DNA from: a virus | Lineage: Duplodnaviria; Heunggongvirae; Uroviricota; Caudoviricetes | DNA: 31,137 nucleotides | Virus record (IMG/VR): IMGVR_UViG_2565956719_000009 | Strand: one strand, 5' to 3' | Shown: positions 1 to 31,137 of the stretch, piece by piece | Layout of the letters: the number at the start of each line of letters is the position of its first letter | Numbering within the stretch: the first letter of the stretch is position 1 | Notes under the pieces: model-generated | What the model was told of the DNA's origin: nothing | Database searches by the model: none | The model's input: only the letters and a program-made list of their open reading frames with translations | Translations under genes and position numbers: made by a program

Positions 1-1131
1 TCAAATGACCAGTTTTTTCCATTCCTTACCGCGTGCGTCGTTGTAAATATCGGTCATTTTTTGATTCGAATGGCCTAGCAAAATTTTGGTATCAACCCCC
101 TGCTCTCTGAACAATCGCTCTGATAAAGATCTCTGCTCATGGAAAGAGGGTGGGGTGCCATTAGCACGCCAGTTGTAATCCACAGAATCCCGGGCTTTTT
201 TAAATGCAACGGTTAATGTTGCTGGCTTAACCATCCCACCGCGCTTAGCTGTCCCTTTCGCGTGATGGTGGTGCAATAGCCACGGACTAAGAACGCAATC
301 GCGGCAGGATGACACCACATCATCCAGGGTGAGATTTAATTTATCGCAACGTAGAGCCAGAGGGATGGCAATCCGGGTTCCTGTTTTTTGCTGTTCGACA
401 TGAAGATAACCATCCCGGATATCCGAAAATTGCATTTTGCAAATATCTGAAAGGCGCTGGCCTGTCATCAGTGCCAGCAGCATACCGCGCTGTAAAAAGT
501 AACCATCCTTTTCCGCTGCGTTATAAATCATCATCCACTCATCAAAAGTCAGTCGCTGTCTTGATATCCGCACCTGCGGTTTTTTTGCAGATTCTGCAGG
601 GTTAAAGCCTGGCGGGACATCGCCCGTTTGCTGAGCTTCCCGGAAAACATCGATCAGTATTTTCCTGAAAATTTGTCCCATTCTGTTATGTCCTCTGGCC
701 TTGTACTCTTCCAGTACTGATACCACATCTTTTACGGTTATGGCATCTAACGGTCTGGTGCCAAAACGTTCATCAAATACCCTGAGAGGGGCCGCTTTCT
801 GTTTCAGCGTGTTGAGTTTGATCTCGCCGTTTTCATATCTTTCCTGTTGAATTTTTCTGTAATTATTCAGAAAAATGGTAACGGTTGATGAACCGCCGGT
901 ATCACTAATAATTTTCTCCTGCAGACTGAGCATTTGTTCCATTTGCTGCCGGGCAAGACGGCTGTTCGCTTCTGCTGCAATAGTTTCTGCCAGTTTCTGG
1001 TCAATACTGCCGAGACCGTGATTTTTGCCTGTTATGGGATGCCTGTAACGCCAGTAAACTTTGTTATTTCTTTTGTCAAAATACGGAGATAATCCCGGAA
1101 CATCGGTTTTATATTTTCGCGGGCGCGCCAT
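1..1131 (-). CDS. int: Tyrosine-type site-specific recombinase, lambda Int-like phage integrase
   Basis: 376 aa; C-terminal tyrosine-recombinase region (..LLGHSNQKMTDIYNDARGKEW..) resembles lambda Int from memory; first gene of a lambda-ordered prophage; 3' end overlaps xis. Confidence 0.9.
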   Translation of the reverse strand: MARPRKYKTDVPGLSPYFDKRNNKVYWRYRHPITGKNHGLGSIDQKLAETIAAEANSRLARQQMEQMLSLQEKIISDTGGSSTVTIFLNNYRKIQQERYENGEIKLNTLKQKAAPLRVFDERFGTRPLDAITVKDVVSVLEEYKARGHNRMGQIFRKILIDVFREAQQTGDVPPGFNPAESAKKPQVRISRQRLTFDEWMMIYNAAEKDGYFLQRGMLLALMTGQRLSDICKMQFSDIRDGYLHVEQQKTGTRIAIPLALRCDKLNLTLDDVVSSCRDCVLSPWLLHHHHAKGTAKRGGMVKPATLTVAFKKARDSVDYNWRANGTPPSFHEQRSLSERLFREQGVDTKILLGHSNQKMTDIYNDARGKEWKKLVI

Positions 1132-1357
1132 CTTCCAGTATCCTCTTCAAAGCAGGGTGATCTGTGGCGATCACCTCCGGCTTGTTTACCATTCCGACAA
1201 AGCGAGCTTGCGGATCCACTCGCCAGCGTCTTCCAACTTTTTTGGGGAGAGGAAATATCATTCCGGCTTTAGCGTATTTACTTAACGTACTCGGAGTAGG
1301 GACCGGTTCACTGAACTCCTCTTTTGCCCACTCAGTGAGCAGAATAAGTCTTGCCAT
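1109..1357 (-). CDS. xis: Excisionase, lambda Xis-like
   Basis: 82 aa, directly upstream of and overlapping int by ~23 nt; LTEWAK..GMIFPLPKKVGRRWRV resembles lambda Xis (LQEWNAR..RIFPPPVKDGREY) from memory. Confidence 0.7.
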   Translation of the reverse strand: MARLILLTEWAKEEFSEPVPTPSTLSKYAKAGMIFPLPKKVGRRWRVDPQARFVGMVNKPEVIATDHPALKRILEDGAPAKI

Positions 1358-1421
1358 GAGCGTCGTTCGCTAATCATGGTCGCCGCCACTATAGCTGGTG
1401 GGCAACGACCGGGGTTGAACA

Positions 1422-3893
1422 TTAAAAATCAGCCTGATTCGGGATCAGTTTTTGCCAGATAGCTGAAACGTATTTTGCCTGGTAACGGGCATCATCCAGC
1501 GCATTGTGGCGCTCACCTTCGAATGGGATAGCAGTTCTGGCATCGAAGTCTACGGCTTTCCCCAGCTCAACGATTGTGCGTACATCGCGATCGTTGCAGT
1601 AGCGCCACGGGCAGGGGATACCCTGTCGTTCGTATGAACGGCGCAAAATCGTGTTGTCGAAGTTGGCCCCATTACCCCAGACCTGAACAAAAAACTCACC
1701 GGAGTTTTCGTCGATAAATTCCCGCAATTGCAGTAGTGCATCATCTAACGGGATTTCATCGGTCATAATGGCAGACTGCGCTTCACGTGATTGCTTCAGC
1801 CACCATTTAATGACGTCACGATCAATGACTCCGCCAGCAGTATCCAGATCGATGGTCTTGCTAAATTCTGGTCCCATATCTCCGGTTTGCGGATCGAAAA
1901 ATATTGCGCCTATTGAGATAATCGGGGCATCGGGATTTTTTCCCATGGTTTCAAGGTCGATCATCAGATGAATCCCCGCTCTGCTGGTGGATGTGAGATT
2001 ATGATGACTGTTCGCCTTAATTAAGGGATCTGACGCCTCGCCAGTTTCACTATCGCTGGCATGATGCTGATTGCCGCCAGTGTTCTCCTTGTGCTGATGT
2101 GCAGTACCTTCCATTTCCTCCGGATCATTTTCCTGAACTTCAGGCTGATTCTCTTCATCGAATATTTCCTGGTATGTTGCGTCGCCCATCACCGCGCCAC
2201 AATCAGGGCAGTTGCCGCCGCCGGTCTGACCGCAGGCGGTGCAGACTTTTTCCGGTTCCTGTTGCGCCACTGGTTCAGGCTGTTTCGTTTCTGGCTCGTT
2301 TTGTAACGCATTTGGGCTGTTTTGTTCCGCTTTCTGGTCGTTCTGTTCCGTTTCTTGCTGGTTCTGGTTCACAGAATCGCGGGTTTCAATCCCCTTCACC
2401 CATTTCGGATCATTCGGGTCGCTAATCCCTGCAACAAATTCACCACGTGATGCGGCGAGCAACTGATTGGCGTCAGGCTGGCTGATATTGGCTGCCTGCA
2501 TAATTTTCTTTACTTCGTCAGCGGTAACTTTTACCGGTTCTGGTTGTTCAGAATTTTGTGCGGTATTTGCATTTTGCGGTAAGCCTGTGTATGTGCCATT
2601 TTTTCGGGCAAAATATTCTTCTTTTGTGATTTCAGTAGCCCCGGCAGCCAGCGCCTTATCCAGACCAGAAAGTTTGTTTGCGCGACCGTATTTTTCGCAA
2701 TCCTTGTCGGTGAAGAAGAAGTAGAACGGCCCCTCACGCTCTACAGATGGTTCGACTTCCACTTTGCATTCGGTTTTTTCGTTGTCCGGAATTGCCGTTT
2801 CCACTGCATCAGTTTCTGGTACTGGCGACGAGAGAGTGTCAGTTGCGCTCTGATTTGTTCCTTCATCTTCAAACACGCCCTTTGTAGTCAGGTATTCAGT
2901 AATGTATTTGTTCAGTGCCACAGGGTCTTTGTGAATGTCGATCGGACGTTCACGGACAAGGCCAAAAATAGTCTGGCGGTCGTAGCGAAGGGCATCAGGC
3001 TGTTTGCGCATTGATGCCGAGATACGCTTCCAGTCTTCGCGGTCGTTGTCGATAACTTCATTTTTTGCCCAGCGATGGATGCTGCCGTCAATGTTTCCGG
3101 CATCCACATCACCAGGCCAGAGAGCGTAGGCCAGTTCGTCATCCAGTGTTTTCCATGTCTGCTTATATTCGCGACGAATGACTGCAGTGACAGGGGGGAT
3201 TTTTTCTGCTGAGTTTTCAGTGTGCTGTCGGTGGACTCTGGCGCGGGCGAGATCAACAACAGACGTGTATTTTCCGGTTTCCTTGCGTTCACCTTCGCGA
3301 CGTTTTTTCCAGATGCGCATCTCTGCCTGAATTTCGGGCCATTTGGCACCAGGCTTACATTTATGCTTAACCCACCCGATGGCATGCAGCTTAAGCTCCG
3401 GATACATGGCGTTAACTTCTGGCATTTTCATCAACGCTTCAACGATATGTCCGTCGAATGTTGCCATGTCTTCCTGCAACAATTCCTGCGCGCTAATCAC
3501 CATATCAACGGTGATGTTTTCACATGTGTCGAACTTAACCATGACAGCGTTCTGTACTTCAGGGGCCAGCTTGTCAAAAGCGACGTTCATCGGATCTGAT
3601 TCAGTCTCAACCGGGACAAAGGAAGTAGCCCCCTCATCCCAGCGGTTTTCCTGCATATATTCAGCATCCCATGAATCGAGGGCAGGGCGGGGTATACCGG
3701 GTTTATCCTCGCAAACAAGAAATTTATAAGCGCAGTCCTGAGCAGCCGGATAATGCTCCAGGAATTGCCAGTGAAATTTTGCGCGGGCGCGACGTTCATC
3801 ACCGGCTTCAATGGCAGTGGCTACAGCGACTGCACCTTCTTCCTTTATTGCCTGTTCGTCCGGAATGGCGGCGCAAATAAAGACTTTACTCAT
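1422..3893 (-). CDS. RecE-like exonuclease with a DnaQ/DEDDh-type 3'-5' exonuclease C-terminal domain
   Basis: 823 aa; central segment (AASRGEFVAGISDPNDPKWVKG..CTACGQTGGGNCPDCGAVMGD) matches the middle of Rac RecE as recalled; C-terminus (LMIDLETMG..HNALDDA..Y) has DEDDh exonuclease motifs instead of the RecE nuclease fold. Confidence 0.8.
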   Translation of the reverse strand: MSKVFICAAIPDEQAIKEEGAVAVATAIEAGDERRARAKFHWQFLEHYPAAQDCAYKFLVCEDKPGIPRPALDSWDAEYMQENRWDEGATSFVPVETESDPMNVAFDKLAPEVQNAVMVKFDTCENITVDMVISAQELLQEDMATFDGHIVEALMKMPEVNAMYPELKLHAIGWVKHKCKPGAKWPEIQAEMRIWKKRREGERKETGKYTSVVDLARARVHRQHTENSAEKIPPVTAVIRREYKQTWKTLDDELAYALWPGDVDAGNIDGSIHRWAKNEVIDNDREDWKRISASMRKQPDALRYDRQTIFGLVRERPIDIHKDPVALNKYITEYLTTKGVFEDEGTNQSATDTLSSPVPETDAVETAIPDNEKTECKVEVEPSVEREGPFYFFFTDKDCEKYGRANKLSGLDKALAAGATEITKEEYFARKNGTYTGLPQNANTAQNSEQPEPVKVTADEVKKIMQAANISQPDANQLLAASRGEFVAGISDPNDPKWVKGIETRDSVNQNQQETEQNDQKAEQNSPNALQNEPETKQPEPVAQQEPEKVCTACGQTGGGNCPDCGAVMGDATYQEIFDEENQPEVQENDPEEMEGTAHQHKENTGGNQHHASDSETGEASDPLIKANSHHNLTSTSRAGIHLMIDLETMGKNPDAPIISIGAIFFDPQTGDMGPEFSKTIDLDTAGGVIDRDVIKWWLKQSREAQSAIMTDEIPLDDALLQLREFIDENSGEFFVQVWGNGANFDNTILRRSYERQGIPCPWRYCNDRDVRTIVELGKAVDFDARTAIPFEGERHNALDDARYQAKYVSAIWQKLIPNQADF

Positions 3894-3985
3894 TTTGTTT
3901 TACCTCATTACAGATTTAAGGGTGAACAAATCCCTGCCATTGCTGGCATATAAGAATGAAATCGGATGTTTATTACGGAACTGTT

Positions 3986-4186
3986 TTAAAGACCTGCCGG
4001 GATTTCGCTATTATCCTGGTGAATAACTTTATCGACAGGGTAACAGTTACCGGGAATTTTCTGTTCGGTTGCTGCAGTCACACACTCCTGCATTGTCCTG
4101 TGAACACTGACTGCAATATCAACTGGCTCTCCGGAAACAAGAAAAACTGTCAGAACAAGTGCAAATGCTGTATTCATTGCCAGCAT
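3986..4186 (-). CDS. Hypothetical small protein with N-terminal hydrophobic/signal-like segment
   Basis: Track ORF 3986..4231; internal start MLAMNTAFALVLTVFLVSGEP gives a signal-peptide-like N-terminus; early-left operon position. No recognisable family. Confidence 0.3.
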   Translation of the reverse strand: MLAMNTAFALVLTVFLVSGEPVDIAVSVHRTMQECVTAATEQKIPGNCYPVDKVIHQDNSEIPAGL

Positions 4187-4467
4187 CCTTTTTGTATCGG
4201 ACGTAAACGGGCCAGCATTGAAAGAATGCATATTTTATTTAATAACTCCCGTTCGTGTTTTCTCTTGTTAATGGCATCTTCAGTAAATACAGGGTTACTG
4301 ATAGTGACACCAATTTCAAAACAACCTTCAGACGTATTAACGTTTGGTAATAACGTTTCCATTATCGCGTCCTCAACAATGAATTTTGTGATGCGGTGCC
4401 TGGTGCCTCCAGGTGACGTTAACCAGTTAACAATTAACGCCGGATACAGAGAATCCACCCATAACAC
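4174..4467 (-). CDS. Hypothetical early-left protein
   Basis: 97-aa ORF co-oriented with the early-left operon between the exonuclease and IS2; no recognisable motif. Confidence 0.3.
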   Translation of the reverse strand: MLWVDSLYPALIVNWLTSPGGTRHRITKFIVEDAIMETLLPNVNTSEGCFEIGVTISNPVFTEDAINKRKHERELLNKICILSMLARLRPIQKGCWQ

Positions 4468-4855
4468 TGTTTTTGGTTTTAACTGTTCCGCGTGCGCTTA
4501 GCCGCATTCACTGCATCACAAAATTCACTTTAAAAAGGGTGGCAGAGCAGTCACGGAGTAGAACTGATGCCACCAAAGACTACACATGGATATTGTGGCG
4601 GGGCTGTCACTTAAGCGTATGGTCAGCCTGACAACCCGGTGTCCTCAAGGGGAAGGAATAACCCCGCCATACTTACCGCCGCGCCATTTCGCGGATTGCC
4701 ACAACCGGAAGCGCACGGTCGAATTAAATTTAACGACAAAGTACAGAGAGACGAGCTTCTCCGTGTGCTTTCGCGTTATGCTCTGACTTTTCAGAGAAAT
4801 ATCCTTTCAGTAAACTGTCAGTGCCGGATGTTCACCCGTGTCCGTGGATTTGCCC

Positions 4856-5761
4856 CTATATTTCCAGACACCTGTTATCACTTAACCCATTACTGGCTTG
4901 CTGCCGTAGATATTCCCGTGGCGAGCGATAACCCAGTGCACTATGCGGATGCCATTCGTTATAATGCTCGAACGCCTCTGCAAGGTTCTTTGCTGCCGTT
5001 AACCCGTCTGGTTTGGGCATGACACTGATGTAGTCACGCTTTATCGTTTTCACGAAGCTCTCTGCTATGCCGTTACTCTCCGGACTCCGCACCGCCGTGC
5101 TCTTCGGTTCAAGCCCCAACATCCGGGCAAACTGCCGTGTTTCATTAGCCCGGTAGCATGAACCATTATCCGTCAGCCACTCTACTGGAGACGCCGGAAG
5201 CTCGTTGCCGAAGCGGCGTTCCACCGCTCCCAGCATGACGTCCTGTACTGTTTCACTGTTGAAGCCGCCCGTAGTGACCGCCCAGTGCAGTGCCTCACGG
5301 TCACAGCAGTCCAGCGCGAACGTGACTCGCAGTTTTTCTCCGTTATCACAGCGGAACTCGAACCCGTCAGAGCACCATCGCTGATTACTTTCTTTCACAG
5401 CCACTCTGCCTGTATGTGCCCGTTTCGATGGCGGTACAGCAGGTTTTCGCTCAAGCAACAGCGCATTCTGGCGCATGATCCGGTAAACACGTTTGGCATT
5501 GATCGCAGGCATACCATCAAGTTCTGCCTGTCTGCGAAGCAGCGCCCATACCCGACGATAACCATACGTGGGCAGCTCTCCGATAACATGGTGTATACGG
5601 AGAAGCACATCCGTATCATCAGTGTGACGACTGCGGCGGCCATCCATCCAGTCATCGGTTCGTCTGAGAATGACGTGCAACTGCGCACGCGACACCCGGA
5701 GACAACGGCTGACTAAGCTTACTCCCCATCCCCGGGCAATAAGGGCGCGTGCGCTATCCAC
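4856..5761 (-). CDS. insD: IS2 transposase OrfB (InsD)
   Basis: 301 aa, near-identical to IS2 InsD as recalled ([46 protein letters not shown]...). Confidence 0.9.
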
Positions 5762-6084
5762 TTTTTTGCCCGTCCATATTCAACGGCTTCTTTGAGGAGT
5801 TCATTTTCCATCGTTTTCTTGCCGAGCAGGCGCTGGAGTTCTTTAATCTGCTTCATGGCGGCAGCAAGTTCAGAGGCAGGAACAACCTGTTCTCCGGCGG
5901 CGACAGCAGTAAGACTTCCTTCCTGGTATTGCTTACGCCAGAGAAATAACTGGCTGGCTGCTACACCATGTTGCCGGGCAACGAGGGAGACCGTCATCCC
6001 TGGTTCAAAGCTCTGCTGAACAATTGCGATCTTTTCCTGTGTGGTACGCCGTCTGCGTTTCTCCGGTCCTAAGACATCAATCAT
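5719..6084 (-). CDS. insC: IS2 OrfA (InsC), HTH protein; fused to InsD by -1 frameshift
   Basis: Internal start [41 protein letters not shown]... matches IS2 InsC; overlaps insD; A6G slippery heptamer on the minus strand at ~5762-5768. Confidence 0.9.
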
Positions 6085-6247
6085 CTGCTCTCCAATGACT
6101 AGTCTAAAAACTAGTATTAAGACTATCACTTAAATAAGTGATATTGGTTGTCTGGTGATTCAGGGGGCCAGTCTAGTCCGGCGCACGCACTCCACTTCAC
6201 CCGTGGAGAACTCCTTAATTACCAACCTTAGCTTCGTTGGTTAGCTA

Positions 6248-6466
6248 TTAACGCGGGTATGTAATCATTCTGGCAATGCTTAATGCCGCTGCTTTTTCCA
6301 GATTGGTGATATCCTGCTCCAGAGCGGACAGATTTTCAGCCTGCTTAGCCCTGGCTTCATTGGCCCATTTCAGATCCTGCGCTGCATTAATTTTCTGGCG
6401 CATCCACTCATAAAGTTCATCATCGGTATAGTCTGGCGCGATGATGACGGGTTCTCGTTTCTGCAT
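6248..6466 (-). CDS. Hypothetical early-left protein
   Basis: 72-aa ORF co-oriented with the leftward early operon downstream of the pL-like region; charged/coiled-coil-like composition; no family recognised. Confidence 0.4.
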   Translation of the reverse strand: MQKREPVIIAPDYTDDELYEWMRQKINAAQDLKWANEARAKQAENLSALEQDITNLEKAAALSIARMITYPR

Positions 6467-6558
6467 GTCGGCTCCTTGTGGTTAGCGTTGCCTGCTTTTA
6501 ACCACGTCAGGCGAGGTGGTATCCTCTGAGGGGTCTGTTACTCGAGAGGAAATTGGTT

Positions 6559-6759
6559 ATGAGTACAATCAAGTTTTCTTGCCCAGAATGTGGTGGCGAA
6601 GTCTTTGACACATCCTTTAAGCCGCAGGGCTCTGACAGTTTCGCGGGAGCCATCTGCAAAAATTGTGGTCACCTTGTAACTGAAGATGAGTCCTCGCAGT
6701 TCGATGACGAAATCGTTGACAATATCTTCGGTGCACTCACCAGAGACTTTCTGAAGTAA
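6559..6759 (+). CDS. Small zinc-ribbon protein (CPECG..CKNCG)
   Basis: ATG at ~6559 preceded by GAGAGGA RBS; two CxxC pairs 30 residues apart followed by an acidic tail; opposite strand to the early-left operon, so it would need its own promoter. Confidence 0.4.
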   Translation: MSTIKFSCPECGGEVFDTSFKPQGSDSFAGAICKNCGHLVTEDESSQFDDEIVDNIFGALTRDFLK

Positions 6760-7083
6760 AGGCGCATACCGCTTAGTTACCGCTCTGATAATTCTTACCT
6801 GTCCGGCAATGGCGCTGATGTCAATATAAAGCGCCATTGCTGCTTCTTTGCCGATCCCGGGATGCCTTCCATTCTGATGTTTGACTTCGCCCACTGAGAA
6901 ATCCTCTGTTTCCCCTTAACGCCGGGGTAGCGGAACAAAAACCTGCTGCATAGTTATTAAAGTTGAACCCTGCCGTCATGTTCTTACGCCTCGGGCTGGC
7001 TACTTAACCCCTGACCACTGCCTGGTAACTCGAAGTATTGCCCTGCATTCTGTGGGGCGGGGTGGGTTGGTATGAAAAGAAGG

Positions 7084-7120
7084 ATACCCATAGGTATTTA
7101 AAAAGTAAATACCCATGGGT
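7084..7120. promoter_or_regulatory. Left operator cluster (OL-like) with candidate pL
   Basis: ATACCCATAGGTAT (7084-7097) and ACCCATGGGT (7111-7120, perfect palindrome) just downstream of the repressor gene; on the minus strand TTTACC-17 bp-TAAATA overlaps them. Confidence 0.45.
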
Positions 7121-7163
7121 AAATTTTTGCGGTGTCTTAACTGGTGACTAGTTGTTTGGTGAG

Positions 7164-7583
7164 CTATGATGCGTTTTGTGCTTTCTTTTTACGGATTTCT
7201 TCGTAGATCATATTGTAATACTGTTTTTTCTCTTCAAGAGTTTTTAATAATTTATCCGCTTCACTTTCTGGCAGTTCGTCTAAGAGATCTAAAAAAATAC
7301 GTTGTCGTGGCGTTAGAACCCTTGTTTCATAACTGGAGGCTGTGTTCGTTGATGATGAAACGATACCATCCATCCATCCCCGGGGTAACCCAAAGGACTC
7401 TTCGATAATCTCCACCATATCATCAGCGATCCGTTTTTTTCCCTTTTTCCCCTCTGGGTACAACATTCTTGATACATAAGAAGGCTCGCGCCCGATCTTT
7501 CTGGCCACGTTAACCGCTTTACCATCGCATTTCTCATCACGAATTTTGATGAGTTGCTGTCGTCTAAATTCATATTTGTCCAT
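7164..7583 (-). CDS. Prophage repressor, HTH DNA-binding (RacR/CI-like functional position)
   Basis: 139 aa; HTH-like segment KAVNVARKIGREPSYVSRML; divergent from the Cro-like gene; flanked on both sides by the same operator motif. Confidence 0.75.
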   Translation of the reverse strand: MDKYEFRRQQLIKIRDEKCDGKAVNVARKIGREPSYVSRMLYPEGKKGKKRIADDMVEIIEESFGLPRGWMDGIVSSSTNTASSYETRVLTPRQRIFLDLLDELPESEADKLLKTLEEKKQYYNMIYEEIRKKKAQNAS

Positions 7584-7618
7584 AGGTAAATAATAGATGC
7601 GATTACCGCAAGGTAAAC

Positions 7619-7661
7619 AACCTGTGGGTATTGACTTTTGTTTACCTGTGGGTATTCTTTG
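7619..7661. promoter_or_regulatory. Right operator cluster (OR-like) with candidate pR
   Basis: Two copies of ACCTGTGGGTAT (7620-7631, 7644-7655) bracket a TTGACT -35 (7631-7636) and TATTCT -10-like hexamer upstream of the Cro-like gene; a further CCATAGGTAAA site overlaps the repressor start. Confidence 0.45.
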
Positions 7662-7683
7662 CTGTGTTTACTAAGGAGTAGCT

Positions 7684-7965
7684 ATGGAAGAATTAAGAAT
7701 ATTTCTCAATTCTCTTTCGTCAGATGAACAGCGTATGTTTGCATGCGAGTGTGGTACCAGCATCGGTTATCTAAGAAAGGCATTGAGTAAAGGTCAAGTG
7801 TTAGGGGCATCGTTATGTGTCCTTATTGAGCGAGCCAGTAATGGTGAAGTTACACGTCAGCAACTAAGGCCTTTTGATTGGATGAATATTTGGCCCGAGC
7901 TGGAAGATACCAAAACGTTAACACAACCACTTTCTAGGAGCTTGATTCATGAAAATCAAGCATGA
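7684..7965 (+). CDS. Cro-like / YdaS-like HTH regulator
   Basis: 93 aa, first gene rightward of the operator region, divergent from the repressor; GAGGAG RBS; synteny with Rac racR-ydaS-ydaT. Confidence 0.65.
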   Translation: MEELRIFLNSLSSDEQRMFACECGTSIGYLRKALSKGQVLGASLCVLIERASNGEVTRQQLRPFDWMNIWPELEDTKTLTQPLSRSLIHENQA

Positions 7966-8374
7966 ACACATCCGCATGGCGATGAATGCCTGGGCGCGTC
8001 CTGATGGCGAAAAAGTTCCAGCAGCTGGAATAACCCAGGCTTATTTTGAGTTGGGTATGACGTTCCCGGAACTGTATGACGACAGCCATCCGGAAGCCCT
8101 GGCTCGCAATACCCAGAAAATTTTCCGCTGGGTAGAGAAAGACACCCCTGATGCTGTTAAAAAAATGCAGGCTCTGTTACCGGCGATCGAAAAGGCGATG
8201 CCGCCTTTGCTGGTGGCCCGTATGCGCAGCCACAGTTCTGAATATTACCGTGAGATCGTCGAACGGAGGGATCGGCTGGTGAAGGATGTCGATGATTTTG
8301 TTGCGTCAGCGGTTGTTTTGTATGACCAGATGAATCGCGGCGGCCCGGCAGGGAATGCTGTGGTGATGCACTAA
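7949..8374 (+). CDS. YdaT-like protein (CII-position regulator)
   Basis: 141 aa beginning MKIKHEHI..., overlapping the Cro-like gene end; positional and N-terminal resemblance to Rac YdaT as recalled. Confidence 0.55.
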   Translation: MKIKHEHIRMAMNAWARPDGEKVPAAGITQAYFELGMTFPELYDDSHPEALARNTQKIFRWVEKDTPDAVKKMQALLPAIEKAMPPLLVARMRSHSSEYYREIVERRDRLVKDVDDFVASAVVLYDQMNRGGPAGNAVVMH

Positions 8375-8381
8375 AAGCACG

Positions 8382-9359
8382 GTGTTCGGGGGTTTTATGA
8401 GCAGCAAGCTTCATGGTCTTGTCTGGGAAGGGTGCGCCTTCACCGGCATGATCTTATCCAGGGTGGCGGTTATGGCCCGTCTTGCAGACTACAGCAATGA
8501 CGAGGGCGTGTCATGGCCTGCCATTGAAACTATCCGGCGTCAGATCGGTGCAAGAAGTGAATCCACAGTGAAATCGGCTATTGCAGAACTGGCGAAAGAG
8601 GGCTGGCTGACGAAGGAAGAGCGTAAGGTCGGTGGGCGTAATGTAAGCAATATCTATCGGCTTAATGTGGAAAAACTCGAAGCAGCTGCGGCGGCGGCGC
8701 GTGAGTCATATAAACCGAAAAGAAAAATTAGCCCGGCAAAAAATGACCCGTTAACAGTTGACCCGTCAAATATTGACCCCTCAACGGTTGACCCGTCAAA
8801 TTTTGATGGATCAACTGTTGATAAAAAACTGCCGATTAGGGGGGCGATGATTGACCCCGATCCGTCAGTATTAAAACCTGATCCGTCAGATAAAAGATCT
8901 TCTTGTCCGGACGCTTCGCAACCGGACCCGCAGACGGCTGAACAGGATTTTTTAACCCGACACCCTGACGCGGTTGTGTTCAGTGCGAAAAAACGCCAGT
9001 GGGGAAGTCAGGAAGATTTGGTGTGCGCACAGTGGATCTGGGGACGAATCGTGAGTCTTTACGAGCAGGCGGCCAGCTATGATGGCGAGATCACTAGACC
9101 GAAAGAACCCAACTGGACAGCATGGGCCAATGACGTTCGCACAATGCGGATGCTGGATGGCAGAACTCACAGACAAATTTGTGAAATGTTTGGGCGTCTC
9201 CAGCGGGATTCGTTCTGGGTAAAAAACATCATGAGTCCGGCAAAACTCCGGGAAAAATGGGATGAACTGGTTATCCGCCTGGGGCGTTCGCCTGCGCAGC
9301 GTTGCGTGAATCACATTTCTGAACCGGACACTGAAATACCGCCGGGATTCAGGGGGTGA
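8382..9359 (+). CDS. Replication initiator, lambda O-like (N-terminal wHTH, origin iterons inside the gene)
   Basis: 325 aa; N-terminal HTH; 15-bp-period DNA iterons at 8740-8830 encode the peptide repeat VDPSN-IDPST-VDPSN-FDGST; followed by a DnaC-like loader. Confidence 0.7.
   Translation: MFGGFMSSKLHGLVWEGCAFTGMILSRVAVMARLADYSNDEGVSWPAIETIRRQIGARSESTVKSAIAELAKEGWLTKEERKVGGRNVSNIYRLNVEKLEAAAAAARESYKPKRKISPAKNDPLTVDPSNIDPSTVDPSNFDGSTVDKKLPIRGAMIDPDPSVLKPDPSDKRSSCPDASQPDPQTAEQDFLTRHPDAVVFSAKKRQWGSQEDLVCAQWIWGRIVSLYEQAASYDGEITRPKEPNWTAWANDVRTMRMLDGRTHRQICEMFGRLQRDSFWVKNIMSPAKLREKWDELVIRLGRSPAQRCVNHISEPDTEIPPGFRG
8740..8830. repeat. Candidate replication origin: TTGACCCGTCAA-type iterons at 15-bp spacing followed by a short A-rich stretch
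   Basis: GTTGACCCGTCAAA (x2), ATTGACCCCTCAAC, TGACCCGTTAACA, TTTGATGGATCAAC in tandem inside the initiator ORF; more GATCCGTCAG repeats at ~8850-8890. Confidence 0.55.
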
Positions 9360-9365
9360 CGTGTC

Positions 9366-10112
9366 ATGAAAAACATTGCGGCAGTTGGGGTTCTTGAACG
9401 TATTCGCAGACTTGCACCACAGGGGTCGGTTCCACCGTACCGGACGGTGGAGGAGTGGCGGGAATGGCAACTTGCTGAAGGACGAAAACGCAGCGAGGAG
9501 ATTAACCGCCAGAATCGCCAGTTGCGGGTGGAAAAAATCCTGAATCGTTCGGGCATCCAGCCTCTGCACAGCAAATGCTCGTTTGCAAATTATCAGGTGC
9601 AGAACGACGGGCAAAAATACGCGCTGAGCCAGGCCAAATCCATAGCTGACGAACTGATGACCGGGTGCACGAATTTTGTGTTCAGCGGTAAAACCGGCAC
9701 CGGGAAAAATCACCTTGCAGCGGCGATGGGCAACCGGCTGATGGTGAAGGGGCGCAGCGTGATTATCGTCACCGTGTCTGACGTCATGAGCGTGTTGCAT
9801 GACAGCTACGACAACGGCAAATCCGGGGAAAAATTTTTACAGGAGCTTTGCGGGGTTGATTTGCTGGTCCTGGATGAAATAGGCGTTCAGCGGGAGACGA
9901 AAAACGAGCAGGTGGTATTGCACCAGATAATTGATCGCCGGACAGCATCACTGTGCAGTGTCGGGATGTTAACAAACCTGAATCATGCCGCAATGAGTAC
10001 GCTTCTTGGTGAGAGGATTATGGACCGCATGACCATGAACGGTGGTCGATGGGTGACGTTTAACTGGGATAGCTGGCGTCCAAATGTCAGCAATATGAGG
10101 GTTGTGAAGTAA
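9366..10112 (+). CDS. DnaC-like helicase loader (IstB-like AAA+ ATPase)
   Basis: 248 aa; Walker A GKTGTGKNHLAAA, Walker B LLVLDEIG; immediately downstream of the initiator. Confidence 0.85.
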   Translation: MKNIAAVGVLERIRRLAPQGSVPPYRTVEEWREWQLAEGRKRSEEINRQNRQLRVEKILNRSGIQPLHSKCSFANYQVQNDGQKYALSQAKSIADELMTGCTNFVFSGKTGTGKNHLAAAMGNRLMVKGRSVIIVTVSDVMSVLHDSYDNGKSGEKFLQELCGVDLLVLDEIGVQRETKNEQVVLHQIIDRRTASLCSVGMLTNLNHAAMSTLLGERIMDRMTMNGGRWVTFNWDSWRPNVSNMRVVK

Positions 10113-10133
10113 TTTTGTCCGGAGGAAATTTTA

Positions 10134-10904
10134 ATGGAAACCGTATCTGACGCACTGAAAGCACTGAAAAAAGCCTCTTCACATGTGGTGGCAGCTCGCC
10201 TTGGAATCAGTCGTGAAGAGGCTGTCAACGAGCTGTGGGAACTCAAAAGAAAAGGCGTCGTTGATAAAACTGGTCACACCTGGTATCTGGCTGGCGAAGG
10301 TGAATCCCGGGTAACCGAAGAGCGGCCAGTAAAATCTGAAGCACAGGATATGCTGACCGGGGAGGTCGAACAAAAAGTTACCGCAGACATGATGATTGAG
10401 TTTATCGGTCAGGATGGGGCTAAAACGTGTGAGGAACTGGCGGGTAAGTTCGGTGTCAGTACTCGCAAGGTTGCTTCCACGCTGGCGGTGGTAACCGCAA
10501 CGGGGCGGCTGGCACGCGTTAATCAGAACGGTAAATTTCGTTACTGCATGCCGGGCGATAATTTACCAGCAGAGCCGAAAGCCGCGCTGGTAACGGAAAG
10601 TGATGGTAAGGCCTTTCCTCAGCCAGCAGGTGCTGCGTTACCAGTCCGGGAAGCCGCAACACAGGAAGAAATTAAAACAGAAACTGTGGCGGACATTGTG
10701 CAGCCGTTGCCATCGTTTACCGAAACGCAAGCAGATGAGCTGATTTTTCCGTCCCTTCGCAGGGCAAACCTGGCGCTGCGCAGGGCGAAAAGTGATGTTC
10801 AGAAGTGGGAGCGAGTCTGCGCCGCGCTGCGGGAGCTGAACAAGCACCGGGATATTGTTCGACAGATTACTGATTCTTCCCGCCGTGTTGTATCGGAAAA
10901 GTGA
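10134..10904 (+). CDS. Hypothetical protein with two tandem winged-helix-like modules
   Basis: 256 aa; internal repeat (VVAARLGISREEAVNELWELKRKGVV / AKTCEELAGKFGVSTRKVASTLAVVTATGRLARV); RBS GGAGGA; tightly packed after the loader gene. Confidence 0.55.
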   Translation: METVSDALKALKKASSHVVAARLGISREEAVNELWELKRKGVVDKTGHTWYLAGEGESRVTEERPVKSEAQDMLTGEVEQKVTADMMIEFIGQDGAKTCEELAGKFGVSTRKVASTLAVVTATGRLARVNQNGKFRYCMPGDNLPAEPKAALVTESDGKAFPQPAGAALPVREAATQEEIKTETVADIVQPLPSFTETQADELIFPSLRRANLALRRAKSDVQKWERVCAALRELNKHRDIVRQITDSSRRVVSEK

Positions 10905-11345
10905 TTGCCGGAGGCGCTTATGGCAAAAGTATTTACACAAGAAGAGCGGGAAAAAATTAAAGGGCAGGTTGTTGAACTTGTACGTCTGAGCGGTCGCGAG
11001 ACGTTGCGGCAACTGGAAGCCAGGACAGGTGCGACAAGATATCTGATGAGTGTTCTCGCCAGAGAGCTGGTTGCCAGTGGCGATGTATACAACTCTGGTT
11101 ACGGGTTATTCCCGTCTGAACAGGCGCGTAAGGACTGGCAAAATGCTCGCAAAAAACTCTCAAGGGCAAAGGTGAAGAAACCTGCAGTGGTTGATCCGGA
11201 CCTTATCTGGTCGTTACCAGACGGCGAAATACGCCGCTACGACAGGCGCCTGAATATAATCTGTCGCGAGTGCCGGAAGAGCGAAGCTATGCAGCGTGTA
11301 CTGGCATTTTATCAAGGAAATGTTAGGTATTTTAGACGTTACTAG
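10905..11345 (+). CDS. Hypothetical protein, N-terminal winged-helix-like and C-terminal basic region
   Basis: 146 aa; likely true start is the ATG ~15 nt into the track ORF (MAKVFTQ...); stop-start coupled to the upstream gene. Confidence 0.5.
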   Translation: MPEALMAKVFTQEEREKIKGQVVELVRLSGRETLRQLEARTGATRYLMSVLARELVASGDVYNSGYGLFPSEQARKDWQNARKKLSRAKVKKPAVVDPDLIWSLPDGEIRRYDRRLNIICRECRKSEAMQRVLAFYQGNVRYFRRY

Positions 11346-11498
11346 ATTAAAGAGCATTAGTTCAGATGTGAATTGACATTTTCATGGCGCAGGGTAGAGC
11401 CAGCGTGGTTGTCCGCTTTGCGTCAAAACCAGATATTACCAGATTTAGACATATATTCCCGATAGACCTGCTCTGATGCTACACTCTGTGCTATTTTC

Positions 11499-12185
11499 AT
11501 GACCCCAATAAAAATATTTATGACTATTGCTGATTTCAAACGGCCTAAATTGGAGCTCCCAAACGGGGCAAACAAACTACTACTGCACTCTTGCTGTGCT
11601 CCATGTTCCGGTGAAGTGATGGAGGCGCTTCAGGCCTCGGGAATCGACTACACCATCTTTTTCTACAACCCGAACATTCATCCTCAGAAAGAGTATTTAA
11701 TTCGTAAGGATGAAAATATTCGCTTTGCTGAACAACACGGCGTGCCGTTTATCGATGCTGATTACGACACCGACAACTGGTTTGAACGTGCCAAAGGAAT
11801 GGAATGGGAGCCTGAGAGGGGGATCCGTTGTACCATGTGTTTTGACATGCGTTTTGAGCGGACAGCGTTGTACGCTGCTGAAAATGGTTTCAGTGTGATC
11901 AGCAGTTCACTGGGCATTTCACGCTGGAAAAATATGCAGCAGGTTAACGAGTGTGGGCGGCGAGCTGTTGCGCATTATCCGGGTATGGTGTACTGGGATT
12001 ATAACTGGCGCAAGCAGGGCGGCTCGTCCCGTATGATTGAAATCAGCAAGCGCGAAAAATTCTATCAGCAGGAATATTGTGGCTGTGTGTATTCTCTGCG
12101 CGATACCAATCTACACCGCAAATCTCAGGGACGCCCTCTTATCAAAATTGGCCAACTCCACTACGGAAAAGAAGAGAAGGAGTGA
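11499..12185 (+). CDS. queH: QueH-like epoxyqueuosine reductase (DUF208 family), prophage-borne
   Basis: 228 aa with the DUF208/QueH hallmarks as recalled: [39 protein letters not shown]; preceded by a 150-bp intergenic region with promoter-like hexamers. Confidence 0.7.
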
Positions 12186-12422
12186 TTTTATGGATCACCT
12201 TTCTGATTGATTTCATATTGGCGAGGTGACGTGAGTTAAGTAGAATGGCTGCGGGTGCTTGAGGCTATCTGTCTCAGGCATGAACACTGAAAGGCAGATA
12301 GAGAAAAGCCCCAGTTAACATTTCGCGTCCTGCAAGACGCTTAACATTAATCTGAGGCCCAATCTATGTCTCACAAATGTAGGTTAGCCTCTTACGTGCC
12401 GAAAGGCAAGGGGAAGCAGGCT

Positions 12423-12578
12423 ATGAAGCAGCAAAAGGCGATGTTAATCGCCCTGATCGTCATCTGTTTAACCGTCATAGTGACGGCACTGGTAACGAGG
12501 AAAGACCTCTGCGAGGTACGACTCCGAACCGGCCAGACGGAGGTCGCTGTCTTCACAGCTTACGAACCTGAGGAGTAA
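12423..12578 (+). CDS. hokD: Hok/Gef-family type I toxin, HokD/RelF-like
   Basis: MKQQKAMLIALIVICLTVIVTALVTRKDLCEVRLRTGQTEVAVFTAYEPEE: single TM helix plus conserved C-terminus, near-identical to RelF/HokD as recalled; track ORF extends in frame upstream to 12366. Confidence 0.85.
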   Translation: MKQQKAMLIALIVICLTVIVTALVTRKDLCEVRLRTGQTEVAVFTAYEPEE

Positions 12579-12646
12579 GAGACCTGGCGGGGGAGAAATC
12601 CCTCGCCACCTCTGATGTGTCAGGCATCCTCAACGCACCCGCACTT

Positions 12647-12674
12647 AACCCGCTTCGGCGGGTTTTGTTTTTTT
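12647..12674 (+). terminator. Rho-independent terminator downstream of hok
   Basis: AACCCGC-TTCG-GCGGGTT stem-loop followed by TTGTTTTTTT. Confidence 0.65.
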
Positions 12675-12745
12675 CTGGCATTCTGGTTTACAATTCGCAC
12701 GTCAGCCTGAACACCTGACACCTGCTGCGCCAGCAGAGAAAACAG

Positions 12746-13018
12746 ATGGCGCACAAAACCAAATTTCACAATTCTGATACCGACCTTGCCATCCGGCATG
12801 GGCGGCGTTCACACGCATTTAAAACCGACTGGTACCAACACCCACCATGTACTGAAGAACAGGCCGAATGGCTAATTCATAACTACCGCAGACGCGGATA
12901 CGAGATTAAGAAAGCCCTCAGCCTCGATTATCGTCACTGGATAATCTCCGTCAGGCTTCCTTACTCTGAACGCCCACCGCGTCCGTCCCGCACATTCCAG
13001 CAACGCATCTGGAGGTAA
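12746..13018 (+). CDS. Hypothetical small protein (Qin Rem position)
   Basis: 90-aa ORF immediately upstream of, and abutting, the DUF968-like gene; no motif recognised. Confidence 0.45.
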   Translation: MAHKTKFHNSDTDLAIRHGRRSHAFKTDWYQHPPCTEEQAEWLIHNYRRRGYEIKKALSLDYRHWIISVRLPYSERPPRPSRTFQQRIWR

Positions 13019-13019
13019 C

Positions 13020-14075
13020 GTGCGGGTATTACTTCGACCTGTTCTGGTACCGGAACTCGGGCTGGTGATCGTTAAGCCGGGCCGTGAATCCATGCCGGTA
13101 TTCCACAATACCCGGGTACTGGTGGAGCCGGAACCGAAAAGCATGCGTAATCTGCCGTCCGGGGTCGTTCCTGCCGTTCGCCAGCCGCTGGCGGAGGATA
13201 AATCATTACTGCCATTTTTCAGCGACGAACGAGTGATTCGTGCTGCTGGTGGCGCTGGCGCATTGTCTGACTGGTTACTGCGCCATGTTAAATCCTGCCA
13301 GTGGCCACACGGCGATTATCACCACAGTGAAACCGTCATTCACCGTTATGGTACCGGCGCAATGGTGTTGTGCTGGCACTGCGACAACCAGCTGCGCGAC
13401 CAGACCTCCGAATCACTCGGGCAACTTGCTCACCAAAACCTGTCTGCATGGATGATTGACGTCATACGCCATGCAATGAATGGCTCGCAGGAGCGGGAAT
13501 TATCGCTGGCTGAATTATCCTGGTGGGCGGTCCGCAATCAGGTGGCGGACGCGCTACCGGAAGCGGTATTACGTCGTTCGCTGGGGTTGCGTGCGGAAAA
13601 AATCCGCTCAATGTACCGTGAAAGCGACATCGTACCGGGAGAGCAGACCGCCACCAGCATACTGAAGCAGCGCACAAAAAATCTTGCGCCGCTGCCTCAC
13701 GCCCACCAGCAAAACCCGCCACAGGAAAAGACGGTGGTCAGCATTGCCGTTGATCCGGAGTCACCGGCTCAGTATCTCCAGCGCCAGAAATCACAACGGG
13801 AAGAGATGCCTGTATACACGCGTTGGGTAAAAACGCAGAAATGCATGACGTGTGGCAATCAGGCAGATGATCCGCATCACATCATTGGTCATGGACTGGG
13901 AGGGATGGGAACAAAGGCTGATGATTTGTTTGTTATTCCGCTGTGCCGTAAATGCCATAGCGAACTACACGCCGGGGTAAAAGATTTTGAAGAAAAACAC
14001 GGCAGCCAGCTGTTGTTGCTGATTCGTTTTTTAATGCACGCGAGAAATTCGGGTGTTCTGAAGTGGAAAGCATAA
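13020..14075 (+). CDS. DUF968-like protein (YdfU-like) with C-terminal Cys/His HNH-like motif
   Basis: 351 aa; C-terminal CMTCGNQADDPHHIIGHG..LCRKCHSELH; directly upstream of rusA as in Qin/DLP12-type nin regions. Confidence 0.7.
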   Translation: MRVLLRPVLVPELGLVIVKPGRESMPVFHNTRVLVEPEPKSMRNLPSGVVPAVRQPLAEDKSLLPFFSDERVIRAAGGAGALSDWLLRHVKSCQWPHGDYHHSETVIHRYGTGAMVLCWHCDNQLRDQTSESLGQLAHQNLSAWMIDVIRHAMNGSQERELSLAELSWWAVRNQVADALPEAVLRRSLGLRAEKIRSMYRESDIVPGEQTATSILKQRTKNLAPLPHAHQQNPPQEKTVVSIAVDPESPAQYLQRQKSQREEMPVYTRWVKTQKCMTCGNQADDPHHIIGHGLGGMGTKADDLFVIPLCRKCHSELHAGVKDFEEKHGSQLLLLIRFLMHARNSGVLKWKA

Positions 14076-14441
14076 ATGACTGAACGCATAGAATTTGTTT
14101 TGCCTTACCCGCCAACGGTGAACACTTACTGGCGACGTCGTGGCAGCACATATTTTGTATCAAAAGTCGGTGAGCGTTATCGCCGTGATGTGGCGCTTAT
14201 TGTTCGCCAGCAGCAACTGAAATTAAACCTGTCCGGAAGGCCGGCAATAGAAATTATTGCAGAGCCACCGGATAAGCGCCGTCGTGACCTGGACAATATC
14301 CTGAAGGCACCACTGGATGTACTGACGCATGCGGGGCTGCTCATAGACGACGAGCAGTTTGATGAAATTAATATTGTGCGCGGTCAGCTTGTTCCTGGTG
14401 GGCGGTTGGGGATAAAAATCACAGAACTGGAGTACGCATGA
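14076..14441 (+). CDS. rusA: Holliday-junction resolvase RusA
   Basis: 121 aa; LPYPPTVNTYWRRRG...PDKRRRDLDNILKAPLDVLTHAGLLIDDEQ matches RusA catalytic-region motifs. Confidence 0.85.
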   Translation: MTERIEFVLPYPPTVNTYWRRRGSTYFVSKVGERYRRDVALIVRQQQLKLNLSGRPAIEIIAEPPDKRRRDLDNILKAPLDVLTHAGLLIDDEQFDEINIVRGQLVPGGRLGIKITELEYA

Positions 14442-15127
14442 ATAACCAGTATTTACAGTTTGTTCGTGAGCAACTCATGATTGCCACCGCCGATTTGAGT
14501 GGATCAACAAAAGGGCAGCTTGAGGCCTGGCAGGAGAATGCCATGTTTGATACAGGGCGTTACAGGCGTAAAAAAATCCGGTACCGCGATGAAGTGACTG
14601 GAAAAATGATAACGCGGGATAATCCACCAATCCCGGGAAAGCAATCGCTGGCGAAGGGGGTGTCAATTCCTCTCGTCAGTCCGGTTGAGTTTTCGACATC
14701 ATCGTGGCGGCGGGCTGTTCTGTCTCTTGAAGAACATCATAAAGCCTGGTTGTTGTGGTGTTACAGCGGGAGTATTTGTTGGGAATATCAGATCGCGATA
14801 ACGCAGTGGGTGTGGAATGAATTTAAAACCCGGTACGGCACCAGAAAAATTGCAGGGAAAACGCAGGAGCGCGTGAAGAAGTTGATCTGGCTGGCGGCAC
14901 AGGATGTCAGAGGATGGATTACCGGGTGTGAGGTCTACCAGAGACAGGAGCTTGCCAGACTGTGTGGAGTTAAGCCTGATAACTGGAGCCATAATTATGC
15001 GAACTACTGGCGTGAGATGTGCGATATTTTTAAGAGTCTCGATAGAGAATCTGTGATTTGCACCGTGAAAATAAGAGCGCAACAAAAAGCGACTTTTTCA
15101 CGACGAGATATTGCAAAAGTCAATTAA
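14438..15127 (+). CDS. Putative late-gene antiterminator (Q-position protein)
   Basis: 229 aa; last gene of the nin-like block, start overlaps the rusA stop, followed by a promoter-like element plus hairpin/T-run; several Cys pairs could bind zinc. Call is positional only. Confidence 0.45.
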   Translation: MNNQYLQFVREQLMIATADLSGSTKGQLEAWQENAMFDTGRYRRKKIRYRDEVTGKMITRDNPPIPGKQSLAKGVSIPLVSPVEFSTSSWRRAVLSLEEHHKAWLLWCYSGSICWEYQIAITQWVWNEFKTRYGTRKIAGKTQERVKKLIWLAAQDVRGWITGCEVYQRQELARLCGVKPDNWSHNYANYWREMCDIFKSLDRESVICTVKIRAQQKATFSRRDIAKVN

Positions 15128-15142
15128 ATAGCGTACGTTTCG

Positions 15143-15219
15143 TATAAATCTGATATTTTGCCGATTTTGTACGCGATGGCAAAGTAAGAAAAAAAACTGC
15201 CGTCAGGCGGTTTTTTTTT
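15143..15219 (+). promoter_or_regulatory. Candidate late promoter pR' with a tR'-like terminator
   Basis: TATAAAT at ~15143-15149; downstream A8-CTGCC-GTCA-GGCGG-T9 hairpin (15190-15219) flanked by A- and T-runs. Confidence 0.3.
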
Positions 15220-15341
15220 ATGCCCAAAATCGCGTCAGTACAGTAAACACGCTGGTGGTTGCGAATACGGGTCTTTCAGCTTGCTGGCTTTTTCGACAAG
15301 AGTTATTGGTATGTCACGTTAACCGGAAAAAGGAAAAAGAC

Positions 15342-15539
15342 ATGCTAAAACAGCAGGATATGACAGAAACCGCCAGAGTGGTGTTTAATGAATTAAGCGT
15401 TACCGAACCGGCGACAGTCGGGGAGATAGCGCAGAATACTTACCTTTCACGCGAACGCTGCCAGTTAATACTGACCCAGCTGGTTATGGCGGGTCTGGCA
15501 GACTATCAGTTCGGTTGTTACAGACGCCTTCAGTCCTGA
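15342..15539 (+). CDS. Small hypothetical protein, winged-helix-like
   Basis: 65 aa from internal ATG (MLKQQDMTETARVVFNELSVTEPATVGEIAQNTYLSRERCQLILTQLVMAGLADYQFGCYRRLQS), preceded by AAAGGAAAAAG; stop lies inside a terminator hairpin. Confidence 0.4.
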   Translation: MLKQQDMTETARVVFNELSVTEPATVGEIAQNTYLSRERCQLILTQLVMAGLADYQFGCYRRLQS

Positions 15540-15548
15540 AGGCTTTTT
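15525..15548 (+). terminator. Rho-independent terminator
   Basis: GCCTTCAG-TC-CTGAAGGC perfect inverted repeat followed by TTTTTT. Confidence 0.6.
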
Positions 15549-15689
15549 TATTTGTGGTAAATGGGCGGCTGGTGGGTGTTAGGGGCACCCACCAGCCATC
15601 TGCTCATGCGTTGGGTTCACAAGCAAACCTCAGGCCCACTGCTTTGCGCAAAAGCAGAATGAGCCTATCAGAGACAGGCTTAATGATCC

Positions 15690-16739
15690 ATGCTTAATAC
15701 TGTAAAAATATCCAGTTGTGAGTTAATCAACGCCGACTGCCTGGAATTTATCCGGTCGTTACCCGAAAATTCTGTTGACCTGATAGTCACGGACCCGCCG
15801 TACTTTAAAGTGAAGCCTGAGGGCTGGGATAACCAGTGGAAGGGCGACGATGATTACCTGAAGTGGCTGGACCAGTGTCTGGCGCAGTTCTGGCGGGTGC
15901 TGAAACCTGCCGGAAGTCTTTACCTGTTCTGTGGTCATCGCCTGGCATCTGATATCGAAATCATGATGCGTGAACGCTTCAGTGTGCTGAACCATATTAT
16001 CTGGGCGAAGCCGTCCGGACGCTGGAACGGATGCAACAAGGAAAGGCTGCGGGCGTATTTCCCCGCCACAGAGCGCATTCTGTTCGCGGAACATTATCAG
16101 GGGCCGTATCGTCCGAAAGATGCCGGGTATGCGGCGAAGGGCAGTGCACTGAAACAGCATGTGATGGCCCCGCTGATTTCTTACTTTCGTGATGCGCGCG
16201 CGGCCCTGGGGATAACGGCAAAACAGATTGCAGATGCCACAGGAAAGAAAAACATGGTGTCGCACTGGTTCAGTGCCAGTCAGTGGCAGCTACCGAATGA
16301 AAGCGATTATCTGAAATTACAGGCGCTGTTTGCCCGGGTGGCAGAAGAGAAGCATCGGCGTGGTGAACTGGAAAAGCTCCACCACCAGCTGGTGGATACG
16401 TATACCTCACTGAACCGGCAGTATGCGGAGCTGCTGAGTGAATATAAACATCTGCGGCGGTATTTTGGCGTGACGGTGCAGGTGCCGTATACCGATGTGT
16501 GGACGCATAAACCGGTGCAGTTCTATCCCGGGAAACATCCGTGCGAAAAACCGGCAGAAATGCTGCAGCAGATAATCAGCGCAAGTAGCCGTCCTGGTGA
16601 TCTGGTTGCGGATTTTTTCATGGGGTCGGGTTCAACGGTAAAAGCGGCGATGGCACTGGGGCGTCGTGCGATTGGTGTTGAGCTGGAGACCGGACGTTTT
16701 GAGCAGACAGTCAGGGAAGTTCAGGATTTAATCGTTTGA
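15690..16739 (+). CDS. DNA methyltransferase, DPPY-type (N6-adenine or N4-cytosine), orphan
   Basis: 349 aa; catalytic motif IV LIVTDPPY near the N-terminus and AdoMet motif I DFFMGSGST near the C-terminus (beta-class order); no adjacent restriction endonuclease ORF. Confidence 0.85.
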   Translation: MLNTVKISSCELINADCLEFIRSLPENSVDLIVTDPPYFKVKPEGWDNQWKGDDDYLKWLDQCLAQFWRVLKPAGSLYLFCGHRLASDIEIMMRERFSVLNHIIWAKPSGRWNGCNKERLRAYFPATERILFAEHYQGPYRPKDAGYAAKGSALKQHVMAPLISYFRDARAALGITAKQIADATGKKNMVSHWFSASQWQLPNESDYLKLQALFARVAEEKHRRGELEKLHHQLVDTYTSLNRQYAELLSEYKHLRRYFGVTVQVPYTDVWTHKPVQFYPGKHPCEKPAEMLQQIISASSRPGDLVADFFMGSGSTVKAAMALGRRAIGVELETGRFEQTVREVQDLIV

Positions 16740-16788
16740 AACGGATGAGATTGCAGAATTAATTACGCACCATTATTATTCTGCTCCC

Positions 16789-23973: not shown

Positions 23974-25873
23974 TGCAGCCGGTGCGATAGCTACAGGGCT
24001 TTTATCTCTCATTATTCCTGTTCCACTGACGACAGTTCAGTGGGCCAATAAACATTATTACCTTCCTAAAGAGTCGTCTTATACCCCGGGGCGGTGGGAA
24101 ACACTGCCGTTTCAGGTTGGCATCATGAACTGTATGGGCAACGATTTGATTCGCACTGTTAACCTGATTAAATCTGCCCGTGTTGGTTATACAAAGATGT
24201 TGCTGGGAGTGGAGGCTTATTTTATTGAGCATAAATCACGCAACAGCCTTCTTTTTCAGCCCACGGACTCAGCTGCTGAAGATTTTATGAAATCTCATGT
24301 TGAGCCAACGATAAGGGATGTTCCTGCATTGCTGGAGCTGGCTCCATGGTTCGGAAGAAAACACCGCGATAATACGCTCACCCTGAAGCGTTTTTCCTCC
24401 GGTGTGGGGTTCTGGTGTCTGGGTGGTGCGGCAGCAAAAAACTACCGTGAAAAATCCGTGGATGTGGTCTGTTATGACGAGCTTTCCTCGTTCGAACCGG
24501 ATGTTGAAAAAGAGGGTTCGCCAACCCTGCTGGGGGATAAACGTATTGAGGGCTCTGTATGGCCAAAATCCATTCGCGGCTCGACGCCTAAAATCAAAGG
24601 CTCCTGCCAGATCGAAAAAGCCGCTAACGAGTCGGCACATTTCATGCGTTTTTATGTGCCCTGTCCGCACTGTGGGGAGGAGCAGTATCTGAAATTTGGC
24701 GATGATGCCTCGCCTTTCGGTCTTAAGTGGGAGAAGAATAAGCCAGAAAGTGTTTTCTACCTTTGTGAGCATCATGGCTGTGTGATCCATCAGTCTGAGC
24801 TTGACCAGAGTAACGGGCGGTGGATCTGTGAAAACACGGGCATGTGGACTCGTGACGGTCTGACATTTTTCAGCGCCGCGGATAATGAAATTCCGCCGCC
24901 GCGCTCCATCACATTCCATATCTGGACGGCGTACAGTCCGTTCACCACCTGGGTACAGATTGTCTATGACTGGCTGGATGCACTGAAAGATCCCAACGGC
25001 CTGAAAACCTTTGTGAACACCACGCTGGGCGAGACCTGGGAAGAGGCCGTGGGCGAAAAACTCGATCACCAGGTGCTGATGGATAAGGTTGTGCGTTACA
25101 CGGCTGCGGTGCCTTCCCGGGTGGTTTATCTGACGGCGGGCATTGACTCGCAGCGAAACCGTTTTGAGATGTATGTCTGGGGATGGGCTCCGGGAGAGGA
25201 AGCCTTTCTGGTGGATAAAATCATCATTATGGGGCGTCCCGATGAGGACGAGACGCTGTTACGTGTGGATGCGGCGATCAACAAAAAATACCGCCATGCA
25301 GACGGAACCGAAATGACCATTTCCCGTGTCTGCTGGGACACCGGGGGGATCGATGGCGAAATTGTCTATCAGAGGTCAAAAAAACACGGTGTTTTCCGGG
25401 TGCTGCCGGTAAAAGGCGCATCTGTCTATGGCAAGCCGGTGATCACCATGCCAAAAACCCGCAATCAGCGGGGCGTGTATCTGTGTGAAGTGGGGACGGA
25501 CACCGCAAAAGAAATTCTCTATGCCCGTATGAAAGCCGATCCCACGCCTGCGGATGAAGCCACGTCGTATGCCATCCGTTTTCCTGATGATCCGGAGATT
25601 TTTTCGCAGACAGAGGCGCAGCAACTGGTCGCGGAAGAGCTTGTGGAGAAGTGGGAAAAAGGAAAGATGCGTCTGCTGTGGGATAACAAAAAGCGGCGTA
25701 ACGAAGCGCTGGACTGCCTGGTGTATGCCTACGCGGCATTACGTGTGTCCGTGCAACGCTGGCAGCTTGATCTGGCTGTACTGGCAAAATCCCGGGAAGA
25801 AGAGACGACCCGGCCAACCCTTAAAGAACTGGCAGCGAAGCTGTCCGGAGGAGTGAATGGTTACAGTCGCTGA
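23945..25873 (+). CDS. A: Terminase large subunit (lambda gpA-like)
   Basis: [25 protein letters not shown].., Walker-like region, ..TTLGETWEE.. parallel lambda gpA; start taken at the internal ATG overlapping the Nu1 end (track ORF begins at 23903). Confidence 0.95.
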
Positions 25874-26063
25874 ACTGCAGGCGCTGCGTCAGGCGCGCCT
25901 TGATTTATTAACCGGTAAACGGGTGGTGTCTGTCCAGAAAGATGGTCGCAGAATTGAATATACGGCAGCTTCTCTGGATGAGCTTAACCGGGCGATCAAT
26001 GATGCGGAGTCGGTACTGGGGACAACCCGCCGTCGCCGTCGTCCGCTGGGAGTGAGGTTATGA
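25857..26063 (+). CDS. W: Head-tail joining protein gpW
   Basis: 68 aa; LTGKRVVSVQKDGRRIEYTAASLDEL resembles lambda gpW ([26 protein letters not shown]). Confidence 0.85.
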   Translation: MVTVAELQALRQARLDLLTGKRVVSVQKDGRRIEYTAASLDELNRAINDAESVLGTTRRRRRPLGVRL

Positions 26064-27652
26064 AACGAACGCCTGTCCTGATTGATGTGAACGGCGTTCC
26101 GCTTCGGGAGAGCCTCAGCTACACCGGTGGCGGTGCAGGATTTGGCGGGCAAATGGCAGAGTGGTTGCCACCCTCGCAGAGTGCCGATGCGGCCCTGCTG
26201 CCCGCGTTGCGTCTGGGGAATGCCCGTGCAGATGATCTGGTGCGCAATAACGGAATAGCGGCCAATGCGGTGGCCCTGCATAAGGATCACATTGTCGGGC
26301 ATATGTTTCTGATTAGCTACCGTCCGAACTGGCGCTGGCTGGGGATGCGGGAGACCGCGGCAAAAAGTTTTGTCGATGAGGTGGAGGCGGCCTGGTCAGA
26401 ATACGCAGAAGGGATGTTTGGTGAGATCGACGTGGAAGGGAAACGCACGTTTACGGAATTTATCCGTGAAGGTGTGGGCGTTCATGCGTTTAACGGCGAA
26501 ATCTTTGTGCAGCCGGTCTGGGATACGGAGAGTACGCAACTGTTTCGTACGCGTTTTAAAGCCGTGAGTCCGAAACGGGTGGACACGCCAGGACACGGTA
26601 TCGGGAACCGTTTTCTGCGGGCCGGTGTGGAGGTTGATCGATATGGCCGTGCCGTTGCGTACCATATCTGTGAGGATGATTTTCCTCGCTCCGGGAGTGG
26701 ACGATGGGAACGGATCCCGCGTGAACTACCCACCGGGCGTCCGGCCATGCTGCATATTTTCGAGCCGGTGGAGGACGGGCAGACCCGTGGAGCCAATCAG
26801 TTTTACAGCGTTATGGAACGGCTGAAGATGCTGGATTCCCTGCAGGCAACACAGCTTCAGTCGGCCATAGTGAAGGCGATGTATGCAGCGACGATTGAAA
26901 GTGACCTTGATACCGAAAAGGCCTTTGAATATATCGCCGGTGCGCCGCAGGGGCAGAAGGATAATCCGCTTATTAATATTCTGGATAAGTTCTCCACCTG
27001 GTATGACACGAATAGCGTGACGCTGGGCGGTGTCAAAATTCCGCACCTTTTCCCCGGTGATGATCTGAAACTTCAGACCGCGCAGGATTCAGACAATGGA
27101 TTTTCGGCGCTTGAACAGGCGCTGCTGCGGTATATCGCCGCCGGTCTTGGCGTTTCCTACGAACAGTTGTCCCGTGATTACTCGAAGGTCAGTTACTCAA
27201 GTGCCCGCGCCTCCGCCAATGAGTCGTGGCGCTATTTTATGGGGCGGCGAAAATTTATTGCGTCCCGGCTGGCCACGCAGATGTTTTCCTGCTGGCTGGA
27301 AGAGGCACTTCTTCGGGGGATTATTCGTCCGCCACGGGCACGGTTTGATTTTTATCAGGCGCGATCAGCCTGGTCACGGGCTGAGTGGATTGGAGCCGGA
27401 AGAATGGCCATTGACGGGCTCAAGGAGGTTCAGGAATCAGTGATGCGCATTGAGGCCGGACTGAGCACGTATGAGAAAGAGCTGGCGCTGATGGGCGAGG
27501 ATTATCAGGACATTTTCCGCCAGCAGGTCAGGGAATCTGCAGAGCGGGAAAAAGCCGGACTCTCACGTCCGGTGTGGATAGCGCAGGCGTATCAGCAGCA
27601 GATAGCGGAGAGTCGCAGGCCGGAAGAGGAGACAACACCACGTGAGACGTAA
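26060..27652 (+). CDS. B: Portal protein (lambda gpB-like)
   Basis: 530 aa; position and size match lambda gpB; start overlaps the W stop. Confidence 0.9.
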   Translation: MKRTPVLIDVNGVPLRESLSYTGGGAGFGGQMAEWLPPSQSADAALLPALRLGNARADDLVRNNGIAANAVALHKDHIVGHMFLISYRPNWRWLGMRETAAKSFVDEVEAAWSEYAEGMFGEIDVEGKRTFTEFIREGVGVHAFNGEIFVQPVWDTESTQLFRTRFKAVSPKRVDTPGHGIGNRFLRAGVEVDRYGRAVAYHICEDDFPRSGSGRWERIPRELPTGRPAMLHIFEPVEDGQTRGANQFYSVMERLKMLDSLQATQLQSAIVKAMYAATIESDLDTEKAFEYIAGAPQGQKDNPLINILDKFSTWYDTNSVTLGGVKIPHLFPGDDLKLQTAQDSDNGFSALEQALLRYIAAGLGVSYEQLSRDYSKVSYSSARASANESWRYFMGRRKFIASRLATQMFSCWLEEALLRGIIRPPRARFDFYQARSAWSRAEWIGAGRMAIDGLKEVQESVMRIEAGLSTYEKELALMGEDYQDIFRQQVRESAEREKAGLSRPVWIAQAYQQQIAESRRPEEETTPRET

Positions 27653-29147
27653 TCTTTCACACATTATTGCAGCAGCATTCAATGAACCGCTGCTTCTGGA
27701 GCCCGCCTATGCGCGGGTTTTCTTTTGCGCGCTGGGGCGCGAGATGGGGGCAGCAAGTCTTTCGGTACCGCAACAGCAGGTACAGCTTGATGCTCCCGGG
27801 ATGCTGGCTGAAACGGACGAGTACATGGCCGGAGGTAAACGACCGGCCCGTGTTTACCGGGTGGTGAACGGTATTGCGGTACTGCCGGTGACCGGCACGC
27901 TGGTGCACCGGCTGGGGGGGATGCGGCCATTTTCCGGAATGACTGGCTATGACGGCATTGTCGCCTGTCTTCAGCAGGCAATGGCAGATAGCCAGGTGCG
28001 GGGCATACTGCTGGACATTGACAGTCCGGGCGGGCAGGCCGCCGGCGCGTTTGACTGCGCTGACATGATTTACCGCCTCCGGCAGCAGAAGCCGGTCTGG
28101 GCACTGTGTAATGACACGGCCTGTTCTGCGGCCATGCTGCTGGCGTCGGCCTGCTCCCGACGGCTGGTTACCCAGACATCCCGTATCGGTTCCATTGGCG
28201 TGATGATGAGCCATGTCAGCTATGCCGGTCATCTGGCGCAGGCCGGTGTGGATATCACGCTGATTTACTCAGGGGCGCACAAGGTGGATGGCAATCAGTT
28301 TGAAGCGTTGCCGGCAGAGGTTCGCCAGGACATGCAGCAGCGGATTGATGCGGCGCGCCGGATGTTTGCCGAAAAAGTGGCGATGTTTACCGGTCTGTCT
28401 GTTGATGCAGTCACGGGAACAGAGGCCGCTGTTTTTGAAGGTCAGTCCGGCATTGAGGCCGGGCTGGCGGATGAATTAATCAATGCGTCGGATGCCATCA
28501 GTGTGATGGCCACGGCGCTGAACAGTAATGTCAGAGGAGGCACTATGCCGCAATTAACTGCAACGGAAGCCGCCGTGCAGGAGAACCAGCGAGTGATGGG
28601 GATCCTGACATGCCAGGAAGCGAAAGGACGTGAACAGCTTGCCACGATGCTGGCAGGGCAACAGGGCATGAGCGTTGAACAGGCCCGGGCGATTCTGGCC
28701 GCGGCGGCACCGCAGCAGCCGGTGGCATCCGCGCAGAGTGAAGCCGATCGCATTATGGCGTGTGAAGAAGCGAACGGTCGTGAACAACTGGCGGCAACGC
28801 TGGCGGCGATGCCGGAGATGACGGTGGAAAAAGCCCGCCCGATCCTGGCGGCTGCACCACTGGCGGATGCCGGGCCCTCGCTTCGTGATCAGATCATGGC
28901 CCTGGATGAGGCAAAAGGGGCAGAAGCGCAGGCTGAAAAACTGGCGGCCTGCCCGGGAATGACCGTGGAGAACGCCCGGGCTGTGCTGGCTGCGGGATCA
29001 GGTAAGGCCGAACCGGTCTCTGCATCCACAACCGCCCTGTTTGAACATTTCATGGCGAATCATTCACCGGCAGCGGTGCGGGGTGGCGTGTCACAGACGT
29101 CAGCAGACGGTGATGCGGACGTGAAAATGCTCATGGCCATGCCATGA
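27642..29147 (+). CDS. C: Prohead protease / scaffold (lambda gpC-Nu3-like, S49 peptidase domain) with triplicated C-terminal scaffold motif
   Basis: 501 aa; LSHIIAAAFNEPLLLEPAYARVFFCALG.. and ..GSIGVMMSHVSYAG.. parallel lambda C/Nu3; the C-terminus has three tandem ~45-aa repeats (IMxxxEAxGREQLAxxLA..M.VE.AR.ILAAA). Confidence 0.85.
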   Translation: MRRNLSHIIAAAFNEPLLLEPAYARVFFCALGREMGAASLSVPQQQVQLDAPGMLAETDEYMAGGKRPARVYRVVNGIAVLPVTGTLVHRLGGMRPFSGMTGYDGIVACLQQAMADSQVRGILLDIDSPGGQAAGAFDCADMIYRLRQQKPVWALCNDTACSAAMLLASACSRRLVTQTSRIGSIGVMMSHVSYAGHLAQAGVDITLIYSGAHKVDGNQFEALPAEVRQDMQQRIDAARRMFAEKVAMFTGLSVDAVTGTEAAVFEGQSGIEAGLADELINASDAISVMATALNSNVRGGTMPQLTATEAAVQENQRVMGILTCQEAKGREQLATMLAGQQGMSVEQARAILAAAAPQQPVASAQSEADRIMACEEANGREQLAATLAAMPEMTVEKARPILAAAPLADAGPSLRDQIMALDEAKGAEAQAEKLAACPGMTVENARAVLAAGSGKAEPVSASTTALFEHFMANHSPAAVRGGVSQTSADGDADVKMLMAMP

Positions 29148-29183
29148 AGTCAGTGCTGACCATCAATATGAGGTTTTAACAAA

Positions 29184-29531
29184 ATGGTGACGAAAACCAT
29201 CACTGAACAGCGTGCGGAAGTACGTATTTTTGCCGGTAATGATCCGGCTCATACCGCCACAGGCAGCAGCGGGATTTCTTCTGCAACACCGGCTCTGACG
29301 CCCCTGATGCTGGATGAAGCCACCGGGAAACTGGTGGTCTGGGATGGACAGAAAGCCGGTAGTGCGGTTGGCATACTGGTACTGCCGCTTGAAGGCACAG
29401 AGACGGTGCTGACCTATTACAAGTCGGGGACCTTTGCGACGGAGGCAATCCGCTGGCCTGACAGTGTGGATGAACACAAAAAGGCAAATGCCTTTGCCGG
29501 CACAGCCCTGAGTCACGCGGCTCTGCCGTAA
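29184..29531 (+). CDS. D: Head decoration protein gpD
   Basis: 115 aa; ..NDPAHTATG..TPLMLD..KLVVWDG..AVGIL..YKSGTF.. parallels lambda gpD. Confidence 0.85.
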   Translation: MVTKTITEQRAEVRIFAGNDPAHTATGSSGISSATPALTPLMLDEATGKLVVWDGQKAGSAVGILVLPLEGTETVLTYYKSGTFATEAIRWPDSVDEHKKANAFAGTALSHAALP

Positions 29532-29588
29532 CACGTTATCAGGCCACCATGGTGACCTGACTGATTTCTGAATGAAAGGAACTGATTT

Positions 29589-30617
29589 ATGGGATTGTTT
29601 ACGACCCGCCAGTTACTCGGTTATACCGAACAAAAAGTGAAATTCCGTGCGCTGTTTCTGGAGCTGTTTTTCCGCCGTACGGTGAATTTCCACACCGAAG
29701 AGGTGATGCTGGACAAAATTACCGGAAAAACGCCGGTGGCGGCCTATGTCTCCCCGATCGTTGAAGGAAAAGTGCTTCGCCATCGCGGTGGTGAAACCCG
29801 CGTGTTACGTCCGGGCTACGTCAAGCCGAAACACGAATTTAATTACCAGCAGGCGGTTGAGCGCCTTCCTGGTGAAGATCCGGCTCAGCTGAACGACCCG
29901 GCCTACCGTCGTCTGCGTATCATTACCGATAACCTCAAACAGGAAGAGCACGCCATTGTCCAGGTGGAAGAAATGCAGGCGGTGAATGCCGTGCTGTATG
30001 GCAAATACACCATGGAAGGGGATCAGTTTGATACTGTCGAGGTGGATTTCGGGCGCTCTGAAGGAAATAACATTGAGCAGGCTGACGGTAAAAAATGGTC
30101 TGAGCAGGACCGTGATACGTTTGATCCGACGCATGATATTGACCTCTACTGCGATCAGGCCAGCGGCCTTGTGAATATCGCCATTATGGACGGTACGGTC
30201 TGGCGTCTGCTGAATGGCTTTAAGCTGTTCCGCGAAAAACTGGATACCCGTCGCGGCTCAAATTCTCAACTCGAAACGGCAGTGAAAGATCTGGGCGCAG
30301 TGGTGTCCTTCAAGGGGTATTACGGCGATCTGGCCATTGTGGTGGCGAAAACGTCTTATGTGGCAGAGGACGGTACCGAAAAACGTTATCTGCCGGAGGG
30401 CATGCTGGTGTTGGGGAATACGGCGGCAGAGGGGATTCGTTGCTATGGTGCCATTAAGGATGCACAGGCGTTGTCTGAAGGAGTGGTGGCTTCTTCCCGT
30501 TACCCGAAACACTGGCTGACCGTGGGCGATCCGTCCTGTGAATTCACCATGACGCAGTCCGCTCCGCTGATGGTGCTGCCGGATCCGGATGAGTTTGTGG
30601 TGGTACAGGTGAAATAA
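29589..30617 (+). CDS. E: Major capsid protein gpE
   Basis: 342 aa; ..YVSPIV.G.V.R.RGG....PGYVKPKHE..DPAYRR.RII..QVEEMQAV.AVL.GKYTM.G..FD.VEVD.GRSE.NNI.. matches lambda gpE along its length. Confidence 0.9.
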   Translation: MGLFTTRQLLGYTEQKVKFRALFLELFFRRTVNFHTEEVMLDKITGKTPVAAYVSPIVEGKVLRHRGGETRVLRPGYVKPKHEFNYQQAVERLPGEDPAQLNDPAYRRLRIITDNLKQEEHAIVQVEEMQAVNAVLYGKYTMEGDQFDTVEVDFGRSEGNNIEQADGKKWSEQDRDTFDPTHDIDLYCDQASGLVNIAIMDGTVWRLLNGFKLFREKLDTRRGSNSQLETAVKDLGAVVSFKGYYGDLAIVVAKTSYVAEDGTEKRYLPEGMLVLGNTAAEGIRCYGAIKDAQALSEGVVASSRYPKHWLTVGDPSCEFTMTQSAPLMVLPDPDEFVVVQVK

Positions 30618-30668
30618 TCCGTGAGCGGGGGCGAAATGCCCCCGTGTCTTTTTTCACAGGAGGCTGAG

Positions 30669-31052
30669 ATGGCAACAAAAGAAGAAAATCTGAATCGTCT
30701 TCGTCAACTGGCTGACCTGCTGGGGCGCGAGGCGGATATGTCGGGGAGTGCTGCGGATATTGCTCAACGTGTGTCTGAGTGGGAAGAGGAGCTTGCTGTT
30801 TCCCCGGAGGGCATTATGCACTCTGATGAGAGCGGGGCTGATCAAAATCACACAGACGATGGTGAGCAGTTGAACAACACGGATGCTCCGGATGATGTTA
30901 AAGCCGTCCGGGTACGGAAGTGCCTGCAAGTAATGGGGTATTGCCCGGAGACAGGTCGTCCCGTTGAGCTGGCGTTACGGGGTATGCGTGTTCTGGTGCC
31001 ATCATCACTGGCAACGGCCATGATACAGCACGGAACGGCTGAATATGCGTGA
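30669..31052 (+). CDS. DNA-packaging protein FI-like
   Basis: About 127 aa from MATKEENLNRLRQL.. (RBS AGGAGG); acidic middle; position between E and FII as in lambda. Confidence 0.55.
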   Translation: MATKEENLNRLRQLADLLGREADMSGSAADIAQRVSEWEEELAVSPEGIMHSDESGADQNHTDDGEQLNNTDAPDDVKAVRVRKCLQVMGYCPETGRPVELALRGMRVLVPSSLATAMIQHGTAEYA

Positions 31053-31137
31053 TTTTCAGAATGCCTTTGATGCTGCCCTCGCCGGGGTAGACAGTACGAT
31101 CGTTGAAGTGATGGGGCTCTGTGCGCAGTTCACCTCG
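31045..31137 (+). CDS. Head completion protein FII-like, 5' fragment (truncated by window end)
   Basis: MRDFQNAFDAALAGVDSTIVEVMGLCAQFTS.. resembles the lambda FII N-terminus (MADFDNLFDAAIARADETIRGYMG..); continues past the window. Confidence 0.55.
   Translation, partial: MRDFQNAFDAALAGVDSTIVEVMGLCAQFTS

What the first reader, a model, noticed from the sequence alone, without database searches (positions are those of the whole stretch)
1422..3893. RecE-like protein whose nuclease domain is replaced by a DnaQ-type 3'-5' exonuclease, with no SSAP partner gene
The central part of the 823-aa protein matches the linker region of Rac RecE as I recall it, including the zinc-ribbon-like CTACGQTGGGNCPDCG. 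The C-terminal ~200 aa instead show DEDDh 3'-5' exonuclease motifs (IDLETMG, HNALDDA, Y). No RecT/Bet-like annealase ORF is visible between this gene and xis or in the adjacent small ORFs. A 3'-5' exonuclease would give the opposite resection polarity to RecE, so this is unlikely to be a classical RecET-type recombination module.
Basis: partly seen in the sequence, partly recalled or inferred. Interest (0 to 1): 0.45.

Follow-up and report, generated by a model that had tools for sequence, protein, structure and literature searches.

The report
Prophage YdfE-type 3'-5' exonuclease, RecE-like scaffold
The gene is the intact form of the common E. coli prophage gene ydfE: it shares a middle section with the recombination nuclease RecE but ends in an exonuclease of opposite polarity and has no annealing-protein partner, and the family is already in databases though no experiment has shown what it does.

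Summary
ORF 1422-3893 (-) encodes 823 aa. Residues 262-625 align with Rac RecE 278-591, including the CxxC...CxxC knuckle. The match stops just before RecE's nuclease domain. Residues 642-813 are a PF16473 (Rv2179c/T4 DexA family) DEDDh 3'-5' exonuclease with all five catalytic residues. No annealase, SSB or RecBCD inhibitor was found anywhere in the window.

The protein is not new. It is 100% identical to E. coli WP_016235602.1 ('exonuclease') and matches PHROG 2082 end to end. It carries Pfam YdfE_N, YdfE_C and Rv2179c-like. The gene is present at 80% coverage or more in 3533 of 5426 complete E. coli genomes. K-12 ydfE is its IS2-truncated remnant.

What I add:
- The family is a mosaic with interchangeable C-terminal heads.
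- The two loci I examined with a RecE-type head both have RecT next door. None of about 12 DEDDh-head loci has an annealase.
- The prophage is Chi-rich (14 sites against 1.3 expected), which fits the published 'no Rec module, high Chi' lambdoid class.

Most likely it is a 3'-5' DNA-end exonuclease of the lytic cycle. Its exact role is inferred, not shown.

The parts
1422..3893 (-). Full-length ydfE-type exonuclease gene, 823 aa, intact
   Evidence: ORF list. 100% nt identity to APEC O18 CDS WP_016235602.1 'exonuclease'. PHROG 2082 matched 1-823 of 823.
3126..3893 (-). YdfE_N module (aa 1-256). Folded alpha/beta plus helical domain at aa 1-205.
   Evidence: 93% identical to the K-12 Qin YdfE pseudogene product. 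PF27430 YdfE_N is precomputed on homologues 89-99% identical to the query. AF2 pLDDT is about 90-97. No informative structural neighbour.
2589..3161 (-). YdfE_C region: helical domain aa 245-345 and small beta-hairpin/helix domain aa 388-435, joined by a disordered loop
   Evidence: AF2 pLDDT is mostly above 90 for both folded units. PF27432 YdfE_C on homologues. Weakly similar to RecE 278-360.
2019..2486 (-). Segment shared with Rac RecE (aa 470-625). Mostly disordered and acidic or Q-rich, with the conserved motif LLAASRGEFVxGISDPNDPKWVKGI (aa 478-502).
   Evidence: BLASTP against RecE 450-591. 76% DNA identity. NCBIfam NF007259 partial hit at aa 452-626, 276 bits against a cutoff of 1269. 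AF2 pLDDT is below 50 over most of 499-637.
2199..2243 (-). Four-cysteine zinc knuckle CTACGQTGGGNCPDC (C551, C554, C562, C565)
   Evidence: Cysteine positions. Conserved in RecE as CNACGQTGGDNCPDC.
1455..1970 (-). DEDDh 3'-5' exonuclease head (aa 642-813). Catalytic residues D646, E648, D746, H796, D801.
   Evidence: Pfam PF16473, E 2e-65. Aligned with T4 DexA and with mEpX2 and epsilon34 homologues. Residue conservation. Foldseek top hits are DexA, RNase T, Cas2-DnaQ and oligoribonuclease.
1109..1357 (-). Excisionase, immediately downstream of the exonuclease gene
   Evidence: Pfam Exc. RefSeq annotation.
1..1131 (-). Integrase of the prophage, which sits next to ompW in the near-identical APEC O18 copy
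   Evidence: RefSeq annotation of the near-identical APEC O18 prophage.
3986..4177 (-). ydfD (DUF1482), upstream in the same leftward operon
   Evidence: Pfam DUF1482. RefSeq coordinates transferred from L001.
4174..4362 (-). dicB, cell-division inhibitor
   Evidence: Pfam DicB. RefSeq annotation.
4537..4588 (-). DicF sRNA
   Evidence: Rfam RF00039, 61.1 bits against a gathering score of 48.
4845..6175 (-). IS2 inserted between DicF and ydfC. It separates the exonuclease end of the operon from the early-left promoter.
   Evidence: Absent from the otherwise 99.8% identical APEC O18 prophage. insC and insD ORFs. IS2 hits.

Best explanation
SHOWN. The gene is the intact form of the prophage gene ydfE. 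It has four parts:
- the YdfE_N and YdfE_C scaffold domains;
- a largely disordered acidic linker with a short conserved motif and a zinc knuckle, shared with Rac RecE;
- a catalytically complete DEDDh 3'-5' exonuclease head of the Rv2179c/T4 DexA family, in the position where RecE has its PD-(D/E)xK 5'-3' nuclease.

It is one combination in a mosaic family. Two kinds of N-terminus are joined to at least four kinds of C-terminal head. RecE-type heads are followed by a RecT gene. DEDDh heads are followed directly by xis and int, with no annealase, SSB or RecBCD inhibitor. The host prophage is lambdoid, lacks a recombination module and is rich in Chi sites.

INFERRED. The protein is made from the early-left operon after induction. 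It acts as a Mg-dependent 3'-5' exonuclease on DNA 3' ends, brought to its substrate or partner by the RecE-like scaffold. It cannot produce the 3' tails that single-strand annealing needs. It more likely removes 3' tails or blunts ends, much as host ExoI or ExoX do. In these phages that would feed ends into the host RecBCD-Chi-RecA pathway rather than a phage RecET/Red-type pathway.
For: - Domain calls and RecE boundary.
- YdfE identity.
- Catalytic residues each conserved in at least 129 of the 131 aligned sequences.
- Nearest solved structure is the DNA exonuclease T4 DexA.
- Mosaic family, shown by module-by-module phmmer on 50%-identity representatives.
- Context: window, L001, L002/L005, L009, L011-L014 and L019-L023 carry DEDDh heads and no SSAP. 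L010 and L017 carry RecE-type heads, each followed by a RecT-family gene.
- Standalone homologues 55-57% identical lie inside recombination modules (Rad52-type SSAP, SSB, exonuclease, Abc2) in mEpX2 and epsilon34.
- In phage LLS a standalone homologue sits immediately before xis and int. LLS has no Rec module and 23 Chi sites, and RecBCD enhances its growth (PMC12315714).
- 14 Chi sites in 31 kb against 1.28 expected, with 0 of 100 shuffles reaching 14.
- The active phage Tritos carries the gene and has no annotated annealase, with 11 Chi sites.
- Loss of the host 3'-5' exonuclease ExoI (a xonA mutation) enhances RecET-mediated DNA assembly, according to the title of PMC13048471.
Against: - No biochemical or genetic data exist for this protein. 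DNA rather than RNA as substrate is inferred only from the closer match to DexA, and the Pfam family is named after an exoribonuclease.
- The link to RecBCD and Chi is correlative. PMC12315714 explicitly does not count int-proximal DnaQ-type genes as recombination-module genes.
- The N-terminal domains have no informative structural neighbour, so the 'targeting scaffold' role is a guess.
- The head-type/RecT correlation rests on 2 against about 12 loci.
- In this copy an IS2 lies between the early promoter and the gene, so it may be poorly expressed here.
Confidence: 0.55

Rival explanations
1. DexA-like salvage nuclease. During lytic growth it degrades host DNA or oligonucleotides to mononucleotides for phage DNA synthesis and has no role in recombination.
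For: T4 DexA is the closest solved relative and is annotated as acting in host DNA degradation (PMC12153337). In LLS and mEp460_4F5 the standalone homologue lies in an operon with a predicted 5'-nucleotide phosphatase, yfdR (PMC12315714).
Against: Temperate lambdoid phages are not known to degrade host DNA wholesale. Salvage does not explain fusion to a RecE-type scaffold, or homologues sitting between SSB and Abc2.
Confidence: 0.15
2. Defence or exclusion nuclease of the HREX/EcD type, or a counter-defence nuclease. It destroys modified DNA of superinfecting T-even phages, or degrades a host immune nucleic acid.
For: A standalone E. coli DexA homologue, EcD, protects against T4 when expressed from a plasmid (PMC12153337). 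The gene is very abundant in prophages.
Against: The DexA residues reported to read 5hmC are not conserved. W152 corresponds to C766, a position that varies among C, H, Y and T. D169 corresponds to T787. PADLOC gives only a generic DEDDh hit. The gene lies in the repressed early-left operon, not in a lysogen-expressed position.
Confidence: 0.1
3. 3'-5' exoribonuclease like Rv2179c, acting on phage or host RNA, for example trimming transcripts of the dicBF operon it belongs to.
For: Pfam and NCBI name the domain an exoribonuclease. RNase T and oligoribonuclease are among the structural neighbours. DicF is processed from the same transcript.
Against: Only the DNA enzyme DexA is detectable in the PDB by sequence. 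Relatives with a RecE N-terminus sit in operons without DicF. The scaffold is shared with DNA recombination proteins.
Confidence: 0.1
4. Functionless passenger: a decaying remnant of a recombination gene kept only by hitch-hiking in prophages.
For: K-12 ydfE and a Shigella copy are pseudogenes. This prophage carries two IS elements.
Against: The full-length ORF is maintained in thousands of genomes, with each catalytic residue conserved in at least 129 of the 131 aligned sequences. It is present in plaque-forming phages such as Tritos, HannyBb and mEp460_ev081.
Confidence: 0.05

Closest known systems
Rac prophage RecE (exonuclease VIII), E. coli K-12
   Same: Shares the central region and the acidic, zinc-knuckle linker (aa 262-625 against RecE 278-591). 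Similar overall length. Same place in the early-left operon near xis and int.
   Different: RecE has PF06630 at its N-terminus, a PD-(D/E)xK 5'-3' nuclease at aa ~600-866, and RecT immediately downstream. This protein has YdfE_N, a DEDDh 3'-5' head and no RecT.
YdfE of the K-12 Qin prophage (pseudogene b1577)
   Same: 93% identical over aa 1-256. Same operon order: ydfC, DicF, dicB, ydfD, ydfE.
   Different: K-12 ydfE is cut by IS2E after codon ~256 and lacks everything downstream. The window gene is the complete version.
T4 DexA (PDB 8KEL) and E. coli EcD (HREX system)
   Same: Same PF16473/DEDDh fold and catalytic residues, 28% identity to DexA.
   Different: Those are standalone proteins. 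DexA is 227 aa. EcD starts at the exonuclease motif (MIDTET), judging from its cloning primers, and its length was not retrieved. The reported 5hmC-reading residues W152 and D169 are C766 and T787 here. DexA also has extra loops.
DnaQ-like exonucleases of lambdoid phages (epsilon34 gp34, mEpX2, LLS gp34)
   Same: 55-57% identical to the head domain. The LLS gene occupies the same position immediately upstream of xis and int in a Chi-rich phage without a Rec module.
   Different: They are 182-190 aa standalone proteins. The epsilon34 and mEpX2 homologues keep the DexA-type W and D residues. In epsilon34 and mEpX2 they sit inside an SSAP, SSB, Abc2 module.
Mycobacterium tuberculosis Rv2179c
   Same: Founding member of Pfam PF16473, which the head matches at 220 bits.
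   Different: A standalone exoribonuclease of a bacterium. No sequence-level hit in the PDB search at E<=1, so it is more distant than DexA.

Membership tests
RecE / exodeoxyribonuclease VIII | C-terminal PD-(D/E)xK 5'-3' nuclease domain (RecE aa ~600-866) | tested here: not met
   No alignment beyond RecE aa 591. tblastn of RecE 600-866 against the window gives only chance hits. phmmer of that module is negative on this protein but positive on P0131, P0141 and P0243.
RecE / exodeoxyribonuclease VIII | NCBIfam equivalog NF007259 at or above its cutoff | tested here: not met
   276 bits against a cutoff of 1269. Only model positions 445-603 matched.
RecE / exodeoxyribonuclease VIII | N-terminal Exonuc_VIII domain (PF06630) | tested here: not met
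   No Pfam hit. The N-terminus is YdfE-type.
RecE / exodeoxyribonuclease VIII | Adjacent RecT annealase gene | tested here: not met
   xis follows directly.
RecE / exodeoxyribonuclease VIII | Central region and zinc-knuckle linker | tested here: met
   E 5e-59. Roughly 75% identity (my count from the printed alignment) over aa 470-625.
Rv2179c-like / DexA DEDDh exonucleases (PF16473) | Pfam model above the gathering score | tested here: met
   220.2 bits against 27, covering 2-177 of 177 model positions.
Rv2179c-like / DexA DEDDh exonucleases (PF16473) | Complete DEDDh catalytic set | tested here: met
   D646, E648, D746, H796 and D801.
Rv2179c-like / DexA DEDDh exonucleases (PF16473) | DnaQ-like fold | tested here: met
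   Foldseek probability 1.00 to DexA, RNase T and oligoribonuclease. Model pLDDT in this domain is only about 50-86.
Rv2179c-like / DexA DEDDh exonucleases (PF16473) | 3'-5' exonuclease activity and substrate (DNA or RNA) | not testable with these tools
   Needs an enzyme assay.
HREX / EcD-type 5hmC-DNA exonuclease | Equivalents of DexA W152 and D169, reported as 5hmC-reading residues | tested here: not met
   C766 (varies among C, H, Y and T in the family) and T787. Depends on a MAFFT alignment at 28% identity.
HREX / EcD-type 5hmC-DNA exonuclease | Standalone exonuclease domain with no N-terminal extension (inferred for EcD from its cloning primers, which start at the MIDTET exonuclease motif; its length was not retrieved) | tested here: not met
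   Here the domain is the C-terminal domain of an 823-aa protein. The EcD primers encode MIDTET...TIPETYD, a different sequence.
YdfE family (Pfam YdfE_N PF27430 + YdfE_C PF27432) | Both domains present | tested here: met
   Precomputed on homologues 89-99% identical to the query, with names given. 93% identity to K-12 YdfE. The local Pfam copy lacks these two models.
Lambdoid recombination (Rec) module sensu Zheng et al. 2025 | Strand-annealing protein, with or without SSB, nuclease and anti-RecBCD genes, contiguous in the early-left operon | tested here: not met
   No SAP, SSB, Gam or Abc2 in the window.
'No Rec module, high Chi' lambdoid class (LLS type) | No Rec-module genes together with a Chi density well above expectation | tested here: met
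   14 Chi in 31.1 kb against 1.28 expected. Definition taken from PMC12315714. The window covers only part of the prophage.

The most novel reading that the evidence does not exclude
The YdfE/RecE scaffold could be a general platform on which lambdoid phages swap recombination 'heads': a 5'-3' nuclease paired with RecT, a 3'-5' nuclease, or a possible annealase. On this reading the DEDDh version, like LLS gp34, is an unrecognised accessory of the RecBCD-Chi-dependent growth strategy. It would trim 3' tails so that host RecBCD can load on phage DNA ends. That would make it a functional component of phages now classed as having no recombination genes.
Probability: 0.15. Interest if true: 0.6.

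Novelty: already known. Interest (0 to 1): 0.3.

Why it matters
[quoted passage not shown] It is present in about two thirds of complete genomes, often in several copies. It is frequently mislabelled 'exodeoxyribonuclease VIII', and no experiment has tested what it does.

Correct labelling matters for prophage annotation and for anyone mining RecET-like systems for recombineering. This protein would not work as a RecE. If the head type really tracks the phage's recombination strategy, the family offers a simple handle on how temperate phages choose between their own annealing pathway and the host RecBCD-Chi pathway.

Tried and rejected
- **Defence systems.** PADLOC gave only a weak generic CRISPR-associated DEDDh hit.
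- **HREX reading.** Rejected on residue mapping.
- **Promoter and terminator scan of 1000-7800.** Counts were no higher than in shuffled sequence.
- **The search for related loci.** The single-protein scan returned only 7 loci: Escherichia and Shigella, plus one metagenome bin labelled Veillonella.
- **Third C-terminal head type.** I tested whether it is a Rad52-type annealase. Pfam was sub-threshold in 9 of 11 members, hhalign was negative, and there was no PDB hit. This is unresolved.
- **Literature.** I found no paper on the 823-aa protein itself.
- **Limit of the annealase search.** No Erf seed sequence was used. Erf is covered only by the Pfam scans of the window ORFs and by precomputed Pfam labels of the neighbour genes.
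Full report
**The gene and its setting**

The ORF lies at 1422-3893 on the minus strand and encodes 823 aa. It is 100% identical at the DNA level to a CDS of E. coli APEC O18 (WP_016235602.1, 'exonuclease'), in a lambdoid prophage that lies next to ompW. The window matches that prophage at 99.2-100% identity, with two exceptions: an IS2 at 4845-6175 and a different immunity region.

The leftward operon runs cI-like repressor, ydfC, [IS2], DicF, dicB, ydfD, this gene, xis, int. This is the dicBF operon known from K-12 Qin. There ydfE is a pseudogene cut by IS2E. K-12 YdfE is 93% identical to aa 1-256 of the window protein. The window therefore holds the complete form of ydfE.

**Domain anatomy**

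- Pfam places PF16473 (Rv2179c-like 3'-5' exoribonuclease domain) at aa 642-813 (E 2e-65).
- NCBIfam's RecE equivalog matches only aa 452-626, far below its cutoff.
- BLASTP against K-12 RecE aligns aa 262-625 with RecE 278-591. Identity is high from aa ~470 and covers the four-cysteine knuckle. The match stops just before the RecE nuclease domain. DNA identity in that stretch is 76%.
- The catalytic residues D646, E648, D746, H796 and D801 are intact, and each is conserved in at least 129 of the 131 aligned sequences (query included).
- The only PDB relative detectable by sequence is T4 DexA, 8KEL. Foldseek ranks DexA, RNase T, a Cas2-DnaQ domain and oligoribonucleases first.
- AlphaFold2 gives confident folded units at aa 1-205, 245-345 and 388-435, plus the exonuclease head. 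aa 346-387 and most of 438-640 are predicted disordered. The 'RecE linker' is thus mainly an acidic disordered tether carrying a short conserved motif and a zinc knuckle.
- Homologues 89-99% identical to the query carry precomputed Pfam PF27430 (YdfE_N), PF27432 (YdfE_C) and PF16473.

**How common it is**

- PHROG 2082 ('exonuclease') matches end to end.
- Megablast finds the gene at 80% coverage or more in 3533 of 5426 complete E. coli genomes, with a median of two matching places per genome that has any.
- It occurs in sequenced phages: PPompW and Stx2a-converting phages, mEp460_ev081, Tritos, HannyBb and PhiR42_1. There it is often labelled 'exodeoxyribonuclease VIII'.
- In a one-genome-per-species collection it appears only in Escherichia and Shigella, plus one oddly labelled metagenome bin.

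**No annealase partner**

Pfam scans of the main ORFs from 3900 to 18700 found ydfD, dicB, a zinc-ribbon ORF, YdaS- and YdaT-type genes, replication genes, QueH, DUF968/HNH, RusA, Q, a methylase and a holin. None is an SSAP. tblastn or phmmer with RecT (two seeds), lambda Bet, Exo and Gam, a Rad52-type SSAP, SSB, Abc2, HK620 Sak4 and NinB, and the RecE nuclease domain found nothing in the window. The complete genome of phage Tritos, which carries the gene, has no annotated annealase either.

**A mosaic family**

I searched aa 1-640 against 50%-identity representatives and found 252 relatives. I then scored each long relative with separate modules. All of these combinations exist:
- YdfE_N and YdfE_C with a DEDDh head (this protein, P0122).
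- The RecE N-terminus with a DEDDh head (P0128, P0140, P0252). P0128 is in effect Rac RecE with only the head exchanged.
- The YdfE scaffold with a RecE-type nuclease (P0131, P0194, P0238).
- RecE proper.
- The YdfE scaffold with heads that match no nuclease (P0125 and the P0130 group).

The neighbourhoods separate cleanly. Both RecE-type-head loci I examined are followed at once by a RecT-family gene (L017 by Pfam; L010 at 1e-101 to it). All DEDDh-head loci go straight to xis or int, with no SSAP, SSB or RecBCD inhibitor. The sample is small: 2 loci against about 12.

**Relatives of the head domain in other lambdoid phages**

tblastn of the head finds 735 phage records. In mEpX2 and epsilon34 a 182-aa standalone homologue (55-57% identity) sits between SSB and Abc2, next to a Rad52-family SSAP. 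In phage LLS a 190-aa homologue, annotated 'DnaQ-like exonuclease', is the last gene before xis and int.

Zheng, Casjens, Smith and colleagues (PMC12315714) report three relevant points:
- Sporadic DnaQ-type genes occur near int outside Rec modules.
- LLS and about a fifth of lambdoid phages lack a Rec module, are Chi-rich and, in the case of LLS, grow better with RecBCD.

The window contains 14 Chi octamers against 1.28 expected. Tritos contains 11. This prophage therefore belongs to that class.

**Function**

Nothing has been tested experimentally. The intact catalytic site, conservation across thousands of copies and presence in active phages argue for a working enzyme.

Three observations point to DNA-end metabolism in the lytic cycle. 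DexA is the closest relative. The scaffold is shared with recombination proteins. Standalone homologues sit inside Rec modules.

A 3'-5' exonuclease removes the 3' tails that annealases use, and the title of PMC13048471 reports that a mutation in xonA, the gene for the host 3'-5' exonuclease ExoI, enhances RecET-mediated DNA assembly.

My preferred inference is trimming or blunting of 3' ends, which in Chi-rich phages without a Rec module would favour RecBCD entry. This is a hypothesis, not a result.

The HREX reading (PMC12153337) is unlikely, because the reported 5hmC-reading residues are replaced here. Salvage, RNase and relic readings remain possible at low probability.

**Verdict**

The object, however, is a catalogued and very common prophage protein, not a new architecture. 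What remains open is its biological role.

Noticed in passing
Proteins P0130, P0134, P0137, P0154, P0167 and others (alignment A5); locus L027 5001-7337: A third C-terminal head of about 260 aa occurs on the same YdfE scaffold, with the invariant motif KKSLTDAxKKALSxLGFxAD, which recalls the Rad52/Sak signature. Pfam Rad52_Rad22 is sub-threshold in 9 of 11 members. The gene is flanked by a Gam homologue (33% identical to lambda Gam) and a Sipho_Gp157 gene. It may be an annealase head. hhalign against one Rad52-type SSAP was negative.
   Followed up: partly
P0125 and P0260; loci L015 and L016 5001-7109: A fourth variant has YdfE_N and YdfE_C with a C-terminus of unknown type (phrog_26058) and no recognisable nuclease. 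It also sits in a prophage next to ompW, with no partner gene. It may correspond to the 'RecE-2' proteins mentioned in PMC12315714.
   Followed up: partly
window 4845-6175: IS2 (insC and insD on the minus strand) is inserted between DicF and ydfC. It is absent from the otherwise 99.8% identical APEC O18 prophage. It separates dicF, dicB, ydfD and the exonuclease gene from the early-left promoter.
   Followed up: partly
window 18982-20195: Two overlapping minus-strand ORFs (296 and 108 aa) carry an ALIL frameshift pseudoknot (Rfam RF01497, 19798-19914). This looks like an IS3-family element lying between the holin gene (18405-18725) and the next + strand ORF (20731-21264), which I did not identify, so the prophage may be lysis-defective.
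   Followed up: no
window 1394-21605: There are 14 Chi octamers (10 on the plus strand, 4 on the minus) against 1.28 expected from shuffles. That is about one per 2.2 kb, twice the E. coli average quoted in PMC12315714.
   Followed up: yes
window 16789-17791: Three tRNA genes (16789-17035) are followed by two copies of the sRNA STnc100 (17114-17304 and 17582-17791), downstream of a DNA methylase gene (15690-16739).
   Followed up: no
window 11499-12428: The prophage carries a QueH (epoxyqueuosine reductase) gene at 11499-12185. Just downstream, a sok antisense RNA (Rfam, 12253-12428) marks a hok/sok-type toxin-antitoxin locus, and the APEC O18 copy annotates hokD there.
   Followed up: no
window 7068-7936: The immunity region (repressor 7164-7583 and cro-like 7684-7965) is the only segment, apart from IS2, that does not match the APEC O18 prophage. 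This indicates an immunity-module exchange between near-identical prophages.
   Followed up: no
window 2466-2390 (aa 478-502): The motif LLAASRGEFVxGISDPNDPKWVKGI is nearly identical in this protein and in RecE, although it lies in a predicted disordered region. It is a candidate short linear interaction motif with an unknown partner.
   Followed up: no

What the first reader, a model, noticed from the sequence alone, without database searches (positions are those of the whole stretch)
7080..7665. Repressor gene flanked by two operator clusters sharing an ACC(C/T)(A/G)T(A/G)GGTA motif
Four to five copies of a partially palindromic 12-14-bp motif (ATACCCATAGGTAT, ACCCATGGGT, ACCTGTGGGTAT x2, CCATAGGTAAA) lie in two clusters on either side of the repressor gene, overlapping candidate -35/-10 elements of leftward and rightward promoters. 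That is lambda-like OL/OR geometry combined with a Rac-like racR-ydaS-ydaT gene set. The sites on the two sides differ systematically (CCAT-type versus CTGT-type), suggesting graded affinities.
Basis: seen in the sequence. Interest (0 to 1): 0.4.

Follow-up and report, generated by a model that had tools for sequence, protein, structure and literature searches.

The report
Prophage repressor operators, lambda-style layout
The repeated motif marks the binding sites (TACC-N4-GGTA) of an E. coli prophage repressor, laid out around its gene as in phage lambda; this is an ordinary genetic switch, but its site sequence appears undescribed and recurs in many other bacteria.

Summary
The motif is best written TACC-N4-GGTA. 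All 4 exact copies in the 31-kb window lie in 7085-7654 (0.13 expected), plus one 1-mismatch copy at 7619-7630.

They form an OL pair (7085-96, 7110-21) on a leftward promoter. An OR triplet (7643-54, 7619-30, 7604-15) lies on divergent PR and PRM-like promoters, between a 139-aa repressor gene (7583-7164) and a YdaS-family cro (7684-7965).

In 35 related loci (Enterobacterales, Aeromonas, Neisseria, Burkholderiales and others) there are 102 exact sites against 3.2 expected, and 101 occupy the same positions. The sites persist where the cro is absent. They vanish where the recognition helix differs.

Recombination breakpoints at 7074 and 7943 bound an exchangeable immunity cassette that contains both clusters.

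- The repressor is not RacR-like. It joins an mEp043-CI-type DNA-binding domain to a DicA-like tail and has no S24 peptidase domain.
- The site 7604-15 was missed.
- "CCATAGGTAAA" is an unconserved half-site.
- The CCAT/CTGT contrast does not generalise. The conserved gradation is a defective OR2 half-site and a non-YRYR OR3 centre.

Binding is inferred, not shown. Verdict: a new member of a known kind, of low-to-moderate interest.

The parts
7075..7942 (.). Exchangeable immunity cassette: PL/OL, repressor gene, OR and cro.
   Evidence: Homology with a racR-type prophage (L040) and with Rac K-12 ends at 7074 and resumes at 7943. For phage Tritos the breakpoints are 7067 and 7937.
7085..7096 (.). 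OL1, TACCCATAGGTA. It overlaps the candidate PL -10.
   Evidence: Exact motif. A homologous OL1 is found in 30 loci, 23 of them exact, with the -10 starting at its terminal TA. It is conserved in Salmonella within otherwise unrelated flanking DNA.
7110..7121 (.). OL2, TACCCATGGGTA, 25 bp from OL1. It abuts the candidate PL -35.
   Evidence: Exact motif. A homologous OL2 is found in 30 loci, 26 of them exact, followed directly by TTGAC, TAGAC or TTTAC.
7081..7109 (-). Candidate PL: -35 TTTACT (7109-7104), 17-nt spacer, -10 TATCCT (7086-7081), predicted start near 7074.
   Evidence: Read from the sequence. It has the same architecture as PR and as the downstream promoter of 30 loci. It scores 8 of 12 against consensus, so the scan did not list it. 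This part is inferred.
7075..7121 (-). A 16-bp hairpin formed by OL2 and OL1, followed by UCCUUCUUUU. It is a possible terminator of the repressor transcript.
   Evidence: The terminator scan found it. RNA folding gives -22.2 kcal/mol, z = -7.8. Neither the long stem nor the T-tail is conserved in most related loci.
7164..7583 (-). Repressor gene, 139 aa: XRE-like helix-turn-helix domain (residues 1-76), disordered linker (77-87), DicA-like helical tail (92-138). No S24 peptidase domain.
   Evidence: phrog_5736, E = 6e-70. No Pfam match. AlphaFold2 mean pLDDT 86.5. Fold matches to XRE-type and C-protein repressors. DicA tail similarity. Homologues carrying S24 domains.
7577..7588 (.). Probably not an operator.
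   Evidence: Two mismatches in one half. Not conserved in Salmonella or in any other locus.
7590..7617 (-). Candidate PRM: -35 TTTACC (7617-7612), 16 nt, -10 TATTAT (7595-7590). The predicted start falls on the A of the ATG at 7583, giving a leaderless mRNA.
   Evidence: The scan found it. The same -35 / 16-17 nt / -10 arrangement, ending 6-7 nt before the ATG with no convincing ribosome-binding sequence, occurs in about 28 of 36 sequences. Leaderless paaR2 was shown experimentally in the analogous CP-933P switch (PMC8630535).
7604..7615 (.). OR3, TACCGCAAGGTA.
   Evidence: Exact motif. The homologous site at -32/-33 is exact in 24 of 31 loci, and its centre is YRYR in only 3 of 31.
7619..7630 (.). 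OR2, AACCTGTGGGTA, with one mismatch in the PRM-proximal half. Its centre lies at -41.5 from the predicted PRM start, and it abuts the PR -35.
   Evidence: The homologous site has exactly one mismatch in 20 of 28 loci, always in the same half, and is flanked by an invariant TCAA, the complement of the PR -35 TTGA.
7643..7654 (.). OR1, TACCTGTGGGTA. It lies between the PR -35 and -10 and overlaps the -10.
   Evidence: Exact motif. The homologous site at -71 to -75 is exact in 30 of 32 loci, with a YRYR centre in 28 of 32.
7631..7658 (+). Candidate PR: -35 TTGACT (7631-36), 16 nt, -10 TATTCT (7653-58).
   Evidence: The scan found it. The -35 TTGA is conserved next to OR2 across loci.
7684..7965 (+). 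cro analogue, 93 aa, YdaS family.
   Evidence: phrog_35. 73% identical to mEp043 Cro. PDB 8c7k and 8co2 'Cro', E = 1e-10. Present divergently in 26 of 35 family loci.
7942..7959 (.). Exact YdaT (CII analogue) operator, TTGATTCATGAAAATCAA, spanning the ydaT start codon. It belongs to the neighbouring module.
   Evidence: The only 0-mismatch match in the window. The consensus was footprinted in CP-933P (PMC9986795).
7949..8374 (+). ydaT, the CII analogue. It lies outside the immunity cassette.
   Evidence: PF06254 above its cutoff. About 95% identical to PDB 8bt1, CP-933P YdaT. Absent from all 35 family loci.

Best explanation
The TACC-N4-GGTA repeats are most likely the operators of a lambda-type lysogeny switch in an E. 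coli lambdoid prophage. Dimers of the 139-aa repressor are proposed to bind a roughly 14-16-bp palindrome, (T)TACC-N4-GGTA(A), through an XRE-like helix-turn-helix domain. At OR, occupancy of OR1 (7643-54) and the intrinsically weaker OR2 (7619-30) would block PR. OR2 is centred at -41.5 from the PRM start, so it could also activate PRM. OR3 (7604-15) covers the PRM -35 and would shut off repressor synthesis at high concentration. At OL, two sites 25 bp apart (7110-21 and 7085-96) bracket a leftward promoter of the same design as PR. Occupying them would repress the ydfC-DicF-dicB-exo-xis-int operon. The YdaS-family Cro (7684-7965) would use the same sites for the opposite state. The repressor mRNA is probably leaderless. 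The repressor has a DicA-like helical tail instead of an S24 autoprotease domain, so RecA-stimulated self-cleavage cannot induce the prophage. Shown here by sequence and comparison: the sites, their enrichment, their fixed positions, their co-inheritance with the DNA-binding domain, and the cassette boundaries. Inferred: actual binding, order of occupancy, PRM activation, leaderless translation, and Cro sharing the sites.
For: Enrichment: 4 exact sites, all in 7085-7654, against 0.13 expected. Comparative evidence: in 35 loci that encode the same N-terminal domain (210 kb, several orders of Beta- and Gammaproteobacteria) there are 102 exact sites against 3.2 expected. Of these, 54 lie at -80 to -25 from the repressor ATG, 47 lie downstream as pairs 24-27 bp apart, and 1 lies elsewhere. 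Site classes behave differently and consistently. OR1 is exact in 30 of 32 loci. OR2 has one mismatch in the same half in 20 of 28. OR3 is exact but has non-YRYR centres in 28 of 31. Promoter hexamers are fused to the sites in a conserved way. Specificity controls: the Rac, Qin and Tritos immunity regions contain no such site, and Tritos has a different repeat (ATGTACT...) in the same two places. The sites persist in 7 loci that lack the YdaS-type cro, so they track the repressor domain. The two Advenella loci without sites have a changed recognition helix (SYVSR becomes ASISH or ATISH). Cassette breakpoints at 7074 and 7943 enclose both clusters. In a Salmonella relative the OL and OR sites are islands of conservation in diverged spacer DNA. 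The structure model shows a confident helix-turn-helix domain with XRE and C-protein fold matches. The same circuit logic was shown experimentally in CP-933P, which shares the ydaT gene at 95% identity (PMC8630535, PMC9986795).
Against: There are no binding or expression data for this protein or these sites, and no paper held in the library mentions the motif. PL is a weak consensus match (8 of 12) and was not returned by the promoter scan. OR2 and OR3 centres are only 15 bp apart, unlike lambda's 23 bp, so the lambda model of occupancy may not carry over directly. The left pair also forms a strong hairpin with a T-tail, so part of its conservation in this window could serve termination. The PL operon is interrupted by IS2, so the switch may be vestigial in this strain. 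How a repressor without an S24 domain would be inactivated is unknown; no LexA box was found in the window.
Confidence: 0.85

Rival explanations
1. The left cluster (7085-7121) is only the intrinsic terminator of the repressor gene. Under this reading it is an inverted repeat that happens to resemble the right-hand sites, not an operator pair on a leftward promoter.
For: The terminator scan reports a 16-bp stem with a 5-nt loop and the tail TCCTTCTTTT on the repressor's strand. The RNA fold gives -22.2 kcal/mol, z = -7.8. The element lies 43 bp after the stop codon.
Against: Two similar palindromic sites side by side form a hairpin automatically. In 30 related loci the pair is kept with a -35 (TTGAC) fused to the first site and a -10 fused to the second, usually without a long stem or a T-tail. 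The pair also lies at very different distances from the repressor stop codon, sometimes with other genes in between. Its half-sites are identical to those at OR. It sits inside the swapped immunity cassette, whose edge coincides with the predicted PL start. A dual role as operators plus terminator in this window is not excluded; I put that at about 0.3.
Confidence: 0.07
2. The sites are recognised by Cro (the YdaS-like protein) or by another factor, and the 139-aa protein binds elsewhere or is not the repressor.
For: The YdaS-family cro co-occurs with the sites in 26 of 35 loci, so co-occurrence alone cannot fully separate the two proteins in the window.
Against: Loci L005-L010, L022 and L030 lack that cro but keep the sites at the repressor's own promoter and at a downstream promoter. 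Loss of the sites coincides with changes in the repressor's recognition helix. The sites sit at a fixed distance from the repressor ATG. YdaT has a different, known site, which is present at 7942-7959.
Confidence: 0.05
3. The module is a Rac-type toxin-control unit: an essential repressor holds down toxic ydaS and ydaT genes, and it is not a lysis-lysogeny switch.
For: The Pfam family names are YdaS_toxin and YdaT_toxin. The prophage looks degraded, with IS2 in the left operon and a frameshifted integrase in a near-identical copy. For Rac, loss of RacR is lethal (PMC5700373).
Against: The gene order is lambda's: PL operon, repressor, cro, cII analogue, then O-like and DnaC-like replication genes. 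The same domain, operators and cro occur in the viable phage mEp043, which also carries N and an S24-type CI. YdaS and YdaT were shown to act as Cro and CII analogues in CP-933P (PMC8630535, PMC9986795). The two readings are not exclusive: a switch in a dead prophage can behave as a toxin-control unit.
Confidence: 0.03

Closest known systems
Phage lambda immunity region (OL/PL - cI - PRM/OR/PR - cro - cII)
   Same: The gene order is the same. The repressor and cro genes are divergent and about 100 bp apart. There are three sites at OR, with the middle one at about -42 from PRM. A second cluster lies on PL downstream of the repressor gene. Adjacent sites are about 24-25 bp apart. The repressor mRNA is probably leaderless. 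The region is an exchangeable 'imm' cassette.
   Different: The operator is a 12-16-bp TACC-N4-GGTA palindrome rather than lambda's 17-bp sites. OL has two sites, not three. OR2 and OR3 are 15 bp apart rather than 23 bp. OL and OR are about 0.5 kb apart rather than 2.3 kb. The repressor has no S24 domain. Cro and CII are replaced by unrelated YdaS- and YdaT-family proteins.
CP-933P switch of E. coli O157:H7 (PaaR2 / YdaS / YdaT; PMC8630535, PMC9986795)
   Same: Both have a small repressor that cannot self-cleave, a YdaS-family Cro, an intergenic OR of 97-100 bp, and a PL with operators downstream of the repressor operon. The leaderless repressor mRNA was shown there and is inferred here. YdaT is 95% identical, and the same TTGATT-N6-AATCAA site lies at the cro/ydaT junction.
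   Different: The operator consensus differs: 18-bp palindromes with half-site GTTTAGTAA there, TACC-N4-GGTA here. There are no paaA2-parE2 toxin-antitoxin genes after the repressor. I could not obtain the PaaR2 sequence, so homology of the two repressors was not tested. The Cro proteins are only distantly related (E = 1e-10 to PDB 8c7k and 8co2).
Phage mEp043 immunity region (cI, cro)
   Same: The CI N-terminal domain is 76% identical and Cro is 73% identical. TACC-N4-GGTA sites lie at the same positions at OR (-72, -47, -32) and as a 25-bp pair on PL.
   Different: mEp043 CI is 228 aa with an S24/LexA-type C-terminal domain. Its neighbours are a lambda-type cII and N rather than ydaT. I found no published description of its operators.
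DicA / DicC / dicB region of the Qin prophage
   Same: The repressor's C-terminal 46-50 residues resemble DicA's (33% identity; NF007257 E = 2e-5). The repressor is followed by a promoter bracketed by two operators, which drives a ydfC-DicF-dicB operon.
   Different: The N-terminal DNA-binding domains are not detectably similar in sequence. The operators differ (TGTTAG... in Qin). DicC is unrelated to this cro (E = 0.054).
Rac prophage racR-ydaS-ydaT
   Same: The layout is the same. YdaT is 30% identical over its full length. The block 6911-7074 left of the cassette is shared at 87%.
   Different: The repressor is unrelated to RacR (E = 2.3). YdaS similarity is limited to 28 residues. The Rac region contains no TACC-N4-GGTA site.

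Membership tests
Lambdoid CI/Cro immunity switch | Divergent repressor and cro genes separated by a short region with multiple operators overlapping two back-to-back promoters | tested here: met
   The spacer is 100 bp. Three sites overlap PR and PRM candidates. The arrangement is conserved in about 28 loci. This holds at the sequence level only.
Lambdoid CI/Cro immunity switch | A second operator cluster on a leftward early promoter (PL) beyond the repressor gene | tested here: met
   Sites at 7085-96 and 7110-21 bracket TTTACT / 17 nt / TATCCT. The homologous pair with fused -35 and -10 occurs in 30 loci. Leftward genes ydfC, DicF and, in the uninterrupted copy, dicB, exo, xis and int follow.
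Lambdoid CI/Cro immunity switch | Repressor and Cro physically bind the operators and set two exclusive states | not testable with these tools
   This needs EMSA or footprinting and reporter assays.
Lambdoid CI/Cro immunity switch | Repressor carries an S24 (LexA-like) autoprotease domain for SOS induction | tested here: not met
   The protein is 139 aa with no PF00717 match. Its C-terminus is a helical hairpin with DicA similarity. Many homologues of the same DNA-binding domain do carry PF00717.
Rac racR-ydaS-ydaT module | Repressor homologous to RacR | tested here: not met
   BLASTP against K-12 RacR gives E = 2.3.
Rac racR-ydaS-ydaT module | YdaS homologue | tested here: inconclusive
   PF15943 scores 25.8 bits, below its cutoff of 30. 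BLASTP to Rac YdaS gives 54% identity over 28 aa, E = 1e-6. PDB 'Cro' entries 8c7k and 8co2 match at E = 1e-10.
Rac racR-ydaS-ydaT module | YdaT homologue | tested here: met
   PF06254 scores 37.3 bits against a cutoff of 21. It is 30% identical to Rac YdaT and about 95% identical to CP-933P YdaT, PDB 8bt1.
CP-933P PaaR2/YdaS/YdaT switch | Operators of the 18-bp palindrome type with half-site GTTTAGTAA | tested here: not met
   The sites here are TACC-N4-GGTA. The CP-933P consensus is taken from PMC8630535.
CP-933P PaaR2/YdaS/YdaT switch | Repressor homologous to PaaR2 and followed by paaA2-parE2 | not tested
   The PaaR2 sequence could not be obtained with these tools. No ORF lies between the repressor stop (7164) and OL2 (7121), so no toxin-antitoxin pair follows the repressor.
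CP-933P PaaR2/YdaS/YdaT switch | YdaT with its TTGATT-N6-AATCAA site at the cro/ydaT junction | tested here: met
   An exact site lies at 7942-7959 and is the only 0-mismatch match in the window. YdaT is about 95% identical to 8bt1.
mEp043-CI-type DNA-binding domain family (no Pfam model) | N-terminal domain of about 75 aa with the recognition helix ..EPSYVSRMLY.. | tested here: met
   76% identical to mEp043 CI. The helix is invariant in all site-bearing loci. The family has 624 clusters at 50% identity with E <= 1e-3.
mEp043-CI-type DNA-binding domain family (no Pfam model) | TACC-N4-GGTA sites at about -72, -47 and -32 from the ATG, plus a downstream pair | tested here: met
DicA family (NF007257) | Full-length match above the curated cutoff | tested here: not met
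   24.5 bits against a cutoff of 101. Only residues 86-136 match.
XRE / lambda-repressor-like HTH fold | Five-helix helix-turn-helix domain | tested here: inconclusive
   No Pfam HTH match at E <= 0.01. The AlphaFold2 model has pLDDT above 90 over residues 1-70. Foldseek aligns it to C.Esp1396I, C.BclI and the SPC32H Rep protein at rmsd 2.4-2.7 A over about 70 residues with probability 0.98-1.0, but E-values are only 2e-3 to 0.6.

The most novel reading that the evidence does not exclude
One DNA-binding domain, operator set and Cro form a conserved 'address' across Beta- and Gammaproteobacteria, joined to interchangeable C-terminal 'sensor' domains. These include two kinds of S24 autoprotease, a DicA-like helical tail and others. 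If that is so, the uncleavable repressor of this common E. coli prophage (found in 814 of 5426 complete genomes) should recognise the operators of SOS-inducible phages such as mEp043. It could then give SOS-proof immunity against them, or hold a co-resident inducible prophage of the same operator type in lysogeny. A smaller point: in this window the OL pair may also act as the terminator of the repressor transcript.
Probability: 0.35. Interest if true: 0.45.

Novelty: new member of a known kind. Interest (0 to 1): 0.3.

Why it matters
The result gives a concrete, testable operator code, (T)TACC-N4-GGTA(A), and full promoter-operator maps for an immunity type with no Pfam model for its DNA-binding domain. 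No description of the motif was found in the papers I could search. This immunity type is present in about 15% of complete E. coli genomes and in prophages of many other genera.

It also offers a natural set of domain swaps for studying how induction signals are exchanged while DNA specificity is kept. The same DNA-binding domain occurs with S24 or DicA-like tails, and the same tail occurs with a different DNA-binding domain in phage Tritos. In addition, the result predicts cross-immunity between cryptic prophages and viable phages.

It does not change the understanding of how such switches work.

Tried and rejected
- Literature search for the motif strings (TACCNNNNGGTA and variants, TACCCATAGGTA) returned no papers. 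The mEp043 papers found say nothing about operators.
- PDB sequence search with the repressor returned nothing below E = 0.078, only spurious Z-alpha hits.
- Rfam at gathering and at E-value thresholds found no RNA family in 6800-7750, apart from a meaningless miRNA hit on the OL hairpin.
- I considered a put- or nut-like leader RNA in the conserved block 6911-7074. The fold is no better than shuffles (z = +1.07), so I dropped it.
- A LexA box (CTGT-N8-ACAG) that might indicate an SOS-controlled antirepressor was not found in the window. The induction route remains unknown.
- ydaT as part of the immunity type was rejected: 0 of 35 loci carry it and it lies outside the cassette.
- RacR homology was rejected.
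- I could not obtain the PaaR2 sequence, so that comparison was not made.
Full report
**What is in the window**

The window is part of a lambdoid prophage of E. coli. The stretch 6900-8400 is found at 80% coverage or more in 814 of 5426 complete E. coli genomes. In a near-identical copy the element sits next to a tRNA-Ser gene. There the leftward genes are ydfC, dicB, DUF1482, exonuclease, xis and int, and the rightward genes are replication, Q and lysis genes.

Around the finding the genes are:
- a 139-aa repressor gene on the minus strand (7583-7164);
- a divergent 93-aa YdaS-family cro (7684-7965);
- a ydaT gene, the CII analogue (7949-8374);
- an O-like gene (8382-9359) and a DnaC-like gene (9366-10112).

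To the left lie ydfC (6248-6466), an IS2 copy (about 4856-6129) and DicF (4537-4588).

**Check of the observation**

All the quoted strings exist at the stated places. The motif is best written TACC-N4-GGTA.
- It has 4 exact copies in 31 kb: 7085-96, 7110-21, 7604-15 and 7643-54. The shuffle expectation is 0.13, and no shuffle reached 4.
- A one-mismatch copy lies at 7619-30.
That half-site is not conserved even in the closest Salmonella relative.

**Anatomy**

At OR:
- The scan finds PR as TTGACT (7631-36), 16 nt, TATTCT (7653-58). It finds a leftward PRM candidate as TTTACC (7617-12), 16 nt, TATTAT (7595-90).
- OR1 (7643-54) fills the PR spacer and overlaps the -10.
- OR2 (7619-30) abuts the PR -35. 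It is centred 41.5 bp upstream of the A of the repressor ATG.
- OR3 (7604-15) covers the PRM -35.
- The PRM -10 ends 6 nt before the ATG and there is no ribosome-binding sequence, so the mRNA would be leaderless. This is an inference.

At OL:
- Read on the minus strand, the sequence is TACCCATGGGTA-TTTACT-TTTTA-AATACCTATGGGTA-TCCT.
- That is the same design as PR: one site, then the -35, then a second site overlapping the -10 (-35 at 7109-04, -10 at 7086-81).
- PL scores 8 of 12 against consensus, so the scan did not list it. I assign it by architecture and by comparison with other loci.

**Comparative evidence**

The N-terminal 75 residues or so have no Pfam match. They are 65-82% identical to the N-termini of many 221-242-aa LexA/S24-type phage repressors, and to short repressors in other genera. 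A full scan of 1.84 billion cluster representatives finds 624 clusters with this domain. Protein lengths range from 72 to 399 aa, and the domain is usually N-terminal.

I fetched 34 genomic loci encoding the domain, plus phage mEp043. They come from Yersinia, Edwardsiella, Klebsiella, Pantoea, Leclercia, Atlantibacter, Aeromonas, Neisseria, Paraburkholderia, Ralstonia, Ferrovum and others.
- These 210 kb contain 102 exact TACC-N4-GGTA sites against 3.2 expected from base composition.
- 54 sites lie between -80 and -25 of the repressor ATG, typically at -72/-73 and -32/-33.
- 47 lie downstream of the repressor as pairs 24-27 bp apart. One lies elsewhere.
- The immunity regions of Rac, Qin and phage Tritos contain none.

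**The site classes have distinct, conserved characters**

| Site | Exactness across loci | Centre (N4) | Flank |
|---|---|---|---|
| OR1 | exact in 30 of 32 | YRYR in 28 of 32 | overlaps the PR -10 |
| OR2 | exactly one mismatch in 20 of 28, always in the PRM-proximal half | YRYR in 23 of 28 | invariant TCAA, the complement of the PR -35 TTGA |
| OR3 | exact in 24 of 31 | YRYR in only 3 of 31 | overlaps the PRM -35 |
| OL2 | exact in 26 of 30 | YRYR in 16 of 30 | followed by TTGAC, TAGAC or TTTAC |
| OL1 | exact in 23 of 30 | YRYR in 14 of 30 | its terminal TA begins a TAnnnT -10 |

A TTTACC / 16-17 nt / -10 promoter ending 6-7 nt before the ATG occurs in about 28 of 36 sequences. A convincing ribosome-binding sequence is absent. 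This fits leaderless repressor mRNAs throughout the family. That property was demonstrated for paaR2 in CP-933P (PMC8630535).

Both are YRYR centres, TGTG is CACA on the other strand, and either type occurs on either side in other loci. If affinities are graded, the conserved candidates are the OR2 half-site defect and the OR3 centre.

**Which protein do the sites belong to?**

The YdaS-type cro is present, divergent and about 100 bp away, in 26 of 35 loci.

Five Klebsiella loci, plus L022 and L030, lack that cro yet keep the sites. In the Klebsiella locus I inspected (L008) there is no divergent cro ORF at all, and the DNA upstream of the repressor gene shows no convincing phage ORFs.

Two Advenella loci have 35-38% identical domains and no such sites. 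Their recognition helix reads ASISH or ATISH, where every site-bearing locus has SYVSR.

The sites therefore follow the repressor's DNA-binding domain. That Cro shares them is an inference from the lambda and CP-933P precedents.

**Cassette boundaries**

Homology of the window to a racR-type prophage (L040) and to Rac K-12 stops at 7074 and resumes at 7943. For phage Tritos the breakpoints are 7067 and 7937. The exchanged block 7075-7942 therefore starts at the predicted PL start point and contains OL, the repressor gene, OR and cro. This is the classical 'imm' unit.

Tritos CI (139 aa) shares the window repressor's C-terminal 50 residues or so but has a different N-terminal domain. A different repeat (ATGTACT...) occupies the same two places there.

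In a Salmonella relative with an 85% identical repressor, the OL and OR sites are preserved while the surrounding spacer DNA is unrelated.

**The protein**

The AlphaFold2 model has mean pLDDT 86.5. It shows a compact helical N-terminal domain (helices 3-18, 23-30, 34-40 and 54-63), a disordered linker (77-87) and a C-terminal helical hairpin (92-103 and 106-138).

Foldseek aligns the N-domain to XRE-type repressors and restriction-modification C-proteins at 2.4-2.7 A over about 70 residues. The top hit is the antirepressor-controlled Rep protein of Salmonella phage SPC32H, but E-values are weak.

The tail matches DicA's C-terminus (NF007257 E = 2e-5; BLASTP 33% over 46 aa). There is no S24 domain. 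RecA-stimulated self-cleavage, which mEp043 CI and most relatives could undergo, is therefore not available. I found no LexA box in the window that would point to an SOS-controlled antirepressor.

**The neighbouring module**

YdaT is about 95% identical to CP-933P YdaT (PDB 8bt1). The only exact TTGATT-N6-AATCAA site in the window spans the ydaT start codon (7942-7959). This is the sequence footprinted for YdaT in CP-933P (PMC9986795). The module lies outside the cassette and is absent from all 35 family loci.

**Rival for the left cluster**

On the repressor's strand the two OL sites fold into a 16-bp hairpin (-22.2 kcal/mol, z = -7.8) followed by UCCUUCUUUU. Two similar palindromes side by side always give such a hairpin. 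The long stem and the T-tail are not general in the family, whereas the fused promoter elements are. I therefore treat termination as a possible extra role in this window, not as the explanation.

**Verdict**

This is an ordinary lambda-type switch whose operator sequence appears not to have been described. The closest experimentally studied system is CP-933P, with the same circuit and the same YdaT but a different repressor-operator pair. The closest sequence relative is the uncharacterised immunity region of mEp043. All statements about binding, order of occupancy, PRM activation and leaderless translation are inferences awaiting biochemistry.

Noticed in passing
window 6911-7074: A conserved block just downstream of the predicted PL start recurs next to different immunity types: Rac K-12 at 87%, a racR-type prophage at 96%, Tritos at 99%, and an Actinobacillus phage at 75%. 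It shows no significant RNA structure (z = +1.07) and has no Rfam match. Its role is unknown; it could be a leader, a small ORF or a recombination linker.
   Followed up: partly
window 7942-7959: An exact YdaT operator, TTGATTCATGAAAATCAA, spans the ydaT start codon and sits right at the right-hand cassette junction. The window's YdaT is about 95% identical to the crystallised CP-933P YdaT (PDB 8bt1).
   Followed up: yes
L036 (mEp043), L002, L011, L013, L017, L019: about 35-45 bp upstream of OL2: TTACC-N14-GGTAA (for example ATTACCTGAAAATTCAAGCAGGTAAAC) has the same half-sites placed one helical turn further apart. It also forms a 7-bp hairpin. It is absent from the window. It could be a third, unusual operator or a terminator.
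   Followed up: no
L034 and L035 (Advenella), about -52 from the repressor ATG: These divergent family members lack TACC-N4-GGTA. Instead they carry ATACCGC-N8-GCGGTAT-like palindromes (TACC-N12-GGTA spacing), and their recognition helix is altered (ASISH or ATISH).
   Followed up: partly
L005-L010 (Klebsiella): An S24-type repressor with the same DNA-binding domain and sites is present. No homologue of the window's cro is found in these loci. In L008 the DNA upstream shows no convincing phage ORFs, and small membrane-protein-like ORFs follow the downstream operator pair. This may be a non-phage element, such as a bacteriocin or tailocin locus, under the same repressor type.
   Followed up: no
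L039 (phage Tritos) 1788-2207: Tritos CI (139 aa) shares the window repressor's C-terminal 50 residues or so but has a different DNA-binding domain. Different repeats (ATGTACT...) lie on both sides of its gene. This is a natural swap of the DNA-binding domain on one tail.
   Followed up: partly
window 6538-6894 (-) and 6553-6759 (+): Two ORFs overlap on opposite strands, and each has a PHROG family: phrog_21318 on the minus strand and a zinc-ribbon ECs_2282-family protein on the plus strand. RefSeq annotates only the plus-strand one. The minus-strand ORF starts where ydfA starts in Qin.
   Followed up: no
window about 4856-6129: An IS2 copy (InsC/InsD-like ORFs) is inserted in the PL operon between ydfC and DicF (4537-4588), so the left operon is interrupted in this strain.
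   Followed up: no
P0010 and P0019 (E. coli homologues of the repressor): Some E. coli strains carry variants of the repressor whose N-terminus is read in another frame and resembles the translation of ORF 7313-7573. The DNA-binding domain would be destroyed in them.
   Followed up: no
window 12253-12428, 16789-17035, 17114-17791, 19798-19914: Rfam matches elsewhere in the window: sok antitoxin RNA, three tRNAs, two copies of the sRNA STnc100, and an ALIL frameshift pseudoknot that indicates a second IS3-family element.
   Followed up: no

What the first reader, a model, noticed from the sequence alone, without database searches (positions are those of the whole stretch)
8735..8890. Replication origin iterons embedded in the initiator gene and read out as a peptide repeat
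At least four 15-bp-period repeats of TTGACCCGTCAA-like sequence lie inside the O-like ORF and translate as VDPSN/IDPST/VDPSN/FDGST, followed by an A-rich stretch and further GATCCGTCAG repeats. This mirrors the lambda arrangement in which ori lies within gene O, so the initiator's inter-domain linker is constrained by its own binding sites.
Basis: partly seen in the sequence, partly recalled or inferred. Interest (0 to 1): 0.4.

Follow-up and report, generated by a model that had tools for sequence, protein, structure and literature searches.

The report
Prophage replication origin inside initiator gene
A short DNA repeat array in the middle of a prophage's replication-initiator gene is very probably that phage's replication origin, laid out as in phage lambda; this is an ordinary, well-known arrangement, here in a repeat type I did not find described.

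Summary
Six 15-bp units (four strong, core TTGACCCGTCAA) lie at 8743-8829 inside the initiator gene (8397-9359), followed by two GATCCGTCAG sites at 8859 and 8880. The window is an E. coli lambdoid prophage beside ompW.

The protein has a winged-helix N-domain, a predicted disordered linker that carries the repeats, and a C-domain 35% identical to lambda O. A DnaC-like loader gene follows.

The repeats are constrained as DNA, not as peptide. In 185 units from 61 relatives, Ser is TCA in 90% against 17% elsewhere in the same genes. Synonymous sites are near-fixed only across 8718-8930 (p = 2e-8). The centre of the palindrome, and so the central amino acid, varies freely.

Other N-domain types carry their own dyad-symmetric repeats at the same place. 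Copy number ranges from about 1 to about 10 units.

The GATCCGTCAG block persists in one relative with a different N-domain and different repeats and in one with altered repeats, so it looks like a shared origin core rather than initiator-specific iterons.

Nothing was tested experimentally. This is a new member of a known kind (lambda, P22, phage L). Interest is low to moderate.

The parts
8397..9359 (+). Replication initiator gene (320 aa from ATG 8397; an in-frame GTG lies at 8382)
   Evidence: ORF. RefSeq start in strain CE10. PHROG 391 'replication initiation O-like', E 2e-115, full length. Pfam HTH_36.
8397..8708 (+). N-terminal winged-helix DNA-binding domain (aa 1-104), the presumed iteron reader
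   Evidence: AlphaFold2 model, pLDDT 74-89, H-H-H-H-E-E-H topology. Foldseek's best matches are MarR/ArsR/PadR-type winged-helix regulators, all weak (E about 5e-3). Pfam HTH_36 over aa 30-76 of the 325-aa ORF translation that starts at the GTG at 8382.
8718..8930 (.). Zone of strong synonymous-site constraint, the extent of the embedded DNA element
   Evidence: Fraction of the commonest codon at conserved residues is 0.89 here against 0.60 in the N-domain and 0.63 in the C-domain; Mann-Whitney p = 2e-8. The 62-sequence set gives the same picture.
8743..8829 (.). Iteron array of six 15-bp units. Cores at 8743 (ATGACCCGTTAA, degenerate), 8758, 8773, 8788 (TTGACCCGTCAA / TTGACCCCTCAA), 8803 (TTGATGGATCAA) and 8818 (TTGATAAAAAAC, degenerate). 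Each is a TGAC-NN-GTCA dyad.
   Evidence: Codon-independent conservation across 185 units from 61 relatives.
8850..8858 (.). Left half of an iteron (ATTGACCCC) abutting distal site 1
   Evidence: Exact 9-mer repeat of 8772-8780 (family D6).
8859..8868 (.). Distal site 1, GATCCGTCAG (contains a GATC)
   Evidence: The Asp codon is GAT in 62 of 62 relatives and Ser is TCA in 100%. The block is kept in L019 and L021, which have different iterons.
8880..8889 (.). Distal site 2, GATCCGTCAG (contains a GATC), 21 bp after site 1
   Evidence: Spacing in relatives is 24 bp (40), 18 bp (8) or 21 bp (1).
8865..8904 (.). Least stable 40-bp stretch of the gene (67.5% AT), the candidate unwinding region; includes the GATC at 8880 and 8896
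   Evidence: Nearest-neighbour stability scan; only 2.4% of all 40-mers in the window are less stable.
8898..8934 (.). Junction with an inverted repeat (GTCCGG..CCGGAC) encoding SSCPDASQPD. Conserved at synonymous sites and shared by several N- and C-domain types.
   Evidence: Inverted repeat I5. Codons TCT, TGT, CCG, GCT, TCG and GAC are fixed. Present in mEp460 and in loci with other domain types.
8928..9281 (+). C-terminal domain (aa 178-295), homologous to the lambda O C-terminal domain
   Evidence: tblastn to lambda J02459, 35% identity over aa 153-300, E 1e-18. Alignment A1. AlphaFold2 helical domain.
9291..9356 (+). Disordered C-terminal tail ending in IPPGFRG; inferred to contact the loader or helicase
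   Evidence: pLDDT below 50. 13 of 19 residues identical to the tail of the otherwise unrelated K-12 Rac YdaU. The mosaic boundary at about 9299 joins it to the loader gene (hits H1-H6).
9366..10112 (+). DnaC/IstB-like helicase loader gene
   Evidence: Pfam IstB_IS21, E 7e-19. PHROG 50 'DnaC-like helicase loader', E 8e-82.
7631..7658 (+). Promoter-like site upstream of the cro-like, cII-like, initiator and loader genes; candidate pR equivalent (consensus match only)
   Evidence: Operator-like repeats ACCTGTGGGTATT at 7620 and 7644.

Best explanation
The stretch at about 8718-8930 is the replication origin of this lambdoid prophage, embedded in its own initiator gene.

The initiator has two domains. 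An N-terminal winged-helix domain is joined by a roughly 65-residue disordered linker to a lambda-O-like C-terminal domain.

Inferred mechanism, by analogy with lambda O and ori-lambda:
- The N-domain binds the dyad-symmetric TGAC-NN-GTCA units of the 15-bp array.
- The resulting nucleoprotein complex destabilises the adjacent, more A/T-rich, GATC-bearing distal block (8859-8904).
- The C-domain and tail recruit the phage DnaC-like loader, encoded just downstream, together with host DnaB.
- Transcription from the upstream pR-like promoter runs through the site.

Because the DNA is also translated, the array reads out as a pentapeptide repeat. The linker tolerates whatever residues the binding sites dictate.

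Shown here: the repeats exist, they are under DNA-level selection, their position corresponds to lambda's iterons, the repeats differ with N-domain type, and copy number varies. Inferred, not shown: binding, unwinding, loader recruitment and origin activity.
For: 1. Gene context is a lambdoid early-right operon: repressor, cro-like (YdaS), cII-like (YdaT), initiator, DnaC-like loader.

2. The C-domain is homologous to lambda O. In the alignment the repeats lie where lambda's annotated iterons 39034-39118 lie.

3. DNA-level selection in 185 protein-defined 'D.S' units from 61 distinct linkers:
- Ser at position 4 is TCA in 167 of 185, against 17% of Ser codons elsewhere in the same genes.
- Ser at position 1 is TCT in 127 of the 137 position-1 Ser codons, against 9.6% of control Ser codons.
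- Asp is GAC in 79% against 44%.
- Third codon positions carry 1.3-1.5 bits, while the central codon, which is the palindrome spacer, carries only 0.45-1.2 bits.

4. Synonymous constraint is confined to aa 108-178: 0.89 against about 0.6 in both folded domains, p = 2e-8.

5. Repeats differ with N-domain type at the same linker position:
- L022/L030: GGTGnTGCAnnAGATTCACCAGG, 5-7 copies.
- L031: TGTGTCGCCAGAAAGCACAG, 4 copies.
- L036: CCGCAGAATCGCGGAAC.
- L038: CGGCTCTTAAGCCGAA, 4 copies.
- L019: AGCCTGTAC..GTACAGGCT.
- mEp460: GGTCAAAATG.
- L021: TGAACGTTCA.

6. The N-domain, array and distal block travel together when the C-domain is swapped.

7. The linker is predicted disordered, pLDDT below 50 for aa 109-163.

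8. Linker length changes in 5-aa steps. Copy number ranges from 1 unit (P0103, P0104; none left in P0106) to about 10, including in-frame deletions between repeats.

9. Isolated phages carry the same design: SfII, SfIV, phiP27, PhiR49_1 and Klebsiella phages.

10. No other repeat cluster exists in the 4.6-kb replication region.

11. Published precedent: lambda, P22 gene 18 and phage L gene 18 each hold their own iterons inside the initiator gene (PMC8022706; PMC7466680).
Against: - No experiment was done, and I found no paper that maps an origin for this initiator type.
- The A/T-rich tract is weak: 67.5% AT over 40 bp against about 79% in lambda.
- The 15-bp period puts neighbouring sites on roughly opposite helix faces, unlike lambda's spacing of about 20-24 bp. 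The half-sites are only 6 bp apart centre to centre, which is unusual for a winged-helix dimer, so the true binding register is unknown.
- A relative with only one 15-bp unit sits in a prophage whose called genes still run from integrase to terminase, so the array may not be essential.
- Part of the low synonymous divergence could reflect recent spread by recombination. However, variable positions inside the block argue against that as the whole explanation.
Confidence: 0.8

Rival explanations
1. The real origin core is the conserved distal block (GATCCGTCAG pair, A/T-rich spacer and junction, 8850-8930). The variable 15-bp array is an accessory element that enhances initiation, sets copy number or confers incompatibility, and is not required for firing. 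This refines the main explanation rather than contradicting it.
For: - The distal block is nearly invariant from Proteus and Providencia to Enterobacter, whereas the array varies from 1 unit (none in P0106) to about 10 units.
- A variant with one unit sits in a prophage that retains its integrase, excisionase, cI/cro-type, antiterminator Q, lysis and terminase genes.
- In lambda only the two iterons next to the AT-rich tract are needed in vitro (PMC7466680, citing Dodson 1986 and Wickner & McKenney 1987).
- The block persists with a different N-domain (L019) and with changed iterons (L021).
Against: - The array units are also under strong DNA-level constraint.
- The repeats, not the distal block, are what change with N-domain type, as expected of the specificity determinant.
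- Whether the one-unit prophage can replicate is unknown.
Confidence: 0.3
2. The repeats are a functional DNA element but not an origin. They could be initiator or repressor binding sites for autoregulation or a transcription roadblock, or conserved 'linker' sequences that serve as crossover points for module exchange between phages.
For: - Mosaic boundaries fall at the edges of the element: 8859, 8892 and about 9299.
- The junction motif TCTTGTCCGGACGCTTCGCAACCGGAC occurs with several N- and C-domain types.
- Synonymous constraint proves a DNA-level function but does not say which one.
Against: - The position is equivalent to lambda's experimentally defined iterons.
- Dyad-symmetric multi-copy repeats specific to each initiator N-domain are the signature of initiator binding sites.
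- No promoter-like or terminator-like site lies inside the element, and no Rfam family matches there.
- No other candidate origin exists in the replication module.
Confidence: 0.1
3. It is only a low-complexity peptide repeat in a disordered linker, produced by replication slippage. The DNA sequence has no function and its resemblance to iterons is coincidental.
For: The linker is predicted disordered. Copy number changes in 5-aa steps, as slippage would produce.
Against: - Codon choice is frozen across 61 lineages against normal usage: TCA 90% against 17%, TCT 93% against 9.6%.
- The amino acid at the centre of each unit varies freely (A, P, T, G).
- Two subfamilies encode different peptides (VDPSN and SDASK) from nearly the same DNA core.
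- Each unit is a DNA palindrome, for which a peptide repeat gives no reason.
Confidence: 0.04

Closest known systems
ori-lambda inside gene O of phage lambda (four iterons plus an AT-rich tract; O protein, P loader)
   Same: - The origin lies in the middle of the initiator gene, in the linker between a DNA-binding N-domain and a loader-recruiting C-domain.
- The repeats are dyad-symmetric and tandem.
- A more A/T-rich segment lies on the 3' side.
- The C-domain is homologous (35% identity).
- The site sits in the pR-type operon after cro/cII-like genes.
   Different: - The N-domain is HTH_36 winged-helix, not Phage_rep_O.
- The units are 10-12 bp dyads at a 15-bp period (6 here, about 1 to about 10 in relatives), not roughly 19-bp iterons at about 20-24 bp.
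- The A/T tract is much weaker (67.5% against about 79% AT).
- The loader is DnaC/IstB-like, not lambda P.
- A conserved pair of GATC-containing sites lies 18-24 bp apart.
P22 gene 18 and phage L gene 18 origins (PMC8022706)
   Same: These are the same inference on the same kind of evidence. Distantly related O-like initiators each carry their own repeats inside the coding region; phage L has six imprecise copies of an 11-bp sequence, comparable in size and number to this array.
   Different: The repeat sequences and N-domains differ, and the partner is a DnaB-type helicase (gp12) rather than a DnaC-like loader. As here, the phage L origin is predicted and not mapped.
Stx-phage origins with six iterons (P27, 933W; PMC7466680)
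   Same: Iteron number varies between related phages, and the extra iterons add residues to the initiator protein (2 iterons give 13 aa). Iterons there were altered without changing the protein, which is the experimental design needed here.
   Different: Those are true lambda O/P modules with lambda-type iterons. The phage called P27 in that paper has a lambda-type O protein. The phiP27 record AJ298298 carries an initiator of the family studied here.
Iteron-type origins with methylation-sensitive unwinding regions (P1 oriR, oriC 13-mers)
   Same: Clustered GATC sites next to the initiator binding sites: 39 per kb inside the distal block against 3 per kb in the rest of the gene.
   Different: This is a resemblance only, recalled from general knowledge. 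No DnaA box is conserved and no methylation dependence has been tested.

Membership tests
Lambdoid-phage origin embedded in the initiator gene (ori-lambda kind) | The initiator gene lies in the early-right operon after the cro/cII analogues and is followed by a helicase-loading gene | tested here: met
   Order is YdaS-like, YdaT-like, initiator, DnaC-like.
Lambdoid-phage origin embedded in the initiator gene (ori-lambda kind) | Four or more tandem repeats with internal dyad symmetry in the middle of the initiator coding sequence | tested here: met
   Four strong and two degenerate units at 8743-8829, each a TGAC-NN-GTCA dyad.
Lambdoid-phage origin embedded in the initiator gene (ori-lambda kind) | The repeats lie between the DNA-binding N-domain and the C-domain, at the position of lambda's iterons | tested here: met
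   Alignment A1 and the lambda annotation. Disordered linker aa 109-163.
Lambdoid-phage origin embedded in the initiator gene (ori-lambda kind) | The repeat sequence is specific to the N-domain type (specificity unit) | tested here: met
   Each distinct N-domain type examined carries its own repeat family at the same place.
Lambdoid-phage origin embedded in the initiator gene (ori-lambda kind) | A strongly AT-rich unwinding tract adjoins the repeats | tested here: inconclusive
   The least stable 40-mer of the gene lies just 3' of the array but is only 67.5% AT. Lambda's tract is about 79% AT.
Lambdoid-phage origin embedded in the initiator gene (ori-lambda kind) | The initiator binds the repeats and the fragment supports initiator-dependent replication | not testable with these tools
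   Needs EMSA or footprinting and a plasmid or phage replication assay.
Lambda O protein family | C-terminal domain homologous to lambda O | tested here: met
   35% identity over aa 153-300, E 1e-18. Conserved PNW..WAN, DGR.H, FW and SP.KLR.KW motifs.
Lambda O protein family | N-terminal domain of the lambda O type (Pfam Phage_rep_O) | tested here: not met
   Pfam gives HTH_36 and a sub-threshold DnaD_N match, with no Phage_rep_O hit. The tblastn match to lambda begins at aa 153. The protein is therefore 'O-like' (PHROG 391), not a lambda O orthologue.
Lambda O/P replication module | The partner is a lambda P-type loader | tested here: not met
   The downstream gene is IstB/DnaC-like.

The most novel reading that the evidence does not exclude
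The distal block (two GATC-containing GATCCGTCAG sites about two helical turns apart, the A/T-rich spacer and the GTCCGG..CCGGAC junction) may be a portable origin core that does not depend on the initiator type. It would be shared by phages whose initiators read different iterons, and its firing would be gated by Dam methylation and SeqA. The 15-bp array of alternate-face dyads would then be a tunable specificity and copy-number module that expands and contracts by in-frame recombination. On this reading it is a two-part, methylation-timed phage origin rather than a simple lambda copy.
Probability: 0.2. Interest if true: 0.5.

Novelty: new member of a known kind. Interest (0 to 1): 0.3.

Why it matters
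This replication module is common. The identical 1.7-kb initiator-loader segment is present at 99% identity or more in 932 records from 5,426 complete E. coli genomes. Its family includes the Shigella serotype-converting phages SfII and SfIV, the Stx2e phage phiP27 and many Klebsiella prophages.

Genome annotations call the gene only 'helix-turn-helix domain-containing protein'. Knowing where the origin lies, and which bases are constrained, helps in three ways:
- annotating these prophages;
- designing replication-defective or recoded derivatives;
- explaining the in-frame length polymorphism of the protein.

It is also a clean example of synonymous-site constraint exposing a cis-acting DNA element inside a gene. 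It does not change how phage replication is understood.

Tried and rejected
- **DnaA boxes.** Only two one-mismatch matches lie near the element (8666 and 8816, minus strand), and relatives show no equivalent. I did not pursue this.
- **Internal promoter or terminator.** None is predicted in 8600-9000.
- **Known RNA families.** No Rfam match lies in 8300-9400.
- **Solved structures by sequence.** Nothing significant was found. Foldseek gave only weak winged-helix matches.
- **E. coli K-12 Rac YdaU/oriJ as the closest characterised relative.** Rejected. YdaU is a DUF1376 protein unrelated to this initiator except for the 19-aa tail.
- **Literature.** Seven searches found no description of this repeat type. 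The Eru replication-region paper does not cover it.
- **Direct DNA similarity of the distal block to lambda's AT-rich end.** Suggestive for PhiR49_1 (24 of 30 bases; 3 of 500 shuffles reach the score) but not significant for the window itself (51 of 500). I kept it as a lead only.
- **Cruciform.** The array is one large imperfect palindrome (arms 8753-8785 and 8787-8819) and folds better than shuffles as single-stranded DNA (z = -4.2). This follows automatically from tandem dyads, so I do not count it as independent evidence.

Full report
**What the window is.** The 1.7-kb initiator-loader segment is 100% identical to chromosomal prophage DNA in many complete E. coli genomes. It matches at 99% identity or more in 932 records, and 3,306 of 5,426 genomes have some match. 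In strain CE10 the prophage sits beside ompW and has a standard lambdoid layout. That layout runs integrase, excisionase, exonuclease, dicB, repressor, cro-like, cII-like, 'helix-turn-helix domain-containing protein', 'ATP-binding protein', DUF1627, DUF977, and on to Q, tRNAs and lysis genes.

In window coordinates the replication region reads as follows:
- repressor, 7164-7583 (minus strand);
- YdaS-like, 7684-7965;
- YdaT-like, 7949-8374;
- initiator, 8397-9359 (PHROG 391 'replication initiation O-like', E 2e-115; Pfam HTH_36);
- DnaC/IstB-like loader, 9366-10112.

**Checking the observation.** The repeats are there and are in frame: NDPLT, VDPSN, IDPST, VDPSN, FDGST, VDKKL. Tandem Repeats Finder gives a 15-bp period over 8723-8821, with a stronger 30-bp super-period. 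It is the best tandem array in the window.

TTGAYNNRTCAA matches at 8758, 8773, 8788 and 8803, exactly 15 bp apart. In 300 Markov simulations no run longer than one occurred. GATCCGTCAG occurs at 8859 and 8880. The shared motif GAYCCNTCAR is found 8 times against 1.0 expected, with 6 of the 8 in 8760-8889. The 'A-rich stretch' is only about 10 nt.

**The protein.** tblastn links aa 153-300 to the C-terminal domain of lambda O (35% identity, E 1e-18). The match starts at lambda's annotated iteron 4. In the alignment the repeat-bearing segment lies where lambda's iterons 39034-39118 lie.

AlphaFold2 gives four parts: a winged-helix N-domain (aa 1-104), a disordered linker (aa 109-163, pLDDT below 50), a helical C-domain (aa 178-295) and a disordered tail. 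Structural neighbours of the N-domain are MarR/ArsR/PadR-type winged-helix regulators, all with weak scores. The N-domain is not the lambda O N-domain, and the loader is not lambda P.

**Is it DNA or peptide that is conserved?** I fetched 79 loci from across Enterobacterales and defined units by protein only, as 'D.S' in the linker. In 185 units from 61 distinct linkers:
- Ser at position 4 is TCA in 167 of 185 (90%), against 17% of Ser codons elsewhere in the same genes.
- Ser at position 1 is TCT in 127 of 137, against 9.6%.
- Asp is GAC in 79%, against 44%.
- Third codon positions carry 1.3-1.5 bits. The central codon, which forms the spacer of the TGAC-NN-GTCA dyad, is the least conserved, and its amino acid changes freely (A, P, T, G).

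At conserved residues along the gene, the commonest codon accounts for about 0.60 of sequences in the N-domain and 0.63 in the C-domain. Across aa 108-178 (window 8718-8930) the figure is 0.89 (Mann-Whitney p = 2e-8). Variable positions inside the block show that it is constrained and not simply young.

**Repeats differ with N-domain type.** Relatives with the same C-domain but other N-domains carry other dyad-symmetric repeats at the same place, usually with a 21-24 bp period:
- L022/L030: GGTGnTGCAnnAGATTCACCAGG, 5-7 copies.
- L031: TGTGTCGCCAGAAAGCACAG, 4 copies.
- L036: CCGCAGAATCGCGGAAC.
- L038: CGGCTCTTAAGCCGAA, 4 copies.
- L019: AGCCTGTAC..GTACAGGCT.
- mEp460: GGTCAAAATG.
- L021, a divergent member of this family: TGAACGTTCA at 15 bp.

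Conversely, this N-domain with its array is found joined to at least two other C-domain types. Megablast mosaic boundaries fall at 8859, 8892 and about 9299.

The GATCCGTCAG block does not follow the N-domain. L019 has a different N-domain and different repeats, and L021 has changed repeats, yet both keep the block. It is almost invariant from Proteus to Enterobacter. The first Asp codon is GAT, giving GATC, in 62 of 62 relatives.

GATC density is 39 per kb inside the block and 3 per kb outside it. The block contains the least stable 40-mer of the gene, at 67.5% AT. I therefore read it as the common origin core, where unwinding and loader entry would occur, and not as extra iterons. The constrained zone ends in a GTCCGG..CCGGAC inverted repeat.

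**Copy number.** Linker length in homologues changes in 5-aa steps, from 1 unit (none in P0106) to about 10, with in-frame deletions between repeats. A one-unit variant lies in a prophage whose called genes still run from integrase to terminase. The array may therefore be dispensable, or that prophage may be origin-defective; I cannot tell which.

**Comparison with what is known.** An origin in the middle of the initiator gene is textbook for lambda, and has been shown experimentally for Stx phages (PMC7466680). The same inference from in-gene repeats has been published for P22 and phage L (PMC8022706). I found no paper describing this particular repeat type. Isolated phages SfII, SfIV, phiP27 and PhiR49_1 and several Klebsiella phages share it.

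**Verdict.** It is a new member of a known kind and of modest interest.

Noticed in passing
window 9300-9356; L006 3920-3977: The initiator's disordered tail (..PDTEIPPGFRG) is 13 of 19 residues identical to the tail of K-12 Rac YdaU. YdaU is otherwise unrelated (DUF1376) but is likewise followed by a 248-aa DnaC-like YdaV. The tail and loader gene form one mosaic module. mEp460 and PhiR49_1 keep the tail without a DnaC-like neighbour, so it may contact host DnaB or DnaC instead.
   Followed up: partly
window 8901-8927: The junction TCTTGTCCGGACGCTTCGCAACCGGAC (SCPDASQPD) is fixed at synonymous sites. It recurs with several unrelated N-domain types and at least two C-domain types. It could be a crossover 'linker' for module exchange or part of the origin.
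   Followed up: partly
window 7620-7656 and 7085-7121: An exact 13-bp repeat, ACCTGTGGGTATT, occurs at 7620 and 7644 between the repressor and the cro-like gene, overlapping the two divergent promoter-like sites. These are likely operators. Related palindromes (TACCCATGGGTA and TACCTATGGGTA) form the terminator-like hairpin downstream of the repressor gene.
   Followed up: no
window 4537-4588 (-), 12253-12428, 16789-17035, 17114-17304, 17582-17791, 19798-19914 (-): Rfam matches: DicF sRNA, the sok antitoxin (next to hokD), three tRNAs, two copies of sRNA STnc100, and an ALIL pseudoknot. The last is an IS3-type frameshift signal and implies an IS element inside the prophage.
   Followed up: no
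L003 1919-1948 against lambda 39141-39170 (L002 724-753): The distal block of PhiR49_1 (AGTAAAATCAAAACATGATCCGTCAGATAA) aligns 24 of 30 bases with the right end of lambda's AT-rich tract (AGAAAAAAGAAAAGATTATTCGTCAGAGAA). Only 3 of 500 shuffles reach that score, but the window's own block is not significant (51 of 500). This may be a distant common origin core.
   Followed up: partly
L088 11355-12008; L003 2933-3586: Several phages with this origin type (e14/SfIV-like) encode a Dam-family N6-adenine methyltransferase two genes downstream of the initiator. That is notable given the conserved GATC pair in the origin core.
   Followed up: no
window 2280-2366: A second, weaker tandem repeat (21-bp period, about 4 copies, 70% matches) straddles the integrase and excisionase genes at the left end of the prophage.
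   Followed up: no
window 8753-8819: The whole iteron array is one imperfect 33-nt-arm palindrome centred at 8786 and could extrude as a cruciform (single-stranded DNA fold z = -4.2). This is probably just a consequence of tandem dyads.
   Followed up: partly

Follow-up and report, generated by a model that had tools for sequence, protein, structure and literature searches.

A QueH-family gene in the cargo slot of Escherichia coli lambdoid prophages, probably captured with its native promoter

Background

Why would a lambdoid prophage carry the last enzyme of queuosine synthesis into a bacterium that already possesses one? The question is raised by the window analysed here (the whole stretch of DNA, 31,137 nucleotides in length), in which a first-pass annotation had described an open reading frame of 228 codons as a QueH-like (DUF208) epoxyqueuosine reductase, independently expressed as an accessory gene and offering a route to queuosine-tRNA without vitamin B12. 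E. coli was said to use QueG for this step, and this was borne out by the presence of queG in all 5426 complete E. coli genomes (at a coverage of at least 80%). Therefore, a prophage QueH is always redundant with QueG in this species, and constitutes a second, non-homologous route. QueG is a cobalamin- and [4Fe-4S]-dependent enzyme (PMC5175355, PMC4646009); the other cobamide enzymes of E. coli are MetH, ethanolamine ammonia-lyase and methylmalonyl-CoA mutase, and growth was unchanged by deletion of queG in one study (PMC11841063).

Links have been described between queuosine and biofilm formation, virulence and metal stress in E. coli (PMC10570037, PMC9508795); a further link concerns the way in which cells respond to phage infection (10.64898/2026.03.05.709803). 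A survey published in 2019 recorded no homologues of QueA, QueG or QueH in the viruses that it analysed (PMC6884629), and a search of the literature returned no paper on phage-borne or prophage QueH in E. coli, nor any experiment on this protein. The locus was examined with respect to the identity of its product, the boundaries and origin of the inserted segment, the selection acting upon it and the signals from which it might be expressed.

Results

Family identity of the open reading frame

The open reading frame of 228 codons was present as described, at 11499..12185 on the + strand; the cysteines are numbered below on the form of 221 residues that begins at the second ATG, since this was probably the true start. 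The Pfam profile PF02677 (QueH), a comparison proposed at the outset, matched the product end to end (profile positions 1–174 of 175), with a score of 221.5 bits against a curated cut-off of 23.5 bits and a significance far beyond chance (E = 1.1e-65). QueH was the only Pfam domain in the protein, and no B12-binding domain was recorded. NCBIfam assigned no family to the window protein at E ≤ 0.001, a result that reflects the content of that library; RefSeq names the protein QueH despite this null result, presumably under another rule.

All four signature motifs named in the first-pass annotation were located on the + strand: HSCCAPCS (11586..11609), FFYNPNIHP (11658-11684, from a motif search of the window), RCTMCFDMR with its CxxC pair (11826..11852) and EYCGCVYS with its CxC pair (12072..12095). 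When aligned with Thermotoga QueH (PDB 7lc5), the adjacent cysteines of the first motif corresponded to C9 and C10, while the CxxC and CxC motifs were matched with RCERC and YCGCVFS respectively, and both motifs of the window protein were invariant in 20 proteobacterial QueH. The six family cysteines were therefore all present (C25, C26, C104, C107, C187 and C189), matching those of Thermotoga and invariant across the alignment of 20 proteobacterial QueH proteins. According to a structure paper of 2021, these six cysteines in Thermotoga QueH reportedly bind a [4Fe-4S] cluster and an extra iron. The CC..C, CxxC and CxC arrangement was also common to QueH-family homologues in records labelled as Staphylococcus, Listeria and Acinetobacter phage; the last of these records looks like a bacterial contig.

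The third cysteine of the first motif, Cys29 (CCAPC), occupies the position of Asp13 in Thermotoga QueH (CCAPD). The same CCAPC was seen among aligned homologues in the Staphylococcus-, Listeria- and Acinetobacter-labelled records, in two gut sequences, and in Providencia and Photorhabdus; judged from these alignments, CCAPC is the usual form of QueH and the CCAPD of Thermotoga is the exception. Among the PDB entries for Thermotoga QueH are the mutants D13N and C9S; these mark Asp13 and Cys9 as mechanistically important, and Cys29 would be the functional equivalent of the former.

By sequence, the only solved relatives in the PDB were Thermotoga maritima QueH, i.e., 7lc5 and its variants (E = 8e-22), with the cysteine motifs aligned. 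Structural modelling against this enzyme had also been suggested. An AlphaFold2 model of the window protein, made with 20 homologues, reached a mean pLDDT of 74, which signifies moderate confidence only; its five best matches in the PDB were all Thermotoga QueH (E = 4e-9, target-normalised TM 0.70–0.73), and the next were the sulfur transferases TtuA and LarE, which belong to the same superfamily. The predicted fold is thus like that of solved QueH, with its adenine-nucleotide alpha-hydrolase-like core. Given the full-length Pfam match, the complete set of conserved cysteines and Thermotoga QueH as best structural match, the protein is almost certainly a member of the QueH family, as had been proposed from its motifs alone, and it is very probably active as the predicted epoxyqueuosine reductase.

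The identification is not new, because RefSeq already attaches the label 'epoxyqueuosine reductase QueH' to this gene in approximately 1000 complete E. coli genomes. Phage resources present a different picture. The PHROGs entry (phrog_3217, 'unknown function') derives from truncated gene calls, and its profile begins at residue 34 and lacks the CCAPC motif, which explains why phage annotation pipelines miss queH. In IMG/VR, at least 191 viral contigs carried queH; the best 80 of these 191 were all identical copies of the E. coli type.

Boundaries and contents of the cargo slot

The surroundings of queH were as the first-pass annotation had given them, with replication genes upstream, hok downstream and a nin-like block beyond. 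Upstream were replication-type genes, a DUF1627 gene and, as the last gene of the replication-side module, a gene for a DUF977 or Ren-like exclusion protein (10905..11345, + strand), identified from RefSeq and by comparison with PHROGs (phrog_142, E = 5e-46). The right flank was a hok/sok type I toxin-antitoxin module (12218..12664, + strand), delimited by promoter and terminator scans, Rfam and the RefSeq hokD. This comprised a promoter-like site (12218-12246), sok (12253-12428; Rfam RF01794, 120 bits), mok/hokD (12366/12423-12578; from the RefSeq hokD in an identical prophage) and a terminator (12647-12664), which was the first downstream of queH. Thereafter came DUF968/HNH, RusA and antiterminator Q, and then the DNA methyltransferase and tRNAs that had also been noted: the former at 15690-16739 (from the RefSeq annotation of the identical prophage), and the latter, three in number, at 16789-17038 (Met/Ile(CAT), Arg(TCG) and Arg(TCT)). 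The suggested link between queH and these tRNAs did not hold, since none of the three anticodons belongs to a queuosine tRNA.

Comparison with other prophages showed where the cargo begins and ends. The proximal part of the intergenic region (11346..11438, + strand) was common to queH-less prophages, which matched the left side up to 11420 (L003) or up to 11433-11438 (H73 and H89); it represents phage backbone downstream of the DUF977 gene and lies outside the queH cargo. The segment confined to queH-carrying prophages, as defined by homology breakpoints, extended over 11439..12187 (+ strand). Against prophages with other cargo in the slot (L002-L005), homology ended at 11311-11438 on the left and resumed at 12188-12234 on the right, so that the right breakpoint fell 2 nt past the queH stop codon. 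The minimal shared unit was approximately 11470-12187, with shared sequence starting at about 11470 in the most divergent allele (L013). The cargo unit thus consists of a short upstream piece plus the open reading frame, some 720–750 bp in all.

A survey of the slot, for which the query was 2.6 kb around queH, showed that other E. coli lambdoid prophages carry different genes between DUF977 and hok. These included an alpha/beta hydrolase (O157:H7), a Sll1717-family P-loop ATPase (NRG 857C), a DUF7167 gene set, and an ORF6N gene close to RelE/ParE. One prophage had a KwaB-like protein in place of hok after queH, and the queH cassette recurred with several different neighbours.

The defence-like character of some of this cargo (the KwaB-like protein beside queH, the Sll1717-family ATPase and RelE/ParE), together with the 7-deazaguanine chemistry on DNA that is known in phages (PMC6884629), might suggest that QueH has been re-purposed for anti-phage defence, counter-defence or 7-deazaguanine work on DNA, instead of tRNA maturation. 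Such a change of role is highly improbable. The window protein remains 89–92% identical to chromosomal housekeeping copies and keeps all of the conserved residues, PADLOC produced no match for it, and no DpdA, TGT, QueA, QueC, QueD or QueE was found in the annotated identical prophage; moreover, a survey of DNA-modifying phages detected no QueA, QueG or QueH in them (PMC6884629).

The G-C content of the cassette was 0.47, compared with 0.52 and 0.51 in its flanks, while the proportion at third codon positions (0.53) was inside the range of the neighbouring genes. A composition so close to the flanks fits a donor within the Enterobacteriaceae.

Origin of the gene and selection upon it

The closest relatives of the window protein were chromosomal QueH of Scandinavium (92% identity), Kluyvera (91%) and two Enterobacter species (89%). 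Identity was 79–86% to QueH of Erwinia, Providencia, Photorhabdus, Serratia and others, and alpha- and beta-proteobacterial QueH were still 74–79% identical. The relatives lay in ordinary chromosomal surroundings: queH adjoins tmcA and purC in Providencia and benE in Photorhabdus, while in Scandinavium and one metagenome contig it sits among dehydrogenase, LysR and Hcp genes, and there were no phage genes nearby in any of these cases. Among 80 species-level queH loci, phage neighbours were observed at one only, that of Escherichia albertii.

The same slot held queH in Escherichia phage HannyBb (45 kb), a temperate phage that is free-living, where the gene is annotated as 'hypothetical protein'. 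The other QueH matches in the phage database were set aside, since they were either contigs that had not been verified or bacterial sequence under a phage label. The queH copies found on E. coli plasmids were likewise discarded as frameshifted fragments of a different QueH lineage.

Five prophage alleles were compared, i.e., those of the window, of HannyBb and of three E. coli chromosomes. None of the five had a broken reading frame, and dN/dS among them was 0.04–0.09 (dN 0.002–0.023, dS up to 0.46). Such ratios, at this degree of synonymous divergence, show that the protein has been kept functional in prophages and is not a decaying passenger. These values also bear on the possibility that queH is a neutral passenger, conferring no benefit and spread by hitch-hiking with successful prophages. 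That reading draws on the redundancy of queH with a universal queG and on the lack of any known phenotype for the difference between epoxyqueuosine and queuosine, and the decayed plasmid fragments show that genes of this kind can rot. It is nonetheless improbable in view of the strong purifying selection in the prophage lineages, the intact frames of the five alleles examined, the nucleotide identity of at least 95% at most of the 984 full-length places where the gene was found, the conserved promoter-like box described below and the recurrence of the cassette beside different neighbours.

Promoter-like element, transcription and translation start

For the claim that queH has its own promoter region, the evidence was purely comparative. 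A generic sigma-70 scan produced no site on the + strand upstream of queH, but comparison among homologues revealed a conserved box, TGCTACACT, at 11477..11485 (+ strand), 42 nt upstream of the ATG at 11520. In sequence, the box resembles an extended -10 promoter (TGn + TAnAAT-like), its hexamer in the window being TACACT. Among the five prophage alleles, the block TCTGATGC[T/C]ACAC (11472-11484) was near-invariant, with a single T/C variant, while about a quarter of the bases differed in the remainder of the leader (a manual count on the alignment). Two prophage alleles had single-base variants of the hexamer, TACACA in L013 and CACACT in L015.

The box was not peculiar to prophages. A TGCTACA(A/C)T element stood at -42 or -43 from the ATG in the chromosomal homologues as well as in the window and HannyBb alleles; it read TGCTACAAT in both Scandinavium and Kluyvera, TGCTACACT in Enterobacter quasihormaechei and TGCTAAAAT in a Logan metagenome contig. 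The second Enterobacter species had CGCTACAAT. In these same queH comparisons, four-fold degenerate sites differed by 44–70%, which is essentially saturated. The pattern suggests that the native promoter came along when queH was captured, and that the prophage has kept it since.

There was little sign of other regulatory signals. The predicted RNA fold of the 150-nt upstream region was like that of shuffled sequence (z = -0.55), with no structured RNA or riboswitch, and the Rfam matches, sok and a weak isrK-like element, were downstream only. No terminator-like site occurred from 10800 to the hok terminator at 12647, and so none directly after queH. Consequently, transcripts of queH would run into hok/sok, and read-through from upstream in the lytic cycle is possible. 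Set against the empty sigma-70 scan, the conserved box tips the balance slightly towards expression of queH from its own putative promoter in lysogens.

The same absence of terminators admits a role for queH in the phage's own interest: lying in the orientation of the replication and nin genes, it would be included in read-through of the early rightward lytic transcript, and could then top up the queuosine of host tRNAs and so favour phage translation. In this regard, a preprint of 2026 describes raised queG expression and queuosine in Shewanella upon phage infection (10.64898/2026.03.05.709803). Against this, codon usage gave no indication that phage genes stand to gain, since the use of NAU codons in early and late prophage genes (0.56–0.58) was within the range of the host genes compared (0.53–0.65), with no enrichment. 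Nor is there a queuosine tRNA among the three that the phage carries, and the retention of the promoter-like box of chromosomal copies speaks for expression that does not depend on the phage programme. Service to the lytic phage is therefore unlikely.

The position of the box also informed the choice of start codon. Although the open reading frame begins at the ATG at 11499, the second ATG at 11520 is probably the true start, giving a coding sequence at 11520..12185 (+ strand) of 221 residues plus stop as the likeliest form; this was the product to which the open reading frame list, the Pfam match, the RefSeq start, N-terminal conservation and dN/dS together pointed. The RefSeq protein in the annotated identical prophage (WP_000150294.1) begins at 11520. 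From the N-terminus MT[IV]ADFKRP onward, the sequence was kept among the five prophage alleles, while the seven preceding codons varied (MTPIKIF in the window, MNLINTF in HannyBb). Chromosomal QueH homologues are 214–222 residues long and, given the conserved -10 box, the leader for a start at 11499 would be only about 6 nt. The N-terminal conservation, the homologue lengths and this overly short leader were the reasons for which 11520 was taken as the start. No Shine-Dalgarno sequence was evident before either ATG. The gap upstream of queH, previously put at 150 bp, is 153 nt when measured to 11499 and 174 nt to 11520.

As for the description of queH as an independently expressed accessory gene, the variable slot and the presence or absence of the gene among prophages agree with it, while the lack of a terminator of its own and a composition near that of the flanks do not. 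By position, then, queH is a moron, and probably also by its promoter, but not by terminator or composition.

Distribution among E. coli genomes and the host pathway

The queH gene was found in 1032–1047 of the 5426 complete E. coli genomes (approximately 19%), nearly always as a single, chromosomal copy; nucleotide comparison located the 984 full-length places mentioned above. Carriers included O104:H4, O157:H7, APEC and meningitis strains.

E. coli that is deprived of B12 is said, in work of 1988 (Frey) and 2017 (Zallot et al.), to accumulate epoxyqueuosine, and Acinetobacter baylyi reportedly possesses both QueG and QueH by nature. The 2017 work reportedly also showed that an E. coli queG mutant regains queuosine when supplied with QueH genes from other bacteria and, like the structure paper on the Thermotoga enzyme, is said to have found that the QueH family needs no cobalamin. 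In light of these reports, the likeliest effect of a prophage queH is the B12-independent completion of queuosine. At the same time, there is no established physiological difference between epoxyqueuosine- and queuosine-tRNA, so that any benefit of queH is conjectural.

Discussion

The evidence presented above is best explained, and quite probably so, by a functional QueH, its gene acquired together with the native promoter, that would supply the lysogen with a second, B12-independent route to queuosine. The gene would derive from the chromosome of a different bacterium of the Enterobacteriaceae, copied along with its native extended -10 promoter and a short leader, and would now occupy a cargo slot that in E. 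coli lambdoid prophages is flanked by the DUF977 gene and hok/sok. Its product, a predicted iron-sulfur enzyme, would act without cobalamin on position 34 of tRNA-Asn, -Asp, -His and -Tyr, turning epoxyqueuosine there into queuosine. The prophage would thereby give its lysogen a second means of finishing queuosine, independent of B12, beside the B12-dependent QueG, and this second route should matter where cobalamin is scarce or where its uptake has been lost. Activity of the enzyme, expression in the lysogen and a benefit from the prophage gene are each predictions from the comparisons made here. A measurable benefit under B12 limitation seems doubtful. Equally tentative is the view of queH as a case of lysogenic conversion, in which prophage QueH, expressed from its own promoter, would keep these four tRNAs queuosine-modified without cobalamin.

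The biochemistry proposed is ordinary; the carrier is mildly surprising. The practical outcome is a correct annotation of queH in phages, since both PHROGs and the HannyBb record leave the gene unnamed. Provided that the enzyme is functional and that lysogens express it, roughly a fifth of E. coli strains, among them outbreak and extra-intestinal pathogens, would finish queuosine differently from K-12, and the tRNA of carriers would stay fully modified without vitamin B12. Were this the case, it would matter in host niches that are poor in B12, or in cells that have lost the BtuB receptor through pressure from phages or colicins. It would also shift the translation of NAU-rich biofilm and virulence genes in roughly one fifth of E. 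coli, including O104:H4, ExPEC and APEC. Through its delivery of a last-step enzyme, the prophage would then offer a clear example of how a temperate phage can edit the tRNA modification state of its host.

Comparison with known systems

The prophage gene most resembles the chromosomal QueH of Enterobacterales, with which it shares a full-length profile match, the cysteine motifs, 79–92% identity, the promoter-like box at -42 and, compared with the 214–222 residues of those proteins, a similar length. It differs in its location, being found in the cargo slot of a lambdoid prophage and not among housekeeping genes, and in sharing every E. coli host with QueG. Thermotoga maritima QueH (7lc5) serves as the structural reference and was the best match of the predicted fold; relative to this, the window protein has Cys29 at the position of Asp13, as in most of the family.

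QueG (b4166) has the same predicted reaction as the prophage QueH, on the same four tRNAs and in the same cells. The two are not homologous, however; QueG belongs to the core genome and is cobalamin-dependent, while queH is accessory, in approximately 19% of genomes.

Like the morons of lambdoid phages (bor and lom of lambda, and those of HK97), queH is a single extra gene, present in some prophages and absent from others, which has its own promoter-like element and is dispensable for the phage life cycle. Unlike those morons, it lacks a dedicated terminator, stops 2 nt short of the sequence of the hok/sok module and has a composition near that of its flanks; and whereas their products act at the surface or in exclusion, the product of queH is a tRNA-modification enzyme.

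Finally, the 7-deazaguanine gene sets of phages (FolE, QueD, QueE and QueC with DpdA) belong to the same pathway family as queH. They combine early pathway genes with a DNA transglycosylase, and contain no QueA, QueG or QueH (PMC6884629). The prophage of the window, in contrast, carries the last, tRNA-specific step only and, according to the annotated identical prophage, does so without DpdA.

Accessory cargo between the DUF977 gene and hok/sok

The interval between the DUF977/Ren-like gene and hok/sok (window 11346-12234) is a cargo hot spot of E. coli lambdoid prophages, as seen in the window, in four prophages with other cargo (L002-L005) and in three chromosomal loci with prophage queH alleles (L013-L015). 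Besides queH, the position was occupied by an alpha/beta hydrolase gene on the opposite strand, a Sll1717-family P-loop ATPase, a DUF7167 gene set, or an ORF6N gene with RelE/ParE close by; in a further variant, a KwaB-like protein was encoded 3' of queH. In the allele group comprising the temperate phage HannyBb and ETEC6, the DUF977 gene and queH are separated by a truncated remnant of a DNA methyltransferase gene (2313-2498 in L014; 5762-5968 in HannyBb), evidence of repeated rearrangement of the slot.

Two RNA features of the window were also noted. A weak isrK-like Rfam match at 12587-12668 (27 bits against a gathering score of 50, E = 0.003) overlapped the hok terminator stem-loop at 12647-12664. 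The first phage tRNA (16789-16864) was called as Met with anticodon CAT by ARAGORN; the identical gene is labelled tRNA-Ile in RefSeq, i.e., the lysidine-dependent Ile2 type.

QueH in other replicons

QueH was unusually conserved: among the 80 loci of the genome-contig scan (L102-L181), proteins of alpha- through gamma-proteobacteria were 74-86% identical in amino-acid sequence. Contamination or faulty binning seems to account for two of the records, one with the title Bacillus subtilis SK7B5 (77%) and the other a Candidatus Avacidaminococcus MAG (86%).

A frameshifted and truncated QueH fragment was present on about 60 plasmids of E. coli, 72-76 kb in size, exemplified by positions 9003-9124 of the 75.8-kb IncFII/RepB plasmid NZ_CP148283.1. 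The fragment belongs to another QueH lineage (68-75% nucleotide identity), and its neighbours are IS elements, a gene for a tyrosine recombinase and one for an NleG effector.

QueH matches filed under Staphylococcus and Listeria 'phage' were UNVERIFIED_ORG contigs. The 328-kb record 'Acinetobacter phage MD-2021a' (CAKLQH020000001.1), although filed as a phage, has the appearance of a bacterial chromosome contig in which soxR, tadA, cynX and LysR genes flank QueH; its QueH bears the label 'putative prophage protein', which was probably transferred from the E. coli prophage copy.

Among phage protein families, the product of window 11520-12185 belongs to phrog_3217 of PHROGs, labelled 'unknown function', and the 'hypothetical protein' entry for HannyBb queH is in line with this. 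The 188-position profile of phrog_3217 begins at residue 34 of the 221-aa QueH, which indicates that the gene calls behind the family started at an internal Met and left out the CCAPC motif.

What the first reader, a model, noticed from the sequence alone, without database searches (positions are those of the whole stretch)
12186..12674. HokD/RelF-type type I toxin gene without relBE upstream, closed by a clean terminator
The 51-aa product is near-identical to RelF/HokD as I recall it, but the upstream neighbour is the QueH-like gene rather than relB-relE, so the hok gene is in a different context from K-12 Qin. The ORF extends in frame 19 codons upstream (12366), and the 240-bp leader could hold a Sok-like antisense RNA and fold-back elements; I could not identify them confidently. 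A strong intrinsic terminator follows at 12647-12674.
Basis: partly seen in the sequence, partly recalled or inferred. Interest (0 to 1): 0.4.

Follow-up and report, generated by a model that had tools for sequence, protein, structure and literature searches.

The report
Complete hok/sok toxin-antitoxin locus in prophage
This is an ordinary, already well-known small toxin gene (Hok) with its antisense-RNA antidote and folded mRNA control elements, carried by a lambda-like prophage of E. coli. It is the complete form of the locus that survives only as a stump (hokD/relF) in the laboratory strain K-12.

Summary
Window 12423-12578 (+) encodes a 51-aa Hok/Gef toxin that matches K-12 HokD at 50 of 51 residues. 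A 70-aa in-frame extension starts at 12366, and a clean intrinsic terminator lies at 12647-12674.

The locus carries the full hok/sok regulatory set:
- hok promoter (12218-12246)
- 5' tac element (12253-12264), pairing with the 3' fbi element (12628-12640)
- ucb, the mok Shine-Dalgarno sequence, mok, and dcb
- a minus-strand Sok gene (about 12374 to 12300), whose promoter hexamers are identical to those of the experimentally validated sokW

K-12 hokD shares only 12410-12674, because relBE replaced everything upstream. The window therefore holds the complete locus and K-12 holds the truncated derivative. The downstream neighbour (DUF968/YdfU, then Q) is the same prophage slot as in Qin.

The locus is very common. 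At least 80% of it is present in 3848 of 5426 complete E. coli genomes, identical copies are annotated hokD, and phage records call it MokW/HokD. The QueH-hok junction occurs in 944 genomes.

Verdict: real, intact, already known, low interest. Expression, toxicity and biological role were not tested here.

The parts
12218..12246 (+). hok promoter: TTGGCG, 17-nt spacer, TAGAAT. The inferred transcription start is about 12253.
   Evidence: It is the only sigma-70-like site in 12150-12500. The -10 TAGAAT is conserved in hokW and Rac hok. The Rfam leader match begins at 12253.
12253..12672 (+). Full-length hok mRNA, about 420 nt (inferred ends).
   Evidence: Bounded by the Rfam match start and the terminator. 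MFE is -173.7 kcal/mol, z = -7.05. Homology to phage copies runs from about 12233 to about 12672.
12253..12264 (+). tac (translational activator element), GGGUGCUUGAGG, at the 5' end of the mRNA.
   Evidence: It pairs with fbi in the MFE of the full-length RNA and with ucb in the 3'-shortened RNA. Named by analogy with R1 (PMC9841398).
12265..12301 (+). 5' hairpin of the leader.
   Evidence: It is helix 2: 89.8% of cells paired, 2 pairs with changes on both sides.
12306..12312 (+). ucb (upstream complementary box / anti-SD of mok), AAGCCCC.
   Evidence: It pairs with tac in the shortened RNA, at 97.9% of cells across 40 loci but without variation. It can also pair with the mok SD at 4 of 5 positions.
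12300..12374 (-). Sok antisense RNA, about 75 nt (ends inferred, +/- 3 nt): a 5' single-stranded tail, a long hairpin, then UUUUCUCU.
   Evidence: Fold is -31.4 kcal/mol, z = -5.1. It lies downstream of the Sok promoter. The sokW Northern probe YO-592 in PMC8621323 corresponds to 12343-12372.
12381..12409 (-). Sok promoter: -35 TTGCCT (complement of 12404-12409), 17-nt spacer, -10 TAACCT (complement of 12381-12386).
   Evidence: The hexamers and spacing are identical in hokW-sokW of an Stx2 phage. Mutagenic primers YO-421/422 of PMC8621323 replace exactly this -10. The R1-type locus has TTGCGC-17-TATCCT at the same place. The site is below the threshold of the generic promoter scan.
12354..12357 (+). 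Shine-Dalgarno sequence of mok (GAGG).
   Evidence: It lies 8 nt upstream of the mok ATG and is conserved in 40 loci. It pairs with dcb (helix 5, 97.5% of cells).
12366..12578 (+). mok reading frame (70 codons), here in frame with hok.
   Evidence: In-frame 68-71-aa ORFs occur in 18 of the 39 further loci examined. Phage records annotate it as Mok/MokW.
12387..12391 (+). dcb (downstream complementary box), GCCUC.
   Evidence: It pairs with the mok SD in both predicted folds and helix 5. It overlaps the Sok promoter spacer, as in R1 (PMC9841398).
12408..12416 (+). Shine-Dalgarno region of hok (AAGGGGAAG).
   Evidence: Read directly from the sequence. 38 of 40 relatives have AAGGAGAAG or a variant.
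12423..12578 (+). hok toxin gene (51 aa), HokD allele.
   Evidence: Pfam HOK_GEF E 1.6e-22. phrog_251 'MokW-like host killing' E 4e-33. 50/51 identical to K-12 HokD. RefSeq names the identical protein WP_000813262.1 HokD.
12585..12608 (+). 3'-UTR hairpin, the likely protective 3' end of the processed mRNA.
   Evidence: Helices 19-20 show 74-91% of cells paired and 5 pairs with changes on both sides. The role is inferred from R1 (PMC9841398).
12628..12640 (+). fbi (fold-back inhibition element), CCUCAA-C-GCACCC, complementary to tac.
   Evidence: Paired with 12253-12264 in the MFE. Across 40 loci 90% of cells are paired against 38-43% when the partner is slid. Compensatory changes are U-A to C-G in 4 loci and G-C to C-G in 1.
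12647..12674 (+). Intrinsic terminator of hok mRNA.
   Evidence: 7-bp stem (5 G-C pairs), 4-nt loop, T-run. Helix 22 has 7 pairs with changes on both sides.

Best explanation
Window 12218-12674 is a complete, undisrupted hok/sok-type type I toxin-antitoxin cassette. It is the full-length form of the hokD locus, closely related to hokW-sokW, and sits between queH and the DUF968-rusA-Q genes of a lambdoid prophage.

The proposed mechanism is inferred from the R1 hok/sok paradigm. Only the sequence elements were tested here.

1. A stable mRNA of about 420 nt is made from the promoter at 12218-12246.
2. In the full-length form its 5' end (tac) is locked to the 3' fbi element. The mok ribosome-binding site is sequestered, so neither ribosomes nor Sok can engage.
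3. Slow 3' trimming removes fbi. tac then pairs with ucb, and the mok start region becomes accessible.
4. The short-lived antisense Sok RNA, transcribed from the minus strand across the mok start (about 12374 to 12300), pairs with this form. That pairing blocks mok translation, and therefore the coupled hok translation, and triggers duplex cleavage.
5. When Sok synthesis stops, for example on loss of the element or on prophage induction, Hok is made. It inserts into the inner membrane and depolarises or kills the cell.

K-12 hokD is a truncated derivative of this locus, in which relBE replaced the promoter, leader, mok and sok.
For: Toxin: HOK_GEF E 1.6e-22; 50/51 identical to HokD; phrog_251.

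Leader: RF01794 at 120.5 bits against a gathering score of 59, covering 12253-12428 on the hok-sense strand. The same model hits R1-like, hokW and Rac hok leaders, but nothing in K-12 Qin.

tac/fbi: paired in the MFE, z = -7. 90% of cells are paired in 40 loci from several genera, with compensatory changes, against about 41% in slid controls.

tac/ucb and SDmok/dcb: these stems are predicted once the 3' end is removed.

Sok: the promoter hexamers and spacing are identical to sokW, whose -10 was inactivated experimentally. A hairpin plus U-run follows, z = -5.1.

Whole structure: 78.9% of cells paired against 38-43% slid, with 57 pairs changed on both sides.

K-12 comparison: homology is limited to 12410-12674.

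Prevalence and annotation.

Function of a 92.6% identical locus (hokW-sokW): toxicity, antitoxin activity of the RNA, and induction on mitomycin C treatment (PMC8621323). HokD peptide is toxic on overexpression (bioRxiv 10.1101/2025.08.07.668861).
Against: Nothing here shows transcription, processing, Sok expression or toxicity of this particular copy.

- The Sok promoter is weak by consensus (-10 TAACCT, 3 of 6) and is missed by the generic scan.
- The loci were collected with a pattern that fixes bases 5-23 of the mRNA. Variation on the tac side was therefore restricted, and tac/ucb and ucb/SDmok show conservation only, no covariation.
- In the MFE of the full-length RNA the mok SD is paired with dcb rather than with ucb, as the R1 model has it.
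- The hok SD carries an unusual G (GGGG) at 12412.
- Chromosomal hok loci tested in the 1990s did not give post-segregational killing (as summarised in 10.1101/2025.08.07.668861).
Confidence: 0.9

Rival explanations
1. The cassette is intact in sequence but physiologically silent: a selfish or decaying passenger that never releases Hok under natural conditions, like several chromosomal hok loci.
For: [quoted passage not shown] The prophage in this window looks degraded: an IS3-family insertion in the lysis region and a ~1.5-kb deletion in the esterase gene relative to a 99.5% identical prophage. The hok SD has an atypical GGGG.
Against: Every regulatory element is present, and structure is maintained with compensatory changes. 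Identical or near-identical copies persist in thousands of genomes. The 92.6% identical hokW-sokW is active (PMC8621323).
Confidence: 0.2
2. Its biological role is that shown for hokW-sokW. On SOS-triggered prophage induction Sok disappears, Hok is made, and membrane damage assists or advances host lysis and phage release.
For: Same cassette type, same Sok promoter, 92.6% DNA identity. The experimental demonstration was made in Sp5 (PMC8621323). It is also located in a lambdoid prophage.
Against: The position in the phage genome differs. Here it is in the nin-like region before Q; in the Stx2 phage it lies near the attachment-site side. The effect in Sp5 was only two-fold. This prophage may no longer lyse, because an IS element sits in the lysis region.
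Confidence: 0.3
3. It acts as a prophage-retention (addiction) or abortive-infection module. Loss of the prophage, or shut-off of host transcription by an infecting lytic phage, removes Sok and Hok kills the cell.
For: This is the classical role of R1 hok/sok in plasmid maintenance, and T4 exclusion has been reported (cited in PMC8621323). hok genes are about four-fold enriched in prophages (bioRxiv 10.1101/2025.08.07.668861).
Against: The same preprint found no enrichment of hok next to defence systems. There is no direct evidence for this locus.
Confidence: 0.2
4. It is an orphan toxin gene without a working antitoxin or activation elements.
For: This is the state of K-12 hokD, where the leader is missing.
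Against: Here the complete leader, mok, Sok promoter and terminator, tac and fbi are all present.
Confidence: 0.02

Closest known systems
hokD (relF) of E. coli K-12 cryptic prophage Qin
   Same: The toxin is 50/51 identical. The DNA is nearly identical from 13 nt upstream of the ATG through the terminator. It occupies the same prophage slot, upstream of a DUF968/YdfU gene (79% identical) and Q.
   Different: K-12 lacks the promoter, tac, ucb, mok and sok, because relBE abuts the hok SD and there is no RF01794 match. The window has all of them, with queH upstream. The gene following hok (90-aa ORF, phrog_1212) is not a Rem homologue.
hokW-sokW of Stx2 prophage Sp5 / 933W-like phages (Takada et al. 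2021, PMC8621323)
   Same: 92.6% DNA identity over 12233-12650. The Sok promoter and leader architecture are identical, RF01794 scores 113.5 bits, and mok is in frame at 70 codons.
   Different: There are 7 substitutions in about 24 nt at the mok start / Sok 5' tail. The C-terminal residues and the sequence after fbi (the terminator) differ. The position in the phage genome differs.
hok/sok (parB) of plasmid R1
   Same: The same set and order of elements: tac, 5' hairpin, ucb, SDmok, mok, dcb, Sok promoter, hok, 3' hairpin, fbi, terminator. Both match the same Rfam and Pfam families.
   Different: The toxin is only 39% identical. The leader hairpin is shorter here, and the Sok hairpin is longer through a ~17-nt insert. 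tac/fbi reads GGGUGC/GCACCC instead of GGCGC/GCGCC. The carrier is a prophage, not a plasmid.
hokC/mokC (gef) and other chromosomal hok loci of E. coli
   Same: The toxin is 80% identical to HokC. mok is in frame in the loci with HokC-like toxins in my set (69-aa ORFs). The conserved leader blocks are shared.
   Different: The genomic sites differ. The K-12 copies are disrupted by IS elements (PMC12214031), whereas this copy is uninterrupted.

Membership tests
[quoted passage not shown] | Small (~50 aa) hydrophobic Hok/Gef toxin ORF | tested here: met
   PF01848 E 1.6e-22, full-length match 1-42/42; phrog_251 E 4e-33.
[quoted passage not shown] | Long structured hok mRNA leader of the conserved type | tested here: met
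   RF01794 at 120.5 bits against a gathering score of 59, model positions 1-157/157, at 12253-12428 (+).
[quoted passage not shown] | mok reading frame with its own SD, starting upstream of and overlapping hok | tested here: met
   ATG at 12366 preceded by GAGG at 12354-12357; 70 codons in frame with hok. The same arrangement occurs in 18 of the 39 further loci.
[quoted passage not shown] | cis-encoded antisense Sok gene (promoter, target overlap with the mok start, terminator) | tested here: met
   TTGCCT-17-TAACCT on the minus strand is identical to sokW (-10 defined by mutagenesis primers in PMC8621323). A hairpin plus U-run follows, z = -5.1. Expression itself was not tested.
[quoted passage not shown] | 5'-3' end pairing (tac/fbi) of the full-length mRNA | tested here: met
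   12253-12264 pairs with 12628-12640 in the MFE. 90% of cells are paired over 40 loci, with compensatory U-A/C-G and G-C/C-G changes and slid controls at about 41%.
[quoted passage not shown] | Alternative pairings tac/ucb and SDmok/dcb after 3' processing | tested here: inconclusive
   Both stems are predicted in the RNA lacking fbi. tac/ucb is 97.9% paired but invariant, so there is no covariation signal. SDmok/dcb is 97.5% paired with 2 compensated pairs. ucb/SDmok pairs at 4 of 5 positions and is invariant.
[quoted passage not shown] | Toxicity of Hok, and neutralisation by Sok through mok | not testable with these tools
   Shown for hokW-sokW (PMC8621323) and for HokD peptide overexpression (10.1101/2025.08.07.668861), but not for this copy.
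hokD (relF) as defined in K-12 | Toxin sequence | tested here: met
   50/51 identical. RefSeq names the identical protein HokD.
hokD (relF) as defined in K-12 | Third gene of the relBE-hokD operon | tested here: not met
   The upstream gene is queH. Homology with K-12 starts at about 12410. The relE-hokD junction occurs in 1165 genomes and the queH-hok junction in 944.
hokW-sokW (Sp5) | Near-identical cassette with the same Sok promoter | tested here: met
   92.6% identity over 83% of the query; identical promoter hexamers.
hokW-sokW (Sp5) | Same antisense recognition sequence (would predict cross-neutralisation) | tested here: not met
   There are 7 differences in the ~24 nt around the mok start / Sok 5' end. 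This is the most variable stretch of the transcript.

The most novel reading that the evidence does not exclude
Two readings are not excluded.

1. The complete hokD-type cassette in this class of ompW-adjacent lambdoid prophages has a role distinct from plasmid-type addiction. It could act as a lysis-timing or anti-superinfection device keyed to prophage induction.
2. The hypervariable 12 nt at the mok start / Sok 5' tail is under diversifying selection. That would keep the several hok/sok copies of one genome insulated from each other.

Related open points are the in-frame Mok-Hok fusion (a 70-aa toxin isoform) and the UACG Tyr47 codon (possible A-to-I recoding to Cys), which might add further control layers.
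Probability: 0.15. Interest if true: 0.3.

Novelty: already known. Interest (0 to 1): 0.08.

Why it matters
It matters little beyond correct annotation. The analysis shows that the window carries the ancestral, complete form of the locus that textbooks know from K-12 only as the truncated relF/hokD. RefSeq annotation lists only the 51-aa CDS and leaves out mok, Sok and the RNA elements.

It also flags that the Rfam family called 'sok' actually models the sense-strand hok leader, which can mislead strand assignment of the antitoxin.

For biology, it adds one more example to the well-documented enrichment of hok/sok cassettes in lambdoid prophages. The role of these cassettes (retention, lysis help or defence) is still only partly settled.

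Tried and rejected
- The search for related loci with an alignment of eight Hok proteins failed, because no stretch was conserved enough. I used a DNA pattern from the leader instead. That pattern also returned many chance matches in unrelated phyla, which I filtered out by requiring a Hok ORF downstream.
- A mononucleotide-shuffle control of the tac/3'-UTR duplex energy was only moderately discriminating for the window type (27 of 2000 shuffles as good) and uninformative for the R1-like locus. I relied on position and covariation instead.
- The generic promoter scan does not report the Sok promoter. Its identification rests on homology to sokW and R1.
- The pairing of ucb CCCC with the hok SD GGGG seen in the window's MFE is not conserved: pair 75-187 forms in only 2 of 40 loci. 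I rejected it as a family feature.
- The ucb/SDmok and tac/ucb pairings gave no covariation, because the columns are invariant.
- The idea that the 90-aa ORF after hok is Rem, as in Qin, was rejected: no similarity.
- The idea that the context is foreign to Qin was rejected on the YdfU match and gene order.
- The R1 hok/sok locus could not be reached by DNA similarity.

Full report
**Observation.** The region was read directly and its ORFs listed. An ORF at 12423-12578 (+) encodes the 51-aa peptide MKQQKAMLIALIVICLTVIVTALVTRKDLCEVRLRTGQTEVAVFTAYEPEE. It matches Pfam HOK_GEF over the whole model (E 1.6e-22) and PHROG 251 'MokW-like host killing' (E 4e-33). It is 50/51 identical to HokD of E. 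coli K-12. The frame is open upstream to an ATG at 12366, giving 70 aa. The upstream gene (11499-12185) is a QueH homologue. A 7-bp G+C-rich hairpin at 12647-12664 followed by a T-run is the only terminator-like site in 11900-12900. Every factual element of the finding is therefore correct.

**What the leader is.** A scan of the whole window against Rfam gives a full-length match of RF01794 ('sok') at 12253-12428 on the plus strand, 120.5 bits against a gathering score of 59. The same model hits the hok-sense strand of an R1-type plasmid locus (87 bits), of hokW in an Stx2 phage (113.5 bits) and of a Rac-type phage hok (111 bits). It hits nothing in the K-12 Qin region that contains hokD. Despite its name, the family models the hok mRNA leader from the transcription start to the hok AUG. 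The actual antitoxin is on the other strand.

**Elements on the plus strand.**
- A sigma-70-like promoter, TTGGCG-17-TAGAAT, ends at 12246. This is 7 nt before the start of the Rfam match, and it is the only such site in 12150-12500.
- The predicted ~420-nt transcript (12253-12672) folds with z = -7.05.
- In the minimum-free-energy (MFE) structure its first 12 nt (GGGUGCUUGAGG, tac) pair with CCUCAA-C-GCACCC at 12628-12640 (fbi), just upstream of the terminator.
- When the 3' end including fbi is removed, the 5' end instead pairs with AAGCCCC at 12306-12312 (ucb). The mok Shine-Dalgarno sequence (GAGG, 12354-12357) sits in a hairpin with GCCUC at 12387-12391 (dcb).
- These are the pairings described for the translatable, Sok-accessible form of R1 hok mRNA (PMC9841398).

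**Elements on the minus strand.** TTGCCT-17-TAACCT (complement of 12381-12409) sits where R1-type loci have TTGCGC-17-TATCCT. It is identical in hokW-sokW. The mutagenic primers used by Takada et al. to make a promoter-less sokW replace exactly this TAACCT(A). Their sokW Northern probe corresponds to window 12343-12372. Downstream of the promoter, the minus strand folds into a 9-nt single-stranded tail and a long hairpin followed by UUUUCUCU (-31.4 kcal/mol, z = -5.1). This is the architecture of Sok, and I place Sok at about 12374 to 12300.

**Comparative test.** A leader pattern retrieved hok loci from one genome per species. After filtering for a downstream Hok ORF, 39 distinct loci remained. 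They come from Escherichia, Citrobacter, Klebsiella, Kluyvera, Pseudocitrobacter, Yersinia, Photorhabdus, Aeromonas and others, together with phage and plasmid copies. I aligned them with the window.
- In every one, the 5' end has a strong complement 42-79 nt after the hok stop codon.
- On the alignment the tac/fbi helix is paired in 90% of cells. Compensatory changes occur at position 4 (U-A to C-G in 4 loci) and position 1 (G-C to C-G in 1 locus).
- The whole projected structure is paired in 78.9% of cells against 38-43% when partners are slid, with 57 pairs changed on both sides.
- Caveat: the retrieval pattern fixed bases 5-23 of the mRNA, so tac itself could vary little. tac/ucb and ucb/SDmok are conserved but invariant and so carry no covariation information.

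**Relation to K-12.** Alignment with the Qin region shows near-identity only from about 12410 (13 nt before the hok ATG) to about 12674, the end of the terminator. Upstream of that point K-12 has relE. This agrees with the literature statement that K-12 hokD was inactivated by a genomic rearrangement that removed components of the canonical system (PMC12214031). Downstream, the window has a 90-aa ORF of unknown function (phrog_1212, not a Rem homologue). It is followed by a DUF968 protein 79% identical to YdfU of Qin, then RusA and Q. Together with DicF on the opposite strand, this is the same prophage architecture as Qin. The window shows the complete state and K-12 the truncated one.

**Prevalence.**
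- The 505-nt query is covered at 80% or more in 3848 of 5426 complete E. coli genomes. The median is 2 matching places per genome that has any match (partial matches included). 100% identical copies are annotated 'type I toxin-antitoxin system toxin HokD'.
- The queH-hok junction occurs in 944 genomes and the relE-hokD junction in 1165.
- 102 phage records hold it, annotated MokW, HokD, host killer or gef 'phage maintenance protein', including PPompW-type and Stx phages.
- In strain AR_0013 the 99.5% identical prophage lies next to ompW.
- hokD-like loci at 87-88% identity also sit on ~90-105-kb non-mobilizable plasmids.
- A recent survey reports hok in thousands of prophages and phages, with about four-fold enrichment in prophages (10.1101/2025.08.07.668861).

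**Mechanism and role.** Presence and integrity of the elements are shown. The mechanism is inferred by homology to R1 (PMC9841398) and hokW-sokW (PMC8621323):
1. A stable, end-paired, untranslatable mRNA is made.
2. Slow 3' trimming refolds it into a translatable form.
3. That form is neutralised by the unstable Sok RNA through the mok start.
4. Hok is made when Sok supply ceases.

The biological role in a prophage is not settled. For the 92.6% identical hokW-sokW, Sok disappears and Hok appears after mitomycin C in a RecA-dependent way, and phage release is about two-fold higher with the locus. Retention/addiction, abortive infection and physiological silence remain alternatives. Older tests of chromosomal hok loci found no post-segregational killing.

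**Verdict.** It is a textbook system in a common allele and a common context, so it rates as already known and of low interest.

Noticed in passing
window 12561-12564: The Tyr47 codon of Hok is TAC followed by G (UACG). The equivalent Tyr codon of K-12 hokD is reported to be A-to-I edited to Cys at about 6% (PMC12214031).
   Followed up: partly
window 12361-12372: Among eight close relatives this is the most variable 12-nt stretch of the transcript upstream of the terminator tail: 0.31 differences per site against 0.14 or less elsewhere. It covers the mok start codon and the 5' tail of Sok, consistent with an antisense-specificity determinant.
   Followed up: partly
window 12412: The hok Shine-Dalgarno sequence reads GGGG here. 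Only one other locus of 40 (E. albertii L008) shares this, and most of the others have GGAG. In the MFE the extra G pairs with ucb.
   Followed up: no
window 12253-12428 (+), and L003, L004, L005: Rfam RF01794, named 'sok antitoxin', matches the hok-sense strand in every locus tested. It models the hok mRNA leader, not the antisense RNA, so its hits give the wrong strand for the antitoxin.
   Followed up: yes
window 12746-13018 (+): A 90-aa ORF of unknown function (phrog_1212, E 2e-36; no Pfam or NCBIfam match) sits where rem sits in Qin, but it is not similar to Rem.
   Followed up: partly
window 12620-12799 (-): RefSeq annotates a 59-aa 'hypothetical protein' on the minus strand of the identical sequence in strain AR_0013. 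It overlaps the hok terminator and the start of the next gene, and is probably a spurious call.
   Followed up: no
window 18218-20250: Relative to the 99.5% identical ompW-adjacent prophage of E. coli AR_0013, the window lacks about 1.5 kb of the SASA-family esterase gene. It also carries an IS3-family (IS629-like) element at about 18940-20249, with an ALIL pseudoknot at 19798-19914 (-), in the lysis region. The prophage may be defective.
   Followed up: partly
window 4537-4588 (-), 16789-17035 (+), 17114-17304 (+), 17582-17791 (+): The window also holds a DicF sRNA gene, a cluster of three tRNA genes (tRNA-Ile, -Arg, -Arg in the 99.5% identical AR_0013 prophage) downstream of Q and a methyltransferase gene, and two tandem copies of the prophage sRNA STnc100 (161 and 136 bits).
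   Followed up: no
phage record PP818812.1 (hit H32): A record labelled 'Actinobacillus phage vB_Apl-pPE4' holds a 98.2% identical hok locus. This is an unexpected host label for an E. coli-type cassette.
   Followed up: no
plasmid hits H53-H79: hokD-like loci at 87-88% identity occur on many ~90-105-kb non-mobilizable E. coli, Salmonella and Cronobacter plasmids. These may be phage-plasmids.
   Followed up: no

Follow-up and report, generated by a model that had tools for sequence, protein, structure and literature searches.

The gene at positions 15690-16739 (+ strand) of the IMG/VR virus record IMGVR_UViG_2565956719_000009, a Caudoviricetes sequence of 31,137 nucleotides whose whole length is hereafter called the window, was found to encode a predicted beta-class N6-adenine DNA methyltransferase, which, judged by its sequence, is an ordinary member of the already characterised M.EcoGI/M.EcoGII family. 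It is probable that the gene product is a non-specific m6A methylase, carried in a late cassette and protecting the phage progeny DNA; within this account we infer the non-specificity of this particular allele, its late, Q-dependent expression and the anti-restriction benefit. The family itself is already known, having been described in 2012-2018. M.EcoGII is a beta-class enzyme of 349 aa, in which DPPY is N-terminal and FxGxG C-terminal, and is encoded by a prophage of E. coli O104:H4 C227-11, and both M.EcoGI and M.EcoGII have been found experimentally to methylate every adenine, whatever its context (Murray et al. 2018, PMC5778455). The type enzymes are dimeric and AdoMet-dependent, and their N6-methylation of adenine in any context extends to dsDNA, ssDNA and, weakly, RNA.

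The reading frame runs without interruption from ATG to TGA over 349 aa, at exactly the coordinates first stated for it. It matches the Pfam family PF01555 (N6_N4_Mtase) over aa 29-340 with E=3.6e-43 and 148.5 bits, against a curated cut-off of 26.7 bits, and the PADLOC model MTase_II (type II methyltransferase) in full length with E=3.4e-165. The methyltransferase ORF is thus real, with matches far beyond chance. The catalytic DPPY occupies aa 35-38 (nt 15792-15803) and the AdoMet motif FxGxG, here FMGSG, occupies aa 310-314 (nt 16617-16631); since the former is N-terminal to the latter, the motif order is that of the beta class, and the proposal of a beta-class amino-methyltransferase made in the first-pass annotation is borne out by both the Pfam match and the order of the motifs. 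A phage methyltransferase of the Dam type (alpha-class, GATC), in which FxGxG is N-terminal to DPPY, is ruled out by this reversed order. The NCBIfam matches are to beta-class models, all of them far under their equivalog cut-offs. The gene family is under purifying selection, because the pairwise dN/dS against homologues is 0.06-0.27. The closest solved structures are PDB 8urk/9c3u ('Methyltransferase'), M.RsrI, CcrM and M.MboIIA, which have the catalytic Rossmann core and the DPPY...FxGxG order in common with the window enzyme (E=1e-25 to 1e-15); however, they align only with aa 8-141 and 269-343, so that the central region of ~130 aa is left without a counterpart, and they are sequence-specific, unlike the M.EcoGI/M.EcoGII clade. 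The AlphaFold2 description of this clade comprises a central target-recognition domain (TRD) of a four-helix-bundle/HTH type and a charged linker (PMC11551740).

The sequences of both type enzymes were taken from the chromosome of E. coli O104:H4 C227-11 (NZ_CP011331.1), in which the genes were located by BLAST. The translation of the gene at 1474103-1475152 equals the M.EcoGII published in Table S1 of PMC11551740, bar three obvious reading slips; the Table S1 sequence itself was machine-read with errors (HH for HI, RRR for RR, a dropped Y) and, taken as read, gives a lower bound of 94.8% identity to the window enzyme. Exactly 16 of 349 positions distinguish the first C227-11 copy from the other one, located at 2234080-2235129 (333/349 identical), and the latter was taken as M.EcoGI because this figure agrees with the published identity of M.EcoGI and M.EcoGII, 333/349 (PMC5778455). 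The window methyltransferase is identical, without gaps, to M.EcoGI at 340 of 349 positions (97.4%) and to M.EcoGII at 333 of 349 (95.4%), and in sequence it is nearer to M.EcoGI than M.EcoGI and M.EcoGII are to each other. Eleven of its 16 differences from M.EcoGII are residues of M.EcoGI, while five residues are unlike both type enzymes: R119, A212, R223, L230 and A246, with A212 and A246 being also present in the phages 1720a-02 and phiP27, and R223 and L230 in close relatives such as strain N32. The methyltransferase is colinear with M.EcoGII across aa 135-260, where 12 substitutions are found, and 12 of the 16 differences fall in aa 148-254, that is, in the TRD/linker part. The cluster at 90% identity to which the window enzyme belongs also contains a natural protein that is one residue (K244Q) off M.EcoGII.

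Megablast of the gene against phage records returned 38 matches. Phage 1720a-02 ranked first, with a nucleotide identity of 94.8%, and after it came many Stx2-converting phages as well as phiP27; in comparison with phiP27, the central region is the most divergent (77% nucleotide identity). The enzyme of phage 1720a-02 has been called 'very similar' to M.EcoGII (Murray et al. 2018, PMC5778455). Two ancestral enzymes obtained by reconstruction, Anc291 and SUPREM, to which the window enzyme is ~84% and ~70% identical, respectively, are active on both DNA and RNA, and no preference for a motif was discernible in their mapping on RNA (Ochiai et al. 2024, PMC11551740). The first-pass annotation had considered that the target site is not deducible from the sequence, and this statement fails, because the window enzyme is 95.4% and 97.4% identical to M.EcoGII and M.EcoGI, which are both non-specific: the target can be predicted from sequence as any adenine, and no specific site is expected for the window allele.

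The window is a lambdoid prophage, and a close relative is integrated beside ompW. Upstream of the methyltransferase are located the genes for QueH (11499-12185), for a DUF968/HNHc_6 protein (13020-14075; Pfam HNHc_6, PHROG 96 'HNH endonuclease'), for RusA (14076-14441) and for Q; the DUF968 gene is a common one in the replication-to-Q region. Downstream, an intrinsic terminator at 17053-17078 (+), found by the terminator scan, stands 3' of the tRNA block, and is followed by more terminators and sRNA-like repeats, a nanS-p remnant, a phage 21-type holin (18510-18725), an IS element and lysozyme. Among the ORFs scanned with Pfam and PADLOC, which span ~1.4-19 kb of the window and include one at 22.3 kb, no restriction endonuclease was detected, nor is any annotated in the syntenic relatives, where just ordinary lambdoid genes are present. 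The methyltransferase is therefore an orphan, in agreement with the earlier claim.

The Q antiterminator gene (14438-15127, + strand, 229 aa) is of the phage-82 type, with a match to Pfam PF06323 (Phage_antiter_Q) at E=1.4e-83, and its product shares 66% identity with the phage 82 Q and 62% with the Q82-like protein that phage 434 encodes. A candidate late promoter was placed at 15111-15139 (+), with the -35 hexamer TTGCAA at 15111-15116, a 17-nt spacer and the -10 hexamer TACGTT at 15134-15139; in phage 434 a TTGCAA-17-TATACT aligns with it at the end of the Q82-like gene, and in both 434 and the window a GC hairpin with a T-run then follows. In the window this hairpin, carrying a run of nine T, is an intrinsic terminator of the tR' kind at 15199-15220 (+), found by the terminator scan and in the RNA fold (z = -3.8 for 15140-15225), and its position matches that of the terminator annotated in phage 434 at 49-74 nt past the Q stop codon. 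The TTGCAA-17-TACGTT element and the hairpin are thus read as the presumptive pR' and tR', based on this alignment. The scan for sigma-70 consensus promoters gave no + strand promoter between Q and the methyltransferase gene and did not flag the pR' candidate. Terminator-like sites over both strands numbered 17 against 4.4 expected, several of them being on the + strand in the interval from Q to the holin gene, and at least two terminators (15199-15220 and 15526-15552) precede the methyltransferase.

Six contexts were compared, namely the window, phages 1720a-02 and phiP27, strain MS8345, and the M.EcoGI and M.EcoGII loci, across which the Q genes and the sequence just 5' of the hairpin are of unrelated types. 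In the five other contexts the homology with the window sets in at the terminator hairpin or shortly 5' of it and extends from there over the leader and the 65-aa ORF to the methyltransferase and the tRNAs. At least three distinct Q types stand 5' of the cassette in the IMG/VR loci, and 15 of 70 loci did not match any of the four types that were tested. Because the homology begins at the terminator hairpin behind unrelated Q types, we infer that the cassette belongs to the Q-antiterminated late transcript. The description of the gene in the first-pass annotation as lying in the late leader upstream of the tRNAs was found to be apt, as it is positioned between Q and the tRNA/lysis genes, directly after the tR'-like terminator. 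No trace of methylation by M.EcoGI or M.EcoGII is seen in the lysogen (PMC5778455), and for M.EcoGII both silence in the lysogen and toxicity on expression have been described (PMC5778455; PMC12707154). The cassette position behind tR' agrees with a Q-dependent late expression and with this published silence and toxicity.

The cassette begins with a conserved leader (15225-15341, +), which shares 91% identity with phages 1720a-02 and phiP27 despite their Q/pR' regions being unrelated to those of the window. Then follows an ORF of 65 aa (15342-15539, +), which belongs to PHROG 331 (E=1e-37) and gave no match in Pfam or NCBIfam; some of its copies are named 'TrmB family transcriptional regulator' by RefSeq. 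In a sample of 77 IMG/VR loci with methyltransferases at least 95% identical, for which the denominators vary per feature, this ORF is directly 5' of the methyltransferase in 72 of 73 loci, and in the phage records listing both positions it is found ~350 nt 5' of the methyltransferase, down to ~50% identity. Its end is overlapped by the second intrinsic terminator (15526-15552, +), identified by the terminator scan and seen as a hairpin when 15520-15710 is folded. The 137-nt spacer up to the methyltransferase start codon (15553-15689, +) is highly structured according to the RNA fold: for 15520-15710 the predicted folding energy is -75.9 kcal/mol (z = -4.2, 0/200 shuffles as stable), and the fold places the start codon inside a stem. 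The Rfam scan of the leader and spacer (15225-15689) gave no family above threshold, and the matches to STnc370, P26 and the Phe leader, which were far under threshold, were treated as chance.

Three tRNA genes on the + strand complete the cassette: one with the CAU anticodon (16789-16864), called Met by ARAGORN while the identical gene is annotated by RefSeq as tRNA-Ile, tRNA-Arg (UCG) at 16872-16948 and tRNA-Arg (UCU) at 16962-17038. The tRNA block is directly 3' of the methyltransferase in 66 of 69 IMG/VR loci, and the methyltransferase is located between Q and tRNA Ile/Arg/Arg in the window, in both C227-11 loci and in strains MS8345 and N32. The same Q-methyltransferase-tRNA arrangement is present in phiP27, with two tRNAs annotated, and phage 1720a-02 has no annotated tRNAs, yet the DNA of the tRNA block aligns just 3' of its methyltransferase with 93.7% identity. 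Leader, 65-aa ORF, methyltransferase and the three tRNAs thus form a mobile unit that lies directly after tR'. That the 65-aa ORF and the structured spacer form a dedicated control device, delaying or limiting the translation of the methylase after the Q antitermination, is a rather doubtful suggestion; such a device would bear a loose resemblance to Com/Mom of phage Mu or to the C-proteins of restriction-modification systems.

M.EcoGI of C227-11 (WP_000935536.1, 2234080-2235129) has the same length of 349 aa, with no indels and nine substitutions relative to the window enzyme, including the private R119 of the latter, and its locus has the same order of QueH, HokD, DUF968, RusA, Q, 65-aa ORF, methyltransferase, tRNA Ile/Arg/Arg, nanS-p and holin. 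However, the Q at that locus has 273 aa and belongs to another type than the window Q, which has 229 aa and is of the phage-82 type, and the nanS-p deletion and the IS insertions are features of the window prophage only. M.EcoGII (WP_000935520.1 / EGT69837.1) shares with the window enzyme its length, N-terminus and C-terminus, differing by the 16 substitutions considered above, and its locus carries the same cassette of 65-aa ORF, methyltransferase and three tRNAs 3' of a tR'-type terminator; in contrast to the window, the late-promoter region there belongs to the 933W type, and Q is separated from the cassette by two genes on the opposite strand. The methyltransferases of phage 1720a-02, the Stx2a/Stx2c-converting phages and phiP27 (L24) show 87-95% protein identity and lie, as in the window, between Q and the tRNAs, but most of them are of 352 aa with a different C-terminal tail, and the stx genes that follow the tRNAs in these phages are absent from the window.

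The following course of events is proposed. In the lysogen, the pR' transcription would halt at tR', and the toxic enzyme would not be made. On induction, the Q-modified RNA polymerase would pass the terminators at 15199-15220 and 15526-15552, and the methyltransferase would then be made together with the lysis and structural genes and could methylate a large share of the adenines in the replicating phage DNA before packaging. The likely benefit would be a broad protection of the progeny DNA against the m6A-sensitive restriction systems of the next host. The anti-restriction role of the M.EcoGI/M.EcoGII family is assumed in the literature and not demonstrated, the biological function of M.EcoGII being stated as unknown (PMC11551740). 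The literature search yielded no paper on hypermethylated virion DNA or on the in-vivo methylation of phage DNA by this family, and nothing on phiP27 L24 or on a Q-dependent expression of the methylase. A functional analogue, and only that, is Mom of phage Mu, which is a promiscuous adenine-modifying protein of a temperate phage, silent in the lysogen, toxic and late (PMC12707154). Its protein and chemistry are unrelated to those of the window methyltransferase, and adenine is not methylated by it. Mom adds an acetamido/carbamoylmethyl group. It has Com as a dedicated translational activator, whereas for the window cassette a comparable control is only hypothesised.

The default of the first-pass annotation, a sequence-specific orphan beta-class methyltransferase with an unpredictable site, is improbable. 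The concentration of the differences from M.EcoGII in the TRD/linker part and the strong divergence of the central region from phiP27 would fit a sequence-specific enzyme; however, M.EcoGI and M.EcoGII differ from each other by 16 residues, mostly in the same region, and are both non-specific (PMC5778455), and most of the window differences are simply M.EcoGI residues. Moreover, the absence of a discernible motif preference on RNA extends to ancestral variants with as little as ~70% identity, and the nearest named site-specific relative, M.PflMI, is just 27% identical to M.EcoGII (PMC11551740). The probability is close to nil that the DUF968/HNH protein at 13020-14075 is a nuclease with which the methyltransferase forms a restriction-modification pair. 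The HNH endonuclease annotations of this protein and its occurrence 5' of the methyltransferase in 56 of 62 IMG/VR loci speak for such a pair, but RusA and Q stand between the two genes, the protein has no PADLOC match to a defence or restriction model, and no DUF968 gene is annotated within 4.5 kb upstream of the cassette in phiP27; on these grounds it was rejected as the cognate nuclease. For a methylase without a recognition site, a restriction partner would also be senseless.

It is rather unlikely, although of a greater probability than the above, that the window allele is attenuated or inactive, with S119R disrupting the needed homodimer and the gene decaying in a prophage too damaged to matter. 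The substitution, encoded by the Arg codon AGG at nt 16044-16046, is the only private one, as Ser119 is shared by all the 77 IMG/VR loci, every cluster member sampled and both type enzymes. It lies within the stretches aa 97-110 and 116-140 that were reported as the conserved dimer interface of enzymes eluting as dimers (PMC11551740), namely in the second of them, and it is the sole deviation of the window enzyme from M.EcoGII in these stretches, so the S119R allele might be an attenuated variant. The prophage is damaged as well: an IS3-family element of 1,310 bp with a 3-bp duplication is inserted at 18940-20249, between the holin and lysozyme genes, a second one is found at ~4856-6129, and a 1.48-kb deletion took out most of nanS-p. 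Because of these insertions and the deletion, the prophage may no longer be inducible. However, none of them falls within the Q-to-tRNA segment, the ORF is of full length with every motif intact, and a surface change of Ser to Arg is often tolerated. The exact R119 protein was, furthermore, found on 543 contigs, and in E. coli MS8345 the gene is 100% identical in nucleotides behind another Q type. Of 5426 complete E. coli genomes, 1978 (36%) carry related genes, at up to six places per genome. A main role other than the protection of phage DNA, such as RNA methylation, including that of the adjacent phage tRNAs, or the reprogramming of host DNA transactions in lytic growth, is very improbable. 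The methylation of ssDNA, RNA and DNA:RNA hybrids by M.EcoGII in vitro (PMC5778455) and the linkage of the methyltransferase with the tRNA block are in line with it, but the initial rate on RNA is ~90-fold under that on DNA (0.12 vs 11.12, PMC11551740 Table S3), part of the tRNA block is absent from some homologues, and in phiP27 only two tRNAs are annotated.

The gene is one more allele in an enzyme family that is already characterised and in commercial use, with little discovery value in itself. M.EcoGII is sold as a reagent and is applied in chromatin footprinting, e.g., in SMAC-seq and SAMOSA. For the M.EcoGI/M.EcoGII clade, the automatic label 'site-specific DNA-methyltransferase' is probably wrong.

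The relationship between the window and the corresponding prophage of E. coli strain MS8345 is mosaic, as judged by the comparison of their sequences. The gene of the N6-adenine methyltransferase (MTase) is 100% identical in the two, as is the window interval 17000-21600 when the insertion sequence is left out, whereas the leader together with the 65-aa ORF upstream of the MTase reaches an identity of only 94.6% (regions compared, 15199-15700 vs 15690-21600), and the type of the Q gene differs. This contrast between the MTase with its downstream part and the leader with Q places the putative recombination breakpoints near the MTase start. The MTase allele shared with MS8345 includes a private Ser-to-Arg substitution at codon 119 (16044-16046), and Arg119 was found in none of the 77 IMG/VR homologues at least 95% identical to the enzyme, nor in the type enzymes M.EcoGI and M.EcoGII. 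The stretch holding residue 119 has been reported as a conserved dimer interface of the enzyme family (PMC11551740).

The deletion in nanS-p, the SASA esterase gene, is likewise shared with MS8345: the gene is reduced to its N-terminal DUF1737 part (remnant 18014-18241, deletion junction near 18218-18239), with about 1,484 bp of the sequence of strain N32, which carries a related prophage, lost from the window. Missing from MS8345, whose stretch otherwise matches at 100%, is the IS3-family element of 1,310 bp (18940-20249, minus strand; ORFs at 19869-20195 and 18982-19872), which lies between the genes of the holin and the lysozyme, where it interrupts DUF1327/YdfR and is flanked by a 3-bp target duplication. 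A second IS3-family transposase pair (HTH_Tnp_1 and rve) is located on the minus strand at 4856-6129, within the early-left part of the prophage.

In 72 of 73 IMG/VR loci, the MTase is immediately preceded by the 65-aa ORF (15342-15539, plus strand; PHROG 331). In the phage records listing both positions, among them SfV, cdtI, mEp460, Hafnia yong2 and Citrobacter phiNP, this ORF lies about 350 nt away on the upstream side, an arrangement persisting down to about 50% identity. The methylase may be regulated by the product of this ORF. Some of its RefSeq copies are labelled 'TrmB family transcriptional regulator'. The plus-strand spacer that separates the MTase start from the second terminator (15553-15689) was folded as RNA at -75.9 kcal/mol (z = -4.2), far stabler than shuffled sequence, with the MTase start codon within a predicted stem; no Rfam family was matched by this spacer.

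Downstream of the MTase, the plus-strand tRNA gene with the anticodon CAT (16789-16864) was assigned to Met by ARAGORN, but the identical gene is labelled tRNA-Ile in RefSeq, and its counterpart in the phiP27 record is called ileZ; the CAU anticodon carrying the lysidine modification decodes Ile codons. The same phage encodes a homologue of the tRNA-modification enzyme QueH, the epoxyqueuosine reductase (11499-12185, plus strand; Pfam E=1e-65), placed between the replication genes and Q and found also in strain N32 and at the M.EcoGI locus of E. coli C227-11. The stretch from the tRNAs to the lysis genes holds three plus-strand copies of the Rfam sRNA family STnc100, at 17114-17304, 17343-17516 and 17582-17791, two of them strong and one weak (161, 136 and 30 bits, against the Rfam gathering score of 47), each with a terminator at its end; in the Stx phages, this position is occupied by the stx genes.

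The 90%-identity cluster of the MTase comprises 4,845 members, and many of the database entries are named 'site-specific DNA-methyltransferase', a name which is probably wrong for this clade, because its characterised members are devoid of site specificity.
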